DNA of 42,828 bases, taken from the sequence record DRR378314_81, one strand, 5' to 3'. Both the position numbers and the translations under genes were made by a program. The notes below the pieces were generated by a model. The model was not told the DNA's origin. It made no database searches and saw nothing but the letters and a program-made list of their open reading frames with translations. This document shows positions 1 to 42,828 of the stretch, piece after piece (the first letter of the stretch is position 1; each line of letters opens with the position of its first letter).

Positions 1-166
1 ACAAAGAGTAAATCGCCCCTAGGCAGAACCAGAAGTGCAGCGCCTGTTTGGCACTGATACTGCGTTATCGCCTATTTATGGGCAATACCACACCAGATAG
101 GCGCTGCCTTGCCTAAACACCAAACAAACAGCTGCAAATTCAAGCTTGAAAGGTAAACAGACCCTA
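1..166. mobile_element. Partial MITE-like intergenic repeat (left copy, cut by window start)
   Basis: Reverse complement of 137-166 (TAGGGTCTGTTTACCTTTCAAGCTTGAATT) matches 42799-42828 at 27/30. Internal inverted repeats: 37-51/93-107, 20-25/110-115 and alternatively 69-75/97-103. No transposase ORF in the visible part. Confidence 0.7.
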
Positions 167-228
167 ACTTAAAGCTTGCTAAACAATGAGAAAATATTTG
201 TATAAACTCCAAATGATTAAATCACCTA

Positions 229-1197
229 TTAGACTACATTGCGTTTTGCCATTTTACACACGTACATTTTGCTGTCCGCAGTCTCTAATAATTGCTCAAG
301 CTCAACAGGAGCAGCAGGATCAAACTCCGCTATACCGTATGAAAATCCGAGTGTTTCGGTGTACGATTGCAATGTTGGTTCAGTAGCAAACGCTTCTTCG
401 ATTCGAGAGATAAGTAATTGACATTGTTTATGCGTCACTTGTGTCAACATTAACACAAATTCATCCCCACCAAAGCGCCCATATAGATCCGATTTACGAC
501 ACGATCGGGCGATAATCGATGCAAAGGTACGAAGTACTTTATCGCCGCAAGGGTGTCCAAAATGGTCATTGATTGATTTTAAAGAGTCTAGATCGATGAA
601 TATTGTGATTGCATTGCTTTGTTGGCGAACACATAAATCGAGGTAACGTTCAGCGAGTAGTTTAAACCCTCTGCGATTTGGAATGTCTGTTAGCTCATCA
701 CGCGTTGCTAAGCGCATTATTGATAATTCGCGTTGTGTGATAAGCGCTAAATCTTTTAATGCTTGTATATCATTAGCGGAGAAATTACGTGGCTTAGTAT
801 CTATTATACATACTGTGCCTATATGAACACCATCCGAAAGAATAATTGGATGGCCTGCATAGAATCGTATTTTAGGATCTCCCACCACCAATGGGTTATC
901 TGCAAAACGAGGGTCTTGATGCGTGTCATTTACAATAAGTGGCGTGCTAGCTAAAATTGCATGGCCACAAAATGATATATCTCGTGATGTTTCATTGACG
1001 TTAAGCCCAATGCACGACTTGAACCACTGTCGATGCTCATCAACTAAGCTAACAAGGGCAATAGGTACTTTGAAGATATACCGTGCAAGCCGCGTTACGC
1101 GGTCAAAACTATCCTCTGGTTGCGTATCTAAAAGGTTAAGTGACCTTAGCATTGTTAATCTAGCTGTTTCATTTTCTGGGAGCTTGGGCTTTTCCAT
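229..1197 (-). CDS. GAF-GGDEF diguanylate cyclase
   Basis: N-terminal GAF (E..RL..L..L.LLDT, SFCGHAI, RFYAGHP). C-terminal GGDEF domain with DELT.IPNRR, DLD..K.IND.FGH..GD, intact GGDEF and an RxxD I-site (RKSD). ATG at 1197 follows AAGG and is preferred to the track start at 1215. Confidence 0.92.
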   Translation of the reverse strand: MEKPKLPENETARLTMLRSLNLLDTQPEDSFDRVTRLARYIFKVPIALVSLVDEHRQWFKSCIGLNVNETSRDISFCGHAILASTPLIVNDTHQDPRFADNPLVVGDPKIRFYAGHPIILSDGVHIGTVCIIDTKPRNFSANDIQALKDLALITQRELSIMRLATRDELTDIPNRRGFKLLAERYLDLCVRQQSNAITIFIDLDSLKSINDHFGHPCGDKVLRTFASIIARSCRKSDLYGRFGGDEFVLMLTQVTHKQCQLLISRIEEAFATEPTLQSYTETLGFSYGIAEFDPAAPVELEQLLETADSKMYVCKMAKRNVV

Positions 1198-1281
1198 ATA
1201 AAACCTTACTATCACATTATTTTTAACTTACTTTATAAACATAGCAGAGTCATTCTGTGAGCTACCTACTATTTTAAAAGT

Positions 1282-1515
1282 TTAAGCCCATGTATCGAGG
1301 TGCTTTTGACCATCCTCATCCGTTGTCACAGCAGCTCCCTGCTCTTTAGGCTGGTTTTTTTCTAACATTTTTTTTCGCTCGTAAGCGGCTTTTTTTCGCT
1401 TTTCGAGTTCTATTTGCGATATTTTAGAGTCCTTTAAACCAGCAATGTAGAATGCACCTTTGTGCTCGACATCTAACCGAGATATCTTCCCAAGGAAAGG
1501 GATCATCATGTCCAT
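1282..1515 (-). CDS. Small hypothetical protein (77 aa), probably in the sigma28/flagellar regulon
   Basis: Strong AGGAGG RBS, basic coiled-coil middle, C-terminal HLDTWA, and a sigma28-type promoter directly upstream. Confidence 0.75.
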   Translation of the reverse strand: MDMMIPFLGKISRLDVEHKGAFYIAGLKDSKISQIELEKRKKAAYERKKMLEKNQPKEQGAAVTTDEDGQKHLDTWA

Positions 1516-1539
1516 ACGTACCTCCTATCAATACAGTTA

Positions 1540-1566
1540 GTATCGGCTGTTATACCTTATTCTTTA
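1540..1566 (-). promoter_or_regulatory. Sigma28 (FliA)-type promoter
   Basis: Minus strand reads TAAA-gaataaggtataaca(15 nt)-GCCGATAC; the consensus is TAAA-N15-GCCGATAA. Confidence 0.8.
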
Positions 1567-1706
1567 ATTAATTCAAAAAAGACTTGCCAGTGTTTATAAA
1601 AATATGTTTTTCTATATATGAAATTTACTTAAACAGATTAACAACTTTTGTTTCTTATTTGTAAAATTTAGACTTACAAAAAACGAAAGTTTATAGGATT
1701 TATAAA

Positions 1707-1757
1707 ATGCGCTTAAACCTGACAACAGTACATCATCACCACCATTCATCGGAATAA
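1707..1757 (+). CDS. hisL: his operon leader peptide MRLNLTTVHHHHHSSE
   Basis: 16-codon ORF with 5 consecutive His codons, an AGGA RBS upstream, and attenuator hairpins between it and hisG. Confidence 0.95.
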   Translation: MRLNLTTVHHHHHSSE

Positions 1758-1862
1758 CCTGTCAGGTCTTTCGCTGAGAGGTTATTCCTAAAAGGAACCT
1801 CTGGCGAATCAACATATTAGATTCATTTTCGCCCTGAGGTTCCCTCGGGGTTTTTAGTTTTT
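1751..1862 (+). promoter_or_regulatory. His transcription attenuator (alternative hairpins and terminator)
   Basis: GGAATAACCT 1751-1760 pairs with AGGTTATTCC 1779-1788. GGAACCTC 1794-1801 pairs with GAGGTTCC 1836-1843 (antiterminator). Terminator CCCTGAGG-ttc-CCTCGGGG at 1832-1850 is followed by a T tract. Confidence 0.92.
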
Positions 1863-1882
1863 AAATTAAAGGAAAATGAATA

Positions 1883-2782
1883 ATGAGTAACAGCAACCGT
1901 CTACGTATCGCCATTCAAAAAGGTGGCCGCCTTTCTAAAGATTGCCAAGACTTACTTAAACAATTAGGTGTTAAACTTAATTTACGTGAGCAGCGCTTAA
2001 TTGCACACTCTACAAACATGCCAATTGACGTACTACGTGTGCGCGATGACGATATCCCAGGTCTTGTTATGGACGGCGTGTGTGACTTAGGTATCGTGGG
2101 CGAAAACGTTTTAGTAGAAGTACAAGCAGAACGCGAGCGCCAAGGCGTACCAAGTGACGTTAATAAACTTGCCAAGCTTGATTTTGGTTTTTGTCGTTTA
2201 GCCCTAGCATGGCCGCAAGAGTTAGGCCCACAAGATAAAAGCTGGTTTGAAGGCAAACGCATCGCCACCACTTACCCTGAAATTCTAACGCAATATTTAA
2301 AACGTGAAGGAATTAACGCCAGCACTGTAATGTTAACTGGTTCAGTTGAAGTAGCGCCACGTGCAGGACTTGCAGATGCAATTTGTGATTTAGTGTCTAC
2401 TGGTGCAACGCTTGAAGCAAACGGCTTAATGCAAGGCGACACTATTTTAGAGTCAAATGCATGTTTGATACAAAATAAAGATCTGCAAGACGCTGACAAA
2501 TTAGCTCTTATTGAAAAGCTTATGCCACGCTTGCGCGGTGTTAAGCAAGCTAAAGAAAGCAAATACATCATGCTACACGCACCAAAAGATAAGCTTGATG
2601 AGATTTGCGACCTGCTTCCTGGAACAGGCCAACCTACACTTCTTGCATTAGCAGGTTCTGATGAATATGTAGCACTTCACATGGTCAGCAGCGAAACATT
2701 ATTTTGGGAAACGATGGAGCAATTAAAAGCGTTAGGCGCAAACTCTATCCTCGTGATGCCAATTGAAAAAATGATGGAGTAA
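1883..2782 (+). CDS. hisG: ATP phosphoribosyltransferase, long form
   Basis: [48 protein letters not shown]-terminal regulatory domain ending MPIEKMME. Confidence 0.98.
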
Positions 2783-2786
2783 CTCA

Positions 2787-4094
2787 ATGCTGCGCTGGAA
2801 TGAGGTATCCGCAGACGCACAAGCAGCGGCGCTAATGCGCCCTGCTGTTAGTGCGAGTGCGAAAGTAGAAGAAATTTGCCTAACTATTATGGCAAATGTA
2901 AAAGCGCAAGGTGATGATGCCTTGCTCGACATGGCAAAAGAATTCGATAATCGCCAAACACCACGATTATTAGTGCCTGTTGAAGAAATAAATAATGCGG
3001 CTCAACAACTGAGTCCTGAGCTTAGGTATGCCATTGATACAGCCTATGCAAATGTTAAACGATTTCACCAAGCCCAATTACCAAAAGATATTCAGTTAAC
3101 TACACAACCTGGTGTGTTATGCGAACTTAAATATCAAGCAATTGAAGCGGTGGGTATCTATGTACCTGGTGGTAGTGCACCATTACCTTCTTCAGTGATC
3201 ATGCAAGGTGTACTAGCCCAATTAAGTGGCGCTAAAACAGTGGTTTTAGCAACACCGGTGCAAGGCGATGAGCAAATCAACCCAGCAATTTTATATGCGG
3301 CTAAATTATGCGGAATCAATACAATCGTCGAAAGTGGCGGCGCCGGTGCAATCGCCGCCATGGCTTATGGCACTGGCTCTGTACCAAAAGTGAATAAAAT
3401 TTTTGGCCCAGGTAACAGCTTTGTCACTATGGCTAAGCAATTAGTAGCTCAAACAATACCCGGTATGGCAATTGATATGCCAGCAGGGCCTTCTGAAGTG
3501 TTAGTGATTGCCGATGAACGTGCGAACCCTGAATTTATTGCCGCTGATTTATTATCACAGGCTGAGCATGGGGCTGACTCTCAAGTTATTCTACTCAGTA
3601 ATAGTGAGTTGACTATCGAGCGAACCCAACAAGCAATTGAGCGTCAACTGGCTAAACTGTCACGTCAAGATATCGCCGCAAAAGCATTGGCTAACTCGTC
3701 GCTAATTTTGGTTGAATCAATTGAACAAGCATTTGATGTTTCAGCACAATATGGCCCTGAACATTTAATTTTGCAATTAGCTGATGCTAATCCTTATTTA
3801 GCTAAAGTTAAAAATGCGGGCTCTGTGTTTGTTGGTGATTATACCCCTGAGTCAGCGGGTGATTATGCCTCTGGAACTAATCACGTATTACCCACTTACG
3901 GCTATAGTGCAACCTATTCGAGCTTAAACTTACTCGACTTTTTCCGCACATATACAGTTCAAACCATTACCCAAAGTGGCCTAAAAAACTTATCAAAAGC
4001 CATTTTACCACTGGCTGATGCTGAAGGACTCGACGCCCACGCAAATGCAGTAAAGGTGCGTTTAGAAGCTATGAATAAAGGGACTGAATTATGA
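2787..4094 (+). CDS. hisD: Histidinol dehydrogenase
   Basis: GIYVPGG, KIFGPGN, IDMPAGPSEV, DLLSQAEHG, GDYASGTNHVLPT. Confidence 0.98.
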   Translation: MLRWNEVSADAQAAALMRPAVSASAKVEEICLTIMANVKAQGDDALLDMAKEFDNRQTPRLLVPVEEINNAAQQLSPELRYAIDTAYANVKRFHQAQLPKDIQLTTQPGVLCELKYQAIEAVGIYVPGGSAPLPSSVIMQGVLAQLSGAKTVVLATPVQGDEQINPAILYAAKLCGINTIVESGGAGAIAAMAYGTGSVPKVNKIFGPGNSFVTMAKQLVAQTIPGMAIDMPAGPSEVLVIADERANPEFIAADLLSQAEHGADSQVILLSNSELTIERTQQAIERQLAKLSRQDIAAKALANSSLILVESIEQAFDVSAQYGPEHLILQLADANPYLAKVKNAGSVFVGDYTPESAGDYASGTNHVLPTYGYSATYSSLNLLDFFRTYTVQTITQSGLKNLSKAILPLADAEGLDAHANAVKVRLEAMNKGTEL

Positions 4095-5176
4095 GTAATA
4101 ATACTTTATTACCCGCTAATATTGATGCATTAGCAGCGTATAGCTCAGCTAAAAGTGAAAAACTCACAGGCACTACTTGGCTTAATGCTAACGAAAGCCC
4201 GTATGTGAAAAACATTGATATTAGTATTGATGATTTAAATCGTTATCCAGATCCACAGCCTGCTAGCGTGATCAACCGCTATGCAGAGTATGCACAGCTT
4301 AGCACCGAGCAAGTATTAATGACCCGTGGTGCAGATGAAGGCATTGAGTTACTGGTACGCACATACTGTGAACCAGCCAAAGACAGCATCGCGTTATTTT
4401 TACCCACATACGGTATGTATAAAGTCACTGCTGATACGCATAATGTCGCTATTAATGGTTTAAGCCAAGCCCTACTGCTTGAAGGCTCAGTGGATGATAT
4501 CGTCAGCGCTGTGGCTAATTCTAAGTTAGTGTTTATTTGTAACCCTAATAACCCAACGGGTAGCTTAACCTCACTTGATAAAATTAAAGCCATTGCTACA
4601 GCCCTTGAAGGTAAAGCACTGGTTATTGTTGATGAAGCCTATATTGAGTTTTGCCCAGAGCAAAGCGCCAGTAAACTAATCAACGACTACGCAAATGTTG
4701 TGGTGCTTCGTACGCTATCTAAAGCATTTGCATTGGCAGGTTTGCGAACAGGGTTTACCCTAGCACAAGAAGCGGTGTTATTACCGATTCGTAAAGTAAT
4801 AGCGCCATACCCAATATCAACCGTTGTCGCAAGCATTGCAGCAAATGCCTTAAGCCCTGATGCAATTACCTCAATGCGCCGTCAAGTGAGCATTTTAAAT
4901 GCCTTAAAAGAAAAACTAAAACAGTGGCTTAACGCTTCACCGGCGGTATTGAACGTGCTAAGTGGTGAAGGTAACTTCGTTACCTTAAAGCTTGCCAATA
5001 AGAACAGCTTTAACGTCGCACTTGATCAAGGCTTAGTGATGCGTGCATTTACCTTATACGGTGAGAACGATTGGTTACGTATTTCAATCGGTAATGAACA
5101 AGAATTAGAACAAGTCAAAATATGGTTAGATGGCCTAAGCCAAGCAACCAACTTAGTAGAGCAGGAAGTATCATGA
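4091..5176 (+). CDS. hisC: Histidinol-phosphate aminotransferase
   Basis: LNANESP, NRYPD, NPNNPTG, VDEAYIEF, RTLSKAFALAGLR (PLP lysine). Confidence 0.97.
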   Translation: MSNNTLLPANIDALAAYSSAKSEKLTGTTWLNANESPYVKNIDISIDDLNRYPDPQPASVINRYAEYAQLSTEQVLMTRGADEGIELLVRTYCEPAKDSIALFLPTYGMYKVTADTHNVAINGLSQALLLEGSVDDIVSAVANSKLVFICNPNNPTGSLTSLDKIKAIATALEGKALVIVDEAYIEFCPEQSASKLINDYANVVVLRTLSKAFALAGLRTGFTLAQEAVLLPIRKVIAPYPISTVVASIAANALSPDAITSMRRQVSILNALKEKLKQWLNASPAVLNVLSGEGNFVTLKLANKNSFNVALDQGLVMRAFTLYGENDWLRISIGNEQELEQVKIWLDGLSQATNLVEQEVS

Positions 5177-6234
5177 GTAACCCTTATTTATTTATTGACC
5201 GTGACGGCACTATCATTTCAGAGCCTGTTACTGACAAACAAGTCGATAGCCTTGAAAAGCTAGAGTTCTTACCGAATGTGATCCCTGCCCTGCTGCAATT
5301 GCAAGCTGCGGGCTACCGTTTGGTTATGGTGTCAAACCAAGATGGTCTAGGCACAGACAGCTTCCCGACGGCTGATTTTGATATCGCTCAAGATAAAATG
5401 ATGAATATTTTATCTAGCCAAGGGATTAAGTTTGACGACGTGCTAATCTGCCCGCATTTTGACGAGCAAAACTGTGATTGCCGCAAGCCTAAAACAGGCT
5501 TACTTACCGAGCTTATGCGCTCGGGTAAAGTCGATTTAGCTCGTTCATTTGTTATTGGTGACCGCCAAACGGATATTGGCCTTGCACAAAACTTATGCTG
5601 CGAAGGCATTTTATATGAAGGTGATTGGAACGCCATTGTAACTAAGCTTACCACTGCCGACCGCCAAGGCCGCGTTACGCGTAATACCAAAGAAACCCAA
5701 ATTGATGTCAAACTCAATTTAGACCAAAGTAAAAATGGCGAAATAAGCACAGGCCTTGGCTTTTTTGATCACATGCTGGATCAAATTCGCACTCACGCTA
5801 ATATCGGCCTCGATATTCAAGCTAAAGGTGACTTACACATAGATGAGCATCACTTAGTTGAAGACATTGGTATTGCGCTCGGCCTTGCTTTAAAAGAAGC
5901 GCTAGGTACTAAATCGCAAATTGCCCGTTATGGTTTTGCGCTGCCAATGGATGAATGCAAAGCAGAAGCACAGATTGACTTATCTGGGCGTGCCTCATTT
6001 GTATTAAATGCCAACTTTAGCCGTGAAAAAGCCGGTGATTTAGACGTACAAATGGTTGAGCACTTCTTTAAAAGTTTAAGTGATAATGCCGCCGTGAGTT
6101 TAATCTTATCGGTTAGCGACGGTAACTGCCATCACCAAGTTGAAGGCTTATTTAAAGCATTCTCACGTGCATTACGTATGGCAATTGCCGCTGATGCGAG
6201 CCAGCAAACAGCCAGCTCTAAGGGGTGTTTATGA
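5173..6234 (+). CDS. hisB: Bifunctional histidinol-phosphatase / imidazoleglycerol-phosphate dehydratase
   Basis: HAD motif FIDRDGT, CDCRKP, then RNTKETQI, FFDHML, HHLVED, NCHHQVE. ATG at 5173 overlaps the hisC stop (ATGA). Confidence 0.97.
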   Translation: MSNPYLFIDRDGTIISEPVTDKQVDSLEKLEFLPNVIPALLQLQAAGYRLVMVSNQDGLGTDSFPTADFDIAQDKMMNILSSQGIKFDDVLICPHFDEQNCDCRKPKTGLLTELMRSGKVDLARSFVIGDRQTDIGLAQNLCCEGILYEGDWNAIVTKLTTADRQGRVTRNTKETQIDVKLNLDQSKNGEISTGLGFFDHMLDQIRTHANIGLDIQAKGDLHIDEHHLVEDIGIALGLALKEALGTKSQIARYGFALPMDECKAEAQIDLSGRASFVLNANFSREKAGDLDVQMVEHFFKSLSDNAAVSLILSVSDGNCHHQVEGLFKAFSRALRMAIAADASQQTASSKGCL

Positions 6235-6821
6235 TTGCCATCATCAATACCGGTTGTGCCAATATAAACTCAGTACGTTTTGCCTTTGAACGCCTTGGCG
6301 AAACGCCAGAAGTTATCACCTCACCCGAGCAACTGAAAAACTTTGAGCGTGCTATTTTACCGGGTGTTGGCCATGCCTCTGTCGCAATGAGACGCTTAGT
6401 TGAAGGTGGCTGGCAACAAGCAATTAATGAATACCAGCGTCCGCTCATGGGCATTTGTTTGGGCATGCAGTTGTTATGCGACAGCACTGAAGAAGGTAAC
6501 GTGCAATGTTTAGGTAAAATCCCTGGCCAAGTTAAAGCGCTCGATGTAGGTAATTTAACATCACCACACATGGGCTGGAACAACTTAACGCTTAATCGCG
6601 AACATGCATTAACTAAAGGCCTTGATATAAACGACCAAGTGTATTTTGTGCATAGTTTTGCCCATACCGTTAACGACGCGACACTGGTTAGCGGCGAATA
6701 CGGCCAAACGTTTTCAGCAATTGTAGCTAACGACAATTACGCGGGCATGCAATTTCATCCAGAGCGTAGCGCAAAAGTCGGCACTAGGTTATTACAAAAC
6801 TTTTTAGACTGGCAGCTATAG
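6231..6821 (+). CDS. hisH: Imidazole glycerol phosphate synthase, glutaminase subunit
   Basis: LPGVG, GICLGMQ, PHMGWN, YFVHSF, QFHPERS. ATG at 6231 overlaps the hisB stop. Confidence 0.97.
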   Translation: MIAIINTGCANINSVRFAFERLGETPEVITSPEQLKNFERAILPGVGHASVAMRRLVEGGWQQAINEYQRPLMGICLGMQLLCDSTEEGNVQCLGKIPGQVKALDVGNLTSPHMGWNNLTLNREHALTKGLDINDQVYFVHSFAHTVNDATLVSGEYGQTFSAIVANDNYAGMQFHPERSAKVGTRLLQNFLDWQL

Positions 6822-6855
6822 GCTGCTGGCAAACAAAATTAAAAGAGAATTTAAC

Positions 6856-7590
6856 GTGATTATTCCAGCATTAGATGTATTACAAAATCAAATCGTGCGT
6901 TTATATCAAGGTAAATACGATACCGCTCAATTTTACCCGTTTGAGCTTGGCGCACGATTACAAGAGTATGCACAAAGCGGCGCAGGTAAATTACACCTTG
7001 TCGACTTAGAAGGCGCACGCGATCCAAGTAAAAAGCAATGGCAACATATTCAGGCTGCGACCAAAGCACTAAACGTACCGTATCAAGTTGGCGGCGGTAT
7101 TCGCACTGAGCAAGATGTCAGTGATTGGCTAAACGCTGGTGCCAACCAAGTTGTTATTGGCTCTATGGCGGTTGAAAAACGCGATGAAGTGAAAAGCTGG
7201 ATTGAAAAGTTTGGCGCTAAACACTTTGTGATTGCCCTTGATGTCAATAAAACTGACAGCGGCTGGGCACCCGCGACACACGGTTGGTTAAGTGAATCAG
7301 AGTTTGGTTTGTTTGAACTCATCGACTTTTATGTTGCCCTTGGCGTGATTGATTTTCTATGCACGGACATCAGTAAAGATGGCACCATGACGGGCCCTTC
7401 GTTTGAACTGTATAAAGATTTAGCAAATCACAACAGTGATATAAAAGTACAAGCATCAGGCGGCGTAAGCTCACTTGATGACATTAAAAAACTTAAAGAG
7501 CTGGGTGTGGGCGGCGTTATTTTAGGTAAGTCACTGCTTGATGGCGCTTTTAATGTTGAGGAGGCGCTGGCATGTTATCAAAACGCATAA
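6856..7590 (+). CDS. hisA: ProFAR isomerase
   Basis: [38 protein letters not shown] start. Confidence 0.97.
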
Positions 7591-8351
7591 TCCCATGCTT
7601 AGACGTAAAAGATGGCCAAGTCGTCAAAGGTGTTAAATTTAAAGGCCACGAAATTGTTGGCGATATTCTCACTCTTGCACAAGCGTATAGTGAAGCAGGC
7701 GCAGACGAACTGGTTTTTTATGAAATTAGCGCAAGCGTTGAAAAAAGGCTGCTCGATGTCAATTGGGTGGAAAGTATAGCCCGTCATATTGATATTCCGT
7801 TTTGCGTTGCTGGTGGTATAAAATCTGTTGCTGATGCAGCACGTGTACTTGAACGTGGTGCAGATAAAATCAGCATTAACAGCCCTGCTATTGCACGCCC
7901 AGAGCTTATCAAAGAGTTACATGATGAATTTGGTAAACAATGCGTTGTTGTTGGTATTGATAGCTTTTATGATGAAGTCACCGGCGAATACTTAGTGTAT
8001 CAGCTTACTGGCGATCCTAATGCATCAAGCCGCACACGATACAAAACTGAGGAATGGGTTAAACGCGTGCAAGATTTAGGTGCAGGCGAAATCGTACTTA
8101 ACTGCATGAACCAAGATGGCGTTCGTAACGGCTACGATAACCAACAGTTATCCAAAATGCGCACTTTATGTGATATCCCCCTAATTGCCTCAGGTGGTGC
8201 TGGTACCATGCAAGATTTTGTTGATGTATTTCAACAAAGCCAAGTTGATGGCGCACTCGCAGCAAGTGTATTTCATAAAAACGTGATCAACATCGGCGAA
8301 TTAAAACAGTATTTAACAGATAACCAAGTGGCGGCACGACTATGCAACTAA
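7572..8351 (+). CDS. hisF: Imidazole glycerol phosphate synthase, cyclase subunit
   Basis: [43 protein letters not shown]. Confidence 0.98.
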
Positions 8352-8956
8352 CTAAAGAAAACCTGACTCAAGTGGATTTCGCTAAAAGCGAATTAATTCC
8401 CGCCATTGTGCAAGATGCCCGTACTGGGGTTATTTTGATGCAAGGTTTTATGAACCAAGAATCACTGGAAGTAACTTTTGAAAAGCAAAAAGTGACCTTC
8501 TATTCGCGTTCAAAAAACCGTTTATGGACCAAAGGTGAAACCTCAGAGAATTACTTAGAGGTAGTCTCGGTGCATACTGATTGCGATTACGATTCAATCT
8601 TAGTGCTTGCCAACCCACTTGGCCCAACGTGTCACTTAGGCACACAAAGCTGTTTTGGCGATGCTGCAAAACCAAGTCTCAGCTTTTTAGCTCAACTTGA
8701 GCAAGTGATTGTTGAGCGTAAAAACGACGACCCAGAGAAAAGCTACACGGCGTCATTATTTGCCAAAGATTTAAGCCGCAGCTGCCAAAAAGTTGGTGAA
8801 GAAGGCGTTGAAGTCGCCCTTGCCGCGATGAAGCACGATAACGATGAGCTGACTAATGAATCTGCCGATTTGATATATCACTTAATCGTGTTACTACAAC
8901 GCCAAGGCCTTGAGCTAAAAGACGTGGTAGGCTGTTTGCAAGGTCGCCATAAGTAA
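8342..8956 (+). CDS. hisIE: Bifunctional phosphoribosyl-AMP cyclohydrolase / phosphoribosyl-ATP pyrophosphatase
   Basis: [39 protein letters not shown]. Confidence 0.97.
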
Positions 8957-8967
8957 AATTTCAACAT

Positions 8968-9004
8968 ACCAAAACGCTGAAATTATTCGGTGTTTTGGTT
9001 TATT
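8968..9004 (+). terminator. Intrinsic terminator of the his operon
   Basis: ACCAAAACGCTGAA (8968-8981) pairs with TTCGGTGTTTTGGT (8986-8999) using G-U pairs, followed by TTATT. Confidence 0.8.
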
Positions 9005-9110
9005 AAACCTATTTACTAAGGCTTGCTGACCTTAGCTTCTTGCCCTTACACATACTTTAGCCTTCTTATAGGCCGTTGCAATGTCTTAATAAACATTATT
9101 TAAAAAAGCT

Positions 9111-9140
9111 TTAAACCTTTTAATATTTATATGCGTCTAA
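9111..9140 (+). promoter_or_regulatory. Candidate ECF-sigma promoter
   Basis: TTAAAC-N17-CGTCTAA about 35 nt upstream of the DUF4097 gene; AAC/CGT arrangement typical of ECF promoters. Confidence 0.45.
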
Positions 9141-9173
9141 TTTAAAAATCGCCCAAATAAAAAAGGAATAAAA

Positions 9174-9923
9174 ATGTTAAAAACACTCTCACACGCTACA
9201 TTGATAATCGCAGGATTACTGTCTACTCAAGCTTTGGCTTGGAATAACGATATGACATTACAAGAGACTAAACAGTTGAGTTTAGCACAATCAAAGCTCA
9301 CTACTTTAGCTGTAGAAAGTGGTTCAGGGTTTTTAAACATTATTGGTAGTGACACGGATGAAGTTACCGTTAAAGCAGAAATTTATCAGTATGAACCGCA
9401 CAATAATTACTGCCTATCTTTAGAACAAAATGCTAAAACAGCCCAGCTGATCGCTAATAATTGTAATAATAAATCTAATAGCAATTATGAAAACCAAACA
9501 CGTATCGACTTAACAGTTTCTGTACCGTCGTCGTTTATGCTAGAAATTAACGATGGCTCTGGTGCAATTGAAATTGAAAATACCGCCGATACAACAATTC
9601 ACGATGGATCAGGAAAAATAGTGGTAAACATGATTTCTGGACCGTTGACAATTGAAGATGGATCAGGCTCTATTGATGCAACAAATATAACAGGCAAGGT
9701 TGAAATACATGATGGCTCTGGCAGCATCGACTTGTCAAATAGTAACGCAGATGTTTTGATTCATGATGGGTCTGGCAATATTGATGTCGAACAAACAACA
9801 GGCTCAGTTACAATTTCAGATGGATCTGGTGGTATTTATGTTAATCAGGCGCAAAGCTTTAAGCTAGTTGCTGATGGTTCTGGGCGCGTAAAAGTTAAAA
9901 ATGTGCAAAACACTAAACTGTAA
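9174..9923 (+). CDS. Exported DUF4097-like beta-strand repeat protein
   Basis: Signal peptide ending ..QALA-W; seven DGSG repeats at roughly 17-19-aa spacing; AAGGA RBS. Confidence 0.8.
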   Translation: MLKTLSHATLIIAGLLSTQALAWNNDMTLQETKQLSLAQSKLTTLAVESGSGFLNIIGSDTDEVTVKAEIYQYEPHNNYCLSLEQNAKTAQLIANNCNNKSNSNYENQTRIDLTVSVPSSFMLEINDGSGAIEIENTADTTIHDGSGKIVVNMISGPLTIEDGSGSIDATNITGKVEIHDGSGSIDLSNSNADVLIHDGSGNIDVEQTTGSVTISDGSGGIYVNQAQSFKLVADGSGRVKVKNVQNTKL

Positions 9924-9933
9924 TCACTCAAAT

Positions 9934-10030
9934 GTCTGTTGACCTTTTAGGGTTGATATTGATTTAATTTAGAACAAAATAATCGCGGCGCCGCGTTACT
10001 TAGTTAGCTAAATGATAACGAGCTAAGATG
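9934..10030. repeat. Degenerate remnant of the MITE-like repeat
   Basis: GTCTGTTGACCTTT (9934-9947) is identical to 42803-42816 and 21/26 when extended. A 12-bp palindrome CGCGGCGCCGCG lies at 9984-9995. The right boundary is approximate. Confidence 0.5.
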
Positions 10031-10196
10031 GTAGTTTTATCGTGCGCCGCATTAGCGTTCAAGTTTACAATTTTAAAAAGCTTTTTTATCTACGCTTCAC
10101 TATTTTATTTTCATTACTTTAATAGCATTTTTTCAAGCCCTTAGGTATCCTTTAGCCTATTATTCAGGAACGGCTATTACAAAAGGATAGCGCACT

Positions 10197-10709
10197 ATGA
10201 AAAAGTCTTTGTCTGCAATATTTACCGCCATGGTTTTAGCTGGCTGTACAAACTTAACTGCTGAGCAACAAGCCCAAATTGACAGCCTCACACCATGCGA
10301 AAAAATAAGCGGTTTACTGTCTGCCTATGATAATCGTTTTGAAGGCTTAAAACGTGCACGCGTTAACACAAAATATATGGAAACCTGGACTGCGAAATAT
10401 AATTTAGTGGGTGATGAATGCCAAATCACAGCTCTTGATAAAGATACAATGACATACCGATGCCAAGATGAGTACAGTGAGCAAAGTGAAGCAGTTGCAC
10501 TTCATCAAAAAGCAGTTGATTTTACTCGACAGTGCTTATCAACTAAAAACTGGTATGAGCAACAAAAAGAGTCGGCTGATTCACTTCGCACAACCTTTGT
10601 ACTTGATGAAACGAAACCAGTGATTTCAATCCATACGGGTAAAACTTTATCTCGCTCTAAGCCTTGGTCTACGTCATTAGAAATAGGTAAACCTGTTGCA
10701 GCTAACTAA
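10197..10709 (+). CDS. Hypothetical lipoprotein
   Basis: MKK plus hydrophobic stretch and lipobox LAGC; AAGGA RBS. Confidence 0.8.
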   Translation: MKKSLSAIFTAMVLAGCTNLTAEQQAQIDSLTPCEKISGLLSAYDNRFEGLKRARVNTKYMETWTAKYNLVGDECQITALDKDTMTYRCQDEYSEQSEAVALHQKAVDFTRQCLSTKNWYEQQKESADSLRTTFVLDETKPVISIHTGKTLSRSKPWSTSLEIGKPVAAN

Positions 10710-10723
10710 TGACTCAATTGTCA

Positions 10724-10750
10724 TTGAAAGCCAGATATTCTGGCTTTCAA
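10724..10750. terminator. Perfect 12-bp stem-loop between the lipoprotein and DUF1289 genes
   Basis: TTGAAAGCCAGA-tat-TCTGGCTTTCAA. It lacks a long U tail, so it may be a stabilising hairpin rather than a terminator. Confidence 0.5.
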
Positions 10751-10765
10751 CACAAATAAGTTAAC

Positions 10766-10948
10766 ATGAAAAATATAAAACCTGTCACAGCTAAATTTAA
10801 GACTGACTGTATTGGTCAGTGCCATCGATTAAAAGGTCACTGCACTGGGTGCGGTCGTTCTAATGACGAAATATTTGATTGGATAATTTTATCTGATGAT
10901 GAAAAAGCAAAGATTTTACAAACACCGAGGGAACAGCCCCATAAGTAA
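10766..10948 (+). CDS. DUF1289-family small Cys-rich protein
   Basis: CIGQC....GHCTGCGRS.DEI.DW..LSD.EK pattern. Confidence 0.8.
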   Translation: MKNIKPVTAKFKTDCIGQCHRLKGHCTGCGRSNDEIFDWIILSDDEKAKILQTPREQPHK

Positions 10949-10998
10949 TCAATTTGTATCCATGGTAGGCAAACTTATTTTCATTGTTAATATTCGAG

Positions 10999-13422
10999 TT
11001 ATTCGTACTCTAGTAGCGTCCCATACAACCTTGATAACTCAATAGGTTTAGGCACATGGGCGTCGAAACCAAGCTTAAGATACTGTCTGACGTCTTCAAC
11101 CATTACATTTGCAGTTAAGGCAATAATGGGGATTGAATTGTTTAACGTTTTTATTGATTTCAGGGCTTCGACACCATCCATAACCGGCATATGTATATCC
11201 ATTAAAACCAAATCAAATGGCTGATTTTTAAACGCATCTACGGCCAACATACCATTTTCGACAATAACTAAACTTGATTCTGTTTCCTGCAACATCGTTT
11301 TAATTAGCATTTGATTTATCTTATTATCTTCTGCAATTAATATACGTTTACCTCTTAAGGCAGGTGGAGTACACGACTGAGCTTTTACTTTTTTTGGTGC
11401 AACATGTGTTTTCTCCAATGGCAAAGTGACGTCGATTATGGTCCCTCTACCTTTGATACTATTTACTGCAATTTCTCCGCCCATCAACTTAACCAAACTA
11501 ATAGTTATGGACATGCCTAGCCCAGTTCCTCCGTATTCTCGTGTTGTAGATGTATCAGCTTGAGAAAAACGTTCGAAAATACGTCCTTGAGCCTCTTCAC
11601 TCATGCCTATACCGGAATCTTCTACTTTAATCAGGATTGTTTGTTGGCTTTTATGTTCTATACAATCAACAGCTATTTTTACGCAGCCTTGATTAGTAAA
11701 CTTGACCGCATTAGAAGCTAAATTTAGGATAATTTGCTTTACTCGAACCTGATCACCTAGCCAGTTATCATGAAAATTTTTACTCACCTCAATTTTAAAA
11801 TCGATTTGTTGATTGCTTATCAATGCATCTAGATCATATTTTACTGAATTTAGAATATCCACAATAGACAATGGCATTTTTTCTATTTCAATTTTGTTAG
11901 ATTCTACTTTTGAATAGTCCAGAATGTCGTTGATTATAGTGAGTAGGCTTTTAGCAGATGAGGTGGCATTGACTAATATTTTTCGTAAGTCTGTAGATAA
12001 CTCTGCATTATCTAATAGTTGCAGCCCACCAAGTATTGCGTTCATTGGTGTACGTATTTCATGGCTCATATTCGCAAGAAAATCACTTTTAATTTTAGAG
12101 GCGTTCTCAGCTGCCACTCTTGCATTTTCAGACGTTTCTATCGCTTGTATTTTATCAGTAACATCATAACTCACACCAATTACTTTTAATGGAGTGCCCC
12201 ATTTATCGCGTATAACTCGCGCACTCGCTTTCAAAGTTCTTATTTTTCCGTCTGGGTGTACGACCCTAAACTCTGGTTCGTAGAGAGCACCCTTTTCAAT
12301 TGAATCTTTCAACTGCGCATTCGCAAGCTCAATGTCATCAGGGTGTACAGCTTTAACCCAATCATCATAAGACTCTTTAAACTGCTCTTTTTTCAACCCA
12401 TAGAGTGTGAGCATAAGCTCATCCCAAAATAGCTTGCCAGTAATGAGATCCCACTCCCAAACACCAATTTGTGCAGATGTATTGGCCAATTGAATTCTTA
12501 ATGCCAATAAATCTGCTTTTTCAATTGCATTTAATAATTGTTGCTCGGTATTTTTTTGCTCTGATGTATCTTGCACCACTGACCAAATAAGATCATCGCC
12601 ATTTTCATCCATAACTTTAATACCGGAAAGGCGCACAGGAAATGTCACCCCGCTTTTATTAATATACTCCTTTTCATAAGGGCCATACCGCCCGGTCTCT
12701 ACTAAAGATAACAGCTGCTTTTCTTCTTGTTCTTTGTATTTGTCTGGGGTGATTTGCCAATAATCAATGGCATTAATTTCATCGACCGTATACCCTGTTA
12801 TGTGGCTAAATTCATTGTTCACATAATGAAATGCGCCATCCTTTAAAGAGTTCACTGCAATACCAACAGGTGCTAAGTTTACAAAACTCTCAAATTTTAT
12901 TTTTTCTTTTTGATACGCCGCTTTGTAGTGCTTGATATTAGTGTGTGCAGCTTCTAACTGATCTTTAACTTCCATTAAATCAGAGATATCTCTTCCGATC
13001 GCCAGTATTAAGTTCTTATCCTGTATTTGCACTGCACTTAAAGAAACTAGGCAAGGAAACTCAGTACCATCAATTTTAGAGTGCGTCCATTGAAATAACT
13101 GTGGCCCATCAGAGTGAGCTTTTTCGACATACCTATTAGCTAATTCTTCAGAAGATTTACCACATGGTTGTATAGGTGGTGAGATGTCTGATGGGGATAA
13201 ATTTAAGAAGTTATTCTTACTCTCAACGCCATGCATCTTGATTGCTGAATCATTGCATTGAATAAACTTCCCTGAGCTCAAATCGATGATTGATAAAGCA
13301 TCACCTGAGACCTCAAATAGCTTTTTATATTTGTCTCTTTCAAATGAGACTTTTGCTAATTGCTCTCTTAAGTGAAGATTTTCTTTTTCTAAATCACGCT
13401 GATTTTTATTAGACATTACCAT
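10999..13422 (-). CDS. Cytoplasmic hybrid sensor histidine kinase (3 PAS, HisKA, HATPase, REC)
   Basis: H-box FLANMSHEIRTPMN, NLASNAVKFT, DSGIG, GGTGLG; receiver AEDN..N, LMDIHMP, KP. No transmembrane segment is evident. The start may be 13416. Confidence 0.92.
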   Translation of the reverse strand: MVMSNKNQRDLEKENLHLREQLAKVSFERDKYKKLFEVSGDALSIIDLSSGKFIQCNDSAIKMHGVESKNNFLNLSPSDISPPIQPCGKSSEELANRYVEKAHSDGPQLFQWTHSKIDGTEFPCLVSLSAVQIQDKNLILAIGRDISDLMEVKDQLEAAHTNIKHYKAAYQKEKIKFESFVNLAPVGIAVNSLKDGAFHYVNNEFSHITGYTVDEINAIDYWQITPDKYKEQEEKQLLSLVETGRYGPYEKEYINKSGVTFPVRLSGIKVMDENGDDLIWSVVQDTSEQKNTEQQLLNAIEKADLLALRIQLANTSAQIGVWEWDLITGKLFWDELMLTLYGLKKEQFKESYDDWVKAVHPDDIELANAQLKDSIEKGALYEPEFRVVHPDGKIRTLKASARVIRDKWGTPLKVIGVSYDVTDKIQAIETSENARVAAENASKIKSDFLANMSHEIRTPMNAILGGLQLLDNAELSTDLRKILVNATSSAKSLLTIINDILDYSKVESNKIEIEKMPLSIVDILNSVKYDLDALISNQQIDFKIEVSKNFHDNWLGDQVRVKQIILNLASNAVKFTNQGCVKIAVDCIEHKSQQTILIKVEDSGIGMSEEAQGRIFERFSQADTSTTREYGGTGLGMSITISLVKLMGGEIAVNSIKGRGTIIDVTLPLEKTHVAPKKVKAQSCTPPALRGKRILIAEDNKINQMLIKTMLQETESSLVIVENGMLAVDAFKNQPFDLVLMDIHMPVMDGVEALKSIKTLNNSIPIIALTANVMVEDVRQYLKLGFDAHVPKPIELSRLYGTLLEYE

Positions 13423-13607
13423 CCTGACTTACGAATTATGGTTACTTTATAAACCTAAAGTGTAAGTCAAATTATAATCAATTTTCTGAGCGCGTCTAGT
13501 TCTTGAACAACTGAGCATACTATGTCCTTTATAGGTAATACTCCAAAGAGTCAGTTTTACTTTCCTGATGATTTGGGTTTCGTCGTTTAATCTTGGTTTA
13601 ACAACAT

Positions 13608-14525
13608 TTAAAAATTACGACCTGTAGTTGCTAAAGAAACGGCCTCTATGGCGCCTCGTTTTTGCATGGTAATATACAAAACCCTGCCATTTTCGCCGCC
13701 AAACGCTACATTAGTAGGAAACTCCCCATTAAGTTCAATGGTATTGATTAACTTTCCTTGTGGTGAAACAACCGCAATTTGTCCTGCCCCATAGCGCGCA
13801 ATATAAAGGTTTCCTTGTTTATCAGAGCGCATACCATCAATACCAAATTCAGAAAAATTGATTAGCAATTGTTTGTTAGATACATTGCCAACTTCATCTA
13901 AATCATAACGCCAGACATTTCGCTGCACACTTTCATTTACATATAATGTTTTGTTATCAGGACTAACCTCAATGCCATTGGTTGTGCCCATATTTGATTC
14001 AAGTAACGTTACTTTACCGTCTTGATTTATTCGCCATAAGTTGCCCGTATTATTTGCCCAATTTGGATCGCTGGCAAATAAAATACCATTACCCATAATT
14101 GCAATATCATTCGGTTGATTCATGCTGTTCTCATGGGCAAATACGTGCACAGAATCAGACACATCTCCCCCATTTGTAAGGGCAGAAACCGACACCTTGA
14201 GGATATTGTGATTCACATAATCAGCAATATACATATTACCCATGCCGTCAAATCGAATACCGTTACCAATCGAACCATTTTCTAGGGTAAGCAATGTATC
14301 CACTTTATTCTTGCCAACAACTCTGCCTATGGTGCCCTGTTGTTTATAATTAACGGCATATAAAACACCATTTTTATCAACAGCTGGACCTTCAATACCC
14401 TGTGTGAATAAACCGTCACTAATATAGTCCTCTGACACATGCATAATTTTAGACTGTATTGCCTCGCCTGCCATTACATTGGCGGCGCAACTAAGTAGTA
14501 AACTTGATAGAATTATCGCTTTCAT
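13608..14525 (-). CDS. Exported SMP-30/gluconolactonase family protein
   Basis: IEGP, PND, NGI..SPD..TLYV, DG...D..GNLY, PTNVAFGG. ATG at 14525 (MKAIILSSLLLSCAANVMA signal peptide) follows AAGGA and sits 1 nt after the GH20 stop. Confidence 0.88.
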   Translation of the reverse strand: MKAIILSSLLLSCAANVMAGEAIQSKIMHVSEDYISDGLFTQGIEGPAVDKNGVLYAVNYKQQGTIGRVVGKNKVDTLLTLENGSIGNGIRFDGMGNMYIADYVNHNILKVSVSALTNGGDVSDSVHVFAHENSMNQPNDIAIMGNGILFASDPNWANNTGNLWRINQDGKVTLLESNMGTTNGIEVSPDNKTLYVNESVQRNVWRYDLDEVGNVSNKQLLINFSEFGIDGMRSDKQGNLYIARYGAGQIAVVSPQGKLINTIELNGEFPTNVAFGGENGRVLYITMQKRGAIEAVSLATTGRNF

Positions 14526-14526
14526 T

Positions 14527-16938
14527 TTATTCCTTATCCTGCGCAGCAACGCAGTGTAAATATAAATCTCGAACTGGGTAAATACCGGCTATCACTAGCT
14601 CATCTGACAAAGACGTTAATGTCAGTAGCTCATCTTCTATTTCTTTAACCGCCTTATTGCTTTTACACACCTCAAGTACGGTTTTAGAGTGTGCTATAAA
14701 CCGCGTTAACTTTTCAAAAACCGGTTGTAATAGTTTCAATTGCTCGCTTTTACTCAGCAAGCCATGCTCAAGAGCTAATGCCCTCTCCCATGTTAAAAGT
14801 TGTTTGTATATGTTTTCAGATGCTTTTTTATTGCCTGATATAAATGCATTTACCTGCTGTTTCAAATAACGTATTTGGTCACTTTCCACTGCTAAAAAAT
14901 CAACATAAGAATCAAGTGGTGCATTTTGATGGTATTTGTCATTTAAAAATTTAATATGATGGCGAGTGTAATAGTGACTTGGTTCAAGTAGTTGTGCCAT
15001 GGTGTTGAGTAAATTTAACGTCCCTATTTGCTCGCGCTCTGTAAGCTTGCTGTTTATTAGCGCCTTAAATCCTGACCGCTGCTGCTTGTTATGTGATAGG
15101 TTAATAACCTTATCTGCAAAAACGTTAACTTTTTCTAACCGCTCATACATCGATTGTGGATTGTTTACTCGCGCTTGTGACCAAAGACGCTCAGCAATGG
15201 CAAATAGCCTCGGCCATATTCGTAAATCAATATTATCTTCAGTTACCATTTCACTCCAAATTGTAGCCTCAGCCCCTAAAATTGAGGCTTCCTGTGTTTT
15301 TGACAATGGTTGCGTAATAGTTACGGGGGCTGGTGATAGTGAATCCTCAATTGTGATCGGGTAGCGGCTATTACCAATCAATACAAAACCTGTATTTTTA
15401 ATAAAGTTAAATTCAAAAGTCAGTGGGCCCATCCAACTATCTAGTTTAGCTGATAGATGTTGAGTAGAAGATGACTCGCTTGTAAGTACAGCTCGTTGAT
15501 GGTGATTATTATTTAATTTAATTAATAGTTGCGAACCTAATAACAGCAGCTCTCCCTTTACAGCTTTGCCTTTTAATCGTTCTATAACAAACTGTTTTGC
15601 CAACCTCTTAGGTTGTGTTAAATCGATTGTTGGGGGGAGTAAAAGAGGGTCATTACGATAGTGATAATCTGTATATTGTGGTTGATCGATATAAAACCCA
15701 GTTGACAACAACCCTTTGTAGCCAGCTTTAGCAATAGTGTTTAAAGAATCGTGCCCTCGCCAAGATTGCACTACAATGTTGTTAGGTAGTTGAGGGTGAA
15801 ATATTTCATCCCAGCCTACCATTACTCGTTGATGTTTAGCGATGATTGGCTGAACTTTACTATTAAAATAGCTTTGTAAATCAGCCCCCGATTGCAACTT
15901 GTATTGTTGCATCAAGTTGTTAATTCTTGAATCCTCAAGCCAGTGTTCTGGGTCAACTTCATCGCCACCGATATGAAAAAAGCGATCTGGAAATAAAGTC
16001 ACCATTTCGCCAATCAGCGTATCAATAAACTCATACACTTCTGGATTTGCAATATCAAGTAAAGGTTTAAAAACTCCCCAATGGCGCTCCATTTCATAGT
16101 GCTTATTTTTGGTCATTAATTTAGGATAAGCCACCGCTATTGCACTGGCGTGGCCTGGCATGCCAACTTCAGGAAGAACTCTTATTCCAAGTAAACTCGC
16201 ATACTCGACAACCTCTTTGATCTCTTGTTGACTGTAATAATCACCATCTGATGCTGCTGTTGTCAGACGTGGGTACTGTTTACTTTCAACTCTCCAGCCT
16301 TGATCGTCCGTTAGATGCCAGTGGAAAACATTAAGCTTTGCCGCGACCATACCATCTAGCTGACGTTTAATGGTTTGCAGTGATAAAAAATGTCGCGCAC
16401 TGTCTATTAATAAGCCACGCCAAGCATAACGAGGTTCATCTTCAATACTGAGTATTGGCAAAGAAATGCCTTTTTTTTCTCTGCGAGCTTCGCCTGTATT
16501 TGCAAGTTGTATTAATGTAGTCAGCGCATGCTGAGCACCAAATACACTTATAGCCTGTATGTTCACCCCGCTGTTACTAATTAATATAGTGTAGCTTTCA
16601 TCTTCACCAAATTGAGGGACAGTTAAAGTCGTTTCTGGTTGATGTATGCTAATTTTGATATCAGCAAGCTCTTTATTTCCTGGTGATATTTTTACAGCGC
16701 CCTGATTTATTCGCGATAAATGTAATTGCAGACGCTGCAACTGAAAGTTTTGTCGTGATTTACTCATCCCCTCGATATACACCGAAAAAGCTGAGCCGAG
16801 ATTGAGCTCAGCGCCATTTTGAGAAATGTATTTAGGCATGGGCATAAGAGGTAAGTCCGAATGAGGATGAACCGAGCTAAAAGCCAGACTTGAAAATAAT
16901 AAACTCAATAAAGTGAATATAGCTTTGTAACAACGCAT
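14527..16938 (-). CDS. ongA: GH20 beta-N-acetylhexosaminidase (OngA-like), exported
   Basis: Signal peptide; RGLLIDSARHF, KLNVFHWHLTDDQGWR, PGH, catalytic HIGGDE, GWDE, WSE, IWPR. The symbol is assigned from gene context. Confidence 0.9.
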   Translation of the reverse strand: MRCYKAIFTLLSLLFSSLAFSSVHPHSDLPLMPMPKYISQNGAELNLGSAFSVYIEGMSKSRQNFQLQRLQLHLSRINQGAVKISPGNKELADIKISIHQPETTLTVPQFGEDESYTILISNSGVNIQAISVFGAQHALTTLIQLANTGEARREKKGISLPILSIEDEPRYAWRGLLIDSARHFLSLQTIKRQLDGMVAAKLNVFHWHLTDDQGWRVESKQYPRLTTAASDGDYYSQQEIKEVVEYASLLGIRVLPEVGMPGHASAIAVAYPKLMTKNKHYEMERHWGVFKPLLDIANPEVYEFIDTLIGEMVTLFPDRFFHIGGDEVDPEHWLEDSRINNLMQQYKLQSGADLQSYFNSKVQPIIAKHQRVMVGWDEIFHPQLPNNIVVQSWRGHDSLNTIAKAGYKGLLSTGFYIDQPQYTDYHYRNDPLLLPPTIDLTQPKRLAKQFVIERLKGKAVKGELLLLGSQLLIKLNNNHHQRAVLTSESSSTQHLSAKLDSWMGPLTFEFNFIKNTGFVLIGNSRYPITIEDSLSPAPVTITQPLSKTQEASILGAEATIWSEMVTEDNIDLRIWPRLFAIAERLWSQARVNNPQSMYERLEKVNVFADKVINLSHNKQQRSGFKALINSKLTEREQIGTLNLLNTMAQLLEPSHYYTRHHIKFLNDKYHQNAPLDSYVDFLAVESDQIRYLKQQVNAFISGNKKASENIYKQLLTWERALALEHGLLSKSEQLKLLQPVFEKLTRFIAHSKTVLEVCKSNKAVKEIEDELLTLTSLSDELVIAGIYPVRDLYLHCVAAQDKE

Positions 16939-17907
16939 TTAACTTTCCCGAACAATAAGGTCTGTGAGCACTTTTTTAGGAATAAGTGCACCATGGTATT
17001 GAATCACCCTAGCAGCAAGGCGGTGGGCAAACTTGGCTGACTCATCATAATCTTTTGTTTTAAAAGTAGCGGATAAAAATCCCGCCGCAAAAGCATCACC
17101 TGCTGCTGTTGTGTCGATAATTTTGCTACTAACAAGTGCCTCTGGTGAGATTCGCAATATACTATCCCCTCCTTTATCTACAACAATACATGGGGCACTT
17201 CCACATCGGATAACAAAAGTATCAGGGTGGTTGGGTTGACTAAAATGACATTGTATAATCTCATCTACATTCGTCGTTCCATATACGCTATATTCATCTT
17301 CATCGGTTAAAAAGACTAGTTCTGCTAAGGCCATTATTTTTTTAAACCAGCCTCTAGCTTCAAAGGCGCCCCATAATGCAGAACGGTAATTATTATCGAA
17401 GATAATTACTCCGCCACGTTGTTTGAATTGAATGAGTGATCTAATCAACAGTTCTCTTTGTGCATCACATAAAACTGCGAGGCTTACCCCCGAAAGATAA
17501 ATTGCATCAAACTCTTTTTCTCCCAAAGCCTCCAATAAAGCAGGGTGTTGCTCAACGTACTGTTTAACTGGGCTTTTAGAACGGTCAAAATCAAATTGGC
17601 GCTCACCACGGTTGTCAAGTTTGATCCAGTATTGCCCTAAATTCATACCTGTTCGAGTCGCTATATATTTTGTTTTTATGCCTGAGCTTTTTAGTAAGTC
17701 ACTCAACTTGTGACTTGCAGTATCATCACCAATAGCTGTTGCATAATAAATAGCGAGAATAGAGTCATGTTTAATCAATTGTGCTAAATACCAAGCAGTA
17801 TTGAAGGTATCACCGGCAAAGCTTGTATCGGCATCAGCACGATGTTCCACCATGCACTCACCAAAAAAAACGATGCTTTTAATATTACTTAGGAATGCTT
17901 TCTTCAT
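16939..17907 (-). CDS. kdgK: 2-keto-3-deoxygluconate kinase (PfkB family)
   Basis: GECMVE, GDTFNTA.YL, FDNNYR..LW, DTTAAGDAF.AGF. Confidence 0.85.
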   Translation of the reverse strand: MKKAFLSNIKSIVFFGECMVEHRADADTSFAGDTFNTAWYLAQLIKHDSILAIYYATAIGDDTASHKLSDLLKSSGIKTKYIATRTGMNLGQYWIKLDNRGERQFDFDRSKSPVKQYVEQHPALLEALGEKEFDAIYLSGVSLAVLCDAQRELLIRSLIQFKQRGGVIIFDNNYRSALWGAFEARGWFKKIMALAELVFLTDEDEYSVYGTTNVDEIIQCHFSQPNHPDTFVIRCGSAPCIVVDKGGDSILRISPEALVSSKIIDTTAAGDAFAAGFLSATFKTKDYDESAKFAHRLAARVIQYHGALIPKKVLTDLIVRES

Positions 17908-19340
17908 TGTGATTGCTCACTTTTATTATTTGATAAATCAAGCATCTGATGCTGTTGCGTAAGCAAACTTGTTACAATACCTAACAACAATGCACTAACA
18001 CATGAAGGAATAATTGGATTACCAAATAATTGCAACCACTGGTTATTTGCCCCCACTAGCACACCAGCAAAAGCTCCGCCAAGTAGAGTGGCAAGAGCTC
18101 CCTGCCATGTGTAACTAGGCCAAAATCGCCCTAAAACCCCCATCACGCATAAACCACTCATTAAAATAGAAATCATTTTAGTGATATAACTAACAATATC
18201 GTTTGACCAAAGAGCTAATAATAAGGCAATTAAAATCGTCACTAACATAGCGAACCGAGAAACTAGCAATTGTGTTGCCTCATTTTGTACGACATTATTG
18301 CCTTTGTTGTAGATATCGCTAATTAATACACTGACCCCAGCGATTGCATCTGAACTTGCGCTGGACAAGGTTGCCGATATACCTGCCAACAAAATAAAAC
18401 CACCTAAGTAAACAGGTAGAACATTTAATGCAATGTATGGAAATGCATAAGATGTATTATCTAACGAACTATCGATTAAGTAGGCACTGGTTCCAATTAT
18501 AGCGGGTAGGAATGCAAAAAATAAATATAAGATACCTGATAGAATGAAAGAACGACGAATTGTTTTAACGCTATCTGCAGCATAAATTCGCTGACGAAAT
18601 GACGGCGTAGCCAATACCCCTACTAATACAGCCAGAAACATCGATATTGCAGGTAATAAACCCACATTTTTATAGGAAAATAATCCCTGTTCAGCAATAA
18701 GAACACTCTTTTTTAATGAATCAACGCCATCAATAGCCTGTATTGAAAAGTATGCCATTAGTATAAAACCTATAAACAATATAATGGCTTGGAGTGAGTC
18801 AGTCCAAATAACTGCTGAGTAACCGCCTAAAATAATGAATACAGCAAGACCAACCCCTATCAGTAATTTAGCTTGTGCATTGCTCAACTCGGTTAACCAA
18901 GACAAATACATACCACCACCAATAAGGTGGGCGCCAAGCCAACCTATGCTCGCCAAATAGATCACAACAGCTAAAATCTGTTTGACCCTTTTATGATTAT
19001 CGACGTAGCTTGCAAGCTCTTCACTCATTGTTGAGAATACTTGCTCTCGAGCAGGTGCAAATAACCACGCTAGTAGTAAAATACCTGTAGCACCGCCAAC
19101 ACCATACAAAGCACCAGCCCATCCATTTTCATATGCATAGCCTACAGCCCCCATCGAGGAGCCTGTGCCAACCATAGTTGCAACGGTCGTACCGAGTGTA
19201 AGAAAAAGGGGCACTTTACGTCCAGCCAATAAATAATCACTCGCATTCTTTTGCTTTCGCGATACATACCAGCTAATTAAAATCATGACCAGTAAGTATA
19301 TGAAAAATGCGAACAGATAATAAGATTGACTTGCAAACAT
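17904..19340 (-). CDS. Sodium:solute symporter, probable importer of the oxidised amino sugar
   Basis: Many hydrophobic helices; DYLLAGR, GG..AVIWTD.LQ, QRIYAA, SATLSS motifs of the SSS family. Confidence 0.9.
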   Translation of the reverse strand: MFASQSYYLFAFFIYLLVMILISWYVSRKQKNASDYLLAGRKVPLFLTLGTTVATMVGTGSSMGAVGYAYENGWAGALYGVGGATGILLLAWLFAPAREQVFSTMSEELASYVDNHKRVKQILAVVIYLASIGWLGAHLIGGGMYLSWLTELSNAQAKLLIGVGLAVFIILGGYSAVIWTDSLQAIILFIGFILMAYFSIQAIDGVDSLKKSVLIAEQGLFSYKNVGLLPAISMFLAVLVGVLATPSFRQRIYAADSVKTIRRSFILSGILYLFFAFLPAIIGTSAYLIDSSLDNTSYAFPYIALNVLPVYLGGFILLAGISATLSSASSDAIAGVSVLISDIYNKGNNVVQNEATQLLVSRFAMLVTILIALLLALWSNDIVSYITKMISILMSGLCVMGVLGRFWPSYTWQGALATLLGGAFAGVLVGANNQWLQLFGNPIIPSCVSALLLGIVTSLLTQQHQMLDLSNNKSEQSQ

Positions 19341-19359
19341 ACGTTCTCCCCTGGCTGTG

Positions 19360-19746
19360 TTAGCTAATCTTGTAACAGGTCACATCAACCTCGACTTTGC
19401 AGTCGACAACCAAGTCTGCAACCATACAAATCCGTGCAGGTGGATGTGCCCCAAAAAATTCAGCGAATACCTTGTTAAAAGACTGAAAATATCGGGCATC
19501 AGTGAGCACAACAGAAACATGTGTCACATGCTCTAGTCCGTAACCGGCTTCAGACATAATTGCAATACAGTTCTCTATTGCTAAACGTGATTGAGGTACA
19601 ATGCCTCCTTCTACGATTTCACCGTCTTTCATCGGTGTTTGGCCTGATACTTTAAGCCACCCACCCGCTTCTACAGCCCGTGAAAAAGGTAAATGCTGGC
19701 CACCTGTTCCTTTCCCACCTTCGGCACCTATTCTTATTATTGTCAT
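19360..19746 (-). CDS. ridA: RidA/YjgF family imine/enamine deaminase
   Basis: PFSRA, VSGQ.P, FNKVF.EFF...PPAR, KVEVD; the catalytic Arg (PAR) is retained. Confidence 0.88.
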   Translation of the reverse strand: MTIIRIGAEGGKGTGGQHLPFSRAVEAGGWLKVSGQTPMKDGEIVEGGIVPQSRLAIENCIAIMSEAGYGLEHVTHVSVVLTDARYFQSFNKVFAEFFGAHPPARICMVADLVVDCKVEVDVTCYKIS

Positions 19747-19756
19747 ACGTTCCTCA

Positions 19757-21223
19757 TTAACTATGGTTATGTCGATTCAAAAACTGTCCAGCTCGCCCAA
19801 ATCCTGAATACTCAGTTGAGTTATCACTTGATTGGTAACTTAAAGTCCCATTTACCCAGACCATCTCTATTCCACTGGCTTTAAATTGGGGGTTGCTATA
19901 ACTTGCATTATCTATAATTTTTTCAGGATCGAATAACACCAGATCAGCAAAAAATCCGACCTCAATTTTGCCGCGTTGACACAATTTAAAATGCTCAGCT
20001 GGCAGCGCTGTCATTTTGTGTAAAGCAAGATTTAATGAAAACAATTTTTCTTCACGACAATAATGACCCAACACGCGCGGAAATGTCCCCCACAACCTTG
20101 GATGTGGATGAGGATCACACGGTAAACCATCCGAGCCAATCATGCTGTGCTCGTAACCTAGAAATGTTTTCACATCTGACTCCAACATGCAGTGATAAAC
20201 AGCCCCTGCTGGCTGTATACGGGAAGCTGCTTCAAGTTGCGAAACTTGCCATTGCTTTGCAATATCACTTAGGCTTTGCTGTGCCATATCAGGAAACGAT
20301 TTAGACCATGTAATAAAAATTTCTGTCTCGTCGTTTACTTGCTTTAGGTCTAAGGTACTTGAACTTGCAGAATATGGATAACAATCGCAACCTATATGCT
20401 GATGCTGCTTTTGCTGTTCAAAGTGAGCGAGTACTTCTTTTGAACGACCCCAATTCTCTTGTCCCGCGCATTTTATATGAGAAATAACTAAAGGTAATTT
20501 AGCCTGTTTAGCAGTCGCAAATGCTTCATCCATAGCATTTATTATTCCCTGAAATTCACTTCGTAAATGAGTGGTATAAAGCCCATCAAATGGCGTAACA
20601 ACCTTAGCTAATTCATTAATTTCACACTGACTGGCCTCTTTTGCATTGTAATAAGCAAGCCCTGTGCTTAAACCGAGCGCGCCTTGTTTCATAGCAACAG
20701 CTAACGATCTTTTCATTTCATTTATTTCATCAACGGTTGCTTCTCGCTCTAAATTATCCATCACTTGTGCGCGTAAACTGATGTGACCTATTAGCATTGC
20801 CAAATTCACACTGGGTTTTACCTCTGCGAAAGCTTTTTTGTAACTCAGCAAATCAGGATAAACAAATTCACTTTGCCCACCAAGTAAGTTAATAGGATCT
20901 CGCACAGCACTAATAGCCGTTGTTGGCACTGCGCTTATGCCGCAATTGCCAGCAATGACTGTTGTCACACCCTGACTTAACTTGGCTGGCACTGTTGGGT
21001 TTCTTAGCACTTCGAGATCATCATGGGTATGAACATCAATAAACCCTGGCGCTAAAATCAAACCTTGTGCGGGAATCGTTTTTCTCGTGTCTATAGTTAG
21101 GTTTTTGCCTATAGCTAAAATAAGATCGTTCTTTATTGCAACATCGAGCTGCTCTATTGGACTTTCTTTATCAATAAAGACCCGAGCTCCTTGAATAATT
21201 AAATCGGCTGATGTGTTTTGCAC
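19757..21223 (-). CDS. ongB: N-acyl-D-amino-acid deacylase family amidohydrolase; probable N-acetylglucosaminate (GlcNAc1A) deacetylase
   Basis: PGFIDVHTHDD, GVTTVIAGNCG, THLRSE, ISHIK, GSDG, HPR.WGTFPR; GTG start. Substrate and symbol are from gene context. Confidence 0.85.
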   Translation of the reverse strand: MQNTSADLIIQGARVFIDKESPIEQLDVAIKNDLILAIGKNLTIDTRKTIPAQGLILAPGFIDVHTHDDLEVLRNPTVPAKLSQGVTTVIAGNCGISAVPTTAISAVRDPINLLGGQSEFVYPDLLSYKKAFAEVKPSVNLAMLIGHISLRAQVMDNLEREATVDEINEMKRSLAVAMKQGALGLSTGLAYYNAKEASQCEINELAKVVTPFDGLYTTHLRSEFQGIINAMDEAFATAKQAKLPLVISHIKCAGQENWGRSKEVLAHFEQQKQHQHIGCDCYPYSASSSTLDLKQVNDETEIFITWSKSFPDMAQQSLSDIAKQWQVSQLEAASRIQPAGAVYHCMLESDVKTFLGYEHSMIGSDGLPCDPHPHPRLWGTFPRVLGHYCREEKLFSLNLALHKMTALPAEHFKLCQRGKIEVGFFADLVLFDPEKIIDNASYSNPQFKASGIEMVWVNGTLSYQSSDNSTEYSGFGRAGQFLNRHNHS

Positions 21224-21227
21224 GTTC

Positions 21228-22100
21228 TTAATCCCCTATCGGAAAACGCTTATCGGCAGGTGGCATATCGCTATTTTTGTCTCGATGTTGATCAAGTTGG
21301 ATCTTCAAGCGACGTAATTTCTCTTTTGAGCGGCGCTGGTTTCTCATCGCCACCTCACTTGAAAGAATATCCAAAGCTGCCATCATTACGTACCTTGCGG
21401 CACTTGGTTTAAAAATATAATCGCTTTCCTGTGTTTTAATTGGCAATTGAAAATCAGCGAGTGCTGAAAGCTCACTATCAGGACAAATAGTAATAATCAC
21501 AGCCCCATACTCTTTTGCTATTTTTGCAGCATCCATCACATCGGGTGAAACGCCACTTAAAGATAAACAAATGACCACATCCCCCTTATTTACTGTTGAG
21601 GCAGTCATACGCATCATCATAGGGTCACTGTAGGCATTAGAAAGTACATCAAGGCGAAAAAAGCGGTTTTGGCATTCTTGGGCTAACATACTGCTGCCGC
21701 CACCGACACCAAAAATTAAGCAATGCCTAGCATGACAAATAGCATCACTCGCTTGCTCAACAATTGCTTCATCAATGGCGCCAGCATTTAATTCTAAAAT
21801 TTCATGGATAGATGTATATACATGAGATAATTGCTTTTTTTCGATAATTTCTGAATTAGTAAAACGCTCTCCGATGGCCGCGGATTGGGTTAGTCTAAAT
21901 TTTAAATCACGAACGTTTTCGCAGCCCAAGCTTCGAGCTAAGCGAGTGATACTGGCATGACTGACTTGTGCCTTATCTGCTAGCTCACTGATTGATGCGG
22001 TAGCTGAAAAATTCAACTCAGACAAAATTAATCTGGCCACTTTATCTTCAGCTGGACTGAAGTGTCCAAGGCCTTCCTTTATTTTACTTATTATATCCAT
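21228..22100 (-). CDS. ongR: MurR/RpiR family transcriptional regulator (HTH + SIS)
   Basis: SI.ELA..AQVS.ASITRL...LG; SIS domain with FGVGGGS and SLSG. The symbol is from gene context. Confidence 0.88.
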   Translation of the reverse strand: MDIISKIKEGLGHFSPAEDKVARLILSELNFSATASISELADKAQVSHASITRLARSLGCENVRDLKFRLTQSAAIGERFTNSEIIEKKQLSHVYTSIHEILELNAGAIDEAIVEQASDAICHARHCLIFGVGGGSSMLAQECQNRFFRLDVLSNAYSDPMMMRMTASTVNKGDVVICLSLSGVSPDVMDAAKIAKEYGAVIITICPDSELSALADFQLPIKTQESDYIFKPSAARYVMMAALDILSSEVAMRNQRRSKEKLRRLKIQLDQHRDKNSDMPPADKRFPIGD

Positions 22101-22111
22101 AAGAAACCTTT

Positions 22112-23359
22112 CTAGAATTGTGTTGAAATGGTCTTAGTGATAACCCACTCATCTTCAACAATACCTATTTGACGCCATTTATCGAAGGTTAAACAAGGAT
22201 GAGACGTGGAAAAACTCATCATATCGCCCACTCGAATTGGTTGATCGTCTGAGTAACGTAACATGCAGTGCTGATCCATTATCTTTTCAACTTTAAATGC
22301 ACTGTTTACAGCACGTAATTGATTGGTTTTAACTGAGTAAATAAGCTCCGCTGTTGGAAGCCCTGCATCAAAAGCAACATCACGTTTGCCCATACCAATA
22401 ATAGCAAGGCCAGGCTCAGGGAGTGACAAAACATACGCCCAGATACTTAAGCTATTTTCTAGATCGCCAGGGATATCATAGGCTATCTGACTCCTCGCCA
22501 TTATTGCCTGCTGCGCTTTTTGATAAATGCCAGTGTCATGGATAAGATAGCAACCGGGTCTAAGTATGATGTTGAAATTGTCCGAGCATGAATTGTCATA
22601 AAGTGTTTTCGCTACAATGTCGTACCATGCTGAACCTGCTCCCGTGATAATAGGTTTATCTGTTTTATAGCGATTTTCAACTTGCAGTCTTTTTGCCAGG
22701 GTGCTTACTTCATCAACAAAAACTTTCACTTGCTGTGCAGCGTTTTCACCGCCTATAACGCCCTCATAAAAAGCAATTCCCATCAATTCTAGGCTGGTAT
22801 ATTGCTCACAGGTAGCAACTAAACTTGATATATCTTTTGCTGAACGCAAGCCACAGCGCCCACCTTTTATACCCACTTCTAATAAAACATTAACACTCAA
22901 ATTACGCTCAGCAAAAAATTCACCTATATCTGTTAAGTTTTCTATTGAGTCTGCAAAACAGTAAAACTCAACTTTGCTGCTTTCTAACCATTTTGCAATT
23001 TGTTCAAAATGAAATTTACCAACCAACTGATTTGCCATAATCACACGCGTAATACCGGCTTCAAATGCATTTATAACTTGCGCAACTGTGGCTAACGTTA
23101 TCCCCCATGCACCTGCATCTAGTTGTATTTTAAACAATTCTGTTGACATGGTTGTTTTACCATGAGGGGCAAGCAACATGTTATGTTTAGCAGTAAAGTC
23201 TGCCATCCATTTTGCATTTTTTTTAATTTTATCTTGTTTAATAACAGCCACAGGTAAACTAACTTGTTCTTTAAATATATCCCAACCTGTTTGTTGTAAT
23301 TGCTTTATACAGCCACTACCTTTGCTCAATTCAGACATTTTTATCCTTATATTACTCAC
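22112..23359 (-). CDS. ongC: Fold-type III PLP-dependent deaminase/dehydratase; probable D-glucosaminate deaminase yielding KDG
   Basis: LAPHGKTTM (PLP lysine), GGRCG, FYEG, GAGS, LRPGCY, GKRD, DQH, SHPC (metal His/Cys). Substrate is from gene context. Confidence 0.85.
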   Translation of the reverse strand: MSNIRIKMSELSKGSGCIKQLQQTGWDIFKEQVSLPVAVIKQDKIKKNAKWMADFTAKHNMLLAPHGKTTMSTELFKIQLDAGAWGITLATVAQVINAFEAGITRVIMANQLVGKFHFEQIAKWLESSKVEFYCFADSIENLTDIGEFFAERNLSVNVLLEVGIKGGRCGLRSAKDISSLVATCEQYTSLELMGIAFYEGVIGGENAAQQVKVFVDEVSTLAKRLQVENRYKTDKPIITGAGSAWYDIVAKTLYDNSCSDNFNIILRPGCYLIHDTGIYQKAQQAIMARSQIAYDIPGDLENSLSIWAYVLSLPEPGLAIIGMGKRDVAFDAGLPTAELIYSVKTNQLRAVNSAFKVEKIMDQHCMLRYSDDQPIRVGDMMSFSTSHPCLTFDKWRQIGIVEDEWVITKTISTQF

Positions 23360-23372
23360 AATTCCATTTGAC

Positions 23373-23423
23373 GAAATAAACCTTGTCAGGACTGCTAATA
23401 GCTAACGAGCAGCCTTGACAAGG
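23373..23423 (-). terminator. Intra-operon stem-loop after the TonB receptor gene
   Basis: Minus strand CCTTGTCAAGGCTGCT..AGCAGTCCTGACAAGG (long stem, 23381-23423) followed by TTTATTT. Confidence 0.7.
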
Positions 23424-23431
23424 ACAGTCCA

Positions 23432-26400
23432 TTAGAAGGTTGCTCTAACACTTAACGCAAAACGTCTGTCTGTTGTAAAGTTTAAAGCTTGAGTTTTGGT
23501 GCCCGCTTGATCCATTTGGTATCGAGTCTTGGTTTCAGTATCCAATAAGTTACTAGCTTCAAGTCCCACTTTCCAATGGTCATTTATGCTGTAGTAAATG
23601 CTTGCATCCATCATGCCTGATGCCTCTGCATATGCTGGAACATATTCTTCAGATTCACGAAGGGTAAGTAAATACTCTGAACGCCATGTGTAAGCGACAC
23701 GCATTGATATTTTGTCGTATTCATACATCCCGACTAAATTCATATTCTTATCAGAATAGCCTTGCAATGGCAGCCCACTGAATACACGGAATGTATTACG
23801 AGTATCAGTAATTGGATCACCGTTTTCATCAAACGCCAATGTACCCGCTGAGACTTCATTTGGATCTTCCAGTCCATTCTGATCGATCAAAGTAAAGTTA
23901 AATTGTAAGCCTAAACCGCTCCAAGCACCTGGCAGCATGTCATAAAATTGTGAGTATGAAAATTCAGCACCTTGAATTGTTCCTGAACCCGTATTGGCTG
24001 GGCCATAGGCTGAAATATCGTATTGCTCACCATTAAAAGTTCGCGCCATATTAAATGCTTTATTACGAATAATATTGTCTAATTTCTTATGGAACAAACC
24101 AACAGTGACATAGCCTGCTTCTGCAAAGTACCATTCAGTGGTTAGATCTGTATTGATAGACTCTTCCGGCTCTATATTAGGGTTACCCGACAGTGCGGTT
24201 ACTTCAATATCGTCAATCCCCACAACAGGGTTGTTTGTTTCATCATAATCAGCGCCCGGTGTTTGTAATCTTCGATTATAATCTAAATTGATAATGCTAA
24301 TATTTCTAGCATCCATCAAGTTAGGGTAAAACAATGCTTTTGATGCGCCAAAACGCACAACAACGTCTTCTGATACACCAAAACTAAGATTTAAACTTGG
24401 CAGAATTGTACTGTAATCAGTCCCATCTACTGTACTTAAAGTGGATTCACCATTAGCAAGATCATAGTAACGCTTGTATTCATCTTGCTGCATAACATTG
24501 TTTAAAGAAGTCCCTTCTTCACCTCGCTTAATCGTTGCAGGTTGCACAACTGCTCCTGTCGATTGCAGCTTGTAATTGACGTAACGCAAACCCACGTTAC
24601 CTACAATGGGCATATCGTTAAACTCGAAATCGAAATCTGTGCGCACATAGAACTCTGTACGCTTTTCATTACTCGAACTAATATTATGAGCAGCAAATGG
24701 GCCTTCTACGCGGTCAAGTTTATCTTCATAAGGAACATAGGTACCTGTACACATACCATTATTTGCTGCACTGTTAGTTGCATTATGCCACCCATCTTTA
24801 CAACCTTGGCGAAGAGAGTTTGCATAGTTCTTTACTAGGTCCATCTTAGGAAATAGAAAGTTATTTACATTCCCAACTAACACTTGACCATTGTAGTAAT
24901 CTGAAAAATCAACACGCTCAAACAGTTCTGGACGATTCACTGCTGCTGCGGCATTACGGTCATCTTGCACCCAAGGTGTACCTATAGCAGACCAGCCCTC
25001 GTAAGCTGTATCTCTAACTGTCAGATCTTTGTCTGACATATATGCACCGGCACTAATACTAGTGACATTACCATCTAATTCATATTTAAAATCAATTTTG
25101 TAACTATCTGCTTCAGCTGTATTGTGTTCCACTTGCTCCATGCCACTGCCTAAAAATAAATTAGGTACAGGTCCATTCCAGTCTTCATTAGGTGACCAAC
25201 CCGCAGTCATAATATTGTCACTCAAAAACTCAACGGTTGGTCTGCTACCGCGCATATCTAAAAAATATGGAGAAACTACATGTACATGGTTACCACGGGT
25301 TTGACCTGACATGCTGTAGTTTTGTACGTGCTTATCTGAGTCTATCATTTGATAATCAAAGTCGATTGTCAGCCTATCAACAGGCTTTAAAGTCAATTTA
25401 AATGAGGTGTCATTGACCGTATTTTCATTGTAGTTCCAACGACTTCGATAAAAGAATGGGGTTTCAGGGCTTACACCTAAAGCAATACCCGACGTGACAA
25501 AATTATCACTCGTCGTAAGCGGATAACCATTAGCAGCATCATCTTGCCAATTTTGAGATGATCCCATGAACCCTTTGAAGCCCTGTGCAGCCTGGCCTAT
25601 TTGACGTTCATTCCATTCTAAAGATGCTTTAGATCGAATGTGCTCAACCGTTGCAACGATGGTCTCGTCATCGTTTGCCCACTGTAAAGATGAGGTTAAG
25701 CCTTGGCGTTTACGGTCGTTATCTGCTGTGCTCATATGGATGGCAACAGGCACATGCCAGATACTCCCAGCAGGCTGATTAGGAAGCGCTGGGCCATCTA
25801 CGGGTGAAGAAGGGTCTACCCCTGTGATGCCGCCCCATTGATCAAGCGTTGGGATAAAAGCATCACCTCGTGAATGAAAGTTACCTAAACCAACACCATC
25901 CCCGCGGGTTTTATACTCAGATTGTGAAGCGGCAATTAAAAATCCAAACTTACCTGAATTAGTTTCCCACTTGTCAGAAAATAAAGCTGAGAAAGACGGC
26001 GTTACTTCTTCTCTAAAATCAGCATAGTTTGCTTTTGCATTAACAGAAATAAGTTGCTTATCAGAATCAAAAGGCTTTCTTGTCAACAAATTAACCGTGC
26101 CTGAGATACCACCCGAAATCAAGTCAGCAGTTTGGTTTTTTACCACTTCAACCGCACCAAGTAACTCGGCAGGAAAGTCCTCATAACTTAGACCCCCACT
26201 TGCATTGGCACTAAATGCATCACGGCCATTTACTTCTGAGCGGACCCTGTCTAGGCCACGAACTAAAACACCTGTTCCTTCATCTGCGTAATGCTTAGGA
26301 TCATCCGAAGAAGCGAATCGCTCAATTGTTACACCAGGCACACGTTGTAAAGCTTCTGTCACCGATTTGTCAGGCAGTGCGCCAATATCAGACGCGGTAA

Positions 26401-26641
26401 TAACATCTTTCACTGTATCAGCAAATCGCTTAAGGTTTTGCGCGCTATTAATGCTACCGCGTATACCGCTTACTTCGATGACCTCTATGTCTTCATCCGC
26501 ATTGGCAGCGCTGTCATTTTCAGCCAATGCAAAAGATGAAACAAATAGCGGGCTTAAACCCATTAACGCATAAGTAACTGCAAGGCTTAACCTTGTTCGT
26601 TTAGTCTGATTTTTTCCTGTATCGATGACTAGTTTTGACAT
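23432..26641 (-). CDS. TonB-dependent receptor, probable uptake of (oxidised) chito-oligosaccharides
   Basis: Signal peptide, TonB box IEVIEVSGIRGS, plug motifs DIGALPD.SVTEALQRVPGV and VRGL, C-terminal Phe. ATG at 26641 is preferred to the track start at 26737. Confidence 0.93.
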   Translation of the reverse strand: MSKLVIDTGKNQTKRTRLSLAVTYALMGLSPLFVSSFALAENDSAANADEDIEVIEVSGIRGSINSAQNLKRFADTVKDVITASDIGALPDKSVTEALQRVPGVTIERFASSDDPKHYADEGTGVLVRGLDRVRSEVNGRDAFSANASGGLSYEDFPAELLGAVEVVKNQTADLISGGISGTVNLLTRKPFDSDKQLISVNAKANYADFREEVTPSFSALFSDKWETNSGKFGFLIAASQSEYKTRGDGVGLGNFHSRGDAFIPTLDQWGGITGVDPSSPVDGPALPNQPAGSIWHVPVAIHMSTADNDRKRQGLTSSLQWANDDETIVATVEHIRSKASLEWNERQIGQAAQGFKGFMGSSQNWQDDAANGYPLTTSDNFVTSGIALGVSPETPFFYRSRWNYNENTVNDTSFKLTLKPVDRLTIDFDYQMIDSDKHVQNYSMSGQTRGNHVHVVSPYFLDMRGSRPTVEFLSDNIMTAGWSPNEDWNGPVPNLFLGSGMEQVEHNTAEADSYKIDFKYELDGNVTSISAGAYMSDKDLTVRDTAYEGWSAIGTPWVQDDRNAAAAVNRPELFERVDFSDYYNGQVLVGNVNNFLFPKMDLVKNYANSLRQGCKDGWHNATNSAANNGMCTGTYVPYEDKLDRVEGPFAAHNISSSNEKRTEFYVRTDFDFEFNDMPIVGNVGLRYVNYKLQSTGAVVQPATIKRGEEGTSLNNVMQQDEYKRYYDLANGESTLSTVDGTDYSTILPSLNLSFGVSEDVVVRFGASKALFYPNLMDARNISIINLDYNRRLQTPGADYDETNNPVVGIDDIEVTALSGNPNIEPEESINTDLTTEWYFAEAGYVTVGLFHKKLDNIIRNKAFNMARTFNGEQYDISAYGPANTGSGTIQGAEFSYSQFYDMLPGAWSGLGLQFNFTLIDQNGLEDPNEVSAGTLAFDENGDPITDTRNTFRVFSGLPLQGYSDKNMNLVGMYEYDKISMRVAYTWRSEYLLTLRESEEYVPAYAEASGMMDASIYYSINDHWKVGLEASNLLDTETKTRYQMDQAGTKTQALNFTTDRRFALSVRATF

Positions 26642-26759
26642 TTTTATAATCTCTTTATTTTCATAAACCAGTGAGCTAGTAAAACAACAACTAACGTACC
26701 CCTTGAATTTACAGCAGACATTACATGGCTTATACAATGCTTTTGCCCGCCGACCCTTT

Positions 26760-26826
26760 TGTTACTTTGTAACTATTAATAAAAAAGCAACTGTTACTTT
26801 TTAACATACCAGTAACTAAAGTAAAA
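26760..26826. promoter_or_regulatory. Tandem palindromic candidate operators for the RpiR regulator
   Basis: TGTTACTTTGTAACT (26760-26774) and TGTTACTTTTTAACA (26792-26806) start 32 bp apart; a weaker related site lies at 26811-26826. Confidence 0.6.
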
Positions 26827-26906
26827 CAATTTTTATTAATAAATGAACAAAAATGTAAAATATGAGTTGTATAGGATAAGGAAGGATTTTTATAAGAAAC
26901 TGAAAT

Positions 26907-26941
26907 AAATAAAAAAGCGCTGATTAATATCAACGCTTTTT
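26907..26941 (-). terminator. Intrinsic terminator of the S46 peptidase gene
   Basis: Minus strand AAAAAGCGTTGAT-atta-ATCAGCGCTTTTTT followed by ATTT. Confidence 0.8.
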
Positions 26942-26963
26942 GGATAAAAATATATTTTTGCTA

Positions 26964-29123
26964 TTACTTAACGATCTTCATTTCGTCTAGCAAGTTTTGC
27001 GCGTTATCAACTTTATCCATTACCCACAACATATAACGTGAATCAACATGAATTGAGCGATTTAATGCAGGGTTATAATCCCAGTCACCAATAATACTCT
27101 CGTATACGCCATCAAACAGTAAACCTACAAGTTCCGCTTTACCATTTAGCGTAGGCGATCCTGAGTTACCACCGGTAGTATCAACATTCGATAAAAAGTT
27201 AACAGGTACTGTGTTCATGCCGCCAGTGTAGTCGCCATATAATTTAGCTTTAATTTGCTTTTGCAAATTTTGAGGAGCATTAAACGGTTCAACATCGGTA
27301 TTTTTAGCAAGTAATCCTTCAAGCGACGTAAACGGTGTTGCAACTAACCCATCCTGTGGAGAATAACCACCCACTGTGCCATAGGTTACGCGAAGCGTAC
27401 TATTTGCATCAGCATACACAGGTTTATTTTTCGCTTTATTAAATGCAATGATCGCTGCCATTAACTTTGGACGTGCGGCTTGAAGTTTACCTGCAAGTGC
27501 TTTGTCTTTATCTTCTTGGGCTTTCATTACCTTAAAGATGGCATCAGCATACTGAATAAATGGGTCATCACTTTTCTTAATTTGCGCAAATGGCTTTTCA
27601 GCTAATTTTAAACGAGTGTCTTCATTATTAAGTGATGATTTCGCGTACATGCTATCGAGTAGTGCTTTATGTTTTGTTTTATCAAAGCCATTTTGCAACT
27701 CAAATGCTTGATCAACTTCAGCAAACCGTTCTTGTTTCGGCAGTGCAGCATACAGCTCTAAAAAGTGCAGTAAGATTGCTTTATCAACACCTTCATCAAA
27801 GCGACGAGTCATACGCTTTAAGCCTGCTTCTAGTCTTGGTAAGTCACGTTCTTGATAACCAGACTCACGCTCACTATTCGGTTTTTGCTTTTCATATGCT
27901 AAACGATATAAACGACGAGCTGTGCTGATCATTTGTGAACGATGTACATATCCCAGCATACGATCACGTTCGTTATGCTGTTGTGACTGTTCAACTAATG
28001 CCGAAAGTTCAGCCAATACGCTGCCGTATTGCCTTTTTAATCTTCGGTCGTTGTTTATCCAGTTTGTTAACGCTTGTTCAAACTGCTTTTTACGCTCGTA
28101 CATCGTGCCTTTATTAAAGCTTTCGATCATTGAGCCGTAGTTTTTAATATAATTGTTATACCCTGCGATAGTACTTTCATACGCAATGCGCGCTTTGCTA
28201 CCATCTTCAGCATTTTCTTCAATTAATGATACATACTTCGTATTATGGATACGGGCTTTTGGGTAGCTGGTATTAAATACATAATCAACTTCTGCAGCAA
28301 TGCGATAGCGATTGGTACGCCCAGGGTAGCCTGTCACCATGACAAAATCACCCTCTTGCACGCCTTTTGCACTGACGCTCAGATATGAATCAGGCACGAA
28401 TGGCACGTTGTCTTCACTGTATTCAGCCGGTTTACCGTCTTTGCCAACATAAGCGCGGTAAAATGCAAAATCACCAGTATGTCGCGGCCACATCCAGTTA
28501 TCTATATCACCACCGTATTTACCTACACCCATTGCTGGAGTATAGGCTAAACGAACGTCTTTAATTTCTAATGATTTTATTAAGTAAAACTCTAAACCAC
28601 CATGAAATGAATATACATTACAACGGTAATTATCATCTGCTTCACAGTCAGCTACCAGTTGCTTTTGGTTTTTCTCAAGTGCATCGTAACGAGCTTTTGC
28701 GCTAAGCGATTCAGTACCCTTAATGACTTTATCAGTCACGTTGGTCACAGTTTCTGTAACATAGACGCGCGAACCTGGGGCTGCTGGTAAGTCATCAGAA
28801 GCTTTTTTAGCTAAAAAGCCATTTTCTAAAATATTGTTCTCTGGTGTAGAGTTGTATTGAATAGAACCATAAGCACAGTGATGATTAGTTACCACTAAGC
28901 CTTTAGGTGATACGAACGATGCAGTACACCCACCTAAGCTTATAACTGCATTCATTGGAAATTCGGTTAATTTAGAAATTGATTTTGCATCAATCTCAAG
29001 CCCTTTCGCTTTTAATACAGATTCAAGCTCTGGGAGTTGATGTGGTTGCCACATACCTTCATCAGCAAACGATGTGCCAGTAAATGCCAAAGCACACAGT
29101 GCAATAAGAGGTTTTAAACGCAT
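26964..29123 (-). CDS. S46 family dipeptidyl peptidase (DPP7/DAP BII-like), exported
   Basis: Signal peptide then DEGMW; TNHHC (catalytic His), NWMWPRHTGDF, DANSTLR, TGGNSGSP (catalytic Ser). Confidence 0.95.
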   Translation of the reverse strand: MRLKPLIALCALAFTGTSFADEGMWQPHQLPELESVLKAKGLEIDAKSISKLTEFPMNAVISLGGCTASFVSPKGLVVTNHHCAYGSIQYNSTPENNILENGFLAKKASDDLPAAPGSRVYVTETVTNVTDKVIKGTESLSAKARYDALEKNQKQLVADCEADDNYRCNVYSFHGGLEFYLIKSLEIKDVRLAYTPAMGVGKYGGDIDNWMWPRHTGDFAFYRAYVGKDGKPAEYSEDNVPFVPDSYLSVSAKGVQEGDFVMVTGYPGRTNRYRIAAEVDYVFNTSYPKARIHNTKYVSLIEENAEDGSKARIAYESTIAGYNNYIKNYGSMIESFNKGTMYERKKQFEQALTNWINNDRRLKRQYGSVLAELSALVEQSQQHNERDRMLGYVHRSQMISTARRLYRLAYEKQKPNSERESGYQERDLPRLEAGLKRMTRRFDEGVDKAILLHFLELYAALPKQERFAEVDQAFELQNGFDKTKHKALLDSMYAKSSLNNEDTRLKLAEKPFAQIKKSDDPFIQYADAIFKVMKAQEDKDKALAGKLQAARPKLMAAIIAFNKAKNKPVYADANSTLRVTYGTVGGYSPQDGLVATPFTSLEGLLAKNTDVEPFNAPQNLQKQIKAKLYGDYTGGMNTVPVNFLSNVDTTGGNSGSPTLNGKAELVGLLFDGVYESIIGDWDYNPALNRSIHVDSRYMLWVMDKVDNAQNLLDEMKIVK

Positions 29124-29330
29124 TTTTTCAATCCTTTTTTATTATGTCAGAAATAGGGTACGCGCCAATCACTGAACAGGTCAATCTTTCTGCGACTAAT
29201 AGTTATAATATAACGTCAAAAGGAAATGAACTTACCTTCATTGCAAATAATATGACATAAACTTGCCATAGATGTGTCACATGCCCTCATTAACATATTG
29301 CAAAATCTTATCTTATGTTGAATGTGTTTT

Positions 29331-30131
29331 ATGCCACCTATTTTTTTAATTAACCTTGAGCGTTCACCGCAACGCTTGGCAAACAGCGTAATGCAGTTTA
29401 ACAAGCACGAACTTTCCTTCACCAAAATAGATGCAATTGATGGTGCGACCTTGTCACAAGCCCAGATTAATAAGCATTACTGTGAAACCTTAAATAAAAA
29501 AAACTACCATTACCCATTAAGTAGAGGGCAAATCGGTTGTTATTTAAGTCACCGCAAAGCATGGCAAGCAATTGTTGATCAAAAGCTTGATTATGCATTA
29601 ATTTTTGAAGATGACTTTAACTTAACAAGCGATATACACGCGGCAATTAACCGTATTAATAATTTAGAAATGCAGTGGCAATTAATTAAACTTTGCGCAT
29701 ATAAAGGGCGAAAGCGACGCATTGCTTATCAAAAAACTTTAGATGATGGCTACTCTTTAGTGGTACACAAAAAGCTGATGTCAGGGTGCTGCGCTACGGC
29801 AATAAGTTATCATGGCGCGAAACAGCTACTGGCAGCAACAGAAAAATTTGGCAGACCTATTGATTGTGATTTACAGCATATTTGGGAAACAGGTGTATGT
29901 GGTTATTCGCTTATGCCCTTTCCTGTCATTCAATCTACAGAACAAGAGAGTGACATTCATGTTAGAAGCGAAAAGCAGGTGAAAAAAGCCTTTTTCAAAA
30001 GAAAGTATCAACAATTAATAGCCAATATTAATAATAAAAAAGCAACCAGCGAGTTTATAAACGAAATACACCAAGAACATTTCAAACAAAAAAGGAGCCT
30101 GAGCTCCTTTCTATTTGAAAAACCAAGTTAA
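29331..30131 (+). CDS. Glycosyltransferase family 25 (LOS/LPS biosynthesis-like)
   Basis: IFLINL.RS..R, AIDG, G.IGCYLSH..AW, LIFEDD, PID. Start is probably ATG 29331 (track gives 29322). Confidence 0.9.
   Translation: MPPIFLINLERSPQRLANSVMQFNKHELSFTKIDAIDGATLSQAQINKHYCETLNKKNYHYPLSRGQIGCYLSHRKAWQAIVDQKLDYALIFEDDFNLTSDIHAAINRINNLEMQWQLIKLCAYKGRKRRIAYQKTLDDGYSLVVHKKLMSGCCATAISYHGAKQLLAATEKFGRPIDCDLQHIWETGVCGYSLMPFPVIQSTEQESDIHVRSEKQVKKAFFKRKYQQLIANINNKKATSEFINEIHQEHFKQKRSLSSFLFEKPS
30088..30110 (-). terminator. Intrinsic terminator of the M61 gene, lying inside the 3' end of the GT25 ORF
   Basis: Minus strand AAAGGAGC-tcag-GCTCCTTTTTT. Confidence 0.65.
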
Positions 30132-30196
30132 TTATTTAACCTGAACTAGGGTTAAGAGATGTACTAAAGTATTGATATTAATAACGAACTATTCCC

Positions 30197-31996
30197 TTAG
30201 CCTCCAGAGTTCTGGTTACTTAGTCTTATGGGGTGTTCTACACCTATCCATGCTTTAAATAACGCCATTTGTTGTTCTGTTGCATCAGCATTTGCTGTTA
30301 TCTTTTTCGCTTTATCAAAGCCTTCACTTAGCGTTATTGTCGTCGTTTGCAATGCATCTCGACGTATAAAATCAATCGAAACTGTATCGCCTGCTTTAAA
30401 CGTTTCTAAGCTTGCATTTAAATCTTTACCTACGTGCTTTTTTTCAATAGCAACAATTTTATCATTTGTCGTTAAACCAGCTTGCCAAGCAGCCCCACCA
30501 CGACGAACATGAGTAAGCGTTAATAGCTCGCCCGTATTCTTGGCAAAACTATCAATACTCGCTTGCGGCTTTGCCCCCGCTGGACGGGTGTGATTTAAAC
30601 CTACTTTTGCTAACAACTTATCAAAATCAATAGCAGCTGGGCTATCTACATTACTAGCCCACCAATCACTATAATCACGACCGGTTAAATCCTGCAAAAT
30701 TGTTTTTACGTCAGTGGCAGTAAACCCATGAGGCATTTTGTAGCTATTATATAGAGCGCGATGTACATCACGATAACTTTGTTTTCCTTGGCTCTTTTCA
30801 AGCAAATCTATATCTAACGCCATCGAAATTAATGCACCTTCTAAGTAAATATTCGTGCCATAATTTCGTGCATGATCGCCCCCCTGATTAATCCATTTAT
30901 CAAAGCTAGTTTCACTCGCGCTTTGTACTTCGCGCCCTGGCGTAGCCAAGTGACGATTAACTGTTTTACTCAAGGTTTTGAAAAATTCATCGGTGGTTGA
31001 TATACCTGATCGCACGAGTAAATGATCTTCGAAATAGCTTGTTGACCCTTCCGCAATCCATAGCAATTTATCAAAGTTCATATTTGTGTAGTCGTAAGGC
31101 ATCAAACCCTCTGGTCTATATGCTTTAACATTCCAAGTATGAATAAACTCATGAGCAGCGGTGCTAATAAAAGCAAGGTAATCATCTCGCGAGCCAAACC
31201 TATCTCGAGGACGTTGGATTATAGTTGAGTTTAAATGCTCAGTTGCACCACCAGCACCCGATGTGGCGTGGATCATAAACACATAACGTTCATATGGGTA
31301 ATTGTCCCAAATAATATTTCCTGTTTTAACCAGCTTTTTAAGGTCAGTTAGCATCAAGTCAACATCGTAGTTACCTTCGCCCCAAATAACTAATTCGTAA
31401 TCTCGTCCGTCTACCTCAAATTTATGAAGCTTATTAATCCCTGTTTCAATCGGCGAATCAACAAGTACATCGTAATCAGCTGCTTTAAAGCTATTTTTTG
31501 AGCCAGCATTGTCCATACCCGACACAGATCGCCATGCTTTAGGTACGTCTAGATTCACGGTAACAGGTTCCTGTCGAAATGATTCACTAAACATAAAAAA
31601 ACCTGATGCATCGATAAAAGCATGGCTATCATCTATATGGCGAGCTCGTTTACCTAACTCATTGGCATAGACTTGGTAATCAATTTTTACACTGGTTGGA
31701 TCATTTAAATGAACACGCCACGTACTGGCATTTATTTTTTCCCATTTAAGAGTTTGTCCGTTCTCATCTTTTGCGTCGAAATAGCGTACACCATTCGCTA
31801 AATTTAAAATTTCATAGCGGCCCGTTCGCCATGCAGGCAATTTAATATCTAAATGGGCCTGAGCTGAAACAGGAAACTCAACGCTAACATTGCCTAAATG
31901 ATGCTCAGGCTCTGAAATGGATAATGAATAATTCACATCAGCCCAAGCTGAGCACGAGAATGCAGTCGCAAGCGACATGGCTAATAACTTTTTCAT
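30197..31996 (-). CDS. M61 family glycyl aminopeptidase with PDZ domain, exported
   Basis: MKKLLAMSLATAFSCSAWA signal (ATG 31996); LPAW..G.Y, LVDSP, GATEH, HEFIHTWNVK (HExxH), LLWIAEG.TSY; PDZ AAWQAGL...DKIVAI. Confidence 0.92.
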   Translation of the reverse strand: MKKLLAMSLATAFSCSAWADVNYSLSISEPEHHLGNVSVEFPVSAQAHLDIKLPAWRTGRYEILNLANGVRYFDAKDENGQTLKWEKINASTWRVHLNDPTSVKIDYQVYANELGKRARHIDDSHAFIDASGFFMFSESFRQEPVTVNLDVPKAWRSVSGMDNAGSKNSFKAADYDVLVDSPIETGINKLHKFEVDGRDYELVIWGEGNYDVDLMLTDLKKLVKTGNIIWDNYPYERYVFMIHATSGAGGATEHLNSTIIQRPRDRFGSRDDYLAFISTAAHEFIHTWNVKAYRPEGLMPYDYTNMNFDKLLWIAEGSTSYFEDHLLVRSGISTTDEFFKTLSKTVNRHLATPGREVQSASETSFDKWINQGGDHARNYGTNIYLEGALISMALDIDLLEKSQGKQSYRDVHRALYNSYKMPHGFTATDVKTILQDLTGRDYSDWWASNVDSPAAIDFDKLLAKVGLNHTRPAGAKPQASIDSFAKNTGELLTLTHVRRGGAAWQAGLTTNDKIVAIEKKHVGKDLNASLETFKAGDTVSIDFIRRDALQTTTITLSEGFDKAKKITANADATEQQMALFKAWIGVEHPIRLSNQNSGG

Positions 31997-32207
31997 GGGA
32001 ACTCTTACTAATTTAAAATTTAATAAGCAAGAGCCTATCAATGAAGTGAAATGATGTGTAATAAAAGCGATAAGATGACCACAGTTTAGGTTCGATGAAT
32101 AAAAAACAACATCAAATACTAAGTTTTTGACTTAGCACCTACATTTGTGCCAAATTTGTTGTAAACTTACGCTTATAAATGATTAAATTTTATGGCGGTA
32201 AGTATTA

Positions 32208-33743
32208 GTGTCAGGCCAGCTCGAAGTTTTAAATAAAAAGCTTAAACAAGCTATCGATACCAGAAAGGTACTTGAAACTGCTCGAAAGCAACAAGTAGAT
32301 ACTTTGACAAATTTTGCAGCTAAGCTTTCATTAAGTTGCAAAGGTATGGATATCGAATTGGATAACCGTTTAGCCAAATTTAGAAGTGCCCTGAGTAAAG
32401 GTGTCGACTTTGAGAATTTAGCACCACTGATCGCTGAAATCCTGAGCCTTTTAAAAAACCAAGAAGCACAGCAACTATCGCATCAACGAGAGCTGCACAC
32501 GAGTGTTTTAACCGCTGGTAAGTTATTACAAAAAACCAAAGGTTTACCTGATGATACCCGCCGCATGTTACGCCATTTGCTGGATCACCAATTAAATGAA
32601 ATTCAATCGACTAACGATTTTATACCGATTCTAAATAAGCTGGTATCTATATATAACCAAGCCCTAAACGTTAAACTTTCTGTCAAAAATACTGAGGATT
32701 CAATTACTCAACCTAGGTTAGCTAAAGAGCTTTTAACATTGGCCAATGACCTTGTTTTTGAAGATGAAGCCGCTGACAATGTTAAGGCCATTAAGAATAA
32801 AATATCAGAAACAGATTCAGTTGAAGATTTACTGACCTCAGCAATTGAAATAATTAGAATTGTTGCCACAAACATTAGCGATGAACGCCAATCTGCGCAA
32901 AGTTTTTTAGTATCGCTCAATCAGACACTTGAAGATCTCCATCATTCAATTGTAGCGACTAGCAAACATTCAGAGTCTATGAGTACTGAATTCGAGACGC
33001 TTAATAAACGCATTGAAAGCAAAATAGTAAATTTAACAAAACAGACTCAAGATGCGACATCTATTTCATCTTTAAAAGCACTTGTAGATAATGAACTAAA
33101 ATCGCTAAGTCACGATTTAATTGCAAAAGAGCGCCTTGAGCAAGAAGACCGACAAGCCCTTATTAAAAACTTCCATGATATAAATACCCGTGTTGGTAGT
33201 TTAGAAAGTAAACTCTCTAAATACAAAAAACGATTGCATGAACAACGATTTAAAAGTTTACTTGATGGACTAACTAAATTACCAAACCGTGCTGCATTTG
33301 ATGAAAGGTTTAACCATGAATTTCACCTTTTCTCTGTGCAAGAATCTGATTTTACTTTGGTTGTTATTGATGTTGACCACTTTAAATCAATCAATGACCA
33401 ATATGGCCATAGTGCTGGTGACAAAACACTGCAGGTGATTGCTAAAGCACTGCAAATGTCGATTAGAAAATCGGATTTTATCGCGCGCTACGGCGGTGAA
33501 GAGTTTGTATTACTTATGCCAGGGATGTCTGTGGAGCATGCAACAGCACCACTTGAGAAACTTCGACAAGCAATTAAATCGATTCCGTTCAAATTTAAGA
33601 ACAAGAGCGTACAGATCACCGTATCAGTTGGAGCCACTCAATTCAAAAAAGGAGATACGCCGCTAATCGCATTTGATCGCGCTGATGACGCTTTATATAA
33701 AGCCAAAAAATCTGGCCGAGACAAGCTATGTATCAATTCTTAA
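32208..33743 (+). CDS. Diguanylate cyclase with long helical N-terminal region
   Basis: DGLT.LPNR, DVDHFK.IND.YGH.AGD, RKSD I-site, RYGGEEF, RAD.ALY.AK..GR; GTG start. Confidence 0.92.
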   Translation: MSGQLEVLNKKLKQAIDTRKVLETARKQQVDTLTNFAAKLSLSCKGMDIELDNRLAKFRSALSKGVDFENLAPLIAEILSLLKNQEAQQLSHQRELHTSVLTAGKLLQKTKGLPDDTRRMLRHLLDHQLNEIQSTNDFIPILNKLVSIYNQALNVKLSVKNTEDSITQPRLAKELLTLANDLVFEDEAADNVKAIKNKISETDSVEDLLTSAIEIIRIVATNISDERQSAQSFLVSLNQTLEDLHHSIVATSKHSESMSTEFETLNKRIESKIVNLTKQTQDATSISSLKALVDNELKSLSHDLIAKERLEQEDRQALIKNFHDINTRVGSLESKLSKYKKRLHEQRFKSLLDGLTKLPNRAAFDERFNHEFHLFSVQESDFTLVVIDVDHFKSINDQYGHSAGDKTLQVIAKALQMSIRKSDFIARYGGEEFVLLMPGMSVEHATAPLEKLRQAIKSIPFKFKNKSVQITVSVGATQFKKGDTPLIAFDRADDALYKAKKSGRDKLCINS

Positions 33744-33779
33744 CATAAAAAGTAATAACAGTCAGCAAGGAGAATGCCT

Positions 33780-35123
33780 ATGTTAATTCAGTTAAACCCT
33801 ACAGGCGTGTTAGATTTACTGTCGCAATTAGAAGTTGATTTATTAGAGCAATCCTCTGCAAGTGAGCGGTACACTTTATTTAGAAATTGTGTACTCGCAG
33901 TATTAAATGTCGGCAGCCATACGGACTCAAGCTCTGAGATATATGATAAATACCAAGATTTTGATATTCGCCTGTTAATCCGCGAACGTGGTATTAAAAT
34001 TGAGCTAGAAAACCCACCTCAAACAGCCTTCGTTGATGGTCAGATAATCACTGGGATCCATGAACATATTTTTTCAGTTATTCGCGACATACTATTTATT
34101 TGTCAAAAATACGAAAAAGACTTAACAGAACAAAAAAAAATTACCCACATGGTATTTGACATGCTGCGTAATGCCGGTGCGTTAAGAGTTAACTCTGATC
34201 CTAGTATGATTGTTTGCTGGGGTGGTCACTCTATTAATGAAATCGAGTATAAGTATACGAAACAAGTTGGCTATGAATTAGGCTTACGCGGTTTAAATAT
34301 TTGTACAGGTTGTGGCCCAGGCGCTATGAAAGGACCTATGAAAGGAGCCACCATTGGTCATGCCAAACAGCGTAATACCGATAATCGTTATTTAGGTTTA
34401 ACTGAACCAAGTATCATTGCTGCTGAGCCACCTAACCCCATTGTAAATGAATTGGTTATACTGCCAGACATTGAAAAACGTCTTGAGGCGTTTATTCGCA
34501 CAGCTCACGCCATAATTATTTTTCCTGGTGGTGCTGGGACTGCTGAAGAACTGCTGTACTTATTAGGTATTTTATTGCACCCAGATAATCAGAAACAATC
34601 ATTACCTGTTATTCTGACGGGCCCTAAAGAAAGTGCAGACTATTTCAAAGAGTTATGTAAGTTTATTGAGTTAACATTAGGAAGTGAAGCACTAGAAAAG
34701 TTTGAAGTCATTGTTGATAACCCTGCGCAAGTAGCAATTAAGTTAAAATCATCTATGTCTCAAGTACGTGATTATAGAAAAAGTGTAGGTGATGCTTATT
34801 ATTTTAATTGGACACTAAAAATTGATAATGACTTTCAGCAACCGTTTGCTCCTACCCACGAAAACATGTCAGGACTTGATTTACACCTTGATCAACCTAA
34901 ACAATTGCTGGCGGCTAATCTTCGTCGTGCATTCTCTGGAATTGTGGCTGGAAACGTTAAAGATGAAGGTATTCAAGCAATTAAACAACATGGTCGATTT
35001 ATTCTTAGTGGTGAGCCTGCGCTCATGAAAAACATGGATAAGTTACTTAAAGCATTTGTTGAACAAGGTAGAATGAAACTTCCTGGTTCAAAGTATGTCC
35101 CGTGTTACGAAATAAAGGCTTAG
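33780..35123 (+). CDS. ppnN: Nucleotide 5'-monophosphate nucleosidase (LOG family, YgdH)
   Basis: LLSQLEV, VCWGGHSI, CTGCGPGAMKGPMKGA, DIEKRLEAF, PGGAGTAEE, RMKLPG..YVPCYEI. ATG 33780 is better spaced from AAGGAG than 33774. Confidence 0.93.
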   Translation: MLIQLNPTGVLDLLSQLEVDLLEQSSASERYTLFRNCVLAVLNVGSHTDSSSEIYDKYQDFDIRLLIRERGIKIELENPPQTAFVDGQIITGIHEHIFSVIRDILFICQKYEKDLTEQKKITHMVFDMLRNAGALRVNSDPSMIVCWGGHSINEIEYKYTKQVGYELGLRGLNICTGCGPGAMKGPMKGATIGHAKQRNTDNRYLGLTEPSIIAAEPPNPIVNELVILPDIEKRLEAFIRTAHAIIIFPGGAGTAEELLYLLGILLHPDNQKQSLPVILTGPKESADYFKELCKFIELTLGSEALEKFEVIVDNPAQVAIKLKSSMSQVRDYRKSVGDAYYFNWTLKIDNDFQQPFAPTHENMSGLDLHLDQPKQLLAANLRRAFSGIVAGNVKDEGIQAIKQHGRFILSGEPALMKNMDKLLKAFVEQGRMKLPGSKYVPCYEIKA

Positions 35124-35134
35124 AAGAGAAAACT

Positions 35135-35908
35135 GTGTCAGGACAATTACTTTTAATAGATGCGCTTAATTTAATAAGGCGCATCTATGCTGTTGATAGT
35201 AATCAAAATAAGTACAGTGAACAGCAAATGATTACCACTTGTTGCCAACGCGTGGCACAGGCATGTAAAAAGCTGCTCCGTGTAACGAATGCCACCCATG
35301 CCATCGCTGTTTTTGATGGCAATAAAAGTTGGCGTTATCACTTTTACCCACAATATAAAAATAGTCGTGCCCCAATGCCGACCTTGCTTAAAGAGAACTT
35401 AACACAGTTCATAAGTGCAATTGAGCAAATTGGGGTTGTTGTATTTGCACCCGATAACGATGAAGCTGACGATATTATTGCAACTCTAGCTCATAAAGCT
35501 GCATTACATGGTGTTTCAAGTACTATTGTATCTACTGATAAAGGTTTTTTACCGGCGTTGAGTGAAAATATTCACATTTACGATTATTTTAAGAAAGAAT
35601 ATATTGAAAGAAATGCCATATTAGAGCGCTTTGCCGTTGAACAGGATAGATTAATCGATTTTTGGGCACTTGCTGGTGATAAGACCAACGACATTCCCGG
35701 TATTAAAGGCATTGGCCTTAAAACTGCACAAGAGGTAATCAGGAAGCATCAAAATATTGCCGATGCAATTTCCGATGAAACTATTTCACAAGCGCTAAGA
35801 AATAAGTTGGATGCAGGAATGCAAGACTATATTATATCAAAGCAACTTGTGAGTTTACGAACTGATATACATCTAGGATTTAGCTTAAAACAATTAAGAC
35901 TTTGTTAA
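35135..35908 (+). CDS. xni: Flap endonuclease Xni (ExoIX/YgdG)
   Basis: LLLIDALNLIRRI, AVFD, YK..R, EADD.IATLA, IVSTDKGF, LAGD....IPGI.GIG.KTA; follows ppnN; GTG 35135 is the likely start. Confidence 0.92.
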   Translation: MSGQLLLIDALNLIRRIYAVDSNQNKYSEQQMITTCCQRVAQACKKLLRVTNATHAIAVFDGNKSWRYHFYPQYKNSRAPMPTLLKENLTQFISAIEQIGVVVFAPDNDEADDIIATLAHKAALHGVSSTIVSTDKGFLPALSENIHIYDYFKKEYIERNAILERFAVEQDRLIDFWALAGDKTNDIPGIKGIGLKTAQEVIRKHQNIADAISDETISQALRNKLDAGMQDYIISKQLVSLRTDIHLGFSLKQLRLC

Positions 35909-36025
35909 ATGGTTAAACTGGTTCTGGGTTTTACCTACGCGTATACTTTAGTAATTATTGCGTAGTATCTATTCAAGTATTGCTTTAAAGCAACGCATTA
36001 TTTTAATCATCTTTAAGAGTGCAAA

Positions 36026-36409
36026 ATGTTTAAAAAGGTTATTCGATATATCATATTAGGGCTGGGTGTTTACGCACTTATAGCTGCGTTAGTGATTACC
36101 TTTTACAAAGATGACCCACAAGCCATGATATGGCAAGACAGAGAAGCATTTAATAAACGTTACATCACAAAATTAAGCATCAAAAAACCAACAACCTTGA
36201 ATACTGTTTTAGACTATTTAGGTAGCCCAGATCTTACTTTCGCAAAGCGCAGTGGCGATGATGTATGGCAAATTGTGTTTTATCGTACTCAACATATAAA
36301 ATCAGATGGTATAACAACCATGGATGAATGCACCGGACTTCTATTTAATAATGGTGAATTAGTTTTATGGGGCCCAAGTGCTCATGACGCCTTTATGCAG
36401 AAAAGTTAA
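36026..36409 (+). CDS. DUF3192-family membrane-anchored protein
   Basis: N-terminal TM helix; W.DRE.FN, LG.PD, FYRTQH..SDG.TT.DECT.L.F.NG.L..WG. Confidence 0.8.
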   Translation: MFKKVIRYIILGLGVYALIAALVITFYKDDPQAMIWQDREAFNKRYITKLSIKKPTTLNTVLDYLGSPDLTFAKRSGDDVWQIVFYRTQHIKSDGITTMDECTGLLFNNGELVLWGPSAHDAFMQKS

Positions 36410-36418
36410 ACGAGTACT

Positions 36419-38104
36419 ATGCAACCAACACCCCAGCATTTAGCCAACTTATTTAAACAAACCCATGAAATGTTACGTTTGTATTATAATAAAAGCCAAT
36501 GGCCCTCAATATACCCACTTTTATCTAAGCAGGCTGAACAGTTTTATAATTTATATGAAACCCATCCAAATGCATTACAAGCTCAACTATGCCTCTATGT
36601 TTCTGATTTTGGCTACACTACAAACTTAGTTGTTAATCAGTGTGTTATTGTAGCGGCACTTTGCAAAAGCTTAAATTACAATTCACAAGTTAGCCAACAA
36701 CTCATAGCCGTTTGCTTAACAAACTACCTATGCGTTCAAACTCAAACTAACAAACTTGCCGCTCAACAGCCTTTAAATAACGAAGAAAAAAAACAGTGGC
36801 AGGCACGTCATCAACTTGCTGTAAAATTATTGCAGTCAGCTAACCTGCCCTCTACCGATATAGCCCGAATTTTAGCTCCATTAAACAAATACAAACAAGC
36901 ATTGCTGAGTGCGCCAAAAATAATGATTTACGATGGGGCTACTACTCTTGTAGCGTTGGCCAATATTATTGCTATGAATATTACTTACAGGGCGGCTAAT
37001 GACCACGTTAATCTATATAAAGCGATTGCTGATATATATATTAGAACGCCAAATAGTTTCGCACAAAATGCACTTAAAAAGTTAGTAGAAAATATTGGCC
37101 CTTACCTACCTGGTAGTCATGTTAATATAGCAGAACAGTCACTCACGTATGTATGCAGCAAAACACATAATAAACATATTCTAATTGATTTAAACGATAC
37201 TAAAAGAGCAAGATGGCATGGTGTTGCTGCAAAATTAGATTGCAATGCAAAACAACGTCCAACAAAAGATAAACGACTTTTATTTAGTATTTGGTTTAAT
37301 GAACACATACCTGCAGTGGATAGTGATCCGATTAATGAGCAAGATAATATTCTTCAGCTGATTGGTAATCTGAAAATACAAAAAGAATACTCGTATCGTA
37401 ATTTAGAAAAGTTATTAAACGGCCACACCAAGACAATTGATATTTTAAAAGAGGCTGTCAAACCCTATAATAAAGAACATTTGGCCGCAAAGGATTTACG
37501 CCATTGCTTAACCATGGTGGGAATTGATAACGCGCCTGCAATTATTCAACGAGTGCTTTTTGAGCAGCTCGTTGATATACAACGTCACCCATTAAAAGAA
37601 CACATAAAAGTGCGCTTAACAGCCATAACGCGCTTATTGTCTTTATTATTAAGTAAACAAACTGAAATACAGTTTGAACAAGTATCACTTCCTTTATATG
37701 CGTATATAAATTATCTACTAACCCACTCTAGTAATAAATTGAGTCGCAAAACCTTGTGTGAAAAAGACCCAAAAACGAATATTAGCCTACCAATTTCTTG
37801 GCTATTTGGCGTAAATAATCATAATGTAGAAGAGTTAAGCGTGTTTTTGTTACAACTACTGGATGATAACCCATGGACACAAGCGCTACTTGATGCCGAG
37901 CAACAGACCAAACAGCACCTTTCAGCAAAAGCAAAACTATGGGTCGCGCTTAAAGTCATTACATTAAACGTTTATCAGCCCCACATGCCAAACAGCAGCT
38001 GGCAAAAACAAACGCTTGATAGTATTTTAAAAGATCTTGGCTGGGAGAGCATTACGAATTTTTATGCACAATTGCCACCATTACATTTGTCATCTAGCGT
38101 ATAA
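36419..38104 (+). CDS. Hypothetical protein with degenerate HD-GYP-like N-half and HDOD-like C-half
   Basis: 561-aa ORF 9 nt after the DUF3192 gene. HD-GYP scaffold is recognisable (L...CLTNYL for LLHDIG, PLNNEEK....RH, LVALANI, IGPYLPGSHV) but the metal ligands and GYP motif are missing. Confidence 0.6.
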   Translation: MQPTPQHLANLFKQTHEMLRLYYNKSQWPSIYPLLSKQAEQFYNLYETHPNALQAQLCLYVSDFGYTTNLVVNQCVIVAALCKSLNYNSQVSQQLIAVCLTNYLCVQTQTNKLAAQQPLNNEEKKQWQARHQLAVKLLQSANLPSTDIARILAPLNKYKQALLSAPKIMIYDGATTLVALANIIAMNITYRAANDHVNLYKAIADIYIRTPNSFAQNALKKLVENIGPYLPGSHVNIAEQSLTYVCSKTHNKHILIDLNDTKRARWHGVAAKLDCNAKQRPTKDKRLLFSIWFNEHIPAVDSDPINEQDNILQLIGNLKIQKEYSYRNLEKLLNGHTKTIDILKEAVKPYNKEHLAAKDLRHCLTMVGIDNAPAIIQRVLFEQLVDIQRHPLKEHIKVRLTAITRLLSLLLSKQTEIQFEQVSLPLYAYINYLLTHSSNKLSRKTLCEKDPKTNISLPISWLFGVNNHNVEELSVFLLQLLDDNPWTQALLDAEQQTKQHLSAKAKLWVALKVITLNVYQPHMPNSSWQKQTLDSILKDLGWESITNFYAQLPPLHLSSSV

Positions 38105-38276
38105 TAGACGCACTTTATTAGACATATTGCCTAATTTAGCGGGTTTTAGTGGAAATCTCTTGAATAAATTGCTATAAAAGCCGCTTAAATTTTCAAACTC
38201 ATTAACGTAAATATCTAACAAGCAGTCGCAAAAACACATGCGATGTATTTACGTCACCGCTTAATAGGAAAAATTC

Positions 38277-39284
38277 ATGGCTAAACAAACCATCACAGTA
38301 ATCAAAGGCGACGGCATTGGCCCAAGTATCATTGATTCAGCTCTTGAGATATTACAAGCCGCAGGATGCGATTTTGATTACGAATTCGTTGATGCAGGTC
38401 TAGCCGCGTTAGAAAAAACAGGTGAATTATTACCTCAGGACACTATCGATACCATTGCGCGTAATAAAATTACTCTCAAAGGGCCATTAACCACACCTGT
38501 GGGTGAAGGCTTTACATCAATTAACGTGACTTTACGTAAGCAATTTGGTTTATACGCAAACGTTCGCCCAGTAAAATCATTTGTTGGTACAAAAGCACGC
38601 TACGAAGACATCGACATCATTACAGTTCGTGAAAACACACAAGGGATGTACTCAGGCCTTGGTCAAGTCGTTTCAGAAGATGGTAATGAAGCACAAGCAA
38701 TGTCAATGATCACACGTGAAGGCGCTGAAAAGATCTTAACCTTTGCTTATGATCTTGCTGTGCGTGAAGGCCGTAAAAAAGTAACGGCTGTACATAAAGC
38801 CAATATCTTAAAGTCTACGTCAGGTTTATTCTTAAAAGTAGCACGCGAAGTTGCTGAACGTTATCCTGAAATTGAATCAACAGAAATGATTGTTGATGCA
38901 ACGTGTATGAAACTAGTAATGAGCCCTGAAGAATTTGATGTTATCGTTACAACTAATTTATTCGGCGACATTTTATCAGATTTATGTGCGGGCCTTGTTG
39001 GTGGGTTAGGTATGGCACCAGGTGCTAACATTGGTGAAGATGCTGCAATCTTTGAAGCTGTTCACGGCAGCGCACCTGACATTGCGGGTAAAAACCTTGC
39101 CAATCCAACGTCTGTGATTTTAGCGTCAATTCAAATGTTAGAGCATTTAGAAATGGCTGATACAGCAGAGCGTATTCGTAGCGCTGTTGCTGAGGTAATT
39201 AAATCTGGGGATCGTACAACGCGTGACTTAGGTGGTAGCCACGGAACAACTGACTTTACACAATCAGTAATTGACCGTTTATAA
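38277..39284 (+). CDS. icd: Isocitrate dehydrogenase, short NAD-type (isocitrate/isopropylmalate DH family)
   Basis: GDGIGP, KGPLTTP, SINV.LR, RENT.G.Y, HKANI.K, NLFGDILSD, EAVHGSAPDIAG (Asp-Ile at the coenzyme site indicates NAD). Confidence 0.85.
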   Translation: MAKQTITVIKGDGIGPSIIDSALEILQAAGCDFDYEFVDAGLAALEKTGELLPQDTIDTIARNKITLKGPLTTPVGEGFTSINVTLRKQFGLYANVRPVKSFVGTKARYEDIDIITVRENTQGMYSGLGQVVSEDGNEAQAMSMITREGAEKILTFAYDLAVREGRKKVTAVHKANILKSTSGLFLKVAREVAERYPEIESTEMIVDATCMKLVMSPEEFDVIVTTNLFGDILSDLCAGLVGGLGMAPGANIGEDAAIFEAVHGSAPDIAGKNLANPTSVILASIQMLEHLEMADTAERIRSAVAEVIKSGDRTTRDLGGSHGTTDFTQSVIDRL

Positions 39285-39307
39285 TTTAAACATAGATTTA
39301 AAATTTG

Positions 39308-39336
39308 AAAGGCCAGTTTAATAACTGGCCTTTTTT
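39308..39336 (+). terminator. Intrinsic terminator between convergent icd and M6 protease genes (possibly bidirectional)
   Basis: AAAGGCCAGTT-taat-AACTGGCCTTTTTT. Confidence 0.85.
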
Positions 39337-39348
39337 ATGACTACAACT

Positions 39349-42333
39349 TTACCAAGTGCGTCTACTAACGAATACTAAAACAAATATTAAAGCCCAACCA
39401 AGCGAACCACCTCCTGAGCTGGCTTGCTTTTCTTTTACTGAAACAGTCACCGTTTTGTTTACTGATTGGTTGGTTTTAGAGTCTGTTACGGTGAGTATTA
39501 CTTGATAACTTCCCGCACTGCCATAGGTATAACTTGGTGATTCACTAACGCTTGTTGAGCCGTCTCCAAATTCCCAGCTGTAGGTGTAGTCACCAAAACC
39601 ACCTGTCGCTTGAGCACTAAACGCTGCAACTAAGTTAGTCGCCGTGAAATCGACTGAGACAGATAAAGGCACAACTGCCGACACATTCTTTGTAGAACTT
39701 GTCGTTTGATTTAAACTGTCTGTAACCGTTACTGTAATCGCATAACTGCCGCTAAAACGATAGTTGTGTGTAACAGTATCAGATAATGCGGTGTTACCAT
39801 CGCCAAAATCCCATTGATAGGTATAAGGTGCTAAACCACCCGACACAGTGACAAAACCAGTTAAATTACTTTCATTTACTGATGCCTCGAAATCGTTGAA
39901 ACCTAAAGGCTGTGTTAGCAGGATTTCTTGGCTCTCAACCGTTTTTTCACCTGATTCCGTGAGTCGGCTAAAAGTAACTAAATAACGTCCATATTCCGTG
40001 TAGATTGCGGTAGGGTTTAACTCCTCACTTTTAACGCCATTGCCAAATTGCCACTCAAAACTATCTGTTGGTGACAACTGTAAGCCACTCACCTCGAATG
40101 TGACAACCAAATCATTTGCCGTGTAGGTTACCCCCAGATTTTCTAAGTAGCTTAAATCAACTTCAATCGTTGAATTATCTACAGCCTGATCAGCAATAGA
40201 GAAGCCAAAGCCAAATGGTGTCAATTTAACGCCAGACTGTGGCTGCACTGCAAAACTATAATCAGTAGCGTCATTAAATTCACTGATAGCGGCAAGATTG
40301 TTATCACCTAAGCCTTGGCGTTGCTGATATAGGCTAAACGCTGCATCCCTTAATTGAATTTCTGTATTAGCAGGGCTTTGCGTTGTACCTCTTGCGATCA
40401 TATTTTGATCAGCATCTACCACTAAAATAAAGCCTTCACCTGGGTGTTCTGAAGTATTGTTGTTTTCATAATCGGTGCTAGATAACCACAGTAACAAACC
40501 CGGTGAGTATTGCTCTTTTTGCAAGCCGCTATCTATCCCTTCGTAGTTTCTGAACTGTAAATAATAATGTTTGGCTGTATCGTAAATATAAGCACCGACA
40601 CGTGAGAAACCAGCTAACTCAAAGTTAGTCTTTAGTTCAGCATTATCTTCCCAAACCACTTCCCCCTGCTGTATTAATTTTAAGTCATCAAACACAATAC
40701 CAAAATAATTAACATAGCTATCAGTTACATATCGAAACTCTAATGTAACTGTTTCGCCAGCGTAAGCAGACAAGTCAAATTGATGTATTAAATAATTGTT
40801 AGGAAGCTTTGCATCGCTATTTGATAAAGAATCACCCGTTATATAGGGCCCTAAATTAGAATAATATGGGTTATTAGTCTTTGTGTATTGTGATGAAATC
40901 GCTTCGCCATTTACAATTACCTGAGCATAGTCATAATCATCTTCAATACCATAAAAAGTGGTTAATTCAAGTAACGTTTGTTCACTCGTAGCAGGGATAG
41001 CAATTGACTTCCTCATTGTATTAATTAAGTTATTTCCATTGCCTGAGTAGTATTGAAACTTACCCTCAACAGCTGAAAAAAATGATTTTAATTTCGCAGG
41101 GAGTTTAACTTTAATTTGATTCAAGTCGTCTGTGGTCGCACTCGTGTGATGTAACACCTGATTTGTTTGTGCATTCACTTCGCTTAGATCAAACGTAAGT
41201 TGATTTAACCAATTACCACCGTAACGGTTTTGCAGATACTCCAATGCATAGGGACTAAACATTACGGGCTCAGACCCCCTAGGGTTTCCCGCCCAACTGC
41301 CCCCAGACATGACTGACCACGATGCAACCGGTTCTCCAATATCTGAGTTATTTAAGTCATACTCATCTGGTAAACCTAAATCATGACCAAACTCATGCAC
41401 AACAACACCAATACCAGCGTCGAGTGGATTAATTGTATACCCAAACAGATCGATAGGACTGTTTGGCAAGTTACTCGGCTGAAACTGTTCATTATAAACA
41501 TAGAAACGATGTGACCATATCGCATCTGACCCTAACACTCCGCCTCCGGCTTCTTCACCTACGCTTGAATGAAAAATCATTACGTGGTCAATGATGCCGT
41601 TAGGTTCATTTGTAATGCCGTCGCCATCTATATCATCTAAATCTGTTAAATCGTATTGCGATAAATCAATATTAAACTGATCAACTGCTTTTTCGACGGC
41701 TTCTTTAACTAGACTTGGTGCATCAATGTCTTTATCATCCCCGACCCTTTCGCCGTAAGCTTTGGCATTTTTGTCCGCACGTACCCAACCAAATACTTCA
41801 CCAGTGAATGAAAGCGTATTACCTGAGGCTTGTTGATAATACTGATAAGCGCTATTGAGAGTTTGACCATCCGGTCCATCATAACCTTGCGTTGAAAATA
41901 ACATGTGTTGGTAATGCTGTTTATCATACAAAGGGTAAAACATCGCTGTATCTGATTCCTCTAAGCCATTTTCGTCGTAGGGTAAATCAGGGAAATCGAC
42001 CAAAATAACCAATACCTTTACAGTAGTTGAGATGTCATTTGGTGTTAGTGAAGAAGCGAATGATTTATTAAGATGCTGTGTTTTTTTTAGCGAGAGCGGA
42101 ATGTTCTTTTGCAGCTTACTTGGATAATATTGCGTTGGGGTGCCTATAAAGCTTGCAATTGCAGCTTCCTTATCATGAAGCTCATTCAGCTCACCTCGCT
42201 TGTTTAACCAATAAAGAATTCGTTCTTTATTAACTACCCCTATATCGGTTGGGCTAGAATGTTGTGGTTTAGCACTTACATGCCCTACAAACAATGAGAT
42301 AACGGCAATTACTATCACATATAAACGTTTCAT
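39349..42333 (-). CDS. Immune inhibitor A-like M6 metalloprotease with PKD domains and GlyGly-CTERM anchor
   Basis: Signal peptide; LVILVDFPD, AIWSH, HEFGHDLGLPDEYD, WSVMSGGSW; three W.FG(D/N)G PKD-like repeats; C-terminal SSGGGSLGW, TM helix, RR. Confidence 0.93.
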   Translation of the reverse strand: MKRLYVIVIAVISLFVGHVSAKPQHSSPTDIGVVNKERILYWLNKRGELNELHDKEAAIASFIGTPTQYYPSKLQKNIPLSLKKTQHLNKSFASSLTPNDISTTVKVLVILVDFPDLPYDENGLEESDTAMFYPLYDKQHYQHMLFSTQGYDGPDGQTLNSAYQYYQQASGNTLSFTGEVFGWVRADKNAKAYGERVGDDKDIDAPSLVKEAVEKAVDQFNIDLSQYDLTDLDDIDGDGITNEPNGIIDHVMIFHSSVGEEAGGGVLGSDAIWSHRFYVYNEQFQPSNLPNSPIDLFGYTINPLDAGIGVVVHEFGHDLGLPDEYDLNNSDIGEPVASWSVMSGGSWAGNPRGSEPVMFSPYALEYLQNRYGGNWLNQLTFDLSEVNAQTNQVLHHTSATTDDLNQIKVKLPAKLKSFFSAVEGKFQYYSGNGNNLINTMRKSIAIPATSEQTLLELTTFYGIEDDYDYAQVIVNGEAISSQYTKTNNPYYSNLGPYITGDSLSNSDAKLPNNYLIHQFDLSAYAGETVTLEFRYVTDSYVNYFGIVFDDLKLIQQGEVVWEDNAELKTNFELAGFSRVGAYIYDTAKHYYLQFRNYEGIDSGLQKEQYSPGLLLWLSSTDYENNNTSEHPGEGFILVVDADQNMIARGTTQSPANTEIQLRDAAFSLYQQRQGLGDNNLAAISEFNDATDYSFAVQPQSGVKLTPFGFGFSIADQAVDNSTIEVDLSYLENLGVTYTANDLVVTFEVSGLQLSPTDSFEWQFGNGVKSEELNPTAIYTEYGRYLVTFSRLTESGEKTVESQEILLTQPLGFNDFEASVNESNLTGFVTVSGGLAPYTYQWDFGDGNTALSDTVTHNYRFSGSYAITVTVTDSLNQTTSSTKNVSAVVPLSVSVDFTATNLVAAFSAQATGGFGDYTYSWEFGDGSTSVSESPSYTYGSAGSYQVILTVTDSKTNQSVNKTVTVSVKEKQASSGGGSLGWALIFVLVFVSRRTW

Positions 42334-42524
42334 AAAAATTCCTACTGCAGATTATGATGTAATAATAGCAAAGTAAAACCATGTTCACATTAATGAAACG
42401 TTGGCAAAGATATAGAAATGCATAAAGACTGCATATAAAAATACCATTCCTTACTTTTAATTTAAAAAACAACCATAAAAAGCTTAATAAAGAAATTTCA
42501 ATGCAAATTAAACACGTTCTTAGG

Positions 42525-42554
42525 TTGACATTGAACTACAAAAGCCTTAAAAAT
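42525..42554 (+). promoter_or_regulatory. Candidate sigma70 promoter for the Val/Leu leader transcript
   Basis: Perfect TTGACA at 42525-42530 with only a weak -10 (TAAAAAT) 17 nt downstream. Confidence 0.35.
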
Positions 42555-42633
42555 AACCTATTAGAACAAAAAATCATATATACGTTATTCGTATTGGTTT
42601 ATTACCCAATTATTTTTATAAAAAGAAATTAAA

Positions 42634-42705
42634 ATGAAACATCAAATTCGCTTTGTAAACGTACTCGTACTGGTCTTAGTCTTAAGCCCAGCGGGGATGT
42701 ATTGA
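42634..42705 (+). CDS. Branched-chain amino acid operon leader peptide MKHQIRFVNVLVLVLVLSPAGMY
   Basis: 23-codon ORF with V-N-(VL)4 written in varied synonymous codons, followed by an antiterminator/terminator. The regulated operon (probably ilv) is outside the window. Confidence 0.85.
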   Translation: MKHQIRFVNVLVLVLVLSPAGMY

Positions 42706-42754
42706 AAAGTGAAAACGCTTTTTAAAAACCCCCGCTAATAACGGGGGTTTTTTT
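42690..42754 (+). terminator. Attenuator terminator with alternative antiterminator
   Basis: AAAAACCCCCG (42724-42734) pairs with CGGGGGTTTTT (42742-42752) plus a T tail; AGCGGGG (42690-42696) can instead pair with CCCCGCT (42730-42736). Confidence 0.88.
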
Positions 42755-42798
42755 ATGCACTGAAATACGACTTGGTAAATAAAATACCAAAAAAATAC

Positions 42799-42828
42799 TA
42801 GGGTCTGTTGACCTTTCAAGGTTAAATT
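42799..42828. mobile_element. Start of a second MITE-like repeat copy (cut by window end)
   Basis: TAGGGTCTGTTGACCTTTCAAGGTTAAATT is 27/30 identical to the reverse complement of 137-166 and begins within a CTAG. Confidence 0.7.

Follow-up and report, generated by a model that had tools for sequence, protein, structure and literature searches.

We found that eight genes of a nine-gene locus, carried on the minus strand of a 42,828-nucleotide stretch of DNA (the window), very probably constitute an ong cluster acting on chitin products oxidised at C1, with the steps assigned by homology to Pseudoalteromonas prydzensis. The core of this pathway is already published. The additions made by the locus are a predicted secreted lactonase encoded by the ninth gene, a candidate operator, and a TonB-dependent receptor other than OngOT-1.

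Organization of the locus

The locus spans positions 13608-26641 and contains nine ORFs in the order given by an initial annotation of this DNA. Their co-orientation was confirmed, and family matches were obtained from profile scans:

23432..26641, minus strand: TonB-dependent receptor, 1069 aa (TIGR01782, 555 bits, over the cut-off)
22112..23359, minus strand: ongC, fold-type III PLP enzyme, 415 aa (PF01168, PF14031)
21228..22100, minus strand: ongR, RpiR-family repressor, 290 aa (PF01418, PF01380)
19757..21223, minus strand: ongB, amidohydrolase, predicted GlcNAc1A deacetylase, 488 aa (match to PpOngB 9KB1)
19360..19746, minus strand: ongD, Rid-family imine/enamine deaminase, 128 aa (PF01042)
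17904..19340, minus strand: ongIT, sodium:solute symporter (SSS), 478 aa (PF00474)
16939..17907, minus strand: kdgK, PfkB-family kinase, probable KDG kinase, 322 aa (best NCBIfam match KdgK)
14527..16938, minus strand: ongA, GH20 hexosaminidase, 803 aa (PF00728; signal-peptide-like N-terminus)
13608..14525, minus strand: ninth gene, predicted secreted SMP-30-family lactonase, 305 aa (PF08450)
26760..26806, no strand assigned: candidate OngR operator pair, TGTTA-N5-TAACA twice (pattern search, related loci)

The genes are as tightly packed as had been reported. The gaps along the locus are 72, 11, 4, 10, 19, -4, 0 and -23 nt, so seven of eight are under 20 nt or overlapping. Our receptor start (ATG 26641) is the one annotated initially; the longest receptor ORF begins at TTG 26737. 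The lactonase start was corrected, most likely to ATG 14525 (305 aa), 1 nt past the GH20 stop, on the basis that the six closest homologues are all 305 aa long. A scan of the window against shuffled sequences returned 31 versus 39.7 promoters and 17 versus 11.1 terminators, neither clearly above expectation, and GC content did not indicate a foreign island. The family scan covered 31 window proteins, with the remaining ORFs, mostly nested, outside it. As the initial annotation had stated, no LPMO, chitinase or KDPG aldolase was found among these 31.

The eight families and their order match PPRY_b0286-b0297 of P. prydzensis ACAM 620, in which ongC-R-B-D-IT-kdgK-ongA have similar lengths and a TonB receptor gene stands in front (PMC9537276; here and below, PMC sources are cited from the portions available). 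The ong-type assignment made in the initial annotation is thus supported, as is its remark that the core is not new (PMC9537276, PMC12017989). Our direct sequence comparison with P. prydzensis covers OngB, and the other genes were compared with clusters of the eight-gene layout.

The following steps, demonstrated in P. prydzensis, are predicted here from these homologies. An LPMO and chitinases encoded elsewhere would release oligomers terminated by GlcNAc1A or the corresponding 1,5-lactone. The TonB receptor would import the oxidised oligomers, and periplasmic OngA would cut GlcNAc1A off them. OngIT would carry GlcNAc1A into the cell, OngB would remove its acetate, and OngC would release NH3 from glucosaminate to give KDG, with OngD probably clearing the imine intermediate of the OngC step. 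KdgK would convert KDG to KDPG, which an unlinked Eda would cleave. From the release of GlcNAc1A by GH20 to KDPG, this is the chemistry that the initial annotation had outlined, and the published ong papers (PMC9537276, PMC12017989) and our OngB comparison support it.

The TonB receptor and a candidate OngR operator

The TonB receptor is probably the importer of oxidised chito-oligomers. It is 56-61% identical to receptors in ong clusters of Colwelliaceae and Cellvibrionaceae. Compared with the receptors in six other ong loci, identity is 34-37% in an N-terminal stretch of ~200-235 residues and 22-24% in the C-terminal part, and by this sequence comparison we do not consider it an orthologue of OngOT-1 or the receptor of the eight-gene layout. 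OngOT-1 is the one ong cluster gene product described as non-conserved (PMC9537276); the P. prydzensis receptor differs, and that of the window is a different, co-oriented protein. An ong receptor that is not OngOT-1 was not described in the literature searched. In two genomes (G112 and G058) an 83% identical orthologue lies elsewhere, preceded by an operator-like site.

Two TGTTA-N5-TAACA palindromes, one with a single mismatch (26760-26774) and one exact (26792-26806), stand 32 bp apart, 119-165 nt upstream of the receptor ATG. Of 78 related loci, 47 have at least one such site in the 500 nt preceding ongC, compared with 2.3% of random 500-nt windows, and 19 have two (0.45% of random windows), spaced 31-33 bp apart in 18 of these 19. 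The site is rare upstream of ongIT (1 of 49) and ongA (1 of 48). This placement, ahead of the receptor gene and ongC rather than of ongIT or ongA, matches the published regulation by OngR (PMC9537276). By itself the pattern is not enriched, either in the window (4 versus 3.3 expected) or in the nearest genome, G001 (10 versus 6). We infer that all nine genes likely run as one unit from this operator pair bound by OngR.

The available part of PMC9537276 names no operator, and no TGTTA-N5-TAACA OngR operator pair was described in the literature searched. The RccR and HexR operators of Pseudomonas are also 15-bp palindromes of the form TGT...ACA, with two copies upstream of aceE, but their cores (TGTAGT-N3-ACTACA and TTGT-N7-8-ACAA) and spacing differ from those of the candidate OngR pair (PMC5489143).

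The ninth gene encodes a predicted lactonase

The P. prydzensis cluster has eight genes, whereas the window locus has a ninth, the lactonase gene, joined to ongA (PMC9537276). The initial annotation listed this gene without remarking that it is the one gene outside the published cluster, and the remaining interest of the locus lies there. The protein scores 146 bits against PF08450 (cut-off 26.3), and it is the only PF08450 gene product found in G001. Its AlphaFold model (pLDDT 91.7) is a six-bladed beta-propeller, for which the best folds are the RPA3624 lactonase (TM 0.77) and then xylonolactonase. Residues E45, N139, N183 and D230 are invariant among 68 aligned homologues, and we take this Glu/Asn/Asn/Asp centre to be the metal ligands. 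The propeller (TM 0.74-0.77) and this centre are shared with the SMP-30/LRE family (8DJF, Caulobacter xylonolactonase 7PLB and SMP30). These structures are 20-24% identical to the window protein and of mixed function, and the signal-peptide-like N-terminus belongs to the window lactonase. Repeated siting beside GH20 and nag or ong genes further sets it apart from the family. Structure and family searches found no close solved or characterised relative.

A lactonase in the ong pathway was not found in the literature searched, a search with most subscription journals outside its scope. The string "lacton" has no occurrence in the available main text of PMC9537276, and the available text and supplements of PMC7917724 and PMC13281251 do not mention the lactonase in proteomics or transcriptomics on chitin. 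The secretome table of P. prydzensis does include a secreted SMP-30 gluconolactonase, whose gene, PPRY_b0243, is 43 locus numbers away from the ong cluster (PMC9537276). By neighbourhood, PPRY_b0243 is probably the orthologue of the window lactonase. Pseudoalteromonas sp. H105, present in the ong table of the same paper, has a lactonase 86% identical to that of the window.

Distribution and possible role of the lactonase

We followed the gene through 140 genomes of the genus and an order-wide sample of 301 genomes. All 44 ongB-bearing genomes of the genus have the lactonase, which lies within 6.1-7.0 kb of ongB in 29 and is kept away from the ong cluster in 14. Another 44 genus genomes keep the lactonase without ongB. 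In 7 of 10 other genomes it sits in ong or nag clusters. Order-wide, it is missing from 19 of 27 ongB genomes. It lies within 10 kb in 5 of 80 ongB loci, and in 5 of the 20 that have ongA. A class-wide search recovered it from only 3 of 400 genomes.

The gene recurs beside amino-sugar genes in several arrangements. Two clusters retain it behind ongA, one from Gilvimarinus with a rearranged gene order (L038) and one of which an ongC-ongA remnant is left (L106). In G830 it lies at the opposite end of the cluster, divergent from ongC and sharing the operator pair. In four further genomes (G628, G649, G789 and G800) it adjoins a chitobiase-type GH20 gene in a nag cluster. Among 54 metagenome loci, a GH20 gene stands directly upstream in 16, and a nagB-GH20-lactonase arrangement occurs on a distant branch.

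We corrected co-occurrence for phylogeny on a gyrB tree of 136 of the 140 genomes (left out were G073, in which nothing matched gyrB, and G115, G117 and G124, for low completeness). In the raw table an LPMO accompanies the lactonase in 86 of 88 genomes, but this link is lost after correction (p = 1) and is therefore not counted as support. The link between ongB and the lactonase persists (7.2 pairs the same way, 0.0 opposite, p ~0.016); it largely reflects physical co-loss. A control gene, the M6 protease of the window, showed no association with LPMO, ongB or lactonase.

From its gene context, we propose that the lactonase most likely opens GlcNAc-type 1,5-lactones, a role to which we give about an even chance. 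A secreted, metal-dependent enzyme of this kind would convert the lactone to the acid, so that GH20 enzymes would be freed of a transition-state-like inhibitor and the open-chain form would become available. AltA, a fungal aldonolactonase, reportedly relieves the inhibition of beta-glucosidase (Peng et al. 2017, via PMC11610957). By description the proposed logic is the same, a secreted lactonase clearing an oxidative-cleavage lactone that inhibits an exo-glycosidase, with cellulose and fungi in the case of AltA and chitin and bacteria here (PMC11610957). The 1,5-lactone also opens spontaneously under alkaline conditions, an observation that runs counter to such a role. The similar Km of PpOngB from pH 6 to 8 (PMC12017989) also counts against it, as do the ongB genomes of the order that lack the gene and its scarcity near ongB.

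It is possible, if somewhat less probable, that the enzyme is a secreted lactonase of general sugar or aryl specificity, whose gene joined ongA once and has travelled with it since, contributing nothing to chitin use. This would fit the 44 genus genomes that keep the gene without ongB, the 14 that keep it away from the cluster, the LPMO link that is not phylogenetically independent, and the mixed function of the nearest solved structures. Unlinked copies point the same way: 19 of 20 examined have no adjoining ong gene and lie among genes such as those for GST, ABC ATPase, DUF5916 and ferrochelatase. They mostly lack the operator, and searching de novo for palindromes ahead of them yielded no convincing motif. 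However, amino-sugar clusters have the gene in at least three different positions, where it follows ongA, diverges from ongC or, in nag clusters, precedes or follows a chitobiase gene. The nagB-GH20-lactonase order recurs on a distant branch, and not one of the 44 ongB genomes of the genus lacks it.

A less likely alternative is that a periplasmic dehydrogenase or oxidase makes the lactone from free GlcNAc or chitobiose, with the lactonase feeding the ong pathway independently of LPMOs. The occurrence of the gene in nag clusters is compatible with this, as are two ongB genomes (G126 and G116) that carry the lactonase with no LPMO or GH18 match. Yet the family scan found no dehydrogenase at the window locus, and ongC, ongB and ongD of P. 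prydzensis stay repressed on GlcNAc (PMC9537276). In addition, G628 and G649 have the lactonase in nag clusters without ongB, and the G126 cluster contains an IS30 element and lacks kdgK, so it may be decaying.

Returning to the proposed opening of GlcNAc-type lactones, we tentatively advance a broader reading, with slightly less than an even chance. The lactonase may found a family of secreted N-acetylglucosaminono-lactone lactonases, and TGTTA-N5-TAACA may be the OngR operator and mark a third, unlinked ong receptor. Such a family would fill a gap in oxidative chitin use by clearing the LPMO lactone, a natural GH20 inhibitor, which would account for GH20 adjacency in distant marine bacteria, within ong as well as nag clusters, and for retention of the gene by LPMO-bearing strains unable to eat GlcNAc1A.

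The core enzymes

OngB scores 571.8 bits against PpOngB (9KB1), versus 392.5 against AfDam and 342.1 against BbDam; by eye, 258 of 469 columns are identical to PpOngB (about 55%). It has a subtype V site (C94, H219, H249 and catalytic D365) and specificity residues S289 and Q295. Overall, 19 of the 20 listed metal and pocket residues are kept, including Ser289 and Gln295, the equivalents of PpOngB Ser292 and Gln298, along with its Cys/His/His metal site and catalytic Asp (PMC12017989). Gly348 of PpOngB is Cys345 in the window protein, at a position that varies (G, C, N, S or Q) among 96 homologues. PfOngB, 57% identical to PpOngB, was shown to be GlcNAc1A-specific (PMC12017989). A D-aminoacylase identity is not supported: AfDam- and BbDam-like enzymes have Thr at the Ser292 position and Leu or Arg at the Gln298 position, and the window enzyme has Ser289 and Gln295. 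KleDacyl (9G5M), with the same Gln, is weakly active on N-acetyl-D-Met (kcat/Km 2.8 per min per mM), which counts against an OngB-type reading of specificity.

The same residues bear on whether the substrates of the locus are ordinary N-acyl-D-amino acids or D-serine, as its family annotations would have it: P. prydzensis OngC also deaminates D-serine and D-threonine (PMC9537276) and KleDacyl hydrolyses N-acetyl-D-Met, -Phe and -Trp, but the Ser and Gln of the window hydrolase, the coupling of a GH20 and a KDG-kinase-like gene into the operon, and the inactivity of three assayed OngB enzymes on N-acetyl-D-amino acids (PMC12017989) make this function very improbable.

OngC matches the structure 3GWQ (E 8e-109), and its identity to OngC of eight-gene-layout clusters is 45-47%. 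Lys68, in a PHGKT motif, is presumably the PLP lysine. With the length and position of the published OngC (PMC9537276), the protein is inferred from its sequence to convert glucosaminate to KDG and NH3. OngR is 55-58% identical to OngR of eight-gene-layout clusters; its HexR score of 158 bits is below the cut-off of 296 (NF008451). OngD, essential and of unknown role in P. prydzensis (PMC9537276), has Arg105 in a PAR motif and is 81-87% identical to its counterparts, and OngIT is 50-53% identical. The kinase is 33-34% identical to the kinase of these clusters, and its KdgK family score (250 bits) is below the cut-off of 400, yet KdgK is its best NCBIfam family. OngA has an HIGGDE motif at 322-327. 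In a FastTree of 52 GH20 proteins, a set without ACAM 620 OngA, it groups with GH20s of other ong clusters, apart from ordinary chitobiases and from two other GH20s of G001.

Chitin degradation genes in the nearest genome

The initial annotation proposed a search for AA10, GH18 and eda genes, which we ran on the nearest genome. In G001 the locus is present with 99% identity across 14,001 nt. This genome also encodes two AA10 LPMOs whose signal peptide is followed by an N-terminal His, along with two chitinases and two KDPG aldolases. A chiC-lpmo-chiA cluster lies ~207 kb from the locus on the same contig. P. prydzensis ACAM 620 is alike in also having an unlinked cdc cluster and two kdgA genes (PMC9537276). 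The suggestion that the strain is an LPMO-less scavenger of other microbes' oxidised products, prompted by the lack of an LPMO among the window proteins scanned, fails for G001 because of these genes; LPMO-less genomes may be present in the genus (G126, G116), but an LPMO is present in 42 of its 44 ongB genomes, and we consider a scavenging strain highly unlikely here.

Implications

If the candidate operator is that of OngR, the OngR regulon becomes predictable from sequence. Should GlcNAc-type lactones prove to be substrates of the lactonase, a pathway described as complete would gain an extra enzyme. It would mean that bacteria deal actively with the lactone that LPMOs produce, and an annotation common in marine genomes, "SMP-30/gluconolactonase", would acquire a function. 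Such a lactonase might also improve chitin saccharification mixtures.

The locus is a member of the published ong pathway

The nine genes run on the minus strand from the ATG of the receptor gene at 26641 to the stop codon of the SMP-30-family lactonase gene at 13608, with successive intergenic gaps of 72, 11, 4, 10, 19, -4, 0 and -23 nt. Searches of Pfam and NCBIfam returned the same nine families that the initial annotation had named. That annotation had also proposed an ong-type pathway whose core was already published in Pseudoalteromonas prydzensis, and both proposals hold. PMC9537276 describes the P. prydzensis ong cluster as an eight-gene pathway, and the gene order in its Supplementary Table 3 is the order found in the window. 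The OngB score, the pocket residues and the grouping of the GH20 agree with the assignment.

Comparison with characterised P. prydzensis sequence covered OngB alone. The window hydrolase aligned to PpOngB (PDB 9KB1) with 571.8 bits and about 55% identity (counted from the printed alignment), compared with 392.5 and 342.1 bits for two D-aminoacylases. The OngB paper (PMC12017989) lists 20 residues of the metal site and pocket; the window hydrolase is identical at 19, among them the Ser and Gln that set OngB apart from D-aminoacylases. KleDacyl, a Klebsiella "D-acylase" (PDB 9G5M) that shares this Gln, was reported to hydrolyze N-acetyl-D-amino acids slowly (PMC12149444). Its SSS and Gln residues are of the OngB type, and its score against the window protein is 547 bits. 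KleDacyl is probably an OngB whose assays used the wrong substrates; neither OngB nor GlcNAc1A occurs in the main text of PMC12149444.

The window GH20 clusters with GH20s of other ong loci, apart from two further GH20s of G001, the genome nearest to the window. Identities to five clusters with the eight-gene layout were 45-47% for OngC, 55-58% for OngR, 54-56% for OngB, 81-87% for OngD, 50-53% for OngIT and 40-43% for OngA. Four of the five have KdgK, with 33-34% identity to the window kinase, which scores under the KdgK family cut-off. Pseudoalteromonas sp. H105, listed among ong-bearing genomes in PMC9537276, has a lactonase 86% identical to that of the window. We conclude that the locus is a real and well-supported member of the published pathway.

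Several ong clusters lack kdgK (L013, L030, L131, L367, L381), and ongIT directly precedes ongA there. Tryptophan-halogenase-like genes (PF04820) repeatedly adjoin ong clusters, nag clusters or the lactonase (L009, L016, L038, L157, L163, L361-L363). The window locus is flanked by a his operon (1883-8956), a PAS hybrid histidine kinase gene (10999-13422, 185 nt downstream of the lactonase), an S46 peptidase gene (26964-29123) and a gene for an M6 (InhA-like) metalloprotease with PKD domains (39349-42333). These flanking genes are ordinary and are not conserved next to ong clusters in the compared loci. ORFs at 9174-9923, 10197-10709 and 36419-38104 (249, 170 and 561 aa) had no Pfam match above cut-off, and the latter two had no NCBIfam match either.

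OngB from G001, G011 and G079 is 76-78% identical to proteins of a distant gyrB clade (G051, G050, G118, G129) and 54% identical to those of the gyrB neighbors G120 and G083. The lactonase and OngA trees agree with this pattern, which suggests that the nine-gene block moved horizontally. The GC content of the window is unremarkable.

A candidate operator and a different receptor

Aligning the receptor upstream region with those of four relatives identified two TGTTA-N5-TAACA palindromes.

Candidate OngR operator pair upstream of the receptor gene
26760-26774, first palindrome
26792-26806, second palindrome

With one mismatch allowed, a site occurs in the 500 nt upstream of ongC in 47 of 78 de-duplicated loci. 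Nineteen loci have two sites, spaced 31-33 bp apart in 18. Random windows had a site in 2.3% of cases and two in 0.45%, though these windows are mostly coding, so the chance rate is understated. Sites were rare upstream of ongIT (1/49) and ongA (1/48). This placement matches published regulation, in which OngR represses the receptor and ongCRBD and not ongIT-kdgK-ongA (PMC9537276, the main text of which names no OngR binding site). RccR, a regulator of the RpiR family, likewise recognizes 15-bp palindromes that come in pairs and have a similar shape (PMC5489143). Across the window or the G001 genome as a whole, TGTTA-N5-TAACA shows no enrichment, so position alone counts as evidence. In G001, a 418-aa gene at the end of a contig has an exact match to the receptor's operator about 240 nt upstream (C29:22800, L369), and a region between two genes elsewhere holds two exact sites with a spacing of 17 bp (C40:266851-266882, L370); these may be due to chance.

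The window receptor is not orthologous to that of the eight-gene-layout clusters. An 83% orthologue is unlinked in G112 and G058, where a one-mismatch site still precedes it, and relatives at 56-61% lie in ong clusters of Colwelliaceae and Cellvibrionaceae. The window protein may represent a third ong receptor.

The ninth gene and its distribution

The probable start of the lactonase is ATG 14525, 1 base past the GH20 stop. This gives a protein of 305 aa, the length of its six closest homologues. The N-terminus of this 305-aa form resembles a signal peptide, and the close homologues that carry names are from Pseudoalteromonas. Structure prediction gave a six-bladed propeller with a pLDDT of 91.7, most similar to the RPA3624 lactonase and a xylonolactonase (22-23% identity). 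E45, N139, N183 and D230 are invariant across 68 aligned sequences, selected from the query and 120 listed hits.

In a genus sample of 140 genomes, the lactonase is present in 88, ongB in 44 and an LPMO in 106. All 44 ongB genomes carry the lactonase: 6.1-7.0 kb from ongB in 29, farther away on the same contig in 10 and on another contig in 5, including G116, whose contig breaks inside ongA. The lactonase still follows ongA in a Gilvimarinus cluster that has been rearranged, and in G033, where an ongC-ongA remnant is left. P. prydzensis secretes the SMP-30 protein PPRY_b0243 on chitin, according to a secretome table restricted to that condition. The shared presence of a nearby ADH_N_2 oxidoreductase makes PPRY_b0243 a probable unlinked orthologue.

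Outside the genus, 10 genomes of a 301-genome order sample have the lactonase: three in an ong cluster, four beside a chitobiase-type GH20 in nag clusters (two genera), one after anmK and two in unrelated settings. It is divergent from ongC at the opposite end of the cluster in G830 and upstream of GH20-nagK-nagB-nagA-nagP-like genes in G789. In 16 of 54 metagenome loci, 13 of which have less than 1 kb of upstream sequence, the gene immediately before the lactonase encodes a GH20. These include a nagB-GH20-lactonase arrangement from a remote part of the lactonase tree, with GH20s that nest among OngA proteins. Because certain loci turned up in more than one search, the counts are not independent of one another. 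The genomic context points to an N-acetyl amino-sugar substrate.

Hitchhiking of the lactonase with the ong cluster is a possible, if somewhat less expected, explanation. On the gyrB tree of 136 genomes, ongB and the lactonase changed the same way in 7.2 pairs, in opposite ways in 0.0 and showed no difference in 7.8 (median p 0.016), a link that mostly reflects loss of the whole block. In the order sample, 27 genomes have ongB and 19 of these lack the lactonase, which lies within 10 kb of ongB in only 5 of 80 ongB loci on genome contigs. The lactonase is also kept without ongB in 44 genus genomes. Among the unlinked copies examined (20 of 58), 19 had no adjoining ong gene, and the scanned neighbors were mostly unrelated. 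The same tree gave no significant link between LPMO and lactonase (p = 1). In L110, L114 and L115, a TonB receptor gene and a GHL10 glycosyl-hydrolase-like gene follow an unlinked lactonase. Induction of a GH10-domain protein on chitin has been reported (PMC13281251).

The source strain and scavenging

The initial annotation raised the idea of an LPMO-less scavenger and called for a genome search for AA10, GH18 and eda. The search was run on the nearest genome, G001, which carries the locus at 99% identity across 14,001 nt; AA10, chitinase and KDPG aldolase genes were all present. G001 has two AA10 LPMOs with His right after the signal peptide, and a chiC-lpmo-chiA cluster shares the contig of the locus at a distance of about 207 kb. 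Of its two KDPG aldolases, one adjoins edd and the other is within an alginate locus. LPMOs occur in 42 of the 44 ongB genomes of the genus. As far as can be seen from these genomes, the source strain is not a scavenger. G126 (100% complete; L131, 4218-16494) has ong genes and the lactonase without an LPMO or GH18 match. Its cluster lacks kdgK and has an IS30 transposase between ongD and ongIT, and it is either a true scavenger or has a decaying cluster. G116 (90% complete) likewise has no LPMO or GH18 match.

A proposed role for the lactonase

The core pathway is known; the nine-gene layout with its extra lactonase, candidate operator and different receptor was not found in the largely open-access literature searched. 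The string "lacton" does not occur in the main text of PMC9537276, nor "lactonase" in the text of PMC12017989.

The parent lactone itself is a strong GH20 inhibitor. The oxidised end of LPMO products is a 1,5-lactone that equilibrates with the acid (PMC12017989). An sp2 C1 resembles the transition state of hexosaminidases, and lactone derivatives act on GH20 enzymes as nanomolar inhibitors (PMC6499197, PMC8834866). Produced alongside OngA, a secreted lactonase would remove this inhibitor, a role for which the fungal aldonolactonase AltA is a reported parallel (PMC11610957), and would supply the open-chain acid, the form present in the OngB crystal (PMC12017989). Spontaneous opening of the lactone under alkaline conditions (PMC12017989) counts against the need for such an enzyme, and we give this dual role about an even chance. 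Service in a GlcNAc-oxidation entry route seems improbable. A protective role would also fit the occurrence of the lactonase in nag clusters and among LPMO strains that lack ongB.
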